Of a stretch of 64,000 bases of DNA, positions 1 through 64,000 are shown in pieces. The DNA lies in contig NC_092348.1 in NCBI RefSeq assembly GCF_963676685.1, positions 56,792,001 through 56,856,000 of the forward strand. The letters run 5' to 3'. Below the pieces are notes generated by a model. That model saw only the letters and a program-made list of their open reading frames with translations, was not told the DNA's origin and ran no database searches. How positions within the stretch are numbered: the stretch's first letter is position 1; every line of letters begins with the position of its first letter. The position numbers and the translations under genes are program-made. This DNA is from Mytilus edulis (Eukaryota).

Positions 1-2417
1 ACTTGTACTTTTAACGAGAAAACTTGAATGGCTTTTTCTGATCATTTTTCTGAATTTAAACTTACAACACTGATACTGAAATATTAAATAAATAAAAGCA
101 TGCAATTCCTAGTTCTGCTGCGCCCTGCGCAAGCAAAAGCCTTGTAGACCTTGCTTAAAGTGGTTGCCTGTCCATTTACTATCGAGTCGAACTTACTTCA
201 CCGCTGAGTAAACAAGAACCATTTAAATAAGTAAAGAATTGAAATACCAATGACCACATTTATTTAACACTTTTACAACAATACATATAAAGTTAATTTA
301 TATTGTTTGATCTGTAATAATTTCTTTATCAAAGATTTAATCTCTCCATTTACCCAAACAATGAAGGAGTTATGGCATTGGCGGGAGTTTAACGTTTTCT
401 CAACAAACCATAATATCTTAATGGGATAAATCTTAAACTTAATCTGATGTTTTAAATAATTTCAAGTGTACATGCAGTCTTTAGATAACCTTAGTGTGTA
501 CTGATACATTCCACTCGGACCTTTATCTTTGTTGTACACGAATCATAAATAAAATTCACATATCAATGACATGACATGGGAACTAAATTAAAAAGGAAGA
601 AGCTTAAATCAATGCGCTTAAAGAAGGTAAGATTAACATTGTCATAGATACATGTATGTATGTAAGGTCAAATATAAGGACGAAATCTTATCTCACGTTG
701 AATGTTCTTTACTAATTTTATAAATTGTTTAATTTTCATAAAAAAAAACCATTGAGATCAAACGTCAAATTTGATCGGTACTTCGACAGGTTTTGGTTCG
801 TCTTTTATTTTTATGATTTCTTTTTACATGTCACGTGTTCAAAAGATACATACAATAGATTCTTGCATAAATTTGCATATGGCAATCGACAATCCTCGGG
901 TGAATCCATTACTCTCCTTGCTAGATGAAGGTACGGAATCGGCCGGGATGTGACGAATGTTGCATATGGAACATCAACCGAACAATACTCGAGATTCGAG
1001 AAATACCTTATGGGCTCAATGTAAAGAAGTTAGGACAAGGAACTAAGTTGATGAACAAGCTGTGTATATTCGTAATTTGTAGCGATACATATTATAACCC
1101 AATATCGATAGGTCCTGATAATGAAACTATCTCTAGATTTTGTATAGAGACATATGCAAGTGGTTAGACGTTTCAAGTATACCAACAACGCTACATGTGT
1201 CGAACATTTGACACAGCAGTGAAAAAATCCAGAGCGATTTACTTTATAAATAAGCACTTGTCACTATGCTTAAATTTTAAAATTTTATAAGTTTTAAAGC
1301 AGGTCGATAGTTGATCAATATCATATATACGTAAATAATATTTTAGAGCATGAAACAGTATATTTGAATGAAAACTTTAAAATATGAGGCAATGAAAAAG
1401 AGCTAACATCTCGAGCATTACAACCCTGTCATGCTGCGTCTCTATCTGCCTGTCTCACACAAAACGTATACCTTTCTATTTGACAAATCAAATATTTAAG
1501 TAAAACTTTAATATGAATAAAGGCTGCTATAAAGACACATGCAAGTTTACTACTGACACTTTCTTTAAAAAATAAAGATGGCTGGGGCTATACTACTTGT
1601 CATGCTGACCCCCTCCCCCGAAAAAAGTTCTTGTACACTTCTTCAAAGTTCTTTTACTGAACAACGCGATACATATTATACGCCGAAGGACAGAACATAG
1701 ACAGCAAGAATTGTAATCTTTAAATTTAAAGAAATGAAAATCAAACTAATATTAACTCCAATTAAGTAACTAGATTAGACGTAATTTTTGTATACAGCGT
1801 GACGCCTTCTTGTATATTAAATAATTAAATCCGATTATTTTGTAAATAAAACATAACAATCAAAGCCTTTAAAAAGAATACAATTACGGTACCAGGTACA
1901 ACGAAAGAAGAATGTATCATCTTAAGAACAAGACTAAATTTATTAATTAAGCAACTTCAAAATTCGTGATTTGTGTTTTTTTCTACCTGGAATTAAGTTG
2001 ATCAACATTTAAGTACTTTATTTTGTATGTATACCTGTTCGAAATATTCAAAACAGGCTATACTATTGCCTGATACTATACAGAATAATGTATATCTATT
2101 CCAGTGCACTAAATATATCACATACTTTATTTGGATGCATGTGTATTGATCACTATGTTTAGTACTGTCTGGTGTTTGTATGTCTGTTCTGTGTATTGCA
2201 CTGTCTTATACATATATGAAATAAGCATTTATCTTTTACTTGTGTTTTAAGTTGATCATTATGTTTATTATGTTTGAAAATGCGCAGTAATACATGTTTT
2301 GTTTTTCGTTTTGATCTGTCTTTGCTTTTTGAAAGTGTGTACTGTGTTTTGATGTATATATAGTTGTTATTTTTATCTCTATTAGTTTTAACTTTAAATG
2401 TTTTTTTAGCTCTATTA

Positions 2418-2952
2418 TTTTTATGCCCCACCTGCGATAGTTATATATATCATTTATTCTGGTATCACCTAAGTTGGACAAAGGTATACAGAAAAACACA
2501 TTAGTTTACATTACATTACATATAAGTACATTTGTTGAGGAAGCATTAAATATGAGTTTTTTTTACAACGGTATGATCAGTATAGCCGACAGGTTAACAT
2601 CAGAGAGAATCCAGTTTGTCATTTATAATTCTAATAAATTGGCACAATTTTCGGAGTTTCGATTTCTGTTTTTGGTTCATAGTAGAGGGGCATTATGTTT
2701 TCTGGTCCGTCCGTCCGTTCGTTCGTCCGTTCGTTAGTCCGTCTGTCCCGCTTCAGGTTAAAGTTTTTGGTCAAGGTAGTTTTTGATGAAGCTGAAGTCC
2801 AATCAACTTGAAACTTAGTACATGTGTTGCTTATGACATCATCTTTCTAATTTTAATGCCACATTAGATAATTTGCCTAATTTCACTGTCCATTGAACAT
2901 GGAAAATGATAGTGCGAGTGGAGCATCCGTGTACTTTGGACACATTCTTGTT
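2418..2952 (+). repeat. HINE/Helentron-associated-like repeat with a (GTCC/GTTC)n tract, split by a ~240-bp insertion; a second copy lies at 40095-40838 (-)
   Basis: tttttatgccccacct…[insert]…agtagaggggcattatg…(gtcc)n…ggacacattcttgttt. The reverse-complement copy at 40095-40838 has a contiguous 5' end and carries another repeat at 40443-40708. Confidence 0.65.
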
Positions 2953-3054
2953 TATTATAATCTAAAATGTAAAAACATATAATATACAAGACATATAAAA
3001 AAGAATAAAAGTAGAAAGAAGGGAAAAAAATACAGATGTTTATTCCATTATAAA

Positions 3055-6000
3055 TTATGGTGTATATCGTTTAAATGTTCGAACTGTGGTAAGGTTTTTC
3101 CCCAATGCTTCCAGAGTCTGAAAAGACAAAAACAAATGAATTATTAGGTACATTATCTCGTAAAACATGATTGTTACATTTTTTTTAAACTATATATATA
3201 TATTCAAAAAAAATGTATATCTTTATTTCAAGAGCTAAGTATGACGAGTTAATAATGTATGTTGTACAACTGTCAACGTGACATATACTGTAATATTTAT
3301 TCCAGTGGACATAATATTCCTGAAAACGTTTTCCATTTGGAACTTATATAATGAAGGATCATTTGTTTCGTATATATGGGAGACCTTTTTTAATTTGTGT
3401 TTATTACTCTTATATTTGGAATTTATAAGCGCTACAATAGGTTGTCACATAGTCTTGATATTTCTTCAAAGTTAGAAACACGTAATTTTACTTGAACATC
3501 ATTTGAGCCTAGTAAATACAGCACCAGTATCAAAACAAACAACGTTACAAAATGTTTTTTTAGGAGCGGAGGGATTTCACACCTAAAACGCTAACATGAC
3601 TGTTTATAAGCCTGGAGAGTTGTCTCATTGACACGCATACCACATCTTCTTATATCTATATGCAAATTCTTACGATTGTCATAGTGTCGTCATCAACACG
3701 TGACCGTGTTATTTTCGATTCCACTTCGCCTGGTTTTAGACCTTTTTGGTAATGTACTAGATCATCTCCTTCCACAGCAAAAGTTGACTGAAAAATATCA
3801 CCATAAAAACTGTTAGTTTCTGTTTAAAAATTTAAAGAGGTATCGAAGAGGAGTGTGCTTTGTTTTACCTTAAAAGTCTGAGATTTATGTTGACTTATAT
3901 TATCATATCCCTCCTTTATATTTATTTTTTTTCTTTCATTTTTTGAATCAGCATGAACAGCGATACAAAGAAATAGTAAATATATTGCTTTTTTCTGTTT
4001 GAGAATGCTATGGCTTTTGCATGGTCATCTGGTTTCAGCTTATGGGTTAAAAACAGCGCTTAAAATTTTCACATTCGCACAATTTGAAGTGTTTGAAATA
4101 CACTATTTCATCTCAAGTCAAAGGATTAAAATAAATTTTATAACCACAAAATTTAATACTTTTAAGAGTAATAGATAAATAAATTGACTTGTTTCATACA
4201 TATTTTACTGTTTTACGATAGTTTTATTCGTTTTTATTAGACTGAACAATTTATGAAATGCTAATTTGTCTGTTTGCATAATATATATATACAATATATG
4301 TAAGTAATTTCGACAACCACTGGAAATGTGACCATGGGGAAACGATGAATTTTCTCACATTGCATAAGGAAAACATTTTAGGGTTGAACATTGTATGGAC
4401 TTGGCTCATTGTTGAAGGCCTTAAGTTATCATATTCAATACTTTTTTTTATCAACAATTCATAAAAAAGGGATATTAAAGAACAAGGATCACATTATCAA
4501 AAACATATTGAATAGAAGTTATTGGAGAGAACTGATGAACCCCAAAAAAATTTGAAGAGGAATTCTGATGTAAACACAGATTGACGAGAATTTTTTTTAC
4601 AATGTGAAGTGATCAACCGTTATAATAAAAAGGTCTGTAACAAAACCTGTCAGTACCAAAGCACGACCCATGAGCTGAGCGAATTTCGTTTTTAATTCTG
4701 TTCTCTATTTATTCCATTGTTTTATTTAGTATAAATACCAAAGGGTAAGGTTGCAGCACACTTTGTGGTGTTTTAAACTTTCTTATGGGAGTCGCTGTTC
4801 TTTCCATTCACTAAATGTATACTTGATCTTTTTTACCATTAGCTCTAAAAGCTCTTAATATTAAGGTTTGTACAACTTTTCCCTCGACAAATTGAAGCTA
4901 AACGATTCATCTCGTATTTTTTATTTGTTGAACGGCCGAAATTTGGATCCTTTTTAACGGTTTTCAGAGACCCTTTATTGCTTACCTTGCAAAATTGGTA
5001 TTGGTTTAATATCGTGGCTCGCAAACGGTGACTTGCAGATTTTTAATGTCTCATGTATTGGCTTTGTGTACAGTTTTTCATTTATATTAAAGATTCATAC
5101 CACATTTCGTGTATATATGCTTTTTCGTATGAGCTGATCATTTTACTGTTGTTTTCCCCCTTTTATCTTATAATGTGCTATTGCAAGTGTGTTTTTTTTA
5201 ATCACTTTTGTGCATTCAGAGTTTTCGTGGTCTACTGTCAATTGTTGGTGTCCCTTATCTGATATCTCATTACATTATACATAGCCGCGGTATCTATCTT
5301 GTAACATTTATGTTGAATCAAAGCTTTATTCAAGTTCATTGGAGTACATATACACATAAATTGCATTAGCATAAAACATATTTTATATTCCCATTCAAAT
5401 ATTGACAAAAAAATATAAAGCGGTATTAAAACCAATCGATTAACTTTCCCAAAGTTGATTCCTCAAAAAGACTTTTGTCGAATAATAAATCAAACACACC
5501 GTTTAAACAACGTGCGAAGACATCGAAATATTGTTTGATTTAGATTAGGGCGAGATAATGGAAACTTGAAAATGTTGATACAATGAGTTTGCTTGTATTA
5601 TATATTATCCATAAAAACGATCTTGTTTCCTCAGGACTTGTAAAATATAACATTTAAATATATCAAGATATAACGATTTAAGATAATGTCATTTAAAGTT
5701 TTGTGATATGAATTGGCATTTATTTATCAGTACAAGATTTGAAAATGAGGTCTTGAATCTAAATAGCATAACCACCCGATAAATGGCTTTTGATAATATT
5801 AACGTCATAAACACGTAACATTTTTTTCATTGGATGAAAAACAAATGGCAAAGACACATTTATGCATTGTATGATGGTATCGGACAGACAATTTTCTGTT
5901 ATTAAATGTAATTATGATTTTCATCTGGAATGAATTTTTAACGTTCATTTTAATTGCATGATTTGATTTAACTATCAAAATCAATAAGATAACATGGCTT

Positions 6001-7537
6001 CAGATGCATGGTATTAATAAAAGAATAAAATCTGAATATTTTAGTGAATTGGATTTAAATTTATAAAACACCACATGGAAGACATAGAATTCCAAGTTTC
6101 AGTAAAGCAGACGACACTGTGCCCAAAATAAAAAGGAATTAAAACAGCAGCCCAAAAGCTAGAAATAAATAAAGTTGTATGAGTTTCCTATTCTTTTGTT
6201 TGGGGTGACACTCAAACGGAAATCTATCTATATGCTCCTTGTCACGTGATCATTTTAGAACAAATTTTTCAAAGAATTGTTACAAGCAGAACGCCCGGAA
6301 TCCGTATGTGGATGGCGGGAGGATTTGGTTGGCGATGGGGACAATGTTTTTTCCCCTAATATTTCACTGCCGCGATTCGTGATAGTAAAGCCAAAAGTCT
6401 AAATGATACAGATGTCGCGAATTACCTTTACACATCTAAAAAAATGACTTTTTACCGTAATAGAACTGCTGGTTTATAATTTTTAAAGTTCAAAAAAGAA
6501 TTTTACCTTGCATTTTCTGCCATCCAATGTTGTTTCGTCGAACACTTCTCCAAGTTTGAATTTAAGATGAGCATTCTTGAATGTAGATGTTATTAGAAGT
6601 TCCCATAATTCATCGGTCTGTTTGATTTCTTCGCAGCTAGTTATACTGTTTCCTACTTTTCGAAGTATTATATTCACACCTACATGTATATAGTTCAATG
6701 ATAAACAGCAAAATGTAACAAAACATGCAAGCATTGTTGACCTCTGTGACCGGCTAAACAGTAATGGATATTTACAGAAGGAAATCCTTGCTTATCTTCA
6801 AACATACGTTTTAACTCTTCGTGTTGCTCAGTTTTAGTCACGGTTCTATGTTGTGTATTATTATATTTGGTTGTTTGTTTTTCGATCTTTTTTTCGTTAT
6901 TTACCATTGTGTTTCCGACTTCTTAGTTTGAGTACTGGTACCCCTTTGTTAGTTTGAGTACTGGTACCCCTTTGTTATCTTTTGTCTCTCTTTGACTGTT
7001 TATGGGATATTCAGCATTGAATAAGGCGAATAACTCATTACCATTTAGCAGATAAGGCTTCACTTTCCAAAAAAAACATTAAAAGTGTTAAGAAATTTCC
7101 ATCATAGCAATGGAATAAAATAGCACTATTATTGGGAACGTGATACATGTACATGTATGTGGTTAAGCCTTTTTGTATTGCATATTTGATGGCTAATTCT
7201 TAATACCGGTATTCACGTTAACTTTCCGTTTTCAACTGACTACATTTTGGGATACAGATTAATGGAGGCTATAATTTATATAGTTAAGCTGGACGAATTG
7301 ATGTTGGATGTCCAAAAAGCACGCGTGTGAATACCCCTGCTATTGGGTTTCCATAAAAAAAGGAACATTTTGATTTTTGAAAGTAGTAAATGTTCAAGTT
7401 CAAACAAAATAGTTATACGTTCCTACACAATTTCAAAGATGTAAATATACAATTTTAGTAATACCCATCATTTTCATATAGTCATCCCATTTGCCGTCAC
7501 TGCTGTGAAGTTTCCAGTGCCCTAAAAGTTTCGTCAT
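3055..7537 (-). CDS. FABP: Fatty acid-binding protein (FABP/iLBP family), 4 coding exons: 7465-7537, 6507-6679, 3674-3787, 3055-3117; 140 aa
   Basis: Manual splicing gives MTKLLGHWKLHSSDGKWDDYMKMMG/VNIILRKVGN...TSTFKNAHLKFKLGEVFDETTLDGRKCK/STFAVEGDDLVHYQKG.../TLEALGKNLTTVRTFKRYTP*. It has the GxWxL motif and the F-LG-EF-E-T-DGR motif, the canonical 73-nt and 173-nt first two exons, GT-AG junctions in phase, and an AATAAA just after the stop (~3039-3044). Confidence 0.93.
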
Positions 7538-10500
7538 ATCTGCAATTAAGGAACGATTTAGACGGTTTTGGTACTCGTGCATCATGTGAATTGACCCTGG
7601 ATACGAATTTGCATGATGCAGCGTTAAAAAAAATCTAAAAAATATGTTTTTTCCATATCAACACATTTTAACATCTAGTTGTTTGCCTTATATGCTCATT
7701 TATTTACTAACAGTATGCACTGAAATAATTGTGATCACTTGTGTGTTTTAGCAAGTAAATCTTGTGCCTGGAAAGGTAAGCGCAACACTGATAGAGCATG
7801 TCTGACTGTAAGACCGCATGCGCGGAACTAACTTTATTTTCTGCTACCAACACGAACATTTAATACATTGTGTGAATTCACCCATTTTAACCTCTTTTGT
7901 TTTAGTTTTTCCCAATTTTATCTTTTGTTGTTGTTTATATATATTTCATCATGATTAATTATTATTAAAATCGCCTGTGTTATTAAGTTTTCATTTTAGA
8001 TATACATGTACTCGATTAACAAAAAAGCCATACACTAATGAAATAAAAAGCTTTGATATTCACTGAAATGTGTTCCGAAATTTTAATGGTAAGATAGTGC
8101 CCAACTTAAATGTTTTTTTTTTGTAGCGATCCTTTAGCTATATGTAAACTCTTACCTCCAGTTAAACGTATTGGAATGCTTTTAATTAAAAAAATCCTTG
8201 AGACGTTTTAAACAATTTTATACACAGTTTGTATGCACACCCTTTAGACCTATTTTATCTAATCAACCTCTCATTAATTTTACAAGTTCATACTTACAAT
8301 CGATTTATCAACAATCTTGAACTTTGATTATTTATGACTAGTAGTTTTACAGTAGCACATGCTTATTTCTCGTGGCTTTTTAAACATGAATGAAAAGTTT
8401 GAAAATTGTATGATACATAATTTGACGAACTTCTAGTATCTTCCGGCACTCCCATATTACTTATAATTTAGTCTAAATTTAAGACTGGAAGGAATGTGCC
8501 TATTGAGAGAATCGTTACCCGAGGGTAAATTTTCAGGCTTGTTTGAAATTAGATCTATAGGTTTATACGGGCAATGCTTGTCCTTGTCACAGACAACTTC
8601 AATCGATTTATACAAGATGTTGACCGGGATTTTAATTCTTGCATGATCAGTGGTGTTTCGATTTTCTTATACTCACCCATCAAACTTGCAACTCATACAA
8701 AAAGTTATGAAAACGCTAAATCAGCAACGAGACAAAGTTAGACAGGCCTAGCAGCTAAAAATTTAACACAAACGCTCCCCCACCCTACCCCCAAAAAAAC
8801 CAGTATCTATAAACATGTATAAGAGATTTTCGATTACAATTGACGGCATACAGATATAGAACGAGGCGGATACAAATATGAATATTCATGCATCTTTACT
8901 TGTTTTTACAGACTGTAAGGAATGAGTGTTATGGTTGATCAAGGATTTTGCAAAAGTGGATCTTGACCTCATATTGTTAAAAGTGAAATTTGTATTCTTT
9001 TATTTTTTTTTTCTCATTTTGTAGCAACAAGTTTTGCTTCATCATAAAACAGTTTGTCCCACCTAAATCCCCCCATTGAGCTATAAACAATTCACGGATT
9101 TAAATCATGACCAGGATAGTAGTCTTTGTTTAGACTACTGTCATTATAATGTGTGCAGTGTGAAAGACATAAAATACAATGCCCTGATATAATTTCAAAA
9201 TCTGTCCATGTTATGTAAATATTCGATGTTATCCGCTTCCAATTAAAATATCGATTACAGTATTTGCATTATACGTGTCAGTTATAGAGTTCATTCAAGG
9301 ACGTAAAGTGACCATGCCGTTTTGTCTGAAATGATATCAATACATTTATGTTAACCTTTTTGTAAACTCGACCTATTCCAATAAACTTTTGTGCTTTGAT
9401 GACAACAGCACAAATGGAATTAGATTGTTCTTTCCGCTGAAAAGCCCGGGGTCTGTATAACTTGTCTTCCATTGGTCGCGGCGCCAGCCATTCCCTACCC
9501 AACTCCCAAGACAATGATGAATTGAAATATGTTTGAAAGGTTAAAGACGTTGTATGATATCTTCACCTAAATATATAAGAAACTCATAAAGACTTTGGAC
9601 AATTCTTGCTGTTGTGTTTGGACCTTATTGGTTTAAGAAGAAGAAACATGGAGAAATGAGCTGGTAATCTTCAATCGTCTGATGTTTTATGGCTTCATTT
9701 TAAGATTTTAGTCATCTTATGTATTTTTGCAGTTAAATATGCAGCAATTTACAAAAACAATGTTTCCTTAATCCAAATATTGAATTCACTATCAGTTTTC
9801 GCGATATCTATGATTATATTTGACCATGATTTTGCTCCGTTCCGAGTATACTCATACCAGTCCCTCAATGAAAGAAAAAAAGTACATAATCATAACTTCA
9901 TGAATTGTTTATCACCCCGACGCCGACCCCGCAAAATAAGCGTACATAAGTTTGCCTCCTCCAAATTGTTTAAAAAAAACCAATACGTTACTAACATGAA
10001 CGGTACCATTTTTTTCTGCACTTGATGCGCATTTCGACATTCAATGTCTCTTCAGTGAAGCTAGAGGGCAAAATATATGAAAATCCAAAGCTTAGACCAT
10101 GGATTTTTATGTCATAGAAAAAAGAACCTGGTCAAATTCTGACAAACATAGTAGCCATAGTATTAATATATGTGTGATGTGGTACGTGTATTTGTTTACC
10201 CTTATTTGCACTGGTGCATTATTTACAGAAGACACTTTTTTTTTCATGATAGGCAACCCGTAGTTTGTTGTTTAATTCGATCGCGAAAAGGACCTGTGAA
10301 GTATCTTTGACGTCATGAATTCTATAATAAAACAACATTAACCTATCGTTAGGACGTTCCTAATGTGTGATGATATTCCATAAATACTAGCAATGTGTGT
10401 TAAAATAGATTTAGACTCCAAAAAGTAATAAATTTCCATTACGAAGAAAATATATTACATAAAACATGGGCTTAATGTAGTAAACAAAGTGATTGAGTCG

Positions 10501-10734
10501 TTAACATAACCTTAAAAGAAGACGAAAAACAAAATTGCATCAATTAAGTATGTTGCAGCCAAGACATGCGAGAAAGCAATTTCACTGTTGACAAAGCAGA
10601 ACTAGATAAAACGTTGTTCAAAGATAATAAAATATCTCTTTTTTAATTATAACTAATGTTCTTGTTAACAACCAATAATTATATTATCAAAAGAAACACT
10701 TTGTAAACGGAAGCGAAACTGACAATTATGTCAG

Positions 10735-10854
10735 GTTGTCACGACAAACATGTATATTTTAGTTCTTTGACAGGTGCTTCAGAGATAATTATTGATTACA
10801 AAAAGGTTTATTCCTTTTATAGATCATCATCTGTTCAGCAATTTCCATGGTAAC
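10735..10854. promoter_or_regulatory. Two RFX X-box-like palindromes upstream of the FAM217-like gene
   Basis: gttgtcacgacaaac (10735) and atttccatggtaac (10841-10854) resemble GTTNCCATGGNAAC; imperfect matches. Confidence 0.3.
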
Positions 10855-11136
10855 GGATAATGATCAAATCATAATCCAGAAATTCAAACGAGTCTACGTT
10901 GATTTGAATGACTGCATTTATTATTGTATAGTTGGAATGTCATTGCTTTATTAATAATTCATCTAGGAAATTATGATTGCTTACTTTAATATATTTCTGT
11001 TTTGTTCCAGTAAGTATATTATGAATATTTGATTGCTATCTGTAAAATTACTGTATTGTTTATATATCTTTTTCAACAATATTGATAGCATTGCTCGACA
11101 CAATTAATAAAACAGTCTCATTTTTGACTTCTGTAG

Positions 11137-14100
11137 AAATTATACCAACAACCTAATCCAACGCCGTTGGAAAATGCCACACAATTATACAGAAGTCAGC
11201 TAGCTGCTAGTTTACGTGCTTTCAAACCGAAAGAGTGGCCACCTTTGAATTCACAGGAGTTGGAAACTTCGTACCTGAGGTGCAAACCAATCAACTGTCA
11301 AAACGACAGGTAAGAAACTAATAAATCTTTTATGTTTCTCATCATTTCAAATACATTCGAAAATTAAAAAAATAATATCATAATTCAGAAATTTAGCATT
11401 ACGATTGATTGAATGCACATCTAATTGCAAATGCATATACAGGATGCTTTCATATTTAACATGCAGTAAATTATTACTCGACTGTATGTTTTGCAAGTGG
11501 AAATTTAGACAGTAATATCATAAGGGATATACTTTTTACAATTTAAATCCCCAACAAATTAATAACCAATCGGTTCTTGTCCACATACACAAAGAGTTAC
11601 TCTCACAACAAGAGGCATTGAATTCAACAGTCCTTTTCTGTCTGGGCGTGTATGCGTATTTATACATCCCACAAAGCCAAATGTACGCGATCCAAATTTT
11701 GCCTTATTATTCATCAGACAATATAAAAGTGATCACTTAAATGGCATTATAAAAATAAAAGGCAGAGATAGAAATGAAATTTTGTTAGTTATAGGACCAC
11801 GTCAAGGGCATTTAAAATGAAAAAGGAGAAAGAAGATTTTTTGATACCACATTAACCAGTTCAGAGAATAACTTGATTGAATGTTGTTTGCTTAACGTCC
11901 AGCGACAAATATTTATGCATGTTCAGGACGAGAGAGTACCCCTAATGAAATTAAAATAGTACAGGAAGGGATAGCTAATTTAAAAGAGAATGAGAGATGC
12001 ATTTTGCGCACAGCGACAGTTGTCGTGAATAAAATTTAAGGGGGACATAAAATCAAAAATGAAAAGATTGAGGTATCAAGAACATTGTCAAAATGATAAG
12101 CCGATAACTGAATGTTCGATACTTTTAATGAAAACAACTTCAGTTGACTATTATATGTAATATTGCTGAAAAAAAATAATCTATTTATGTCTGTGCATCA
12201 TTGTTGCATTGCATTGGTCATTCAATTTTAATTCTATTCTCATTTTCAACACTATCATATACAATGATATATGTAATGTAATATACAATATGGAAGTAGT
12301 CTATTCTATAGAACTCGTCAATCGATAAATCTATATCTATGTCATAATTACCATAATAGTCCCAGATGGCTAATTGTCGACTAACTAGTGAAGTGAATTA
12401 TCAGATACTGAATACCTTTTATTAGTTAATTATGATATAAGCATACCTGTAGTAAGCTTATAGTTGAAGTGTACATGACGTGTTTCTGGAATAACAACGA
12501 AAATATTAATATTACAAACTCAAGTTTCGTGTAGACACATTAATAAAACATATTTACACAGCATCAATCTCATTAGTATTCGAAAAATTTAAACGTATAA
12601 TTGCTCCGAAAGAGTTTTTTTAACATTAGTTGTGACAAACAGGTTTTTCAACAATAAAACGGCATCAATCCAAAAAGGAAAACACTGAAAAATGCCCGAA
12701 ACCCGAAAAATGTAGAATCGTGTGTCCATGAATCAATAATATTCTCATTATACAACCGATTGCCTGTACATGTATAGATGATGCGGAAAACATATTTTAT
12801 TTATTTATTAACAAAATGTATTTATTATTCGCAGATTAATTAAACTATTAGACTCTTTGCCGTTATTAGTACATTTGTAAGTTTAGTTTTTTCTGCAATG
12901 CCATCGAACTATATGCACCGATAGAGGAAATGGGTTTACACATCCACGGTGGCTTCATTAAAACAATCATTTGGTTTCACTTCATGGCATCTTAAGCCGA
13001 ACAAGCACTAAAGAGGCACTGTATTGTTTTTGTGCAGATTACTTGGGGTGTATTGTATCTACAGATGACACGACTGCGTTCTGTTATTAATATTATTATT
13101 GCAAAAGACCTATATTTTCAAAAAAATGTACTACTGAAGAATGAGTTTTGTTTCAATGACATTGTAACTACATTGTAATTTGAATTGGTAATGTAAAATA
13201 AAAACATGGCAATGAATTTTATTATCACCTCTATCGTGAAATTCAGAAATGTTTTAACATGATTTTAATATTAGATAACTTTCGATTGTACTTTTTCAGT
13301 CATTCTTCTCCGCCGACCAGATGTTCTGCAAGATCAAGACCAAAATCCGTTCCGCCATCTGCGTTTAGAAATAGAGCACAGCCTAAACGATCAGATACCC
13401 CTACTGATGTCAGACCGGGTAATTTTGATTCCCTAAACCCACGTGTATTATCGCATTTACTTAATGATACATTGACTACGTCTTCGTATGGAGAAATTGC
13501 AGCAACCTATAATCAAAATGGCGATGAGAGTTCATCGAAAACTAAGGACACTAAAGATGACGACGTAAGTACAAGTGGAATTGAAAGCAACCCGACAGAC
13601 GACACAAGCAGTAGTGATGACGAAGACGATAGCGATTTTGAACCTGAAGTTGATGAAAACCGATTAGCTCCGGAGCTGTATTTAAGACCGGAGAAACTGG
13701 ATTCATTATTGTTGCCCGATTCTGCAAAGGGCTGGAGAAAATTCGATTTTGATGCAGACAATGTAAGTTATCCATATTATCCGTTTTCCAATCCATTACC
13801 TGAATCGTTTCGTGAATTAGATATGCGGCAGATTGCTCGTTTAAAATGGAATTGGCGAGATCAAACTCGACAAAGGTCACGCGAAAAAGGGGTCGATGAC
13901 ATTCTTGACAGAATGGTTGAGTTAGAACGTCTTCAGATGGAAACGGAGGACTGGGAACAAAAACGGTCTGCACAAATCAATAAACGATATTCCAAGAGGG
14001 CAATGAGTGCAAAAGTTCCTCGTGATAAACGATGTTGTGGTAAATGTTTACAACCTGCATGTACTGGAGATTGTCCCGAAAAGTTCGTGCAATCTGAAAT

Positions 14101-14605
14101 TTGTGAGCTTTGTCGGCAGCAGTTTTGTGTGAAATCTTGTGCGGACACAAAATATGAACAACGCATGCGTCAATCCCGATTAGACGATAAAATTCCTGTG
14201 CCAAAGACCCCAAATCCCAAATATTGTAAAAGTTGTCAAACAAAACACAACGCTAAACTAGTTAATGCAAATAATATTGTTCTAGGCAGACCTAAATCAT
14301 GTAATAGTACGTATAGTCGTGGTCAAGCTAGTAACAAACCAAAAGACTATCGACCTCGTTCTGATACGCCGGTATCTATAGACATGTTTCAGGAATTTGA
14401 TAAACTTGGAATTGATGCACAACAACCGGTTCGTCCAACAACAGCGAAAGTGCAACGACCGAGGAGTAGAAACTCTTCATTTCCTAGCAAATCATTTTAC
14501 TCTCAAAGAAGAGACTCATTGACAGAAGCTGACAAACATAGATTCAAAAAGAAATCCCAGAAAAATAGTAAAGTGTTAGTTCGACGACCAAAAACAGCAG
14601 TATAG
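11137..14605 (+). CDS. FAM217-like protein with a Cys-rich segment; exons 11137-11309 and 13300-14605, start codon not identified
   Basis: 448-aa ORF with an acceptor (ttttcag) at 13299. The upstream 173-nt exon joins in phase (…QND-S-HSS…). The segment PELYLRPEKLD…YYPFSNPLPESFRELDMRQIA…ILDRMVELERLQMETEDWE matches my recollection of the FAM217 core (PPDLNLRAEEID…YYPNFLPSPFSSWDLRDMA…IDRLIQLEWLQVQTVQCE). Confidence 0.7.
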
Positions 14606-15904
14606 TTACTGATAGTTGAAAATAATATGTGTTTAAATTGTTAAATCTTAATAGTTAGTTAATAAGATATATATCTAGTGAAAACATAATCACTGTTTTA
14701 CACATTTTGTCATCCTCAGTAAAAGGAGTAACAAAAAAGAAAAACACAAAAACAACTGTCAACAAGAACCCCCCTTTTTAAAAAATAAATAAATTTGAAT
14801 TGCAAGTACAAATCTAACTAGTATTTACCTGTTGCGCATTGTGTATGTTAGGATGTGAACAACATCTTTTGGTTTTCCATCACATGTACTAGAACATATA
14901 TATATATGTTTCAGGTTAGGGCGAAGGTTGGTACCTATTAAAACGTTTAAATCTGCTGAATTTGTTTGCACCTGTCCTAAGTCAGGAACCTGATGTTCAG
15001 CGGTTGTCGTTTGTTGATGCGGTTCAAAAGTGTTTCTCGTTTCTAGTTTTATTAGAGCGTTGGTTTTCCTGTTTGAATGGTTTTACCTTAGTATTTTTTT
15101 AGGGCCCTTGTTTCTTGGTGTGAGCCAAGGCTCCGTGATGATTGAAGGCCGCACTTAGACATATAATTGGCACTCATACCACATCTTCTTATATCTATAT
15201 TTGTTCTACGTAACCAAATAAACGAAGCCCTGAGCGCTCATGAGAATTGCCAATTAAATCATTATTCCAAGAAAGTAGCAATAAAAATAGGAGAGAAAAA
15301 TAGTAAACAAAAGAAATGAATATGACAATATATTTTGTACATTCATATTTAGGTAACATGTCGAAAAATAACATGTCCGGTGTGAATATTTATTTGGTAA
15401 AATTAAGATGCCATCTCATTTGATTAAAGCTGCGTAAAACATATACTTTAGCATGCAGTCGAAACAGACTCTTTTATGACAGAATAGAATCGAACGATAC
15501 CAAAGGTAAACACAAACCCATAAGTTGAATAAAGACTGACATCGCCATGGTCAAAACGAAAAAGACCAGACGATAAACAACAGTATACAAAACACAACAT
15601 AAAAAACTGAAAACTGATCAATACGAACCCCATTAAAAAACGGAGATAATCTCTGGTGTTCCGGAAGGGTAAGTACATCCTGCTCCACATGTGGCATCCA
15701 TGTTGTTTTTCTACAAATTCAGTTATACGAACTCTAATTCTAATGCAACAACGTTTGTAACGTTCATTTTGATTGGATAACGTCACTTTCTTACATGGCA
15801 TCAATTGACAATTGATGCTATGGGACGTACGCGCAAGCGCAGACGACATATGACAGATTTTAAATACATGTTTTAACGTTGTTTTCTGTTAGTTTCATTA
15901 GAAT

Positions 15905-16071
15905 GGAGATAACAATATTGTATTTTAAGCTCCGACGGCATCAATTTGGGATTTGATGGTCGCAAATACCCGTTTACTGTCTCCGCTAACGCGTCGCCAG
16001 TAAACTTAATTTGCGACCATCAAATCCCCAATTGATGCCGTCGGAGCTTAAAATACAATACAGTTATCTCC
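15905..16071. repeat. Long near-perfect palindrome (MITE-like)
   Basis: ~65-bp arms: tattgtattttaagctccgacggcatcaatt…gcaaat / atttgcgacc…gccgtcggagcttaaaatacaata. Confidence 0.8.
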
Positions 16072-17624
16072 TAATTATGTAGGTGACATTCGTGAATGAG
16101 GGGTCGGGATTGTGGTTATCGATTGTTCGTCGCTTTAATATTATTTGTTTTTTAAACTTCTGGATGAATCTTTGTTTATATTTGATGCCTAGCAAACCAA
16201 TCCAAAATCTCGAAAAACTTATACCACAGTCTTTAGAAAACCTGTGGATGAATATGTTAAATAGAAAATACAAGAATTTGAAAAATAATCGTCATTTTTC
16301 TGGTAATAATTTGGTGAAATGAAGACGTCTAACACCAGCGTTTATTTAAGATGTTGATTTTTTTTAAATTTAAAAACAAATTGGAAAAAGGTAGAAAATT
16401 CAAAGATTGAACTAGAGATTTTCGTTAAAACAGTCGCACGAATATGCTTATCATGGTACCGTTAACGCTCGACAATGTCTATTTGAAAAAGGTTATATGT
16501 TGGACGGATCTAGTCGTCTTTGAAGAACATGATTGGTGTACCTTTTTGTAAGTTTTAGTTGTTGCATTGCTGTCTTAACGTCATATACATTCTACATAAC
16601 AAAATTTCCATACCAAGTCTGGAATATGACAGTTGTTATCCATGGGTATGATGTGTTTGAGCTTTTGATTTAGCTATTTGATTAGGGACTTTTCGTTTTG
16701 AAAAATCCTTGGAGTTCGGTATTTTTGTGATTTTACTTTTAAAAAATTAAAAAAAATTAAAAACTTGTTTTCTTCCCGAATCTTCGCCCACGCTTCGTAT
16801 ATTGTTCTAGCCTATATTTATTCTCAAAACAGAAACAAAAAACAACGAGAAACTTTAATTTTATCTTTATATACTTGGTAGTATGAGGCGTGTTCAGACG
16901 TTTAATCACAGAAAATCTTATTTAGTACATACAAAGCAAATAAATAAATTAAAAGAAATTATATCTAATTGTTTGATCTCATTGATAAATGAAAAATGTT
17001 GAAAGAGATCACAAAAGGTAATAAATGCATTAAATGTGTTACCACTTCACAACCTACTATTGTGAAGAGAGAGACATATCTCTTGCACGTTACAGACACC
17101 CTTGTAGATTTCGAAAAAGAGCAGGCTAATGCCGCTACAAGGTAGCACTCGGACCCGCAAAGTGGAAAGGGATTAATGATAATCTTTATTGCAAAATTAC
17201 ACCACTAATGGTCAAACAATCCAAACAAACAAATATATACATTTTAAAAACAATGCAATACAATGAAATACAATACAACATAAAATAAAAGAACGTATTT
17301 TAAAAGTTCAATTATAAATTTATGTATAACACACAATCACGAGTTTGTCTGACATGGGTCTGACCCCCTCAGTTCTAAAGACTGCTTAATGAAGACTCCA
17401 ATATGACAAACAAGTTCAGGAATGGGTTAAAAATGTGTTTTAGTTTACTAAATTCATCAAGATGTTGAAATGATGGTACATAGTCTTTCAGATAAGCCAA
17501 AAAATTCGACCGCAATGATATGTTAATGTCACAATACATATAAGTTGCAAAACTTGTTTCCCAATCCACTATAAATAATTGTGTTTAAATTAACCTTCTA
17601 TTGTTGGTCAACTACATTCAGGAT

Positions 17625-19196
17625 CTATTTATTTATGGTATTTGTTACTACGGCTACTAATATACCAACAACAATAACGCACAAAACTAGCACTACAGAC
17701 AATGAACAAGGCATTGCACAAAACGTTTTCTGCGGCACTCGATACGTATGGCTCAGACCCAGTAATTCTTTAAATGGCCCAACACAATCAGAATCCAATG
17801 TGTCAAACTTTTTATACATTCCTTTTAAATCCTGGAGCATGTTTCGAAAAGCACTCTCAGCTTGAAGAAATGTATCCATACTTAATCTGCTATATAGATT
17901 CTTTTTCGACTTGTTACAACCAAAAGTACAATTAAGGAACATTTCATGAACCCATGGATTTCCGTAGAAAAAATGGGGAAGATTGCGATTTTCAATGCAC
18001 AATTCAAGAAATTGCAGAAAATATCCAAGTGCTTCTTTTACTCCTGACAGTGACTTAGTCTTGCTTGGAACAGTCAGTAGAGCAATACAATGAAAACATA
18101 CGTTTTTCAAGTAGTAGGAAACAGCAACACGATGTAATTGATTTGTGTTACGACGATTTGATTTCATCCAAGCGACATAAGATTTAACGATACGACATGC
18201 GGTCATCAAGTAACGTTGACTTGGATTTCTGCGTCCAACGTCAATGATATGTTTTTCATATCCACAAGTAGATTCCCGCCAGAGATATTCATGGTCAACT
18301 GTCCGTTCAGATTCGTCTAATCTGTGTGCCCATTTCATCACTCCATAGACTGTACACGTCATTTCCGAATTGGCATAAGTGACTCGATTTACTGTAAACG
18401 GATTGGGAACATAATCCGTACGTAACACCAATGAAGGAACAAAATCAATATCCAGCGTTGGCAAATGTCCATAATTTGCCTGGAACGATTCATTTAGACC
18501 TTCCAAAGTGACATTACTGTATAGATTGGAAGCATATGATATTTCTCTGTCTAGACTTATACGTATCGGGAAGGTCGGTGGATTAACAGAACGACGAAAT
18601 GTATAAACAGTCCTATCACCGTACGGTAACTGCTCATATACTTGTTCTCGAGTTTTGTCAAGTATCGATTTGAAAACTTTTTCCTGTAAGTTTTTTGTAT
18701 TTATGAAATAACTTGAATAATACGAGCCTGTTTTTGTGAAAATCTCATTCCGTTTCAACCATGGATAGTTTCTTAGCAAATATTCTGGGTTTTCAACTCG
18801 TAATTTTATTAGCTCGACTATTTCCTCTCCAGAATAATCGTAGACCGGACATTCTGTCACTTGCATGCCTTCTATTTCAAATTTAACTAAACAGTCAAAC
18901 TCCAAGGCGTCATTAACTCTCAGTCCTTCCCTTGCACTTCCTTGTCTTACATTGCCATGAATAATTAGCCCTTTAAATTCCTCCCGTGCGTACTTTTTTA
19001 ATCCGTCCAAAACTGTACCAAGAACGGAATCGGCTGCAGAGCTATGGACATCCCACTTAGAATTACTTATATTTATGTCTTTAAGATATCTATCTTGTAA
19101 AATTCGTCGCTGGAGATCATCTTCACCTGGGCCTACTGTAAAGACAGGATACCGCCAAGCATTAAGGTCATCTCCAATTTTTTCGTTAGTCGCCAT
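17625..19196 (-). CDS. cGAS-like receptor (cGLR, Mab-21/nucleotidyltransferase family) with a C-terminal transmembrane tail; intact, single coding exon, ~523 aa
   Basis: NTase signature QGSAREGLRVNDALEFDCL (hGS…E-h-D), third acidic residue in LDIDFVP, Mab-21 C-lobe motifs WRES…YEK, SYYLKN and LPHFFYGNP…NLY, and a hydrophobic end LSVVLVLCVIVVGILVAVV. A splice acceptor at 19206-19208 precedes the ATG at 19196. Confidence 0.9.
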   Translation of the reverse strand: MATNEKIGDDLNAWRYPVFTVGPGEDDLQRRILQDRYLKDINISNSKWDVHSSAADSVLGTVLDGLKKYAREEFKGLIIHGNVRQGSAREGLRVNDALEFDCLVKFEIEGMQVTECPVYDYSGEEIVELIKLRVENPEYLLRNYPWLKRNEIFTKTGSYYSSYFINTKNLQEKVFKSILDKTREQVYEQLPYGDRTVYTFRRSVNPPTFPIRISLDREISYASNLYSNVTLEGLNESFQANYGHLPTLDIDFVPSLVLRTDYVPNPFTVNRVTYANSEMTCTVYGVMKWAHRLDESERTVDHEYLWRESTCGYEKHIIDVGRRNPSQRYLMTACRIVKSYVAWMKSNRRNTNQLHRVAVSYYLKNVCFHCIALLTVPSKTKSLSGVKEALGYFLQFLELCIENRNLPHFFYGNPWVHEMFLNCTFGCNKSKKNLYSRLSMDTFLQAESAFRNMLQDLKGMYKKFDTLDSDCVGPFKELLGLSHTYRVPQKTFCAMPCSLSVVLVLCVIVVGILVAVVTNTINK

Positions 19197-20439
19197 GTAA
19201 AACACCTAAAATAAAAAGAAATCAAGAACTTAGATAAAAATAAAACTAGAAGGTTTAAAACGATATTCATGCACTCGTCAATACAATAATTATAAGAGGT
19301 TATTTCTTAAATTATCCTTCAGCCAATAACCATACGTCTCATGACTTTCAAAAGGCAATTACCGGACACCAGTGATCGTTGTAGTCAATCAACATAGTCG
19401 TCTTGAGATATTTTTCCTTGTTGAAGCAAAATAATTCATTTGATTACTGTACTCAAAACATCTTATACAAATGAATGTTCCTTCGTTGGTTTGATCGCTA
19501 TTACATTGTGTATTGGTCATTTTTTTTTTTTTTTTACAAAGCACATATCATGTCCGCAAATTGAGTCATATCACTATGGGAAGTCATAATCACGGGTTGA
19601 CTAATATTCAGATCTACTGAAAAGCCTTTTTTCTGGCTCCTAAAGAATATATTTGGTACATTTAATAGGCCAAGTAGACCCCAAAATGTACCATGTTTAT
19701 CACATTTTCCTGAGGTCTATCAAGCTTTTTGAAAAGCCAACACTTTTCTACTTTCGATTTCGGTTTACTAAAATTGCTATTGAATATGTAAAATGCAGTT
19801 GTAATATGATAACATAGTATTGTTAACTATACGCTATTAAAAGATATTAGGCAAACAAGGCAGTAGATTAGTTACCTTATTATCATCTAATGTATCTTTG
19901 TAGAGATATTGAAGTGCAACTCATTACTAATAATGACGTGTAACTGGAAAATATGCAGAAACGACTCGAGCGCCATCTATCGATTAGCAAATTGAAAGTT
20001 AATATTATCTTTTTACATGTGTACTTAAGGATACGCGTGTACAGGTGTAGAACTCGAAGCATCAGAGAGGCGTTTTCGAAATTATTTCATGGTTATTTTC
20101 TTCGTCTGATAAACACACATTTAACAGGATAATGACTGTTAATACACAAATATTTATACATTGCTTATATATATTCAACATTCAGGTTATCTTTATAGAA
20201 CCATATTTATACTGCTTCATAATTGTTAAAGTTTCAATATTGGTTTTGAATTCGGTAATTCCGACTCCGTTGCTGTTAGTTTAACACTGAACTTGTTTCT
20301 AACAAATCGGAATGGCATACATGAATACTAGTATAAGTAGCCAGAATGTTATCATATAAACTACACTTATAAATTTGTGTTGTTGGTACCATTCTGACCT
20401 GCAGTCTATTTAAAGTTGTAGCATTAAAAAATAATTTAA

Positions 20440-21200
20440 TATGATGTATGTATCAGGTCCACCTTTGAAATTTTACTAAATTCTTCCATACATGTTAAGT
20501 ATTGGCTTTGAAGTTTGGTTGTACTTGTAGAAAACATATTTCAAACAGAATAGAACATTTTAATTTTTACGGAGATGTTGTTTACCGAGACCTGAAATTT
20601 GGAAACGATCCAGGTAAACGAACTGATCCTTCAAATAAACTTTATGTTCTAATATGTTACCAATTCAGCACTGTAATTAGATCTTTGAATCTTTAATATT
20701 TTAGTCTTAGAAGCATGCTATTTTTTAATTAGTTGCTTTGGCTTTGAAATAGCTGTCAGTAACTGCGAGCAAATTTGCACTAAGTGTCTTTCTGTTCTGT
20801 GAATGTACCCGTAAAAGTACCCGTAAAAGTACCCGTCCATTCACTCTGTGCTTTTGTTAAATGTATTTTTATGTGTATCCATCTGATGGGTTAAGCCTTT
20901 TTCAACTAATGTGTATTGTTTGTTTTCATGTTGTACTGTCATAAAACTGTCCAATGTGAGGAGGAGGGTTTGTGCTTTCAAACGAGTGTAATCCCGTAAC
21001 CGGCATTCAGTATGTGCCCAAGTAAGGAAGACTGTTATACAGTTTTCTCGTCTGAATTGTTTTATATTAAACAGTGTCATTTCGGACCTTTTATAGCTTA
21101 CTATGGTTGACGCATTGTTGAAGGCCGTAGGGTGACCTATTGTTATTAATTTCTGTGACATTTTGTCTCTTATGGAGAGTTGTCTCATTGCCGTCTACAT
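20440..21200 (+). mobile_element. Degenerate 3' remnant of the same Penelope-like family
   Basis: Decayed RT C-terminus (FTKFFH…KFGCTCRK…FYGDVV…TVIRSLN) followed by the same 3' sequence (…tagctgtcagtaactgcgag…gagagttgtctcattg). Confidence 0.65.
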
Positions 21201-21775
21201 TCTATATTCGTACATAGTTAATTATCAAATAAAATTGTTTAAGTAAGTACCCATTCTTATTGTCATTAAAGCTAGTTTTCCAGGCTTACATTTGCGGATT
21301 CAGGGGCTTAGAGGTCGTACGTCTACCTTGGATTGGGAAATATATATCATTTATTGGCATGAAATCTTCTAAAAATGTTCGACTCTCGCTACGCCCAGCA
21401 ATATTTATTTAGTGAAATCAAATAACGCTTCCTTTGAAAAATATCCTAAATCCGCCCCCAGTTCAAGATATTTCATAGACTAGAATTTTTATTTAATACA
21501 TGACATGTGGATCAAAATAATTTATAAATTATTTTAATTTCATCTATCATGTACAAAAAAATGTATATGTAAAGAGTATGTGGCCTGAAGTACATAAGAT
21601 GCAAGTTTCCCCCCCCCCCCCCCCCCCCCCCAAATATATATATTACATGTAACATCTAATTAACAGAATGGCAAAAAGTAAATATGTAATCCCGTAGTTA
21701 GAACAGATTACAAAAGTGTTTAATAATAAGGAATGCGTTCCAATTTTACAATAATGCACTGATGGTGAACTAAGA

Positions 21776-23353
21776 TTAGGACTCCGTTGCGTCACGTGTT
21801 AGTAAAGTTACTAATATTCCAAAAACAATAACGCACAAAACAAACCGTGCACACGATGAAATAGCCTCAAAGTTACTGATAGCTTTCTCTTGCACTCGAT
21901 ATTCATGCGTAAGACCAAGTAATTCTTTGAATGGCCCAACACGGTCAGGATCCAATGAGTCAAATTCTGTAAACAATCCGTTTAAATCTTGCAGCATAAT
22001 TCGAAAAGCTCTTTCGGCATTCGTGAATGTATTCTTACATATTCTTCCGTATAGGTTCTTTTCCGGCTTATTACTTCCAAATGTGCAATTAGGGAACATA
22101 ACATGAACCCATGGATTACCATAGAAAAAATGGGGAAGATTGCGACTTTTTATGCATAATTCAAGAAACTGCAGAAAATATCCGAGTGCTTCTTTTACTC
22201 CTGAAAGTGATTTGGTCTTGCTTGGTACAGTCAGTAGAGCAATACAATGAAAACATATATTTTTCAAGAAGTACGAGACAGCTACACAATGTAATTGATT
22301 GGTTTCTCGACGATTCGATTTTATCCCCGTGTGACGGTGTCATAAGATTTGACGATACGACATGCTGTCATCAAGTAACGTTGACTAGGATTTCTTCGTC
22401 CAACGTCACTGATAAGTTTTTCATATCCACACGTAGATTCCCTCCAGATAAAAACACGATCAATGGTTAGTTCAGATTCATGTAATCTGCGTTCCCATTT
22501 CATCACTCCATAAACTGAGCACGTCATTTCCTTCTCGCCATTTCTATTGTTCACTGTATACGGATTGGGGACGTAGTCCTTACGCAATAATAATGCAGGA
22601 ACAAAATCAATGTCCAACTTTGAAAGATATTCCCTTTGACCCGGGCGTTTGGCACTTTCACGTGATACTTGTGTGTACAAACCGCCGGCATATGATATTT
22701 CCCGGTCTAAACTAATTTGTATCGGGAACGATGGTGGTTTAACAGACCGTCGATATGTATAAATTGTTCTATCGTCTGGCGGCAATCGATTAAAGATATG
22801 TGCACGAGTTTTGTCTAGCAATGCCATGAACACTTTTTCTTGTAAATTTTTTGTATTAATATAGCAATGTGTATCATGTAATCCTGATTTTGTAAAAATC
22901 TTATAGCGGCGCAACCACGGATAGATTCTTAACAAATATTCTGGATTTTCGACGCGTAATTTAATGAACTCGGGCATTAGCTCTCCAGAATAATCGTAGA
23001 CTTGACATTTTGCCACCTGCATGCCTTCTATTTCAAATTGAACTAAACAGTCAAACTCTAGAGGATCATTTACTTTCAGTCCTTCTCTTGAACTTCCTTG
23101 CTTTAGGCTACCATGAATAATTAATCCTTCATATTCCTTATTTGCATATTTTTTTAATATGAGCAATATTTTCTCAAGAACAGAATCAACCGCAGAGCAA
23201 TGTTCATCCCAATCATTATCAGTTATATTTATGTTTTCAAGGTATATATTCTGTAAAATTCTTTGCTTGAGATCTTCTTCTTCTGGGCCAACAGTAAACA
23301 CAGGATATCTCCAAGTATTAAGTTGATTCTGCAATTTTCTCATCAGCAGCCAT
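21776..23353 (-). pseudogene. Second tandem cGLR paralog disrupted by two frameshifts (+1 near 23327, +8 at ~22324-22343)
   Basis: ORFs 22321-23397 and 21776-22267 are colinear with the intact paralog (QGSSREGLKVNDPLEFDCL, DIDFVP, LPHFFYGNP, TM tail). The homologous ATG at 23353 reads MAADEKIAEST*. Between SY and KSNRR there are 20 nt versus 12 nt in the paralog. Confidence 0.8.
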
Positions 23354-23820
23354 TGGAAAACTGAAAATAAGATAAAAAAAATATATAATATTAGCAAACC
23401 TTTTATTACTTAGATATAACCATCCTTAGATCAAGTCTGGCTTTTAGCTGGGTCCGTTAAACGTTCATTTGTTACACTTTACCTAGGAAAATGTAGACTC
23501 TTATAATGATAATATGATTGTTTTTAAAAGGATGTTATTTAATATCCTGTATGGATATCAAAAAAGTAAAACCACATAAATACTGAATCCGACGAAGTTC
23601 AAAACGGAAAGTTCCTAATCAAATGGCAAAATCAAAAGCTCAAACACATCAAACGAATGGACGACAAATGTGACATTTCTTTCTTGGTACAGGCATTTTC
23701 CGTAGTACAAAATGGTGGATTAAACCTGGTTTCATAGCTAGGAAGCTAAATTGAGGTGAGAATCATAACTATGCACGTGTACTCCAGTGCCACATATTGA
23801 CTATTAAATGAATTGTCCTA

Positions 23821-24046
23821 TATATGAGGGGGTGGGGGGGCAATATCTTTTTGAGTTAAGCTGTTATGGCCCTTTTCAGGGTGTCTTTAACTGTTATCTG
23901 AGATCAAATTAAGCTGTTAACTGTTTTCAACCCTGTTTGTTAACTGTTATCAGCATTTTTGCATTTTTTGTTAACTGTGTTTGCCAAAATCGAGGTGTTG
24001 TTTTCATGTTAACGGACCCCCTATTGCCCCCCCCCCCCTCATATAT
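23821..24046. mobile_element. Small TIR element (MITE)
   Basis: Inverted ends tatatgagggggtggggggg-caata and tattg-ccccccccccc-ctcatata; internal ttaactgtt repeats. Confidence 0.6.
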
Positions 24047-24221
24047 AGCTATGGCATTCAATATACATTAGTAACTAAAGTAAAGGAGCGAGTTTTCCGA
24101 ATTGTCAGGAAAACAGGTGACTCAAACTGAAAAAGATACAGTTTAACTAGTCCTATTATACGTCAATTACAACAGACGTCAATATAGAAAATAATGTTCC
24201 TACCACTTGAGATGAACTATG

Positions 24222-24559
24222 TCCAGTGCACGATGTTTTGTCGATATTGTCAACATCGCAATGTCAACTTTATAGTGTTTACATTGTATCCTATACCTTT
24301 CTGTTAACATCGTTCACATCGTATACATCGGGATGTTGACAATATCGTGTCGAAATCGTGTTTATATTGTATATATATATAGAGTCTATAGCTTTCTGTT
24401 TACATCGTTCACATCGTATGCATCGCGATGTTGACAATAACGTGTCAACATCGTGTTTATATTGTATATATAAATATATAAAGTCTATACCTTTCTGTTA
24501 ACATCGTTCACATCGTATACATCGCGATGTTGACAATATTGTATCAACATCGTGTTTAT

Positions 24560-24644
<85 letters not shown>

Positions 24645-25179
24645 TCTATAAATTTCTGTTTACATCGTTCACATCGTATACATCGCGATGTTGACAATAT
24701 TGTATCAACATCGTGTATATATAGAGTCTATACCTTTCTGTTTACATCGTTCACATCGTATACATCGCGATGTTGACAATATCGTGTCAACATCGTGTTT
24801 ATATTGTATATATACAAGTCTATACCTTTCTGTTTACATCGTTCACATCGTATACATCGCGATGTTGACAATATTGTGTCAACATCGTGTTTATATTGTA
24901 TATATATATGTAAAGTCTATACCTTTCTGTTAACATCGTTCACATCGTATACATCGCGATGTTGGCAATATTGTGTCAACATCGTGTTTATATTGTATAT
25001 ATAGAGTCTATACCTTTCTGTTTACATCGTTCACATCGTATACATCGCGATGTTGACAATATCGTGTCAACATCGTGTTTATATTGTATTTATATATATA
25101 AAGTCTATACCTTTCTGTTTACATCGTTCACATCGTATACATCGCGATGTTGACACTATTGTGTCAACATCGTGTTTCT

Positions 25180-25253
<74 letters not shown>

Positions 25254-26997
25254 AAGTCTATACCTTTCTGTTTATATCGTTCACATCGTATACATCATGA
25301 TGTTGACAATATTGTGTCAACATCGTGTTTATATTGTATATATAGAGTCTATACCTTTCTGTTTACATCGTTCACATCGTTCACATCGTATACATCGCTA
25401 TGTTGACAATATCGTGTCAACATCGTGTTTATATTGTATTTATATATATATAAAGTCTACACATATATAAAGTCTATACCTTTCTGTTTACATCGTTCAC
25501 ATCGTATACATCGCGATGTTGACAATATCGTGTCAACATCGTGTTTATATTGTATTTATATCTATATAAAGTCTATACATATATAAAGTCTATACCTTTC
25601 TGTTTATATCGTTCACATCGTATACATCGCGATGTTGACAATATTGTGTCAACATCGTGTTTATATTGTATATATAGTGTCTACACCTTTCTGTTTACAT
25701 CGTTCACATCGTATACATCGTAATGTTAACAATATAGTGTCAACATCTTGTTGTTGTATATACATTTTTGTTTCGTTCTTTTTTTTTTTAAATAAGTTTA
25801 GCAGTTAGTTATATAGTTAAAATTGTTTTCCATTTTTCATGTCGGCGTCTTTTATTGTTAACTATGCCATATAAACTTCAATGTTAAAGGCCATACGGTT
25901 ATATGTGCCAGTTAGTATGTATGTCCTGGAAATTTTACTTATTTGCAATCATACCACTTCTTTTTTTATATATATCTTTCTGTTTAAATTGTTCACATAA
26001 CAATGCTAACAATATTGTGTCAAAATCGTGTTTATATTTTATATTGAGTCTATGGTACGTATATAAACGTTAAACTAACTGCATTTGTTTGCACTTGTCC
26101 TTAGTCAGGAATCTGTCGTTCAGTAGTTGTCGTTTGTTGAATTGTTCATCCGTGTTTTTGGTTTCATGTTTTTTACATTAGACCTTTATTTTTCCTGTTC
26201 AAATAGTTTTACACTAGTGTTTTTGTGCCTTTCATAGCTTGCTACTCTATAAAAACCAAAACTTCGTATTAATGACAAACCTATAGGGGTTTACTTATAA
26301 AAAATGTAACTTAAATAAAAAGTTGTCTCATTTGAACTTATACCGCATCTTCTTATATGTATACATCGCTATGTTAACGATGTCAACGATGTAAACAATA
26401 TATAAGAGTTCAAACAATGTTAACGAAGTTGACTAGATATCGGTTTAATATTGTGTACATCGCGATGTTAACGATGTCAACGATATAAACAATAGATAAG
26501 AGTTCAAGCAATGTCAACGATGTTCACACGACATCGTGTTAACCTTGTAAACATCAGGATGTTAACGATGTCAACGATGTAAACAATATATAAAAGTTCA
26601 AACAATGTCAACAATGTTGACACGACATCGTGTTTACATTGTATACATCGCAATGTTAACGATGTCAACGATGTAAACAATATATAAGGGATCAAACAAT
26701 GTAAACGATGTTGACACGACATCGTGTTAACATTGTAAACATCGCGATGTTAACGATGTCAACGATGTAAACAAAAATATAAGAGTTCAAACAATGTCAA
26801 TATCGTTGACACGACATCGTGTTTACATTGTATACATCGCAATGACACAACATCGTTTTAACATTGTATACATCGCGATGTCAACGATGTATACATTATA
26901 TAAGGGTTCAAACAATGTAAACAATGTTGACACTATATCGTGTTAACATTATAGATATCGCAATGTCGACAATATTGAATAAACATCCTTCACTGAA
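24222..26997. mobile_element. Non-autonomous TIR (CACTA/EnSpm- or foldback-like) element built from inverted satellite-like arrays
   Basis: The left end gtccagtgcacgatgttttgtcgatattgtcaacatcgc is roughly the reverse complement of the right end gcaatgtcgacaatattgaataaacatccttcactgaac. ~90-bp units (acatcgttcacatcgtatacatcgcgatgttgacaat…) with (TA)n expansions span 24240-25750, and a related inverted array spans 26360-26990. Confidence 0.7.
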
Positions 26998-27037
26998 CTT
27001 GAATGCTTGAGATCGCGAAACATCTAGTTTTAAATAT

Positions 27038-29879
27038 GTTCGTCGAAGACCCTGAGGTCATAACTTTTCTAAAGAAAGGACCGTCCTCCATCTATAATAG
27101 ATTGGAAACAGTGTCGTCAAGTCATTAAAGACGCTCTGTCTGCCTACTGTAAAAATTGGTGCAAACGTGAAAAATCTGATAAAAATCTTTAGACAGTTAT
27201 TTGAATAAAATTATGAATACTGTTAATATTCGAATATCTCATTTAGAAAACAATTCTGAAATTAATAATAGGAACCATGATATTCCCATTTCTAGAATAA
27301 CTCAACGTACTCGTAGAGCGGTTTGTGTTCGTACCGACAGACACGGCAGCCAATAATGTAGTGGTGGTGTGACGCATATACTACACGGAAGTTCTTCAAA
27401 ACGAAATTATCAATTCCTCTACATTCAGGTCAGTGTGCACCACAGAGAGTCAAATCGATAACAAGCATACCACTGCCACTACCCAGCTTAAAGCATCTTC
27501 CAAACATTTGAAAGTCCCTATCATGTACTGGTTACCGAAATTACACAAAAAAACATTTGAATTCCTTTTCATCTCCGCTTCGAGTAAGTGTTCTACTACT
27601 AATCTATCAGTGCTTCTAACTACCCCCTTACTACTATCAAAGAACTGGTTATTAACTTTTGTAATAAAGCTTATGAAAATAATGGTACTAATTATTTTTG
27701 GAGTGTTAAAAATTCTTTAGAGGTTTTAGATAAAATACATGCTTTCGATAGTCCTTACAATTCTGTTGACAGTTATGATTTTTCTACTCTGTACACTACA
27801 CTTCCAAACCATCTTATAAAGAAAAAGTTTTTGTATTTGATAAAATGGTCTTTCGAAAAATCTCATTGTAATTTTATTTGCTGTAACTCGTTTAAAGCCT
27901 TTTTCTGTAACGAAAAAGGAAAGTATGCTTGATACACTTACTGGAAAAGTGAGGATATGATTGAAGCTTTAAATTTTCTGCTAGATAACATTTATGTACG
28001 TTTCTGTGATAAAGAGTATCGTCAGGTAGTATGTATTACTATGGGCACCAACTGTGCCCCTTTAATAGCAGATTTATTTCTATATTGCTATGAATCTCAG
28101 TTTATGACCAAACTCAGTAAAGACCCATCATTGTTATATTTGGTTGATACATTCAAAAATACCTACCGTTATCTGGATGATGTTTTTTCGTTGAATAATC
28201 CAGAGTTCTCTAAATATACTTCAGAAATTTACCCAAAAGAACTTACTTTAACTAAATCTAACATAAACAGCAGCAGTTGTCCTTTTCTAGATTCAGACAT
28301 TTCAATTTCAAACGGGAAACTTCATACTAAAATTTACGACAAAAGAGACGATTTTCCATTTCCTATTGTTAATTTTCCTTTTTTAGACGGCGATGTGCCT
28401 TTGGCTCCATCATACGGTGTTTATATATCCCAACTCGTTCGGTTTGCCCGTGTGTGTTCTGATGTCATAGATTTTAACGAACGTAATCAATGCATCACTG
28501 GGAAATTGTTGTGTCATGGATTTCGATACCATAAATTACTTAAAACTTTTACTAAATTCTTTCATAGATACAAAGATTTGATTAGTAAATTTGGCTATAC
28601 ATGTAGAAAACTTATTAAAAATGGTATTTCACATCCTAAATTTTATGATAATATTGTACTTAAAGCGAGGAAATCACTATGTGATCCGTGTAAACTCATC
28701 GAACCTTTAAACAAACTTATAAGTAAGGGTTATCGTACCAATATTGTAATTAGATCTCTGAATATAGTTTACATTGGCACTAATATCGATTTTGTCATTA
28801 GCAAATTAAAACATAACTAAAGTGTATCTTCTTTTGAGGTGGGATGTATAGAGACACAGACACGTTATTTTTTTTTTATCTCTATAGAAGTCGCTCCTCA
28901 CTATCCTACTACATGTACCTGTCGATACATTTATTTTTGGCATTGCACAAGTCATGTTTTCTCTGACTGTTCATGACGTTAAAATACTAAATCCCTGGGA
29001 TGTGTTTTAGTTGATTTTAGTCTCTGATGCATGATTTTTTATTATTAATTGTTTTTGGCTTTTAACTAGCTGTCAGTAACTGCGAGTACTCTCAAATCGT
29101 ATTTTCTTGTTAATTCGACCTGTTGATACTGTTTATAATGCTTTTTTGTTATTTTATATTTATATGGATCTTGTCTATATACCAGTTTTGATTATTTGGA
29201 ATATCTTCTAATTTTCACTTCTTCTTACTACATTTGTATAAACTTCAAGGTTTACCTGTACTATTAAAACTGTTTTTTTTTATAAAGTGAATATTTTTGA
29301 AGGGTTAAACATTTCGCAGTGGTGTCTTGCCATGGCTTTGTTTGGACTTGTTTGTTTGCTTTTTGGCCTTGAATGTTTGTCCCTAATATTTTATTAAGTT
29401 CTGTGCATTTGCATTCAGATATCGCAGATCAAATTTATTCGTTCATAGTGTATTAATTTACGTTTTTTGATTGAGTTAAGTCTGCCAATTGATATTTTAT
29501 CGTGTGTTTTTCTATGTTGAGATGTTATACTATTGTTTCAGAAAAAGGGAGACGGTTTGGATCCATTAAAACGTTTAATCCTGCTGCAAATGTTTGCACC
29601 TGTCCTAAGTCAGGAATCTGATGTACAGTAGTTGTCGTTTGTTTATGTAATTTATACGTGTTTCTCGTTTTTTTTATATAGATTAGACCGTTGGTTTTTC
29701 CGTTTGAATGGTTTTACACTAGTAATTTTGGGGCCCTTTATAGCTTGTTGTTCGGTGTGAGCCAAGGCTCCATGTTGAAGGCCGTACATTGACCTATAAT
29801 GATTTACTTTTTTTAAAATTGTTATTTGGATGGAGAGTTGTCTCATTGGCACTCACACCACATCTTCCTATATCTATCT
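27038..29879 (+). mobile_element. 5'-truncated, frameshifted Penelope-like retrotransposon (Naiad-type: RT at the C-terminus, no downstream GIY-YIG) with a ~1-kb 3' region
   Basis: RT motifs FVFVPTDTAANN, YWLPKLHK, YDFSTLYTTLP, MGTNCAPLIADLFLY, YRYLDD and IYDKRDDF…SYGVYISQLVRFAR. The ORF ends at 28820 with no endonuclease. Several frameshifts lie 5' of ~27630. Confidence 0.85.
28965..29022 (+). other. Putative SECIS element (type II) in the 3' UTR of the Penelope-like element
   Basis: Helix I GACTG/TAGTC; core ATGAC (28973-77) with TGAT (29012-15); 10-bp helix II GTTAAAATAC/GTGTTTTAGT including G-U pairs; apical AAA plus a TCC/GGA mini-stem. Confidence 0.75.
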
Positions 29880-30088
29880 ACTGGCTAAATGATAAGCAAT
29901 ACAAGATCATCTAAACTTATTTTTGTCATGAATTCTATTATTTTCTACAACGTTGGAAAGTGTCAGTTGTTGAATATGCACATGTATCTACCAAGTGAGC
30001 GACACAGGCTCTTTAGAGCCTCTAGGTATATGAAGTCATTTGTAGACATCTGATGTTCGACGAAATTTCGTTTGTTGCTATGAAATTG

Positions 30089-30094
<6 letters not shown>

Positions 30095-30132
<38 letters not shown>

Positions 30133-30555
30133 ACTCGTCTAAACATCAACCCAACAATGTTAGATCTGTAAATTTGCTTTCGCAAATTTTTGGTTCTTCC
30201 CTCGCCGGGATTCGAACCCATGCTACTATGATATCGTGACACCAAATCGCCTGCACTGCAGCCGTCCCGCTAGACCACACGACCACCTGGGCTCTCAAAA
30301 AAAGAGCTTTCGCTGGCCATGTGTTACCTTTCCACGTCAGTTTTAATCTAGCGGCGTACTACAGTACATGATATATAAGGCATGAAGATGTTATTGTTAC
30401 AGATCAGCTAAATTATCTATAGTAAAGGATCCTACAAATTAATGTAAGATACAGTCACAGAAAATAATTATATTCATAAGTACGTCTGAGTCAGTGACAA
30501 CCCTACAACAGATGTATCCATCGGATCGCCATCAATGATGGTGATACATGGCTGT
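30095..30555 (-). mobile_element. SINE-like repeat with an internal tRNA-derived Pol III segment and a (TA)n tail
   Basis: Minus strand 30292-30199 carries an A-box (TGGTCGTGTGG) and a B-box (GGTTCGAATCC) but no canonical cloverleaf; it ends in (TA)n at 30095-30130. Confidence 0.6.
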
Positions 30556-33500
30556 ATATGTCAAGTTCGAATTGACTGAAATTAGGTTCAACCACAAACC
30601 AAGGGGACGAACCAGCTTACATACAGACGTTGGATATTTAACTCCTGCAAGATTATGTATTTGGAAGACCAATGCTGATGCTTTACGAAGTTGTAAAATA
30701 TACTAATGCTATACGTTTGGAACAAAAATACTTATGTTTAGGAATTGCCATATCAAATCAAAAGTCTAAATACGAATTTTAAACTTCGATTATAAATTAT
30801 ATATGCAGTTACGAAGTCCACGATTTCGTTATTCTGTATTTGAATAGTATTGTATATCATTTATAATCAGAATTTTTAAAACTGTTATCAGTTGATTTAT
30901 TGGTACAATTATTCATAATATATTTGGACCCCATTCTCTGTCCTTCAATTTTGTCTTGTATAATACTTATTGTACAAATTTCGTTTTTGTATCTGATATA
31001 GACACCTTGATATAATCTTATAGTTGGTAAAATGACTGAGTTTGTGCTCATGTTCATCTCAAATACCATAGATGAATATAATGAATATAAAAGGAACAAC
31101 TAATGAAATGCATATGCAATGCATATGTATTTAATAAATAACAAAAAAAGGGTGTTATGATTGCCAATGAGACAACTCTCCACAAGAGACCAAATGACAC
31201 AGAAATTAACAACTAATTACTATAGGTCATCGTACGGCCTTCAATAATGAACAAAGCCAATATTACATAGTCAGCTATGAAAAGCCCCGAAATGACAAAA
31301 GTAAAACGATTCAAACGAGAATTAAACGGCCTAATTCATGTACAAACAAAAATATCGAAAAATAAATATAACAACAAACGACAACCACTACAGGCTCCTG
31401 ACTTGGGACAGACACATACATATACATACAGAATGTGGCTGGGTTAAACATGTAAGCGGGATCCCAACCTTCCTTCTAACCTGGGACAGTTGTGTAACAG
31501 TAAAAGTTGGCCAAGTGATTGTACAGGAAAGCTCCAAGTGATTGTACAGGAAATTCGCAAGCGATAATTTCAGACAGGCAAGACTTTATATCAGAAAATG
31601 TACACGTGAAAATCCTGGTAGCAACGATTGGTTTTTCGATGTTTATTTGACATTTTTGATCGCTGCTCTGTGACAGTTTTGATCGTTTTACTCGGAGCTC
31701 CTCCGTTCTACGGAAAACGTTTGCACGCATATATCTTTTTTATTATTTATTTGGTTCATATTTACATATAGAATGTAAATAGCTACCAAAACTTGAAGCA
31801 GAAACTTTATATAGTAACATTAGAGTTCATCAAAGTTTTGTTCAAGCAAATTGTTATTTTTTAAACGTCGGAGACCCGCTTGACAGTCTCCCGAATGACC
31901 AAAATATTAGAAAACCGTACAGTCCCGGATCCCACACTGTGAACATAGAAAACTAAAGACTAAGCAACACAGACCCCACCAAAAAAACTGGGGGTGATCT
32001 CAGGTGCTCCGGAAGGGTAAGCAGATCCTGAACAACATGTGGTACCCGTCGTGTTGCTCATGTTATGCTGCATTTGATATCCAGTGCAGGATATTCCTTC
32101 ACGAAAACCGATCTGAGCTATTACTCGAGATGACAATGTATAGACACATGTTATGATACAGTAACAAATTTAAACGAACACGAAAAGAACCAAAACCATG
32201 TACATCACTGCACTAAAAATTCAACATGAATAGTTCAAATGAATGAATTATGGTTTCAATCATGATAGTTTTTTCTTTTTCAAATTCTAATATCATTATA
32301 ATATCATATTTCAATACTCGTAAATTATCGTATCTTTATGCCTTTGTCAATGTGATAAATTTCACAATTTAATGAAAATAGAGATATCTATTTCAGCCTT
32401 AAGTTCAATTTTCATACCCGGTCAGGAAAATCAGAATATTTTTTTCAACATATTGTCTCTTAGGTCCGTCATCTGTTGTAACTCCCTGTCGTAAACCTTC
32501 CCAAAATTGTCTCTTCTGAAACCAACCCAAAAGGGCGTCCCTTGACAATGAGATAAATCAATACCGTATAGTCCGCTATGAAAAGCCCCGGCATGAAAAA
32601 GTTGAAAATCCAATGACCGAATTCAATTTACGAAAACCAAATAGGAAAGATTCGAACCAACGACATTCACAACCACTGATTTACAGGCCCAAGCATTTGA
32701 ATAGGCACATTCTGATTCATATGCAGTGGAGTTAAACATGTGTGTGCACGTTCAATGGTTCCCCTCACTGCATGGGGACACTGGTGTTACAGCAAACACA
32801 ATTTTTGATACCATAACCAAAAAAAAAAATGAAGATCAAAATAACAGAAATCTTACTTTTATGACTATTGTTGTAGATGTTTAGTTGTTTTTTTAAGTAT
32901 ATAAAGTTGTGTAATACGTAGCTGAAAATCAGCATAATTTCGGTTGACTTACTTTAACCTTTCTCTTCTGTTAGCTCTTTTGTACATCGTGGGTTTCTAT
33001 TTAGTCTGTAGGCGAAAAGTTTTGGTTACATTGTATAGATCAACTGTATATATTTTCCTTTTTTTTTACTTATTTTTCAAGAAAAATCAAATGTAACCAT
33101 TAAGATTATTATCATTAAAAAGAATTTACTGAAAAAATACTAGTTAGTTTTTCTAATGTTACACTATCGGATGATGAAAAAGCTTCGGACTCAGCTTTGA
33201 TAAATTCCATACAGGTTAAATTTATTTAATTGTTAAATCACAGAATGTTCCTAGATGTTACTACAGAAGGTTTGATAATATTATAATATACATTTCTTAA
33301 ACCTTTGGATAAAGTAGTGAACAGACAAATGTGGAAAATCAAAATATTTTGCTAAATGGTTCTGTATCTCTTGATTGCAATTTTTTTTATAAATGTTTTT
33401 ATCATTAAAAATGAATTTTCTGAAAAATTCCTAGTGAGTTTTTAAGTTTTTCTAATACAGTCAAGGAAAAGAGTTTTTACTCTTTTGGTAGACTGTATCA

Positions 33501-34068
33501 AATGTCAATTTATTAGTAAAATACAGAAAAGTAGATCTGAATCAAGATAAAACATTATGGTGATATTTCTTATCAATAAACAAGATTCTGTTCAACCTTG
33601 GTAAAAAGCATGATGTCTAAAACATTTGAACCCCAAACTGTAATTCTCCGTCTATCAGTAAATACGGAATGAAAATGAAGAAAAACAAAACCCAAAATAT
33701 TTCTAAAATTGGTACTTTCGGGACAGACAAGAAAAAATAATTAAGTTTACAATTATTGTTTTCATTGAAAAACTAAGTCCAAACATTATTTTTTATTAAA
33801 ATCTGCTGTGCAATGTTTCAATAAAATATAGTTTTAAAGAACAGTAAATAATTTTGAACTTTGTAACTATTGCATATCTTAGTCCTTAGAGAAATTCTTT
33901 TTTTTAATCTTCTTTCTATCTAAGAATGATCCCTCAGAGGCCTTTATTCAAGGCTTCTTATATTAAAATAAAACTTAAAAACTTAAAAATTGAATCATGC
34001 ATAACGTATTCTTCATATGATTTCAAATTATTTCCGAAAATCATTTCATTAAAATATAATACGATTAC

Positions 34069-37000
34069 TCAATGTATCAACACTGATTTAATGTAACTGA
34101 TAGACACACCATGGTTTATAATGTCCACATGTCCAATTCCTTGAAATGCTTTCGAGTGGAATGGCTGTGTTTGAAGATGTTTCCATGGCAAGCAACCCTC
34201 GAGACTTCTGATATTAACAGTTTGGTCGCCATCTTCATCTACAGGTTTTGGTCGTTTGTCCGGAAATGCGCCTTCTTCATAGACCCATTTAGCTGTAGTA
34301 TTCAAACCGTTTCCATAGAGACAATGGACTTCTACATTCGGGGGCCTCAATGGGTTGACCAAACCTTCCACATCTTCTCTCATTAAAAACCCATCTGTAA
34401 AGTTAAGGTCTTTGAAGAGCTGTTGGTAATCGTTCACAGTGTAGTTCCGTCTAGGTGTTTGGATTAAAACCTCAGCCTTGTTCCAAAACTGATTGGTCGG
34501 CATAAGGAAGGCGGAGCTTGTCATGGAGCGTTGCATTGGACGAGCTTTTAATGCTGCAACTGTTATGATGTTTATATTGTCTCCTGAAAAAAATATTCGA
34601 ACAATTAAGGTCAAACGCTGAGGTTGTAACATATTGTCGTTGAAAATGCTTAAAATAGTCACAAAACTGCAACTTACACATGTACGAGTTCCTTAAGATA
34701 CCTCAACAAATAAATTAGGGAAAACAAATATTCGGTAGTTAAGCAATGTACTGTTCACAGAACATGGTCTGCTCAGTAATCTTTCTGGAGCAACTGCGAT
34801 CACTCCGACTTTAGACGTGGTTCGTGATTTTAATTCAGTAGTCTTCAATGTTGTGTTTTGGACACTGTTGTTTGTCTTTTCAAGCATCGTTTTTTTCTCT
34901 CTTGGCAGTGTCAGTTTTTCTTGAAAGAATGATTTTTTTTATTGTCCTTTAATTTCTTCTATCTCTTTTAAATATTGAATGAAATATTACTAAAACACAG
35001 CATGCATTTAACTAAATGTATTGATGAATTTACTTAAATATATATGGATTATATTGCAATAAATGATTATTTTTCAATCTTTACCAGAAACAATCATCCT
35101 CAAGGCTTTGACACTCCCTCCCCACGGTGCACCAAGTGTTATAAATGATCTGATGTATTTGTCCTTCCATTCCTGACTTTGATGGTTAAGAAAGTACAGT
35201 ATCACCAAGTTTCCTAAGCTGTGGGCTAAAAGAACAACTTTTGTGTTGTTGTTCATGTAGTATGTTTCTTCTACCAGCTTTGTCAAATTTGTATAATAGT
35301 CTTCCAGCTCATCTGAAATTGAGAGTCGTGTAATTTTCCGTAATTTTTGCTTTAAAATATGAAACTTTGTGAAATTAAGATTGCTCATAAGGAAACGCAT
35401 TTCATCGACTCAGATCATTGAACAGGAGCAGCATATGCAAGAATAAGATTCTTTATTTGAACCTGTGTGAAAATTTACCTTGACCTCCGGCAGTTGAGGC
35501 CGACTTCGATATTTTAACGTTAGTACACGTTTAGTCCCATGAAAAAATTAGATACATAATTGTCATTTCCTCAGCACGTGCCAAATACACAGTCGATGTG
35601 TTTTTATTTCTAAGTTTACAATTTCTTGGATCCAAGTTTATTGTAGTACGACGTTTTTATTTTGTAAAGTTTTTCCATTTTTTATTCATTTCTCAAATTA
35701 TGAATTATTAATTTGCTTTCAAAACATTTAAATGATTGGAGTTTTTAACCACCTTGACTTGCTATACAGCCCTCACCTCTTCGGCCTGACTTGCGCCTTT
35801 TTGGGGCATTTAAAATAAAAAAATTTATCATAACATAATTGTAATTTAAATTAGGACTGTCTTAGTAAAATGATACAAGGCAAAAGATTGTGAATGCTTC
35901 TATTAGTTTGTGTAGTCTTCTTATCCATTGACTTACTTGGTGATCTTCTAAAATCGTATGCAGCACCTCTTATAGTTTTATTCCGAACATATCCCCATTT
36001 TACCATGTTCTCTGCTAGTTCGTGGAAGTAACCAACTGAAGAAAAAAAAACGTTATTTTCATGAGAACTGCATTGTTAAACATATACTAGCATAAAGATA
36101 TCACCTCGAAGAAATATCAAGTGGCCGAAGAATTCATAAAAACTGTGGGTTGCAACTATGACATTGTGTTATGGTTATTTTTGTAACTTAGTATTTCGTT
36201 TTTGCTTTAATATGTACTTTGTGTCTAGAGTGTAAATATACCATTTTCTTTTTCTTGGCCCCTCTTTCTTTGTTGAAATGGTTTTTGTTTTACAGTGATT
36301 AAGATTCTTACAATGTTGACTGCTGTATCATAATATTTGACATTTTTACCAGACTGAGTTTAGGTTTAATCCACCATTATCTACATGAGGAAATGCCTGT
36401 ATCAAATCAGGAATATGACATTTGCTTTCCATTCGTTTGGTGTGTCTCACTTTGAGCTTTTGACTTTGTCATTTGATAAAGGACTTTCCGTTTTAAATTT
36501 TGCTAATAAAAATGTTATTTTAGCCAACCTAGATCACGAAAGTTTAATTTTTAATTTTTTTTTTTATAAAAGAAACTGTTTGAAAGATGACATCTTACGT
36601 TTCGCCAAATGAGTGTCGCTTAACCATTCCACACTATCTGTACCACCAAATCCAGGTACCCGTATGTCAACACCCTCTGGGTAACTGGTTCTATGCGTCT
36701 TGTTGTTATATACTAATCTAAAACATATATAATGAATATTTTCATTAGTATTTTCTGGTAATAGCGGTCATTATTATCATGTTAGGTATGTCTTTGACAT
36801 AATCGAATTGGAATATTAAAAGAAAAGAACCCATTGGCAAACTGAAACATAGGAAAAACAAACAGCAGTACTGTAGTATTATTTATACTAAATAGTAAAA
36901 TAACAAAAATACCTAACTCCGAGGAAAGTCAATTGGCAAAATCAAAAACTCATAAACATCATACGAATTGATAACAACTATTATATTCCAGACTTGGTAC

Positions 37001-38294
37001 AGGCATTTTATAATGTAGACAATGGTGGATTAAACCTTGTTTTACAGCTAACTAAATCTCTCACTTGTATGACAATCGCATAAAATTCCATTATATTGAC
37101 AATGCCTGTGTCTACTATTAGTTGAAAAACATATGAACAGACTCGAAAACCAGGGAATATTTATTTTCTATACCTTCTGTTCAATTTAAACATACAATTA
37201 ATATTTACAGTACTATTTTAAAAGCATTTTTAACGGATTCAAATGCTGGGGCTAAGAAAATATTCGAGTCGCGCATTAACGTATGGGGTAAACAGTATAC
37301 CCTTTACAGGTATAGGAAGATATGCCTGTCAATATAGCATGTATTTGTAATATTGTACAAAAGTACATGGGACGGTGACAATTAATTAAGAAATAACCAT
37401 GATTAAACAATTTAACGAACCTTTGGTACCAACCCACGGAGGATATGGATAGCACAAAATTACAAACGGCAAAAAAACCCAATCATTTACCTGAAGTTTT
37501 CAACAAGACAGTCGGTAGAAATTGGATGTAAAACACTTGCAATGTTCACCCATATAACATAAAAGTCTTTTGTACGTTGGTCACACAGTGGATAAGGTCC
37601 ATGAGAAGATTTGTTTAGCCTCGCTTCAATTCTTGATCCGCCATCACCCGGAACTATATAATAAAAAAGAAACACTAAATAGACTTTATACAGGGATCAC
37701 AATTTCATTTTTAAAGTGTTTATTTGCAATATATCTAAGTAATAAATTGACAAATTATCTCTAAGTAGTGACTAACTAAACGTTTACAAATGAAACTTAT
37801 GTTCTTAACCTTACTCTTACAAAAATTAAAAAAAGTTACGAAAAATTTGACCTTGAACGGTTTTAGCTGTTTTATTAGTAATATTATTTTAAGACGGGGA
37901 AAAAAGATTCCATAAAATAAATCATAGCACAGACGGCCGTGGTTCGATATGCAGGATATTTGATGAAAAATGGTATATTTTTCGCACCCGAATATTACTT
38001 TTAAGCTAATTTTAGTAATATAACCCTTTCTGATCCTCATTTTCAACTTTCAACCTGACCAACACACGTGCACTTTTCTACCGTTGAATGCTTGGTATTG
38101 TCGTGCTGTTTGATCATTTTCTGCTCTGTCCTCCTTTTTTTCTAACAGAATTTGGAAATAAACAAATGAATCGATAAAATAATAAAGATTGGTAAGAAAC
38201 TTCTAAAAATCTCACCTAAAATCACAGGAGGTAGCTGTTTACAATGGGTACTGCTTTCAATTAATATCCAACACACAAAATATAGCAGCAGCAT
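34069..38294 (-). CDS. PLA2G15: Group XV phospholipase A2 / LCAT-family acyltransferase, copy A; exons 38216-38294, 37491-37653, 36599-36717, 35937-36035, 35085-35312, 34069-34583; 400 aa
   Basis: Signal peptide, [39 protein letters not shown], nucleophile [19 protein letters not shown] (Asp) and GHVDII (His). All GT-AG junctions are in phase. Confidence 0.92.
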
Positions 38295-38644
38295 GCTAGT
38301 ACGTTATGTGAGCAATTGATTCTAAATTAGGCAACGATTAAATAATTTCCCGTTTTTTAAACAAAAAAAATGTTTAATGGTTAGATGCATAAAGTTTTGA
38401 AATAATAAAATACCTATTTCTATCACGGAAATAATTCAAACCTTTTTGTAATATTTTAAGTTTTAGCTTCCTGGTTGATCCATGTAGTTAGTCATACGTC
38501 CATTGTAATATTGTTAAAATGTTTTTAAAAAAGGTCATAAAATTATGTGAATTCCATATATGTCCTTTTTGATGGAGTTTGTTCCTCTTTCGAGGCACAT
38601 TTTTTATACTTATCAAAAAGTATGTTTTTTTTTACACAATATGA

Positions 38645-39400
38645 AATAAGAAGATGTAATATGATTGCTGATGAGAGACCTGTCCAATAAGGTCCAATAA
38701 AGCTGGTGTGAGCAACAATCGGTCACATTACGGCCTTCAATAATGAGCAAAAATTCAATACCGTATAGTCAGCTAAAAAAGTCCCCGACATGAAAAAAAT
38801 AGAAACAAATCAAACTAATTAAAGCAACTTTGAAGGTTTGATTTATAACAAAACAGTACACAAAAAACATATATGACGGACATCAATCAATTACATGCTT
38901 CAGACTTGGGACAGGCACATATAAAGTGTCGCTCGGATTAATATGTTTTGAGCGCTCAACTATCCCCTAACCCGTGAAAGTGGTGTAAAAGCACAAATAA
39001 GAACAAACGGTAAAAATCAGTTGGAAATAGATTGAAGGTGCAAAGACAAAAAATCAAATAACATAACGGAAAAGGACGCAAAATGCCGATTTGAGATTAT
39101 AATCACTATACACAGTTACTGAAAGCTAGTTCAAAGCCAACAACACTGACAAAATAAACACATCATGTAATCCAAGACTTACGCATCAATCAATACATAT
39201 CCAAAGATTTCATTTATGAACGTTGTTAAATTGATGTCCTTTCAGTATAAGTTTATTCAAGCGATCAATGAGTTTACATGGACCATACCTACTCCTCCGG
39301 GCTCTATAAACAACATAGTCATAAGAAATAGGATAGGATATTCTGTTTTTAAAACAAGAATAAAACAACTTTACACGTACAGCACTAGCCAAACATGAAC
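38645..39400 (-). mobile_element. Degenerate 3' remnant of the same Penelope-like family
   Basis: Minus ORF 39210-39392 (…RISYP…YVVYRARRS…PCKLIDRLNKLILKG) resembles the RT C-terminus at 28620-28730 and is followed by the shared 3' repeat. Confidence 0.6.
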
Positions 39401-41048
39401 ATTAAAACTTTGTCTCTACGAAAGAATTTGTACAGATTATTAAGTAATGTGTGGTAACGAAATCCCTAACATAATAATTTTTTATTGTGTGTGTGTTTAT
39501 CAAAAGCCTTGTGTTTCTAAATTGTCCGTATGGTTCTTGGATGCTATGAATATTAAATATATGTAACATGCCCGGTTCATTCTTGTGTTGTCGTGGTTTC
39601 ATGTTGTTCTAAAAAATAGTATTACTTGCAAAAAATTAGTATTATTGTTGCATCATTTCAGACAGCATATTACTAGTTATTGCAAAACAACAGCAACAAC
39701 ATACATCGTTACCGTACCATCGTTAACTTCATATAAGCACAAGCAGGGAGTTCCAATAGATTTTTAATCAGATTGTATGTTACCAAATCTTTTAGGATTG
39801 TGTCATTCATTTTCCGTTCGCATTTAGCTAGTATGCATAAAAGGTAAACTAGCAAAAAAACTAAACTCCAAAGATAATTCAAAACGGATAACCCATAATT
39901 TGACGTATAATGGTTCACTTTTATTAAATTACAAATTGTGACTTGGATGGAGAGTTGTCTCATTGGCACTCATACTAAATCTTCTTATATCTATTTAATG
40001 TAGATGAACCAAAACAGTTATTTTGCTATCTTGTTATTCTAAAATGTTTAGACAAGACTTTACCAACTATTTTATCTTGTCACAAAATGTCTTACAAACA
40101 AGAATGTGTCCAAAGTACACGGATGCACCACTCGCACTATCATTTTCCATGTTGAATGGACTGTGAAATTGGGTAAAAAATATAATTTGGCATTAAAATT
40201 AGAAAGATCATACATGTACCATAGGGAACATATGTTCTAAGTTTTAAGTTGACTGGACTTCCAACTTCATCAAAAACTACCTTGACCAAAAACTGTAACC
40301 TGAAACTCCCGCTTTCATTGTCTATGTTCATTGGACCGTGAAATTTGGGTCAAAAGTCTAATTTGGCTTTAAAATTAGAAAGATCATATCATAAGTAACA
40401 AGTGTACCAAGTTTAAAGTTTATTGGACTTCAGCTTCATCAAAGGAGGGTCGAAAGATACCAGAGGGACAGTCAAACTCATAGATCGAAAATCAACTGAC
40501 AACACCATGGCTAAAAATGAAAAAAGACAAACAGACAAACAACAGTACAACATAGAAAACTAGAGAATAAACAACACGAACCCCACCAAAAACTAGGGGT
40601 GATCTCAGGTGCCCCGGAAGGGTAAGCAGCTCCTGCTCCACATGTGGCACCCGTCGTGTTGCTTATGTTATGACAAGTCAGGTAAATAGTATATATAATT
40701 CGGTAGGTCAAAAAATACCTTGACCAAAAACTTTAACCTGAATAGGGACAGACGAACGAACGAACGGACGGACGTACGAACAGACGCACAGACCAAAAAG
40801 GCATAATGCCCCTCTACTATCGTAGGTGGGGCATAAAAAATACTTCAATAATGATAATGTGAGTAAAACACTTTTTGGGTACCTAAAGCCATGTCTCAAA
40901 TTTAATTTAGTCAAAACTTTCCATAATATGTATATGTTCATGCAATAACCCTATAATACAAATAACGAAATAAAACGATGTTAAATACTTTTTCTAATAA
41001 AAATTTATTGAGGAAGTTCTCATATCTTATAGTTTTTCCAAATATGAA

Positions 41049-44000
41049 CTATTTGATCAAAATGCTTTTGATGTAATCTATTACAACATCCTCTTTCAGC
41101 ATATCTAGATGTTTAATTCCATGAAATTGCTTCGAATCAATAGGCTGTTTCTGAAGCGTTTTCCAACGTAGGCAACCTTCTAAACTTCGCAGAGAAACTG
41201 TATGGTCGCCATCTTCATTTATTGGCGTTGGCTGTTTGTCTGGCCACTCATCTTTTGTGTATACCAAGGTTTTGGCAGTTAGTAACCCAGAGCTGTATAA
41301 GCAGTGTACCTGGACATTCGGAGGTTTCATTGGATCTATTAAGTTCTCTGTGTCTTTCCTCATAAAATATCCATCGGGAAAATTTATATCTGTAAAAAAC
41401 TGTTTATAATCATTCACAGTATAATTTCTTGTCGGTGTCTGAATCAGAACTTCAGTTTTATTCCAAAACTGGTCTGAAGGCAACAGAAAAGCAGAACTTG
41501 GCATTGATCGTTGCACTGAACGTGCTCTTAGAGCCTTTACTGTCGCAATGTTCATATCGTCACCTAAAAAATATAGAGAATCACAATTATGATTATTGTT
41601 CGTGAACATTCAAAAGACGTATGTCTATTTACTTTATAGATATAAACTCGTCCATGTGTGTGTGTTTGTACACAGTGCTTTTAAAACGAAAAATGTCTGA
41701 ACCGTATTTCTAATTTTAATGAAGGTTGGCATCTAGAGATTGTAGTTATTGTAAGTTACTGACAAATTGAAACCGATTTTTTTATATGTTTTCCCTCTTT
41801 CTAAATTTGTATATTGGTGTTGTATCTGTCTGCCATTTTTACATCTTTTAAGAAAAAATATTGTTGAAACTAGGATTCTTGTCAAAAATTTGCATTTCAA
41901 TTGGTACTTTTGAATTTTTTGAAAAGGGTGGTACGTTTTAATGTTTTTCCCCGGTACGAATTCATTAAGTGGAATGTTTGTTAAAATTGTATATATATTT
42001 ACTAGTTTTTGGTGGTAAGACTAAAAGTATCAGTTCAAGTATTTACAGATTCATCTTGTTTCAAAATCGAATTTATTCTCGGTTTGTTTGCATACGGGCA
42101 ACAACAGAACTGTAGCTAATCTTGTTCGAATTTATTCTTTTTATTTGCATATAAATACAACAGCTTACAGTAGGTTACATTTACTAGAAACATGAATGAG
42201 GTACATATAATTAATAAAAATATCAAATACCAGACGCCTGCATCTTGATAGTTTTGACACTACCTCCCCATGGCGCAGATAAAGTGACGAAAGATCCAAT
42301 GAATTTGTCCTTCCATTCCTGGGGTTTCTGGTTAAGAAAGTAGAGTAACACAAGGTTACCTAAACTGTGACCTAAAAGCACAACTTTACTGTTGTTGTTG
42401 ATAGTGTATGTATCTTCTACCAGCTTTGTAAGTTGTGAATAATAACCACTCATTTCGTCTGAAAACAAAGTTAAGATTTTTAAAGTGATATAACACGTGT
42501 TTTTGAAATCGTAATTTTAATGAAATTATTGAACTAATGCAAAAAATTGAGAATGGAAATGGGGAATGTGTCAAAGAGACAACAACCCGACCATAGAACA
42601 GACAACAGCAGAAGGTCATCAAACAGGTCTTCAATGCAGCGAGAAATTCCTGCACGCGGAGGCGTCCTTCAGCTGGCCCCTAAACAAATATATTATTCTA
42701 GTTCAGTGATAATGAACGCCATACTTAACTCCAAATTGTACACAAAACCCTAAATAAAAAAATAATACAAGACTCTAACAAAAAAAGGCAGCGGCTCCTG
42801 ACTTGGGACAGGCGCAAAAAATGCGGCGGGGTTGAACATGTTTATAAGATCTCAACCCTCCTCCTATACCTTGTATGTTTGCTAAACTAATATGAGTTTT
42901 CTATGCACGGTTTTGTACATTTATTTTGAATCCATAACATATAATCGACAATTTTTCTTTTAGTTTCAACAGTATTTTTATTCAAACAAACTGAATTGGA
43001 TTGACCAATAGGCTGCTGCAAAGTCTATGTAAGCCCTCTCCATAAAACATGGAACAATATATTACATTCAAACAGGCACAAACACAATGGCAACACACAA
43101 TTAATTTGAAATAAAGTTTAATTTAGTGAAAAGTGTGTCTGCTTATAAACTTTCGTGTTTTATTGCCAAGTTTTACTTATTCAAAACTTACGTTAACAAT
43201 CAACAAAAAAACCCATTAAGCACGTGAAAATTTTTATTGCTTTTATTTCCTCTCACGAGGTAATCAGGAGAAATAACGTTCAAACCACACACATATTGAA
43301 AGAGTCTTTCAAAATTAAAATAAGAAGATGTGGTATGATTGTCAATTAGACAACTATCCACATAAGGTCAAATGCAGTGGCGGATCCAGAACTGTTTGTA
43401 AAGGGGGCCCCTGACTGACCTGGGGTCGCGCTAGTCACACTTCAGTGATTCCCTATATAATCAACCAAATGTTTTCCCCGGGGCCCGCCTGTGCAAACAC
43501 TGCAGAAAATAGATATAAGAAGATGTAACATGAGTGTCAATGAGTGCCAACTCGCCTTCAAAGTCACAATTTAGATGTAGACTAAATGATCAGCAAAGGT
43601 AAATGTGAATGTCATATTTCAAAATTTGATCAAAAAACGAGAAAAAACGAAAACTTTTTTTTCAAATTTTGAATTATTAAGTGCGGTTATTCTGATGTAT
43701 TGCTATCACATAAATTTCCATTATGCAAATTAGTTTTGGGTTTACAACCGATCTACAAAAAGAGTGCACACGCTGAAATGTCTCGCCTTATTTACTAATC
43801 ATTGATATAATGTTGATAGTCCTAAATATAAAGCTTTATTGCAACTGTCACATAAACTTAACATTTACCAAGAAATCTAAACATAGACCAATGAACCATG
43901 AAAATGAGGTCAAGGTCAGATAAACCATGGCAGACAGGCATGTACAGATAACAATTCTGCCATACAACAAATATAGTTGACATATTGCTTATATTTTGAG

Positions 44001-47000
44001 AAAAACAGACACAAAAAAAACCACAAAAAACCTATTGAGCAATGAACCGTGAAAATGAGATCAAGGTCAAATTAAATCTGCGCGACTGACAGATAGATCA
44101 TAAAATATATCCATTCACCAAATATAGTTGACCTATTGCATCAAAACTAAAAAAAACCTCAACTTTGACCACTAGACCATGAAAATGAGTTCAAGGTCAA
44201 ATGACAGTACACCTTACAATAATTCTATACACTAACTATGGTAGACCTATTGCACACAGTATATAAGAAAAACCGACAAAACACAAAAACTCAAGTTTAA
44301 CCACTGAACCGTGAAAAAGAGGTCAAGGCCAGATGTCACCTGCCAGCTGGACATGTACACATTACAGTCCTTCCATACACCGAATATACTAGAGCTATTG
44401 CTTATAGTATATGAGATGGACTTAACCTTGTTCACTGGTCCATTAAGTGACGTCGAGGTCAAGTGAAAACTGCCTGACAGACATGAGGACCTTGCAAGGT
44501 ACGCACATACAAAATAAATTCATCCTATTACTTATAATATGTATAATTAGAGAGAATTTAAGATTACAAAAAATCTAAACTTTTTTTCAAGTAGTCGTTG
44601 AACCATGAAAATGGGACCAAGGACATTGTTCATGTGACTGACGGAAACTTTGTAACATGAGGTATCTATATACAAAGTACGAAGCATCCAGGTCTTCCGC
44701 CTTCTGAAATATAAAACTTTTTGAAGTAAGCTAACGACGCCGCCGCCGCCACCGCCGGATCACTATTCCTATGTAGAGCTTTCTGCGACAAAAGTCGCAG
44801 GCTCGACAAAACTATAGATCCACGGTCATTATCTAGTACATTAAAAATAACATTACTTATCGCGTGTTTTAAATTCAATTTTTCAACAGATACTCATAAA
44901 AATATTGTTTTTAAACACAAATCAATAATAAGAAAATGTGCTGTCGTTATATAAAATTGAGAATGGAAATGGGGAATGTGTCAAAGAGAAAACTAGCCGA
45001 TCATAGAGCAGACAACAGCAGAAGGTTACCAACAGGTCTTCAATGCAGCGAGAACCGATGTACACGTACCGAAAAATTGTGTTAAAGCTTGCGGATATCT
45101 CAAGAACGTTTTGCGACACTCCCGGCAATGACCGGTAACTCTGTTATTGTTTTTGCGGGAAAAAGTGAATGGCTTCTCATATCCAATCTTTTAGAAAAAA
45201 ATGATTTTTTTACAGAAGAGTGTCCACACTGCACTATTATGAAAGTAGTAGATTAAAATGATATCGAATGGATGAAAATTATATATGTTCAAGCAGTCGT
45301 AATATTAATATAATAAATGTATATAGCAACAAACCAGTGCACATTCTTGGACTATTAGTGTATTAGTATAATAGTCCCAGGTATACTGATTTGTATCACT
45401 ACAATATAATAGCCATTATGGACGGTGTGGTTGAATATCCTGTTATTTATTCATCATCCACGCACGAACTTGTATCAGAAAAAAGATTATATCTCTGTAT
45501 ATTAACCTCAGTTTCAGGTATAGAGATGTGACCTTTTTCTGTTACATGCGTTTTTGACCATCCACAAGAACTTGCGGTCATCCGATGTTCAGTACTTCAG
45601 TACTTTGATTTAAAATGTAATATAATTTTATTTGATAATAACATTTTCAGATTAGAAACAAGAAATTATAATAAGTTTTTTGAACTGTTCTATATTATCT
45701 ATCTTTTTTTATTTCTACAGGAATATTGTTTCAAAAAACTGTACCGGAATATAGAAATGTTTTTTTTTCTCATAAAATTTGTTCTCGGAAGTAGTATGAA
45801 AAGACAATTACTTGTACTGTCCAATGAACGCAAGGCATATCTTGCATTAACATTTTGTTTATTGTGAAATAATAGTTCAGGTTGCAAGACTATTTACACA
45901 CTTATACATTAATAATCCTTTAGATTCATTATTATTCGTTGGATACCAATTTTGGTGGATTTCGTTGGTAAAGGTGAACCACGAAATTAAATGTTCAACG
46001 AATGACAAATTTTCTATAGGCTTGTTTGCGGACTTTTGCAAAACCACGAAATCAAATATCTACGAACATGCAAGTTTTCCTCAATCCACGAATATTGGTA
46101 CCCACGAAAATAAATGAATCCACAGTATCAGTATGTGATTCTTGTTTAAAAAGTTATTCATCCTAATTTTCTTGGTATGAATATGCATGTAATATTTGCC
46201 ACTGTCCGTTAAGAATCTTTACATCCATCCATTGTTAAGCCATCAGCCATGCCAATAGTTATGCGAATCTTCTATGAGATGAAATGCCAAATAATAAAAA
46301 TGCCACACATAACAAATGTATGCACATTCAACGCGTTATCGAAACGTATTGTGTGCACATATTCAGACAACGTCAACAGAACATGCACAGATCTATTGGT
46401 AACGTCTATGATATTTTGTTTGTAACGTCACAATAACGCACAGAAGAAACCTACTTCTCTGTTGTCGAAAGGAGCTGTTACTTCACGACCGCAAACATTA
46501 GCGTATATGATAAAACTGAATAGTCTTTGAAGATCTTGAGATTTAATTTTAAGAAGAATTAATCAAAGACGAAGGTAAGTTGCTATTTTCATATTTATAC
46601 AAATAGATAGAAAGTATTATACTTCGATAAAAATCCACTCGATTTCCGTACTAGTCCTGATATAGAGTAAGCGGGTTTGTTTGGTATTTGTTTTCAAACC
46701 ATTTTGGAAATAAATGACTCACAAATGAGTTTGGTGGGCATTATATTTGGTATCGATGTATAATAGACGGATTTTTTTCGCCTGTTTAAGATAAATATTT
46801 AAATGAGGTTCACCATAAAATAACAGAATTCTATATAGCTATTATTTGGAACTGTAAGAACATATATAGTAAAATAAAAGGCAATATATGTTAATGAAGT
46901 AATTCTGGCTTTGTTTTTGGTATTGCGTAATAGTCAAATCTAACTTTTAAACGTTGGGATTGAGTAACAGGAAGTTTGAAGAAGAAAAATCTACAAAACG

Positions 47001-50000
47001 AACTAATTCTAAACATTTATAAAAAAAAAAAAGAAAGAAAAAAGACGATAAGAAAAGAAACCACAAAAGCCATGTATAATCTTCATGTAAATACTCGCTA
47101 GTAAAGGAATGTTTATTTTTGTTCCCCTTTTTCAGATTTCCGTCTTTCTGCGTGCATGGTAATGTTATTTCATGGTTTTATCTTCTGCTTATATACGTCA
47201 GATGTTATATTGTTGACTTGGTTTATACTAGTTTTTCTCTTTTAATAACAGCATGTTCTTATGTCTGTTAAAAGTAACCCCCCTTTTTTTAAATTTATTA
47301 TAGTTTGACGATATGGTAGTAGACCAAGACTACCAGGATGAAGAAATGTTTTCTCAGTAAGTATATTATTTTAACTTATATCGTGCCGGCAAGACGACAC
47401 ATACATTAACCAAAGTCAGGGATGTTTTGTTGAAATTTATTTTTTCACGGAGGTATACGAAATTTAGTTCACCCTTTATTAAACCGGAGATTTGTTAGTC
47501 ATATCTTTAATCCACGAATATAGAAGATAGTCAAACATCCAGGGAGAAAACAGAATCGAGCAATACAAATATTGTTAGGCATGAATATCAATAAATTTTA
47601 TTCAAGGGATATTATAAAATTATTAAAACAAGTCTAAAAACTGAGGGAAATTTAGAAATGTACATGATAAAATTATAAGATATAAAGCAACTGCTCTTGG
47701 TGTCAAACGTATAAAGCGATGACCGTCTGCGTCAGAATTCCTAGTTTCCGCAAACCAAATTTATAGTTTAGGAAAAGACTGCTCTACAGTTCTATTTATG
47801 CGATCTGGTATTCGAGTACAAGACGCGAAGTGGTTAAAAAAAGACGTACGGACCAGGAGACGTGAGATACAAAATGTGTATTTTTTTTTACTTTTTTATA
47901 CAGTCCTAACGGCACAAACAGAAAGAGATCACCTTACTATTAGAGTTTAGCTTTAAATAAGGTCAATCTTTCTTCGATCTAGTAGATTTATTTCGACCCC
48001 CACTCATAAATTATGAACGTGAAGCATTGTTCGCTGTCTTAGTAGTATTATATATGACCCCATGTATATGCGCTTGCATTGTCCGGGTTCCCGGGTTCAA
48101 GTCATGCTTTTGTTTTAGATTTTTTTTCTGAATTTTCCATATAAAATGTATGGAACTAAATTAATGGATAATTGTATGGAAAAAAAAACATGTATATTTA
48201 AAGGGATAAGCAGTTGAAATAGTTTATCTGAAATGTATTAGAGACGTAGGTTGTCAAACACATTGACAAGTATAGAAGTTGATGTAGAGAAATTTAAATA
48301 TAACTAGAATACATCCGCGAAATTTCGCGGGCATTCAGAGCTTGCTTGAAAGTATATAAATTGTGGTAGGAAAGAATATTTTGTAAAATATTGAATTAAT
48401 GGAAGATTTCCTGAGGAAAGGTATTAAAAGTCATTGGTACTTTGGACAGGACAATTTTTTTTGGTTTTCTATAAATTTCAATAATTTTAGCGTTTATCTG
48501 TTTATTATGAACATTCATTACCATAAATAAAGTGTCTTTCCTTTTTACTATCAATTCTCAATTAACTAATCGATCCACGGCGGTCATTGACATATTATAT
48601 AGACTCTCTCTATTTAATAAACTCTGTGACCGCCGTGGATAGTAAACTTGAAAATGATAGCAGATAGCAAATACACTTTATTCATAGTATAACATGTATG
48701 TACAAAGAATACAGAAAAACGTAAACCGGAAGTCTAGGCTGACTGAAAATTCCGTCCAATGACGGAAACAATATATTTTCTTTCGTTTTCCTTCCAAAAT
48801 AACCCATACTGAATAATCATAAGCAAGGATGACAAGTGCGACAATAATGGTACCTATATGACACGAAGTGGGATGATTTATTTATTGTGAAAGAAAGAGA
48901 CGAAATGAATAGTGTAGAAGCCTGAGAAAAAAATCCAAGGGGTTACACACTATTGATGAAAAGAAAGCATTTGCCCTATCATTTTAAAAGGGTATATATG
49001 TATTCAAATATTACATACAACAATTGACCTATCATTTTAAAAGGGTATATATGTATTCAAATATTACATACAACAATTGACCTATCATTTTAAAAGGGTA
49101 TATATGTATTCAAATATTACTTACAACAATTGACCTATTATTTTAAAAGGGTATATATGTATTCAAATGTTACATACAACACTTGACCTATCATTTTAAA
49201 AGGGTATATATCCCAAACAAAAAAAAATGAGGAATAAATCATGGTAACAAATGATAAACAAATCGTATGATTTCTTTGTGATTTGAAAGTGATAAAATTT
49301 CACATGCAAATGAGCTAACAAATCACAATAACAAATCACGAACAAATTGCTTACAAATCATAAGCAAATCAGGGTAACAAATGATAAACAAATCGTATGA
49401 TTTCTTTGTGATTTGAAAGTGATAAAATTTCACATGCAAATGAGCTAACAAATCACAATAACAAATCACGAACAAATTGCTTACAAATCATAAGCAAATC
49501 ATAAACAAATTGCCAAGAAATTGTTTTGAAATCATTTACAAATCATAAGCAAATTGTTTTCAAATCGTTAAGAAATTGTTATCAAATCTTTAACAAATCA
49601 GAAGTAAATCATATTCCTACCTCAAGCAAATCACAAGCAAATCGTAATTAAATTGGCATCAATCATCAATTCACAGATTATATCATTAACATCCAGATCA
49701 AAAATAAGTTCTGCCCCTGAAACCCCAAAACTTTGAAGCGCAAGTGTCTTCATTTTACCTTTAATAGCTACTCCACTAATTGTAAAAAGAAGTACTATCT
49801 TTGGTTGCGATGAGGGACAAATTGTTCTTTGTGAAGTTTCTCTTACTTTTTACCCGAAATTTGAAAAAAAAACATAGGCAACCACGTGTACTTAGTAGAA
49901 TAATGTCGAATAGGTGATGGGTCTTAGTCCTGGTCCAAATCTGCTACATTGTAATATATATAGCTTTGTCCATTTTGCCCGGGACCTTGTCAGTAAACAA

Positions 50001-53000
50001 CAATTAAAACATTAAACTTGCCAGTGAATTTTATCTGCTGGCGCGGGAAGCTAGTCTTGAAATGTTTTGATCTGTTTACACATCTTTTACACATTTTTAT
50101 TTTTAAAATTAATCCTAACATCACTAAACTATCATGAGAATAACGAGATACTGAAATGCACAGTTTCTGAATTTTAAAGGTTAACATTTGAATAGTATTA
50201 GTTAAATATGTGAACTTATAAATATAAAGATTCCTTACCACCGTCATCTTTCATAGACTGAATAAAACTCCCCATCTTGCAACCTTCTTTGTTCAGTTAA
50301 TATAGAACAGTATTTGAAATTTGAATTTGACCTCAACCGGAAGTCAGAGAGATAGATAAACAAAGAAACCTGGAATGCATTAACATTTTATTCATTGTAG
50401 CAAATCATCAATGAATCACACCAAGATAGCTAAGAAAGTTAACAAATCATTTTCAAATCATTTCATATGATATTCAAAGTTAACAAATCATAACGAAATC
50501 ACACCGTTCTAGCGAACAAAGTTAACAAATCTCTTTCGAATCATTTCATACGATATTCTAAGTAAACAAATCATAAAGAAATCACACAAAAACAGAAACA
50601 AATGGCTTACAAATCATACCAAAGAAAGAAATCACATAGAAATCAGATTTAGGGAATTTGGAAAATTCTGATTTGTCTATGATTTGTTTAATGAATCGCA
50701 AGCAAATGGTACAAACAAATCGCAGAATCACGATTTGAAAGAGATTTGAAAACGATTTGAAAGCAATTTGTTCATTTGTTTTTCTGTTTGGGATATGTAT
50801 TCAAATATTACATACAACAATTGACCTATCCTTTTAAAAGGGTATATATGTATTCAAATATTACATACAACAATTGACCTATCATTTTAAAAGGGTATAT
50901 ATGTATTCAAATATTACATACAACAATTGACCTATCATTTTAAAAGGGTATATACGTATTCAAATATTACATACAACAATTGACCTATCATTTTAAAAGG
51001 GTATATATGTATTCAAATATTACATACAACAATTGACCTATCATTTTAAAAGGGTATATATGTATTCAAATATTACATACAACAATTGACCTATCATTTT
51101 AAAAGGGTATATATGTATTCAAATATTACTTACAACACATTACTTTATTTTTTTTAAAGGTCAGAACAGAAAGAGAAAACTCTTGAGTCAGATATTGATA
51201 TGGTTGAAAGAGAAATCAAAAGAAAGAATGAAAGAATCATCGAATTGGAATTAATGCTAGAAGAAAAGCAAGATTGGTTCAATCTGAAGTCTCAAATGGT
51301 AAAGAAGCTTGAAGGTGAACTCAATTATGTTCATGCTCGTCACCCAGAACGTTTTACCTTTGACGACGACGGGACAAGCTTGGTACCTAAGTCATTGGAA
51401 CAAACATTGAAAGATCTGGAGCGAGAAGAGAGAGAAGAAACATTTCGCACAAAGTACATGCCCGTTTATCATAAAGAAACGGAAATATTCCGTAAACGAG
51501 GCAAATACCCAACTAATGTCCCGTATTTTAATGAGGTATCTATGGCATCAGAATTTTTAAAGAAGAAATATTTAGAGGCGTTTGGCGAGTGTTTTTCTTT
51601 TGATTACAAAAAGAAGTCTTTTCCATTAAAACAAGACCCTATCTCTCGTAAACACATCAGACCATCTCAGTCATCGTTTATACAGCGAGAGGGCAACAGG
51701 AAATTCTTGGTTTCCGGTCATCTTGGTGAGACAGAGCTACTCCCAGCTGTCACAGAGGCATGTGATCTGGAAAGGTTTTCTGAAATTCCAGCAAACAAGT
51801 CTTTAACCGGGTTGGACGATTTAAAAGTTATGTATGCAATAGAAAATTTAACCAGGGACAAGAATAGTGAATATGATGAAGATTGCGACTGGAAAAACAT
51901 GACATCAATAAACATTGCCTATGAACTCAAATTAGATAAACAAGTCAACTTTAATGAGATTAGAAAGAAGTGTGGTGATACCCCTATAAAACTTGGAATC
52001 ATGACAAATGAATCAGTCGAGAAGAACTGGGGGCAAGGTGGAGAAAGTTTGAATATGTGGAGGACAAGGCCAAAGCTTGGACGCCCAAATTCACCACGAC
52101 CATCTAATGATAAAAAACAAGCAGACCGTGCTAATGTTGTAGAATTGATAAATGGAAATAATCAATTCAATACTGTGAGAGGAACCGCCAAAAAACTTCC
52201 AACTGAAACATTGAAAGAACATGGTCTCAAGAAATCTTTAAGCATGGAATCCGTATTTGTAGGAGATGGTACAAAAATGCGCCCACATTTTAAATGGCGG
52301 ATGGGCGACGAATGTGTTTCCTTAGAAAAGTATATAAATGTTTATACTAGAAATCCAGAAGAATTGTACGAAGCTGTTAAAAAACGGGCTATTGAAAAAG
52401 AGGAAGAAGAAGACTACGAGGAAAATGTATTGTATCATGAAGAAATCAAAGCTAGTCTAATCGGTATCGATGAAACTAAAATGAAGTCAAATTTAAGAAT
52501 TTTAGATAAATTTTTAAGAGAAGAAGAAGAAAAAGAAAAAAAGAAAGCTAAATCAACACTGAAACAAGTCAACACTGAGAATTGTGATGAGGCAATAGAT
52601 AGTACCCTTAATGAAGAAGTAAGAGCCGAGAAGGAAAAGACAGTTTTGCAACAAGACCAAACCGGAAGTTGTTATGAGGATATAGACGCTACAGATGAAG
52701 TCGGTGTTGAGAAGAAAATGAAAACTAGCTTTGACATAATTGAAGAAATCAAAGCTAGTATAATCGGTACCGATAAAGCTAAAATTAAATCAAATTTGAG
52801 AATTTTGGATAATTTGATAAGAGAAGAAGAAGAAAAAGAAAAAGCTAAATTAGAACTGAAACAAGTCCACACTGAGAATGCTGACCAGGCCGCCGTAGAT
52901 GTTACTGGTAATGACAAAATGAGTGACGAGAAGGAAAAGATAGTTCTGCCACCAGACCAAACCGGAAGTTGTTGTGAGGATACAGACGGTGCAAATGACG

Positions 53001-56000
53001 TTGGTTTTGAGAAGAAAATTAATACTTGTTTTGACATAATTTTTGAAAAACCAAAGAAAAGAATGTCTAAACCCAAACTCTCCTCCGAAAAAAGAAAAAC
53101 TGCCAACCTGATGCCTAACGTCATAGACCAGAATATTAAGAGGAATGAAAACAAAGAAGATGTAAAACTGGAGAAAAAGAAAGTTAATACTAGTTTTGAC
53201 ATAATGTTTGAAAAACCAAAGAAACATACTTCTAAACCCAAACTATCCTCGGGTAAAAGAAAAACCTTCAATCTGATGGCGAATATCACAGACCAGAATA
53301 TTAAGAGCAATGAAAATACTGAAGATGTTAAACTGGAGGAAAAGAAAGTTAATACAACATTCGACATTATGTTTGACGGTCCAAAGAAAAAAAGGACTAA
53401 ACCGAAACTCACTTCTGGTGGAAGAAAGGCAAAGTTTCAATTGAAACGTTCTAATGATGAAAAGAAAGACAAAAGTCATGATAACGAACAAAAAGAAGAT
53501 GCAACAACTGCTGACAGTCAAGTTGTTGTTGAAAATGTTGAAAAAGAGCATACATTAAAGGCAAATGTAAGTTTTGATGTCTTTTTCGATAGTCAAAAGA
53601 AACTGAAACCTAAACCAAAGCTGAGCTTTATCAATAGAAAGAAGGAAAACGAAACAAAAAGCAAAAGTGACGTTAGCGAAGTCCTAAAAGAAGAGAAACA
53701 TGAGAAATTGCCTATAGTACCTAGTAAAACAACTGAGGACAAACTATCAAATGGAGGAAAACTCGGAGGAAAGTTTACATATGGAAAACTCGGGAGAAAG
53801 TTTACCAGTGACGTCATCAGGAAAAATGACAATGAAATTAGGTTCCGATTCTCAATTCTCCATGGCACCACTATTATCCCAAGCAGAATCCCTGTTATGG
53901 TTAGGAGATTTGACGAACAAAACATGTCTTTAACCGGACTAAACAATGAACAGCCACACTTTAGATCCGCCAGAAATATTCCTGTCCGTATAATGAGGTT
54001 AACTAAAACAAACAAGGCAACTATAACTTGCCCGCTAGCTGTAAGATCGTTCCCGGAGAGCAAAATACCAGTTAGACGAGGAATTGATATTAAAATCAAT
54101 AGCACAGGAAATGCTAAAAGTCCGATTGGTGATGATAGGAGATCGCCTAGAAAAAGAGAGAGAGGTACAAAATTGCCCCGAATCACAAGGAAATCTAGAA
54201 TACCGGTCCGAATAAAGGGGTTTGTTTGGAAAACTAACGAGAGTGAAGACAAGCGAAAAACAGATGAAAGCAGACGCTTACTTGCTCCTCTAAGTAGAAT
54301 TCCAATTCCAAAAGATAAAATACGTCGTCCTAGTGACTGCATAATACCAAGGCTTGATCCGAATGAACATTTACCCCAAATATTTCATAGTAGTTCAAAG
54401 AGAGAAGAGCAAGTTAAATTTCCTGAAACAAACCGAATTCTTGTTTCCGGTACTCCCATGACCATAGGCGAGAAAGGCGAAAGAACTTATCCAGAATTCC
54501 TGCAGTTACCTTCTGTTATGGGAACGTTACCACCAATAGTCGGCAGAAGTGACACGTATGTAAACCGACCATTGTCAGCCTCTGGATTAAAAAAACTTCC
54601 GCCAATTAAAAGCACAAGCAAAACAACGGAAATGGAACGTCCGATGTCGTCTGTAAGGTTATCGCCGTTGTTTACCGCCTTTGAGAATACAGAAACCCGA
54701 CCACTATCGGCAATTGGATCACCAAAAGTTCCACCAATTATAGATGGCAATACGTTCGAAATGTATCGTCCTTCGTCATCATTATCTGGGTATGCACTAC
54801 TTCCACCTATTCCAAGTTATAAGCGAGGCTCAGTTGAAGACGATAAAGTACCAGTTGAAGAATCAAACCGATCGAGAGGAAACTGATGTATTACCCAAAA
54901 GGGCAGAATAATTATGATTTTTTTAATCTTATTTTCTTTTTATGTTTTGTTTTATTGATATAAAGATTTTTCTATACACTTGTTGTTTATTTATTAATTT
55001 ATGAAAAGAAAAAAGTCTACGAAGGAATCATTCTGAGAACTTAAACATAAATAAACATTTTTATTGGAACTGAAATTGGTATTTAATATTTATGAGGGTC
55101 TGTATGGCAGTGAAAGTTTGTTTTCATTTCTGTAGTCTTTAATTTATTTTGAGATATTTCTCTATCTATCCTTAATTTGCTTTGAGCATTATTTTCTTTC
55201 TCTTCGAGTATATACATAGATAAATAAAGGATTTTGAAAGATACTCGAAACGTATTATGCACATGGAAATATATGTGCTGGAGACGGATAAGATATATAC
55301 AGGAAAGAAATCAAAGTTTGCATGGACATCTTTCTCTTTTAACAAATCATGAAATAGTGTTATACTATCGACAAATTCATTTACTTTTCGATTGCTAAAA
55401 TCTGGATGAAAATAACACTCTAAATATTATGCGTCAAGGAGATTGACCTTCATGAGGAACGCTTTAAACCAAATACATGTATATAAAAGCAAGGAATATA
55501 TTTTAAAACAGGTTAAAACGGTAAGCACTACAGGATATAAGGTACCGAAAAATAGAAGTCCATTGTGTTGGCCTGTAGATTTATTTTGATTTGTTGTGTC
55601 ACTATCTAATTAAAGTACACTCACATCTCCTTTTAGGGTTAGTGTTAGGGTTAGGATTAGGTTAGGGTAAGTGTTATGGTTAGGTTAGAGTTAGGGTTAG
55701 ATGATACCTGCCAGACAGACATATACAGTTTACAATCCTTCCATACAACAAATATAGTTGACCTATTGCTTATAGTTTAAGAAAAATAGATCAAAAACAA
55801 AAAAACTTAACACTGAGCAATGAACTGTGAAGATGAAGTCAAGGCCAAATAAATCATTCAAGAGTGACATGTACATCATCAAATATTTCCATACACCAAA
55901 TATAACTGACCTACTGCATTTAGTTTTTAGTAGAAAAAAAAGACCAAAACTCAAAAACTTAACTTTGTCCAATGAACCAGGTGCCGAAGACCTTACAATT

Positions 56001-59000
56001 ATTCCATATACAGTAGACCTATTACATACAGTATCAGAAAAAAACAGACCAAAACAAAAACTATAACCATTGAACCATAAAAAATGATGTCAAGGTCAGA
56101 CGACACCTACCATTTGGAGATTTTCACCTTTAAATTCTTCCATACACTAAATATACTAAACCTATTGCTTATAAGTTATAGTATCTGAGTTACTTGACCA
56201 CCAAAACTGAACCTTGTTCACTGATCAAGGTCAATTGAATACCGTTTGACAGACATAAAGACCTTACAAGGTACCCACATACAAATATCCTATAACTCAT
56301 AAAATGAGAGAGAAATTAACATTACAAAAAATCTTAACTTTTTTCAAGTAGCCACTGAACCATGATAATGAGGTCAAGGACAATGGACATGTGACAGACG
56401 GAAACTTCGTTTTAAAACGCATCTATATAAAAAATATTAAGCATCCAGGTCTTCCACCTACTAAAATATAAAGCTTTTAAAAAAAATAGTTGACGCCGCC
56501 GCCGTCGCTATCGGATCACTATCCTAATGTAGAGCTTTCTGCGAAAAAAGTAGGAGGCTCTAAGAAAAAAAACCCAGTGGCGGATCCAGAACTTTTCATA
56601 AGGGGGTCCGCTCCACCCATGCTTCAGTGATTCCCTATATATTCAACCAACCTTTTTCCACGAAAGGGGAGGCCAAGCCCCGTGGATCCACCTATGAAAT
56701 GAGGAGTGGATGTAAGCAGTTATAAGAAACGGTACGGCATTAAACTATGAGAAAACCCATACCGTAAAATCTGCTATAAAAAAATTATCTCAAATTGAAA
56801 ATTTTTAAATAGTTCAAATGAGAAAACTAACGGCCTTATTTGAAACAGAACAATTTACGAAAAACAATTATGACAGACATCTACAAAGGGAACGACTGAA
56901 CTATACGGGCTCCAGACTTGGAACATGCACATAAAGAATATGGCAGGGTTAAACATGTGCCGGAGCGTTCAACCCTCCCCTGACCTTGGATAGAAGTGTA
57001 ACAACACAACAAAAGAACACACTATAAAAATTAATTGAAAATGTCTTTACTCATCAGATCGATACAAAGACCTTTTTCGCTTAGTTTAAAATCATCTCCA
57101 TGATCAGAAAAAAAATGTAACACGAGTAGTTTCCAAAGTTTGCTACTTTTCGATTTTGAGTCATCCAAGCATTTTACGTACATTTTGTACATTGTGTTTT
57201 TGCATTCCCACTCTTTAGAACTTGAACGCAGCTGATGAATGAACACTTGCCTTTATTGCATTCATTGGGGGAAGACTATTTGATATTCTAGGGGAGTTGT
57301 GGAGGTTTTTGGACATGCATAATCTGACCTGGTAATGACAGAAAAATAAATTTGACCAATATAGGATGAAAACTAACAGTCTGTACCACAAAATGTAAGA
57401 AAAAGGCCACAATACCCCCCCTCCCCAAATAAATAAAATGGTCGTCTCCTAACATTTGAAATGATTAGATACATAGTTTATGATTCTCGCTTTTTAACAA
57501 CTGAATTTTAAGCGATTTTAAGATAATGTGATATACTGTTAATTAATTTCTGATTTTGTAATATATCTTACTTTAGTTTTAGCCTGGGGTCCTGGTTAAT
57601 CTTGTCAGTACGACGCGCAGCTAGATTGGGCCGGATCCCAGGCTAACTTTAGTTTGAGTACTTACTTGGTGCTTTTCTGAAGTCATATGGAGCCCCACGT
57701 ACAGTTTTATTTCGAACGTAACCCCACTTAACCATATTCTGTACTATCATTGCATAGTAACCAACTACTAAAAAATAAAACGAAATTATATTATTTACAC
57801 GTAAGAATGAGCATCTAGCTGAAAGCATTTATACTCATATACATGATTAGCATTGCGAAATTCTAAAGTTTGAACTGGTGGAAAATCTGTTAAAAGGCGG
57901 GAAGGTGTAACTCGTCAAAGTTTTTGCCCCAAATCGGTGTTTTAATGAGAAAAAGACAGAATTTGCAATTTTGAATCCTAGTATCGTATTTTCAATTTTT
58001 GTTTCATTTATTTTGTTAAGTATATAGTGGATCATTCGAGAGAGAGTAAATGTCTTTTTTCTGAGGTGTATACAAACATGTTTTAATCTTGCAATTTAAA
58101 AATTAAGACATATAATTTATGTATTGCTAGAGTCTTAATGTCTACTTACATTTCTTAGAAATGTGAAAATCCGTTAGCCACTCGACACTTTCCGTATCTC
58201 CAAATCCTGTTACCCGTATGTCAACTCCGTCAGGATAACTGGTTGTGTGTGTCTTGTTGTTATATATAAGTCTGTAAAATGTTATTTACATACTAGCTTT
58301 TGTTGTTATATAAAAGTGAGTGTTATTTGTATGTAAGCATTAATTGTCAGGTGAGGATACAGAACATTTTCGGTAAAAAAAGGGGGGTCAAGTGAGTATC
58401 GCAGTAGAACATAATTTCTTACGGTCATTTTTTGTCTTTAAAACTGAAATTTTGATGTGGTTAACCTTTGAAACAAAATGTTACAGTAGATGAGAATATA
58501 CATGAAGCTCTACTATGATAAAATCTTTTCCGAATACTTTTTAATGGGATTACTACACGTGGAAAACATAATAAGATAAACAAAACAAAAACAAAATCTT
58601 AGCTGTCTATTTATAAATTGTACGACTTTTTTTTTTAAATCTTTAAGATTGGTAGAATATGTTTTTCTTCACATAATTACTATATAGATCAAATAATATA
58701 CATTTTTTGTACATTTCATTTACTTATTTTTGAGAAGAAAGTCTGACAATAAATTGAATTGATGAATCGAAACTTAAAAACAAGTAATAATATGACCGAT
58801 CATAATTTGCCGCGGCATACAACTTCCTAAATACTGAAAAACTCCAATGATTCTTTCTCAATAAAATATTAATAATAATACCTGAAGTTTGAAATAAAGC
58901 AATCCGTCGCTTCTGGAGTCAGGACACTAAATATTCGTACCCACATGGTATAAAAATGCTTAGTTACTTTGGTGCAGGTAACATGAGGACCATGCGATGG

Positions 59001-59760
59001 TTTGTCCAATTTTCCTTCTATTCGAGTGCCTCCATCACCAGGAACTGAATAAATTAGAAGAAAAATGTTCATGCATGGTTCTCCGAGTTTGAAACTGATA
59101 AATTCTGTCTAACTATATTATCCCTTTGCGCACAACACCATGAATATAATTTAAAGTTAACCCAGACTTACTATAAATCCCTTCATTGCATGGGTGAATT
59201 TGACGTTAAATTTTCTTTTCTACCAAAATCCATACGTTTTATACTATCTATTAGCTATAAATTCTTTCATACAATTTTTTTTTTTTTACTTCTGACTAAA
59301 GGCTAACCCGATTGCGTATTTGCTAAATAATATTGTTAAAAAGTGAAATAAAACATACTTTTATTCTTAATTCTAGATACCCAAAAGTAACGACACAAAG
59401 CCTTTTGTCCTCTTTCAAATGTAGATTTGGAAAGGATTTCCTTGAAAAAAGGGGGTGTTATATGCCATTAACTGAGGGTTTTTTTTGTGTCCTTTGCATA
59501 TTCTTCGTTTCTAAGATTCTATATTAGTTTATCTTTATATATACTTTAAATCGTGTAAAAAATATGAAGTTATACTTTAGATCATTGAACCGCGGATAAA
59601 GGAACAGTCAGTAACCAATTTGCAATTTTACCGTTAGTAATGCAAGTTCTAAATATAGTTATATATAGTTACCTAGTATAACAGGAGGCAGTTGTTTACC
59701 ATAGTTCCCATCAATAACAATAAACAAAAGTATCCACGAGATGACAAAAGCTGCATCCAT
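41049..59760 (-). CDS. PLA2G15: Group XV phospholipase A2 / LCAT-family, copy B; exons 59673-59760, 58882-59044, 58150-58271, 57666-57764, 42231-42458, 41049-41563; 404 aa; intron 4 is 15.2 kb
   Basis: Exon sizes (88/163/122/99/228/515) and phases match copy A. Motifs PGDGG, RGAPYDFRKAP, GHSLG, DGDHTV and HLDML are present. Joining exon 4 to exon 5 across 15.2 kb is inferred from complementarity and phase. Confidence 0.85.
43754..44810 (+). repeat. Interspersed repeat (HINE/Helentron-associated-like) with internal ~160-bp units; a second, 5'-truncated copy lies at 55701-56560
   Basis: Repeated gaaaatgaggtcaagg…aatatagttgacctattgctt units; both copies end …gccgccgcc…ggatcactat…gagctttctgcga…aggctc. 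Confidence 0.65.
45918..46107. mobile_element. Tc1/mariner-like MITE remnant
   Basis: gattcattattattcgttggatacc at the left end and ggtacccacgaaaataaatgaatccacagta at the right end, with a CAGTA terminus. Confidence 0.55.
47156..54886 (+). CDS. Uncharacterised ~1260-aa charged, low-complexity protein (coiled coil, internal repeats, SxIP and LPPI motifs), nested antisense in PLA2G15-B intron 4; exons 47156-47158, 47304-47356, 51160-54886
   Basis: Uninterrupted 1228-aa ORF. The acceptor at 51159 and upstream exons join in frame (M/FDDMVVDQDYQDEEMFSQ/SEQKEK…). A probable non-coding first exon ends at the donor 46574 (gaag|gtaagt). AATAAA at ~55050. Confidence 0.8.
48971..51137. repeat. 53-bp minisatellite (48971-49211 and 50793-51137) interrupted by a TIR element
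   Basis: Unit ttgacctatcattttaaaagggtatatatgtattcaaatattacatacaacaa, near-identical copies with period 53. Confidence 0.92.
49212..50792. mobile_element. Non-autonomous DNA transposon with CCCAAAC…GTTTGGG termini and many AACAAATC subterminal repeats
   Basis: Inserted into one minisatellite unit, which rejoins after removing an ATAT duplication (or TA, if the TIR starts one base earlier). Contains a 130-bp tandem duplication at 49243-49500. Confidence 0.8.
55633..55700 (+). repeat. Degenerate interstitial telomeric (TTAGGG)n tract
   Basis: ttagggttagtgttagggttaggattaggttagggtaagtgttatggttaggttagagttagggttag. Confidence 0.8.
57580..57645. mobile_element. 66-bp MITE with TAGCCTGG…CCAGGCTA termini and a 10-bp target-site duplication
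   Basis: actttagttt occurs at 57570-57579 and 57646-57655; the element is largely self-complementary. Confidence 0.75.
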
Positions 59761-60163
59761 GATTTAGATACATGTAAATGTATGGGCACATAGGAAAATA
59801 AATACACAATCACTTCCTTGTTACATAATATAATGAGACATTGAATTTTAAATGGGATAAAAATAACCCACTTTTAACTTCAATTGAGGAAGTTTTTAGA
59901 ATAATTTATAAGTATGTCGATTTCATTTTGTATAACAATCAAGCATAGATTTTTTATTTCGTTATGCTTATAAAATACATAAGCAAGTATCCGTATTTGG
60001 TAAATCTAAATTTTTTATAAAATTGGCTGAAATTTTTGTTTTCGAAAAACTGATATTATACTGTAATTGATGGACGTTACTACAATGAATCATAGTACAT
60101 ATACTCATATTTAAGGAAACGGAAGTTCAAACTTCATACATTTGTATACATTTTCTGATCTAA

Positions 60164-60333
60164 ATAATTAAGAATTGAATGCTCTTTTTTGTAAATTTAT
60201 TGGGGTGTAAAAGCGTTGACCGAAGTACATTTTGTATGAAGCGCGGAAGCGCTTCATACTTAAAATGTGCGCACGGTCAACGCTTTTACAACCCTATAAA
60301 GTTACAAAAAAAAGCATTCAATACTTATAATTA
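60164..60333. repeat. Long palindrome (MITE-like)
   Basis: Arms tgtaaaagcgttgaccg…tatgaagcgc / gcgcttcata…cggtcaacgcttttaca. Confidence 0.75.
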
Positions 60334-60852
60334 CATTTTTACCTATTGGATCATGAAAACACGCCTTTTATCAAGTTTTTATTTTATTTACCTGTGCACT
60401 TTATTGTAGGACCTCGTGTCATCATGAATGAGAAGTTTTATTGAGTGATACAACTGCTTAAGGAATAACACATGATGTGCAGTTAGCCAATCAGAATAAC
60501 GTATTGTAATGAAACATACATCTAATGTAATTATATGGTATTGTCCGGAGATACATGAGATAAGGACGGACGTCGTTCCAGCAAAGCACCGCGGCTGATA
60601 CTATTTTTGAAAGTTCCCATTTTGCAATACCCTATGTCTGAAATAAGGGTATACATCTTAAATATATCGACTGCTGTAGTATTTATTTTTAGTCAACAAG
60701 TTTTTAAAAACTAGTTCAATTCTAGAAATTACTATGTATACACAAGAAGAGGGGATGGGTTCAAACCATATGTCCCCATTCAAAAGGATGATCAAAATAA
60801 AAAAGTTTTTCACCCCGGACCCGCTTTGGATCCGCAAATCTTAATGATACAT

Positions 60853-61001
60853 AGACAATAACAGTGCATTGACTTGACATATCAACGATATAAGGATGAG
60901 GCTTAGAAACGGGGAAATGCGAGGCTCGGTCGAGCTTTTTCCACGTTTCGAGCCGAATCCTTATATCGTTGATATGTCAAGTCAATGCACTTTTATTGTC
61001 T
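60853..61001. repeat. Long palindrome (MITE-like)
   Basis: Arms agtgcattgacttgacatatcaacgatataaggat / atccttatatcgttgatatgtcaagtcaatgcact. Confidence 0.8.
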
Positions 61002-62499
61002 TTATACTGCAATCTAAAAAAAAAACATTTGCAATTGTTGTTTAATGTGTTACCTGTAATGTCATCATTGATTTAAATATTGGGAAACTTCCCCCTTTTA
61101 TAAAAAGGCCTCATATCATGCAGGCGGAGAAATAAGCAACACGATGACATGTACATTACCTGTTGAAATTCGCAATCGATGGTGAACGAATTTGTTTAAG
61201 AATGAACAAAAATATAATGATTTATAGTTTGCAGAGCAAAAATATTAACAAGTGAAATATGTTTTTTTTTAATAAAAATTGCAAAAGAAGTAAGTTTGAG
61301 TCGTTGTATACATTGAAAATAAGAACAGGTTGAATAGGTCGTATGTATAAGTAATTATAATCTCGGCAATTTATATTTAAATATTCATGAGGAAAAGTGA
61401 TATCATGTTAGTGACTGTATATGACATAGAAATATACGGTCCACGCATGTTGACTGCTCAAATAGAACGCGTGCAGTATAATTATAGATTATCGTTGGTT
61501 ATCTCAACAAGATTGCTTTTCTCGGCTGAGCCGGTCTCTTTATCGCTATTTTACCTATGACAACGTTGTCAATTTTATGTCAATTTCATTAGCAACGCCA
61601 CGTGGCTCCTTAGTTTCTAGCGATAATTTTCCATCTCAAGCGAGTAGCATGATATGAAAAATTATCACAAAAAAAAAGAAGGAAAAATGCACAAAACAGC
61701 GATAAAAAACATTATTAACTCATCATGTACAATTTCTTACACGCACACACATAATCCATCATGTTTGCTGATGAGCAGGAACATATCTCATTGTAAGAAC
61801 CTAGTAACCTGACCATTAGCAGCCAACAATGTATTCAGCACGTAGTGTACCGATTTTAAAATCTCACAAATCGATATTATTAAAATCAAGCTACATGTAT
61901 GTAAGAAACAAAAACTGAAAGATTCGAATGAACTGCAAAAGAAGGGAAACCTGGTATTGAGTGTCTCCTGCACAGAATGCACCAAAAGCCGTACAAGTCA
62001 TATACTAGACGGATACATATTCTAGATGCATCCATAAGATCGAAATTGCTCTCAATTTGACGGACCCTTTATAGTAATTGTTGAACTATGTGGTTGTAGA
62101 ACTAACGATACCAGAGCGAGGACGATCCATATTAAATACATCGAAATTCATAAACATAAGTTGGAGCGGCAAGCACCTTCTATCTCTAAATGACAAAATA
62201 TCCCTTTTATAGTAGAAATTATGTACATCAATCGATTTCTTATTACTCAAACTCAATTTGCCCCCATCAAATCACCAATTGATACCGGCAAATCTTCAAA
62301 TATCTTATTCTCAGAGGCACGCTTCCCCTTTGGACAAGGATTTTCGATCCTACATTAATTCCCCACATCACATTTAAGTATGGTAGCTAATTTATGCGAA
62401 ATTTTGCATAATATTAAAAAAGAGAGAAAAAGAATACACCTGGAAACATGCAAATTTCATATCACAGAGAAATTCGAAATTCGACTTTTTTCGATTGCA

Positions 62500-64000
62500 A
62501 ACTATAACCAGATGCTCCGCAGGGCGCAGCTTTATACGACCGCAGAGGTTGAACCCTGAACGGTTGGGGCAAGTATGGACACAACATTCAAGCTGGATTC
62601 AGCTCTAAATTTGGATTGTGATTAAATAGTTGACACAGCATAGGTTTCTGACACAGAATGAATGTGGTCTAATGAACTTAAAAAAAATATGTTTGCCTTT
62701 GAACAATTCACTATGCTGTTGAATATTAATCCTCTCAAAAAAATGTTTGAAGAAATTTTCTTTTTATTTATGAAATCTGAAATGAAAAAAATTGACCCCC
62801 CAATTTTTTTTTCACATCCCCCTTTCCCTTATTTCAAAACTGATCTCAATTCAAATTTCTAATGAAGTTTGCAACAATAACTACTCATTTAAATACATCA
62901 TAAAATATTAAAATGTAAAAAAAGTGCTTGTTATTACTGAATGGTAAAGATTGTTTTAATCTATCAGTTGGTAGTAAAAGTGAATATACATTGTATATTG
63001 TATAAAACAATGATTTAAGTTGATTCAACTACTATTCTGGACAAAGAAAGATAACTCCAATTGAAATCCAATTGGAATTTCTTGCTATTGCACAATATTG
63101 TGCAATTAGATATTTCTTGCTATTGTGCAATACTGTGCAATTGAAAATATTTGCTATTGCACAATACTGTGCAATTGAAGATTTCTTGCTATTGCACAAT
63201 ACTGTTAATTGAAGATTTCTTGCTATTGCTGAATACTGTGCAATTGAAAATATCTTGCTATTGCACAATACTTAATATAATAATTTTGGATCCTGATTTG
63301 GACCAACTTGAAAACTGGGCCCATAATCAAAAATCTAAGTACATGTTTAGATTCAGCATATCAAAGAGGCCCAAGAATTCAATTTTTGTTAAAATCAAAT
63401 TTAGTTTAATTTTGGACCCTTTGGACTTTAATGTAGACCAATTTTAAAACGGGACCAAAAATTAAGAATCTACATACACAGTTAGATTTGGCATATCAAA
63501 GAACCCCAATTATTCAATTTTTGATGAAATCAAACAAAGTTTAATTTTGGACCCCGATTTGGACCAACTTGAAAACTGGGCCAATAATAAAAAATCTAAG
63601 TACATTTTTAGATTCAGCATATCAAAGAACCCCAAGGATTCAATTTTTGTTAAAATCAAACTAAGTTTAATTTTGGACCCTTTGGACCTTAATGTAGACC
63701 AATTTGAAAACGGGACCAAAAATTAAGAATCTACATACACAGTTAGATTCGGCATATCAAAGAACCCCAATTATTCAATTTTTTATGAAATCAAACAAAG
63801 TTTAATTTTGGACCCTTTGGGCCCTTTATTCCTAAACTGTTGGGACCAAAACTCCCAAAATCAATACCAACCTTCCTTTTGTGGTCATAAACATTGTGTT
63901 TAAATTTCATTGATTTCTATTTACTTAAACTAAAGTTATTGTGCAAAAACCAAGAATAATGCTTATTTGGGCCCTTTTTTGGCCCCTAATTCCTAAACTG
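62500..64000. repeat. Large interspersed repeat with internal 32-bp (63078-63270) and ~80/240-bp (63280-63830) tandem arrays; runs off the window
   Basis: Starts aaccagatgctccgcagggcgcagc; units ttcttgctattgcacaatactgtgcaattgaa and ttttggaccc…gcatatcaaagaaccccaa. Confidence 0.75.

What the first reader, a model, noticed from the sequence alone, without database searches (positions are those of the whole stretch)
17625..23360. Tandem cGAS-like receptors with a conserved C-terminal membrane tail anchor
Seen in sequence: both paralogs keep the full NTase catalytic set (GS…EFD…DID), lack the cGAS zinc thumb (no H…CC…C after YEK), have no signal peptide, and end in a hydrophobic helix followed by only 6-7 residues (LSVVLVLCVIVVGILVAVV-TNTINK at ~17646-17702; FVLCVIVFGILVTLL-TRDATES). 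Established: characterised cGLRs are soluble nucleic-acid sensors that make cyclic dinucleotides, and the membrane-bound Mab-21 relatives I know (MIEF1/2, ITPRIP) are anchored near the N-terminus and are catalytically degenerate. Inference: a catalytically competent tail-anchored cGLR subfamily on the ER, mitochondria or peroxisomes could make second messenger next to STING or at viral replication membranes. I know of no described example of this architecture.
Basis: partly seen in the sequence, partly recalled or inferred. Interest (0 to 1): 0.8.

Follow-up and report, generated by a model that had tools for sequence, protein, structure and literature searches.

The report
Membrane-anchored cGAS-like enzymes in mussels
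A mussel gene encodes a cGAS-like signalling enzyme that keeps its catalytic residues and ends in a membrane-spanning helix, its neighbouring copy is broken, and relatives in oysters and scallops carry other kinds of membrane anchor, which suggests an immune sensor family that works on membranes.

Summary
The window is from a Mytilus genome, by the names of the closest proteins. Copy 1 (17625-19196, minus strand) is an intact single-ORF gene of 523 aa. It belongs to the Mab-21/cGLR superfamily: a profile of its family hits cGAS structures at E 1e-8. It keeps the QGS, ExD and D catalytic residues, which are invariant in 41 relatives. It has no zinc thumb and no N-terminal hydrophobic segment. 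It ends in a 19-residue, very hydrophobic helix (17646-17702) followed by 6 residues.

Copy 2 (21776-23353) is not intact. It carries a 1-nt and an 8-nt frame-breaking insertion relative to copy 1 and to its 523-aa M. galloprovincialis orthologue. dN/dS is 0.27 on both sides of the 8-nt break, so the decay is recent.

The C-terminal helix is present in 12 of 18 mytilid relatives. Oyster and unionid relatives instead have N-terminal helices. Scallop relatives have CaaX ends, four of them also with MGxxxS starts. In all, 29 of 55 full-length relatives have a predicted anchor. This mirrors the OAS family.

Nine full-text paper searches found no membrane-anchored cGLR. Verdict: a real feature and a new variant of a known kind.

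The parts
17625..19196 (-). Copy 1: intact single-ORF coding sequence, 523 aa plus stop, of a Mab-21/cGLR-family nucleotidyltransferase
   Evidence: ORF. ATG located. 100% identical to P0001. Family profile hits cGAS at E 1.1e-8.
18894..18941 (-). Copy 1 codons for G86-S87 through E99-F-D101: the GS loop and the first two metal-binding acidic residues
   Evidence: Invariant columns G86, S87, E99 and D101 in 41 sequences. They align with the GS..EFD of mouse cGAS in the alignment. Coordinates computed from the ATG at 19196.
18444..18446 (-). Copy 1 codon for D251, within LDIDFVP: the inferred third catalytic Asp
   Evidence: D251, V253 and P254 are invariant in 41 sequences. Position checked. 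The assignment to the catalytic role is by motif. It was not covered by a PDB alignment stretch.
17646..17702 (-). Copy 1 C-terminal transmembrane helix, LSVVLVLCVIVVGILVAVV
   Evidence: Sequence read. KD19 3.43. 0 of 5000 shuffles reach it, and 0 of 174 other open frames reach 3.0.
17628..17645 (-). Copy 1 six-residue tail after the helix (TNTINK), predicted to face the lumen
   Evidence: Sequence. Topology is inferred.
19206..19207 (-). Possible splice acceptor AG after a pyrimidine-rich tract, 9 nt upstream of the ATG. The same arrangement occurs in copy 2.
   Evidence: Sequences. Inference only; no read evidence.
22321..23353 (-). Copy 2, N-terminal piece, from the ancestral-type ATG at 23353 to the premature TAA at 22323..22321. 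It keeps QGS, EFD and DIDFVP.
   Evidence: The source's own gene model for this locus, P0007, is a truncated 350-aa protein.
23322..23332 (-). Copy 2: stretch holding a 1-nt insertion that shifts the frame after codon 8
   Evidence: Frame 0 from the ATG stops after 11 residues. Frame 1 continues with the conserved QLNTWRYPVF. Compared with orthologue P0004 and with copy 1.
22326..22340 (-). Copy 2: stretch holding an 8-nt insertion relative to copy 1, which shifts the frame
   Evidence: DNA alignment A1, columns about 1167-1174. Sequence.
21776..22339 (-). Copy 2, C-terminal piece: an open frame of 187 aa in the other frame, 72% identical to copy 1 residues 344-518
   Evidence: open frame extended to 22339. 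dN/dS 0.268 over 175 codons.
21800..21844 (-). Copy 2 hydrophobic tail FVLCVIVFGILVTLL, followed by TRDATES and the stop
   Evidence: Sequence. Orthologue P0004 has the same tail at KD19 3.0.

Best explanation
Copy 1 encodes a tail-anchored member of the Mab-21/cGLR nucleotidyltransferase superfamily. It has about 495 residues of cytosol-facing enzyme domain with an intact GS/ExD/D active site and no zinc thumb. A single, very hydrophobic C-terminal helix holds this domain on an internal membrane.

The membrane is most likely the ER. This is inferred from the high hydrophobicity of the helix and the short, nearly uncharged six-residue tail. The targeting rules for tail-anchored proteins that I apply here are recalled, not tested.

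The likely role is a membrane-resident sensor that makes a nucleotide second messenger close to STING or to membrane-bound viral replication sites. This would be analogous to membrane-anchored OAS enzymes.

Copy 2 is the tandem sister gene. The duplication is older than the split from M. coruscus. In this assembly copy 2 is a young pseudogene or a null allele, with two frame-breaking insertions.

Shown here:
- the gene structures;
- family membership by profile;
- conservation of the catalytic residues;
- the strength of the hydrophobic helix against controls;
- conservation of an anchor across the clade;
- purifying selection.

Inferred, not shown: topology, compartment, enzyme activity, ligand, and link to STING.
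For: Family membership
- A profile of 41 relatives hits 40 PDB sequences at E up to 10. 36 are named cGAS, plus 4jlx, 8gjy ('cGAS-like receptor 1') and 7lt2 ('Mab-21 domain-containing protein'). The best is E 1.1e-8. The GS..EFD of the family aligns with that of cGAS.
- 27 of 41 members match PF03281 and 23 of 41 match PF20266.
- The ESM Atlas best cluster is 'Cyclic GMP-AMP synthase family protein', score 0.93.

Active site
- G86, S87, E99, D101 and D251 are invariant in 41 sequences.
- 54 of 55 relatives of at least 440 aa keep GS..[DE]x[DE]..DxVP.

Anchor
- KD19 is 3.43, with 0 of 5000 shuffles reaching it and 0 of 174 other open frames reaching 3.0.
- No N-terminal hydrophobic segment.

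Conservation of anchoring
- 12 of 18 mytilid-clade proteins have a C-terminal helix. These include both paralogue lineages in M. edulis, M. galloprovincialis and M. coruscus, plus M. californianus and Logan contigs.
- The helix sequence differs in the more distant paralogues (P0006, P0011) but stays hydrophobic.
- Other anchor types occur in the same clade. 9 of 14 oyster and 3 of 8 unionid proteins have an N-terminal helix followed by Lys/Arg. 5 of 5 scallop proteins end in CaaX, and 4 of those start with MGxxxS.

Selection: dN/dS between copy 1 and copy 2 is 0.27 over 332 codons and 0.27 over 175 codons.

Genome context: STING ligand-binding-domain matches over the Pfam cut-off at 5 places.

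Expression hint: two runs on record as RNA hold 0.65 and 0.58 of the sampled words of 17400-19400.

Precedent for the logic: OAS1 p46 with a CaaX box, mouse Oas1b with a C-terminal transmembrane helix at the ER, and myristoylated OAS2 (PMC13372824, passages).
Against: - Copy 1 alone does not reach Pfam's threshold. It matches only PF20266, at 22.1 bits against a cut-off of 24.1, and has no PF03281 hit.
- The distance between the second and third acidic residues is 147 residues. The published cGLR motif gives X50-90.
- The third Asp was not covered by any PDB alignment stretch.
- 6 of 18 mytilid-clade and 26 of 55 clade proteins have no predicted anchor. One own-genome paralogue (L004, the same protein as P0010) ends just before the place of the tail.
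- The tail itself evolves faster than the rest: dN/dS 0.57 over 38 codons, which is a noisy estimate.
- The pI of the soluble part is only 7.5-8.4. Li et al. report higher pI for nucleic-acid-sensing cGLRs (passages).
- The helix prediction rests on a hydropathy scale, not on a trained predictor.
Confidence: 0.7

Rival explanations
1. This is a membrane-bound Mab-21 scaffold or adaptor of the MiD49/51 (or ITPRIP, TMEM102) type. The nucleotidyltransferase fold binds a nucleotide or a partner on an organelle surface and makes no second messenger. It would not be an immune sensor.
For: - MiD51 is a membrane-anchored nucleotidyltransferase-fold protein without a zinc thumb (PMC3926961, passages).
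- Oyster and unionid relatives have the MiD-like layout of an N-terminal helix, a linker and then the fold.
- An ITPRIPL2 cluster is among the Atlas hits, at rank 9 with score 0.91.
- Copy 1 has a PEY tripeptide about 36 residues after D101, seen by direct reading.
- The soluble-part pI is modest.
Against: - MiD51 has lost its catalytic residues and keeps a single Asp. This clade keeps all of them: they are invariant in 41 sequences and present in 54 of 55.
- The family profile hits cGAS and cGLR entries, and no hit is named MiD49/51, among 40 PDB hits at E up to 10.
- The PEY tripeptide is not conserved in the wider clade (consensus; L003 and L004).
Confidence: 0.15
2. The hydrophobic end is not part of the working protein. 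Transcripts would end or splice before it, or it would be a recently read-through 3' region. On this reading the protein is a soluble cGLR.
For: - No read-level evidence could be obtained.
- Some gene models of close relatives stop just before the tail: P0005, P0010 and P0012.
- The tail has the highest dN/dS of the gene, 0.57.
Against: - The tail lies in the same uninterrupted ORF as the enzyme.
- It is kept in frame in both paralogue lineages at dS about 0.6-0.8.
- It is present in database proteins of M. galloprovincialis (P0052, P0004), M. coruscus (P0002, P0054) and M. californianus (P0008), and in Logan contigs of 1.7-1.8 kb that hold the whole 523-aa frame (P0003, P0055, P0056).
- A core LCVIV.GI.VA is shared by the two lineages.
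- 0 of 174 other open frames in the window end this hydrophobically.
Confidence: 0.1
3. Lumenal or secreted orientation: the C-terminal hydrophobic stretch is a GPI-attachment signal or a type I anchor, and the Mab-21 domain lies outside the cytosol.
For: A hydrophobic C-terminus preceded by small residues can be a GPI signal. This is general knowledge, recalled.
Against: - That route needs an N-terminal signal peptide. The highest KD19 in residues 1-480 is 1.33, and the N-terminus is polar and acidic.
- In the oyster and unionid relatives the N-terminal helix is followed by Lys/Arg and preceded by acidic residues. By the positive-inside rule (recalled) this places the enzyme domain in the cytosol.
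Confidence: 0.03

Closest known systems
cGAS-like receptors (cGLRs) as defined by Li et al. 2023 (bioRxiv 10.1101/2023.02.22.529553; passages read)
   Same: - Mab-21 fold family by profile.
- QGS, [DE]h[DE]h and h[DE]h residues present.
- Homology over both the nucleotidyltransferase core and the C-terminal helical part.
- No zinc thumb, as in most invertebrate cGLRs.
- It comes from a bivalve with a very large Mab-21 repertoire: at least 149 PF03281 matches in this genome.
   Different: - It has a C-terminal transmembrane helix.
- There are 147 residues between the second and third acidic motifs, against the published X50-90.
- Copy 1 alone is below Pfam thresholds.
- The paper's main text names TPR, ANK, death-domain and tandem cGLR fusions. 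Its two uses of 'transmembrane' concern STING. Its Tables S1/S2 could not be seen and may list these proteins.
Membrane-anchored OAS enzymes: OAS1 p46 (CaaX), mouse Oas1b (C-terminal transmembrane helix, ER), OAS2 p69 (N-myristoyl). PMC13372824, passages read
   Same: These are nucleotidyltransferase-fold innate immune sensors tethered to internal membranes. The method of attachment differs between relatives. The bivalve clade shows the same three kinds of anchor: C-terminal helix, CaaX and MGxxxS.
   Different: It is a different family, Mab-21 rather than OAS, and no OAS domain hit was seen. Oas1b is catalytically inactive according to that paper, whereas the mussel protein keeps its catalytic residues. 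The function of the bivalve proteins is untested.
MiD51/MiD49 (MIEF1/2). PMC3926961, abstract and passages read
   Same: A membrane-anchored protein with a cGAS-like nucleotidyltransferase fold and no zinc thumb. The oyster and unionid relatives share the N-terminal position of the anchor.
   Different: The MiD51 anchor is N-terminal and its catalytic acidic residues are lost. Copy 1 is anchored at the C-terminus and keeps them. No hit named MiD was returned by the family profile.
Vertebrate cGAS
   Same: Best PDB matches, at E 1e-8. GS..EFD aligns, and a second aligned stretch covers the C-terminal helical domain.
   Different: No zinc thumb, no long disordered basic N-terminus, insertions in the core, and a membrane helix.

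Membership tests
cGLR (criteria of Li et al. 2023) | Active-site residues h[QT]GS ... [DE]h[DE]h ... h[DE]h present | tested here: met
   Q85-G86-S87, E99-F-D101-C and I250-D251-F in copy 1. G86, S87, E99, D101 and D251 are invariant in 41 relatives. There are 11 residues between GS and EFD, which is within X8-20.
cGLR (criteria of Li et al. 2023) | Spacing X50-90 between [DE]h[DE]h and h[DE]h | tested here: not met
   Residues 103-249, that is 147 residues (numbering). The family has insertions in the core. No alternative h[DE]h lies at the published distance (direct reading).
cGLR (criteria of Li et al. 2023) | Sequence homology across both the nucleotidyltransferase core and the C-terminal helix bundle | tested here: met
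   The profile aligns to cGAS in two stretches, profile positions 37-120/168 and 326-403. PF03281 is matched in 27 of 41 members and PF20266 in 23 of 41. Copy 1 alone matches only PF20266, below the cut-off.
cGLR (criteria of Li et al. 2023) | Predicted structural homology to known cGLR/CD-NTase enzymes | not testable with these tools
The Atlas holds no model of this protein.
cGLR | Ligand-activated synthesis of a nucleotide second messenger | not testable with these tools
   Needs biochemistry.
Tail-anchored membrane proteins | A single transmembrane helix at the extreme C-terminus with only a short segment after it | tested here: met
   A 19-residue helix with KD19 3.43 ends 6 residues before the stop. 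It is the only window at or above 1.6 in the protein.
Tail-anchored membrane proteins | No N-terminal signal sequence | tested here: met
   The highest KD19 in residues 1-480 is 1.33. The N-terminus is polar.
Tail-anchored membrane proteins | Post-translational insertion and membrane residence | not testable with these tools
   Needs cell biology.
MiD49/51 (MIEF) | N-terminal anchor and loss of the catalytic acidic residues | tested here: not met
   The anchor is C-terminal and the catalytic residues are kept. None of the 40 PDB profile hits is named MiD.
Vertebrate-type cGAS | Zinc thumb (His/Cys cluster) between the core and the C-terminal domain | tested here: not met
   Between YEK (313-315) and ACRIVK there are about 17 residues with no His/Cys cluster (direct reading of the translation). 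That this feature defines the group is recalled; its role in cGAS is mentioned.

The most novel reading that the evidence does not exclude
A whole bivalve-specific clade of catalytically intact cGLRs works as membrane-resident sensors, and the anchor has been swapped between lineages. Mussels use a C-terminal tail anchor, in some paralogues expanded to several helices. Oysters and unionids use an N-terminal signal anchor with juxtamembrane cysteines. Scallops use N-myristoylation plus C-terminal farnesylation. This would be convergent with OAS1 p46, Oas1b and OAS2. It would mean that cyclic-nucleotide immune signalling in these animals is started on organelle membranes, next to STING or to viral replication organelles, rather than in the bulk cytosol.
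Probability: 0.35. Interest if true: 0.8.

Novelty: new variant of a known kind. Interest (0 to 1): 0.62.

Why it matters
Characterised cGLRs are treated as soluble sensors. Their published domain survey relied on conserved-domain metadata, so it could miss transmembrane helices and lipidation motifs.

A clade that keeps its active site and also keeps membrane attachment by interchangeable means points to spatial control of cGLR signalling as a selected trait. For the OAS family this is known to decide which viruses are sensed.

The finding gives concrete constructs to test: full-length protein against tail-less protein, and chimeras carrying the scallop CaaX or the oyster N-terminal helix. 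It also suggests a reason why some invertebrate cGLRs have no known ligand in solution assays.

Finally, it shows that strict motif spacing and Pfam thresholds can leave real family members uncounted.

Tried and rejected
No model and no fold search followed. The fold claim rests on profiles only.
- **The look-up of encoding contigs** for P0003, to see whether its contigs are transcripts: closed.
- **Single-sequence PDB search** with the Pinctada relative P0017: 0 hits at E up to 1. Only the 41-sequence profile reaches cGAS.
- **Second word-based protein search**, with the alignment: 49 proteins, all from the same bivalve clade (weakest E 5e-88). It did not bridge to other cGLR clades, so the clade's place in the cGLR tree is unresolved.
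- **The large representative search** was not run, because the claim does not rest on an absence of relatives.
- **Earlier findings of the scan**: two unrelated notes on this window, and nothing on cGLRs.
- **GPI-anchor and secreted readings**: rejected, because there is no N-terminal signal.
- **Assembly error as the cause of copy 2's break**: judged unlikely, because there are two independent insertions in non-repetitive sequence. It could not be tested with reads.
- **MiD-like adaptor reading**: kept as a rival at low weight.
- **Isoelectric point as a clue to the ligand**: values of 6.0-8.9 across the clade, not decisive.
- **Nine paper searches** found no membrane-anchored cGLR. Subscription journals and supplements were not searched. 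Tables S1 and S2 of Li et al. may bear on this.

Full report
**What is in the sequence**

The region holds two head-to-tail genes on the minus strand, in AT-rich animal DNA of 30-36% GC.

Copy 1 is one uninterrupted open frame, 17625..19205. Its ATG is at 19196. The 523-aa product is letter for letter the database protein P0001, which lies on a 97-Mb contig. The closest named relatives are from Mytilus coruscus, M. galloprovincialis, M. edulis and M. californianus. The window is therefore from a Mytilus genome. The truncated gene model of copy 2 (P0007) is named M. edulis and sits on a contig of the same length.

Copy 2 appears in the ORF list as two frames, 22321..23397 and 21776..22267.

**Copy 2 is broken**

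A DNA alignment of the two genes has 86% mean column identity. It shows an 8-nt insertion in copy 2, within 22326-22340. The insertion shifts the frame and gives a TAA at 22323..22321. The downstream frame stays open from 22339 to the stop at 21776, and still encodes the hydrophobic tail.

A second lesion lies at the start. From the ancestral-type ATG at 23353, the frame reads eight residues identical to the M. galloprovincialis orthologue P0004 and then stops. The conserved QLNTWRYPVF continues in the +1 frame. This is a 1-nt insertion within 23322-23332.

The source's own model for this locus (P0007, 350 aa) borrows an upstream start and ends at the premature stop.

dN/dS between the two copies is 0.271 over 332 codons before the 8-nt break and 0.268 over 175 codons after it, with dS 0.63-0.77. 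Both halves were therefore under purifying selection for most of their history, and the damage is recent. I read copy 2 as a young pseudogene or a null allele. I could not test the assembly with reads. Two independent insertions in non-repetitive sequence make an assembly error unlikely.

**What family it is**

- Copy 1 on its own only touches Pfam's Mab-21_C, at E 1.7e-4 and 22.1 bits against a cut-off of 24.1. It does not hit the Mab-21 nucleotidyltransferase model.
- A word-based search found 50 relatives among 5453 candidates. All that carry a name are from bivalves.
- I aligned 41 of these 50, leaving out P0005 and eight fragments or short models (P0007, P0015, P0030, P0032, P0046, P0048, P0049, P0050). 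G86, S87, E99, D101, D251, V253 and P254 are invariant.
- A profile of that alignment hits 40 distinct PDB sequences at E up to 10. 36 are named cyclic GMP-AMP synthase, one of them as a fusion. The others are 4jlx, 8gjy 'cGAS-like receptor 1', 7lt2 'Mab-21 domain-containing protein', and one unrelated receptor at E 1.1. The MiD51 paper cites 4jlx as cGAS.
- The best hit is E 1.1e-8. The printed alignment puts the family's QGS..EFD on the GS..EFD of mouse cGAS. A second stretch covers the C-terminal helical domain.
- No hit is named MiD49/51.
- 27 of the 41 members match PF03281 and 23 match PF20266.
- The ESM Atlas places copy 1 nearest a chordate 'Cyclic GMP-AMP synthase family' cluster (0.93), then mollusc and arthropod Mab-21 clusters (0.92). 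An ITPRIPL2 cluster is at rank 9.

By profile, this is a divergent clade of the Mab-21/cGLR superfamily with a complete catalytic set.

**Against the published cGLR criteria**

I tested it against the criteria of Li et al. (passages).

- The residues are all present, and the first spacing (11 residues) fits.
- The second spacing is 147 residues, where the motif allows 50-90.
- The PDB alignments did not cover the third Asp, so D251 is assigned by the invariant DxVP motif.
- There is no His/Cys cluster between YEK and the following helix, so there is no zinc thumb (direct reading).

**The tail**

The last 25 residues are a 19-residue helix (17702..17646) and then TNTINK.

- The Kyte-Doolittle mean of the helix is 3.43. 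It is the only window at or above 1.6 in the protein. The rest of the protein peaks at 1.33.
- 0 of 5000 shuffles reach 3.4, and 33 reach 2.5.
- Of 174 other open frames of at least 60 aa in this AT-rich window, 23 reach 1.6, 1 reaches 2.5 and 0 reach 3.0 in their last 30 residues.
- With no N-terminal hydrophobic segment, this is the anatomy of a tail-anchored protein with the enzyme in the cytosol.
- A GPI or secreted reading fails for lack of a signal peptide.
- The helix is preserved in the copy 1 orthologues (P0052, P0002) and in the copy 2 lineage (P0004, P0003, P0054-56). They share a core LCVIV.GI.VA, which includes a small-xxx-small pair.
- dN/dS of the tail is higher than that of the rest: 0.57 over 38 codons, a noisy figure. 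This fits a segment selected mainly for hydrophobicity.
- The high hydrophobicity and the short, nearly uncharged end point to the ER rather than to mitochondria or peroxisomes. This uses targeting rules that I recall and did not test.

**The wider clade**

This is what changed my view of the finding.

I built a tree of 47 rows: 45 database proteins and two own-genome open frames. Eleven were left out as fragments or near-duplicates (P0007, P0015, P0030, P0032, P0046, P0048, P0050, P0051, P0053, P0055, P0056). The tree was a quick search with SH-aLRT support.

- It gives a mytilid clade (99) that contains a copy 1 plus copy 2 clade (100).
- Each copy lineage includes an M. coruscus sequence, so the tandem duplication predates that species split.
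- The pair also shares one contig in M. coruscus and one in M. galloprovincialis.

I then tallied all 55 proteins of at least 440 aa fetched. 16 shorter ones were left out, as listed. 54 of the 55 keep GS..[DE]x[DE]..DxVP, and 29 have a predicted membrane anchor:

| Group | Predicted anchor | Count |
|---|---|---|
| Mytilid clade | C-terminal helix | 12 of 18 |
| Oysters | N-terminal helix | 9 of 14 |
| Unionids | N-terminal helix | 3 of 8 |
| Scallops | CaaX end (CLLM, CILM, CMVM) | 5 of 5 |
| Other or unassigned | none | 0 of 10 |

- Four of the five scallop proteins also begin with MGS(T/I)WS, an N-myristoylation-type start.
- The N-terminal helices are preceded by acidic residues and followed by Lys/Arg and often Cys. 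By the positive-inside rule (recalled), this again puts the enzyme in the cytosol.
- Some oyster entries differ only by having or lacking the N-terminal helix, for example P0021 against P0018 and P0023. This may reflect alternative first exons.
- On the tree the anchor labels need 9 changes, against a shuffled mean of 19.9. Near-copies inflate such clustering, and the root is not known, so I claim neither an ancestral state nor an order of events.

Against the picture:

- 26 of 55 proteins show no anchor, and some of these are surely incomplete models.
- One own-genome paralogue (L004, the same protein as P0010) stops just before the place of the tail. Only hydrophobic remnants follow its stop codons.

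**How it most likely works**

The nearest precedent is the OAS family, the structural cousins of cGAS. The EMBO J 2026 paper (PMC13372824, passages) says three things:

- OAS1 p46 needs CaaX prenylation to sense coronaviruses and picornaviruses on internal membranes.
- Mouse Oas1b is held at the ER by a C-terminal transmembrane domain.
- OAS2 p69 needs N-myristoylation.

It comments on the plasticity of the attachment method.

The bivalve clade shows the same three solutions on a cGLR scaffold. I therefore propose that copy 1 is a membrane-resident sensor-enzyme, probably at the ER. On this reading its product acts on STING, whose ligand-binding domain is encoded at 5 or more places in this genome. 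Tethering would either place the sensor at membrane-bound replication sites or raise the local concentration of the signal.

None of this was tested. The ligand is open: the pI of the soluble part is 7.5-8.4 in the two copy lineages.

The main rival is a MiD51-like adaptor role. It is disfavoured because MiD51 has lost its catalytic residues (PMC3926961), whereas this clade has kept them invariant.

**Expression**

- 20 listed runs from 9 studies hold at least half of the sampled words of 17400-19400. Two are on record as RNA, with shares 0.65 and 0.58. The coding sequence makes up 79% of that stretch.
- This is a hint of transcription. It is not proof, and it says nothing about the 3' end.

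**Novelty**

Nine full-text searches found no paper describing a transmembrane or lipid-anchored cGLR:

- cGLR with transmembrane, bivalve or domain terms;
- tail-anchored;
- membrane-anchor and lipidation terms;
- Mytilus with cGAS or Mab-21.

In the Li et al. preprint the two uses of 'transmembrane' concern STING. Its domain survey used conserved-domain metadata and names TPR, ANK, death-domain and tandem fusions. The choanoflagellate cGLR preprint and Culbertson and Levin also use the word only for STING (passages).

Supplements were closed and subscription journals are not in the library, so a prior description cannot be excluded.

I file the finding as a new variant of a known kind. It is a cGLR-superfamily enzyme with a membrane anchor, in a clade where anchoring recurs by different means.

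**Verdict**

- Function is still inferred.

Noticed in passing
L003 (G000:C8:63973854-63978332), minus strand; also P0008 and P0009: A paralogue on another chromosome encodes the same cGLR-like domain followed by about 160 residues. These hold four or more strongly hydrophobic segments and an internal duplication of a roughly 75-residue unit. This would be a multi-pass membrane tail rather than a single anchor. A neighbouring copy (L005) is a pseudogene with a similar tail.
   Followed up: partly
L004 (G000:C8:64129678-64134165), the same protein as P0010: This paralogue's frame stops right where the tail would begin. Short hydrophobic remnants follow behind two stop codons. This may be a recent loss of the anchor.
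   Followed up: partly
Whole genome G000: At least 149 places match Pfam Mab-21 over its cut-off (150 of 510 candidates were scored). Many lie in open frames of about 650-700 aa that match only profile positions about 123-196. One cluster of about 12 copies lies at C6:80.72-80.78 Mb. The two genes of this window are too divergent to appear in that list.
   Followed up: no
window 34069-34662 and 41049-41609, minus strand: Two similar open frames match the C-terminal half of Pfam LCAT (E 2.7e-20 and 1.5e-18). They are probably last exons of tandem LCAT/phospholipase A2-like genes.
   Followed up: partly
window 13259-14605, plus strand: A 448-aa open frame matches Pfam FAM217 (E 3.3e-8, over the cut-off). 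It is the nearest neighbour gene on the side beyond copy 1's stop codon.
   Followed up: partly
window 51200-54886, plus strand: A 1228-aa Lys/Glu-rich open frame with internal repeats and no Pfam match at E 0.01.
   Followed up: partly
P0024 (Saccostrea echinata, 662 aa): This oyster relative has a long N-terminal extension without a hydrophobic segment. The extension contains a GDGNC-type motif. It may be a fused gene model or an added protease-like domain.
   Followed up: no
window 24290-25410: Open frames full of YI repeats and repeated '[10 protein letters not shown]'-like units on both strands. These look like microsatellite or satellite DNA, not genes.
   Followed up: no

What the first reader, a model, noticed from the sequence alone, without database searches (positions are those of the whole stretch)
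43319..57060. 13.3-kb gene-carrying block bounded by two MITE copies and a 5-bp duplication, splitting an older repeat
Seen in sequence: the common repeat that is intact at 38645-39030 and 31140-31500 starts at 43319 (aagaagatgtggtatgatt…acaactatccacataaggtc-AAATG), stops, and resumes only at 56697 (AAATG-aggagtggatgtaagc…gtacggc…cccataccgta…). Between the halves, 43375-56696 begins and ends with copies of the same ~120-bp MITE, with outer inverted ends cagtggcggatcc and ggatccacctatg. Removing the block shrinks PLA2G15-B intron 4 from 15,207 to ~1,880 bp, versus 624 bp in paralog A. The cargo is a complete intron-containing gene with upstream exons. Inference: either composite transposition using the outer MITE ends, or integration of a circular DNA by recombination at a resident MITE. 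Either would be a concrete route to the gene presence/absence variation known in mussels.
Basis: partly seen in the sequence, partly recalled or inferred. Interest (0 to 1): 0.78.

Follow-up and report, generated by a model that had tools for sequence, protein, structure and literature searches.

The report
Gene-carrying block moved between two MITEs
A 13.3-kb piece of mussel DNA carrying a complete gene sits inside an intron of another gene, bounded by two small transposons and one shared 5-base duplication, which suggests the pair moved everything between them as one unit, long ago.

Summary
An old dispersed repeat in a 15.2-kb intron of an LCAT/PLA2G15-like gene is split at one AAATG by a 13,322-bp block (43375-56696). 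The block begins and ends with full, directly oriented copies of one MITE family (M1 43375-43493, M2 56575-56696). That family makes 5-bp target-site duplications (14 of 23 independent insertions perfect). M1 and M2 each lack a duplication of their own, but together they share a perfect one.

The cargo is a truncated copy of a multi-copy Mytilus gene segment. Its similarity to the paralogs starts exactly at M1's inner end. The gene is intact (1256 aa, two coding exons, dN/dS about 0.39).

My best reading is macrotransposition by the outer MITE ends, as at the maize White Cap locus (confidence 0.55). Recombination or gap repair at a resident MITE cannot be excluded.

The event is old: the MITEs lie 11-14% from their consensus. 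Block sequence occurs in all four public runs laid (three organism labels), and contigs bridge the left junction in one of them. A 97% identical protein exists in M. galloprovincialis. No empty site, solo-MITE allele, donor or second copy was found, so the link to present-day gene presence/absence variation is unsupported. An earlier unchecked scan note reports another twin-MITE composite in this genome.

The parts
43319..43374 (+). Left part of the split old dispersed repeat (SINE-like; class not determined)
   Evidence: Aligns to positions 1-~56 of 20 family copies and to in-window relatives.
43370..43374 (.). Left copy of the 5-bp target-site duplication AAATG
   Evidence: single pentamer at this position in 19 of 20 family copies.
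43375..43493 (+). M1: whole MITE of subfamily alpha. The 5' inverted repeat CAGTGGCGGATCCAG is perfect. The 3' inverted repeat is degenerate (GGGCCCGCCTGTG) beside an internal deletion. M1 has no duplication of its own (AAATG versus CAAAC, 2 of 5).
   Evidence: K2P 0.14 to the alpha consensus.
43494..43684 (+). Start of cargo. It is homologous (81-84%) to sequence upstream of the paralogs on C4 and C6. The homology begins exactly at M1's inner end (CAAAC in the window, CAGAC or CAGAG in the paralogs, which have no MITE there).
43754..44813 (+). Copy 1 of a dispersed retroposon-like repeat ('X-Y') with internal ~150-bp repeats and an A-rich 3' tail
   Evidence: The family has at least 7079 candidates.
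46166..47678 (+). Upstream region shared with the paralogs (69-91%), holding coding exon A of the cargo gene (47313-47356, ATG...CA|gtaagt)
48971..49211 (.). 53-bp tandem array, left part, inside the cargo gene's intron
49207..50796 (.). Young 1.6-kb non-autonomous repeat (up to 98% identical to copies elsewhere), inserted in the 53-bp array
50793..51137 (.). 53-bp tandem array, right part
51160..54886 (+). Coding exon B of the cargo gene (acceptor ...taaag|G; open frame to the stop). The protein is K/E-rich and repetitive, with no Pfam domain, and was found only in Mytilus.
   Evidence: dN/dS 0.39 against the intact paralogs.
54887..55636 (+). 3' flank shared with the paralogs. The homology ends at ...cctttta (55636).
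55633..55700 (+). Interstitial degenerate telomere-type repeat, (TTAGGG) about 11.7 units
   Evidence: It matches arrays at chromosome ends.
55695..56573 (+). Copy 2 of the X-Y retroposon-like repeat, 5'-truncated. Its A-rich tail abuts M2.
56575..56696 (+). M2: whole MITE of subfamily beta, both inverted repeats good. It has no duplication of its own (AAACC versus AAATG, 3 of 5).
   Evidence: K2P 0.107 to the beta consensus.
56697..56701 (.). Right copy of the 5-bp target-site duplication AAATG
56697..57070 (+). Right part of the split old repeat
   Evidence: 74-78% identical to family copies over query 1-374. The alignment continues from the same consensus position. K2P 0.19.
42226..42459 (-). 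Host gene (LCAT/PLA2G15-like, copy B) exon downstream of the intron, PF02450 positions 99-176
57664..57759 (-). Host gene exon upstream of the intron, PF02450 positions 66-99

Best explanation
The block is a macrotransposon, that is, a composite DNA transposon. In a donor locus holding one paralog of a Mytilus-specific gene family, two MITEs of one family had inserted independently about 9-13 kb apart in the same orientation. M1 sat at a CAAAC site upstream of the gene. M2 sat just behind a retroposon tail downstream. A transposase supplied in trans then paired the 5' end of M1 with the 3' end of M2 instead of the two ends of one element. It cut out or copied everything between them and integrated it at AAATG inside an old repeat in an intron of the LCAT/PLA2G15-like gene. 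That integration made the family's usual 5-bp duplication.

Shown: the split repeat, the shared duplication, the family's duplication length, the lack of own duplications, and the homology break at M1's inner end.
Inferred: that a transposase joined the outer ends, and that a donor locus existed.

The event is ancient and the nested gene has stayed intact.
For: (1) One insertion event. Nineteen of 20 family copies of the old repeat are continuous across the junction with a single pentamer, and the window has AAATG on both sides of the block.
(2) The family's duplication is 5 bp. Of 23 independent insertion sites, 14 are perfect, 3 match 4 of 5, and 6 match 3 or fewer (loci).
(3) M1 and M2 are each whole elements with both inverted repeats, directly oriented. 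Each lacks its own duplication (2 of 5 and 3 of 5), while the outer pair is 5 of 5. This is the same signature used to call the maize Wc Tam3L macrotransposon (passages read).
(4) The cargo's similarity to the paralogs starts exactly at M1's inner end. The paralogs have no MITE there and go on being homologous to each other for at least 2-3 kb further left. So M1 sat inside the donor segment and marks the cut.
(5) The outer inverted repeats match the family consensus, whereas M1's inner one is degenerate.
(6) No donor carrying the M1|cargo junction remains in the assembly (40 of 892 candidates scored). This fits cut-and-paste.
(7) The left junctions are real. In an independent run (X2), a 135-bp contig spans 43333-43467 and a 342-bp contig spans 43443-43784.
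(8) The window holds only these two copies of the family.
Against: No second copy of the composite with other flanks, no donor site, no empty site and no excision footprint was found. Mobility as a unit therefore rests on one insertion.

The same end structure would arise from recombination or gap repair at a resident MITE. The subfamily markers lie only in the left-central part of the element and cannot show whether M1 or M2 is chimeric.

The autonomous partner and superfamily are unknown. PF12940 found nothing, but its control also rang nowhere. The hAT domains found were not linked to this MITE.

The right junction was not checked with reads. In run X7 a 372-bp contig matches only 43510-43740, and its other 140 nt, where M1 should lie, are unlike the window. 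This is unexplained.
Confidence: 0.55

Rival explanations
1. Recombination at a resident MITE. A single MITE first inserted at AAATG in the old repeat. Later a double-strand break in it was repaired from an ectopic donor in which two MITEs flanked the gene segment (synthesis-dependent gap repair). Alternatively, a circle popped out between the two donor MITEs and integrated by homologous recombination into the resident MITE. M1 and M2 would then be chimeras whose outer parts come from the resident element.
For: It yields the same structure: an outer 5-bp duplication, two whole MITEs, and no own duplications. The family is abundant (at least 1052 and at least 508 candidates), so a resident copy is plausible. 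The subfamily markers do not exclude chimeras.
Against: It needs three MITEs and one or two recombination events. These would act on about 120 bp of homology between copies from two subfamilies that differ by a 20-bp indel and about 13% of bases. None of 20 copies of the old repeat carries a MITE at this site. Copy-and-paste repair should leave the donor, and none is in the assembly. The simple one-MITE circle cut from a paralog is contradicted. The sequence left of M2 is a retroposon tail, not the paralog sequence left of the M1 site.
Confidence: 0.3
2. Coincidence or artefact. The two MITEs are unrelated insertions and the repeat halves are two separate truncated repeats, or the assembler mis-joined sequence at MITE copies.
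For: The X7 contig diverges near M1.
Against: The two repeat parts meet at the same consensus position with a perfect 5-bp duplication of the family's own length. X2 contigs from another study bridge both M1 junctions. A mis-join would not create a matched duplication. Only two copies of the family lie in the 64 kb.
Confidence: 0.05
3. The block is a single large, unknown mobile element, for example a giant non-autonomous transposon whose natural termini happen to be MITE-like, rather than two MITEs plus host DNA.
For: MITEs derive from the ends of longer elements, so long relatives with MITE-like ends exist in principle (general knowledge).
Against: Each end is a complete MITE with both inverted repeats, from different subfamilies. 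The interior is colinear with ordinary paralogous gene loci that lack such ends. No other copy of the unit exists.
Confidence: 0.05

Closest known systems
Maize White Cap (Wc) Tam3L macrotransposon and Ac/Ds macrotransposons (hAT superfamily)
   Same: Two separate elements of one family flank host genes. The outer ends share one matching target-site duplication of the family's length. The bounding elements lack their own duplication, and sequence on their two sides is not contiguous in the progenitor. The result is a gene-containing segment copied to a new site (bioRxiv 10.1101/082677, passages read).
   Different: Here the ends are ~120-bp MITEs of two subfamilies, not 4.5-kb elements. The duplication is 5 bp, not 8 bp. 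The host is an animal (a mussel). The target is an intron of another gene. No progenitor locus is at hand, and the event is old rather than post-domestication.
P-element 'macrotransposition' proposed for Anopheles P-MITE origin
   Same: The idea that two nearby copies transpose en bloc using one 5' and one 3' end (PMC1562414, one passage read).
   Different: There it is a hypothesis for how a MITE arose, with loss of the interior. Here the interior of 13 kb is retained with a working gene.
Pack-type transposons (Pack-MULE and the like; recalled, not checked here)
   Same: DNA-transposon ends carrying host gene sequence.
   Different: Pack elements hold gene fragments between one element's own inverted repeats. 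Here two complete MITEs bracket a whole gene with its upstream region and later repeat insertions.
hAT5 group and CMCT clade (Transib and relatives) as candidate superfamilies of the MITE
   Same: hAT5 families make 5-bp duplications. CMCT lineages share 5'-CA..TG-3' termini and make 2-5-bp duplications (PMC12730594, passages read). This MITE is CAGTGG...CCTATG with a 5-bp duplication.
   Different: No transposase was linked to the MITE here. The assignment is open.

Membership tests
Macrotransposon / composite DNA transposon | Segment flanked by two copies of one transposon family with the outer ends in the orientation of a single element | tested here: met
   M1 and M2 are both in + orientation, and both are whole.
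Macrotransposon / composite DNA transposon | One target-site duplication of the family's length flanks the whole unit | tested here: met
   AAATG/AAATG. The family's duplication is 5 bp in 14 of 23 sites perfectly and in 3 of 23 at 4 of 5.
Macrotransposon / composite DNA transposon | The bounding elements lack duplications of their own | tested here: met
   M1 2 of 5, M2 3 of 5.
Macrotransposon / composite DNA transposon | Target was continuous before insertion (empty-site equivalent) | tested here: met
   Inferred from 19 of 20 continuous copies of the repeat family. No true allelic empty site was found.
Macrotransposon / composite DNA transposon | Donor locus, or further copies of the same unit at other sites | tested here: not met
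   No other M1|cargo junction. The paralogs lack the MITEs. Only the best candidates are scored, so absence is not proven.
Macrotransposon / composite DNA transposon | Transposase able to pair ends of separate elements | not testable with these tools
   The autonomous partner was not identified.
MITE | Short, terminal inverted repeats, fixed-length duplication, high copy number, no coding capacity | tested here: met
   117-161 bp. Inverted repeats CAGTGGCGGATCCAG / CTGGATCCGCCTATG. 5-bp duplication. At least 1052 and at least 508 candidates.
hAT superfamily (for the MITE) | 8-bp duplication (5 bp in the hAT5 group) and a hAT transposase sharing the inverted repeats | tested here: inconclusive
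   The duplication is 5 bp, so classical hAT is not met and hAT5 is possible. hAT domains are abundant (150 matches of 631 candidates), but none was tied to these inverted repeats.
Transib / RAG-like (for the MITE) | 5-bp duplication, CA..TG termini, RAG1-core-like transposase in the genome | tested here: inconclusive
   Duplication length and termini fit. PF12940 gave 0 candidates, but its control rang nowhere, so the search is uninformative.
Gene presence/absence variant (mussel dispensable gene) | Absent or hemizygous in some individuals | tested here: not met
   Block contigs were found in 4 of 4 runs laid. Contig depths are similar to the flanks, but the tool warns that contig depth is a poor measure. 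Four runs are few. Supplementary gene lists of the pan-genome papers were not seen.

The most novel reading that the evidence does not exclude
Pairs of MITEs in mussel genomes routinely act as macrotransposons that pick up whole genes and drop them elsewhere, including into introns. This locus would be a fixed fossil of a process that still generates the hemizygous, gene-carrying blocks behind the mussel open pan-genome. A second unchecked note of a twin-MITE composite in the same genome (s1-838866) hints that it is not unique.
Probability: 0.12. Interest if true: 0.8.

Novelty: new member of a known kind. Interest (0 to 1): 0.5.

Why it matters
The cause of the massive gene presence/absence variation in mussels is not established. 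In the one pan-genome follow-up I searched by passages (PMC10514466), transposons come up once in the discussion, and only as a possibility for another bivalve's hemizygous region. This locus is a clean, base-resolved case in a bivalve where a DNA-transposon pair appears to have moved a complete, still-constrained gene into another gene's intron. It gives a concrete signature to scan for: two same-family MITEs without their own duplications, sharing one duplication across a gene-bearing block. It does not itself show present-day variation. My searches found no report of macrotransposons in molluscs, but this is a limited check. One search matched 22 papers and listed 15, none of them on molluscs. 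Searches also found none.

Tried and rejected
Second haplotig or empty site: both flanks were searched against the whole assembly. Only the window itself matched at 100%, and the rest were dispersed repeats.

Other copies of the composite or a donor: the whole block, the M1|cargo junction and the 3' flank were searched. Only MITE-less paralogs at 74-91% turned up.

Do other dispersed paralogs have repeat-bounded ends? No direct or inverted repeats at the ends of the C4/C6 shared unit.

Chimera test of M1 and M2 by subfamily markers: the markers lie only in the left-central part. The 3' G/A difference sits on a CpG and is unreliable (my reading). The test is uninformative.

PF12940 gave nothing and its control was silent.

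Function of the cargo protein: no Pfam domain. Atlas scores of 0.79-0.81 are at chance level.

Rfam on 42400-57700: no family.

Supplementary files were not asked for. The dispensable-gene lists of the mussel pan-genome papers, and Fig. S4 of the Wc paper, could bear on the presence/absence and mechanism claims.


Full report
**Where we are.** The window is G000:C5:56792001-56856000 of a 1.37-Gb, 2368-contig assembly. A protein 100% identical to the cargo gene's product is named from Mytilus edulis, on a contig of the same length as C5.

PF02450 (LCAT) matches place two LCAT/PLA2G15-like genes on the minus strand.
- Copy A has exons at 34114-34605, 35005-35328 and 35932-36030.
- Copy B has exons at 41091-41567, 42226-42459 and 57664-57759.
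- The B intron between the last two is therefore about 15.2 kb. The equivalent A intron is about 600 bp.

**The observation.** The block is 43375-56696 (13,322 bp), with AAATG at 43370-43374 and again at 56697-56701.

The in-window 'intact' repeats are only 70-80% relatives, so I fetched 20 closer copies found with the right half.
- Nineteen of the 20 run straight through the junction position with a single pentamer.
- The pentamer is exactly AAATG in 9 and a one- or two-base variant in 10. One copy has a deletion there.
- That was a miscount.

So an old repeat was split and 5 bp were duplicated.

**The ends.** M1 (43375-43493) and M2 (56575-56696) are both complete MITEs in the same orientation, with inverted repeats CAGTGGCGGATCCAG... 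and ...GGATCCRCCTATG.
- They are only about 87% alike in two blocks and belong to two subfamilies.
- M1 has a 20-bp extra segment shared by 14 fetched copies. M2 lacks it.
- M1's 3' inverted repeat is degenerate (GGGCCCGCCTGTG) next to an internal deletion.
- The family is abundant: at least 1052 and at least 508 first-look candidates, 40 scored each. The 64-kb window holds only these two copies.

**Duplication length of the family.** I fetched 34 copies. Thirty-three could be scored and they represent 23 independent insertion sites. Ten loci share one set of flanks and two share another, because the MITE was carried along inside other repeats.
- Fourteen of 23 sites have a perfect 5-bp duplication.
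- Three of 23 match 4 of 5, and 6 of 23 match 3 or fewer (first seen).
- M1 alone scores 2 of 5 (AAATG versus CAAAC) and M2 alone 3 of 5 (AAACC versus AAATG).
- The outer pair scores 5 of 5.

**The cargo.** The block is not novel sequence. It is a copy of a segment present at five other places, at 65-91% identity: C4:48.13 Mb, C6:10.04, 10.19 and 10.33 Mb, and C2:53.46 Mb.
- The similarity begins exactly at M1's inner end. The window reads ...CCTGTG|CAAAC ACTGCAG, while the paralogs read ...agcaa CAGAC ACTGCAG with no MITE.
- C4 and C6 stay 90-95% alike for another 2-3 kb to the left. So M1 sat inside a larger paralogous unit, and only what lay to its right was brought along.
- On the right, similarity to the paralogs ends at 55636.
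- Then come about 68 bp of degenerate TTAGGG repeats.
- After those lies a 5'-truncated copy of an abundant retroposon-like repeat, whose A-rich tail abuts M2.
- No other place in the assembly holds the M1|cargo junction.
- The ends of the C4/C6 unit carry no flanking repeats.

**The gene.** The named 1256-aa protein is encoded by 47313-47356 (ATG...CA|gtaagt) plus 51160-54886.
- The 3.8-kb intron holds a 53-bp tandem array split by a young 1.6-kb repeat that is up to 98% identical to copies elsewhere.
- The protein has no Pfam domain. All 12 of 12 database hits are from Mytilus.
- Against the two intact paralogs, dN/dS is 0.39 and dS is 0.25. C4 against C6 has dS 0.067.
- Three other paralogs are broken.
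- In a tree of 7 rows, the window gene pairs with an M. galloprovincialis protein (97%). An M. trossulus protein (83%) is sister to that pair. Both nodes have 100/100 support.

**Age and population evidence.** K2P distance to the subfamily consensus is 0.14 for M1 and 0.107 for M2. For the old repeat's right part it is 0.19. The order, repeat first and MITEs later, fits, and the event is old.

Of 24 listed runs, 20 hold part of 40400-46399, with shares of 0.35-0.59, under three organism labels plus gill metagenomes. All are kept as contigs. I laid four of them.
- In X2, a 135-bp contig (1 mismatch) spans 43333-43467, bridging repeat|M1 with 42 and 93 letters on either side.
- Also in X2, a 342-bp contig spans 43443-43784, bridging M1|cargo.
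- X15, X1 and X7 have contigs inside the block at high identity. Examples are 44177-44377, 45586-45912 and 46188-46359.
- Contig depths in block and flank are similar: X2 32-36 versus 30-39, X7 47-51 versus 55-76. The tool warns that contig depth is a poor measure.
- No bridging contig is listed for X15, X1 or X7, and at 43491 only X2 has cover.
- A 372-bp X7 contig matches only 43510-43740. I cannot explain its other 140 letters. They may reflect a polymorphic insertion or a graph artefact.
- No empty-site loose end appears among the rows shown, but most rows are not shown.

**Mechanism.** The signature is two same-family elements, no own duplications, one shared duplication of the family's length, and donor homology breaking at an element's inner end. 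This is exactly what was used to call the Tam3L macrotransposon that created the maize White Cap locus (passages of bioRxiv 10.1101/082677). En-bloc movement of two nearby copies has also been proposed for P elements (one passage of PMC1562414).

I therefore favour macrotransposition by the outer ends (0.55). The rival is recombination or gap repair at a MITE already resident at AAATG, including integration of a circle formed between two donor MITEs. It gives the same product and cannot be excluded (0.3). However, it needs three elements and recombination over about 120 bp of diverged homology. It should also leave a donor. The simple one-MITE circle cut from a paralog does not fit the sequence left of M2.

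**Superfamily.** A 5-bp duplication with CA...TG termini fits hAT5 or the Transib-containing CMCT clade (passages of PMC12730594). I could not tie a transposase to the MITE.

**Verdict.** The finding is real and well resolved. It is a new example, in an animal and with MITE ends, of a known kind of event. It is ancient and apparently widespread among the sampled mussels, so it illustrates a possible route to gene gain but does not demonstrate present-day presence/absence variation. An earlier unchecked note of this scan (s1-838866) reports another twin-MITE composite elsewhere in the genome. I did not test it.

Noticed in passing
window 55633-55700: An interstitial, degenerate telomere-type (TTAGGG)n tract of about 68 bp. 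It sits exactly where similarity to the paralogs ends and is fused to the 5'-truncated end of a retroposon-like repeat. The same words match long arrays at the ends of C1, C2, C3, C13 and C14.
   Followed up: partly
window 49207-50796: A 1.6-kb non-coding repeat, 92-98% identical to many copies elsewhere. It appears recently active and is inserted in a 53-bp tandem array inside the cargo gene's intron.
   Followed up: no
G000:C6 10.04, 10.19 and 10.33 Mb (L023-L028): Three copies of the cargo gene family spaced about 146 kb apart on C6, one in reverse orientation. One is intact (1344-aa frame) and two are broken. This looks like a large segmental repeat.
   Followed up: no
L006, L010, L011, L013, L015-L020: Ten of the 20 best full-length MITE hits share identical flanks (tttacgtaaatatgtcta[g/c]a ... 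ctagaagttttaaaacc). One MITE insertion has therefore been amplified as a passenger inside another repeat family.
   Followed up: no
window 43510-43740, run X7: A 372-bp contig is 97% identical over 43510-43740, but its remaining 140 letters, where M1 should lie, are unlike the window (record 31). It may be a structural allele or a contig-graph artefact.
   Followed up: no
window 52438-53427: The cargo protein's coding exon holds internal tandem duplications with 300-bp and 165-bp periods at 81-82%. Paralogs differ in the number of these units.
   Followed up: no
window 43914-44804 and 55695-56560: Two copies (73% alike) of the same abundant retroposon-like repeat lie in the same orientation near the two ends of the block. 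They are independent old insertions and not part of the block's termini.
   Followed up: partly
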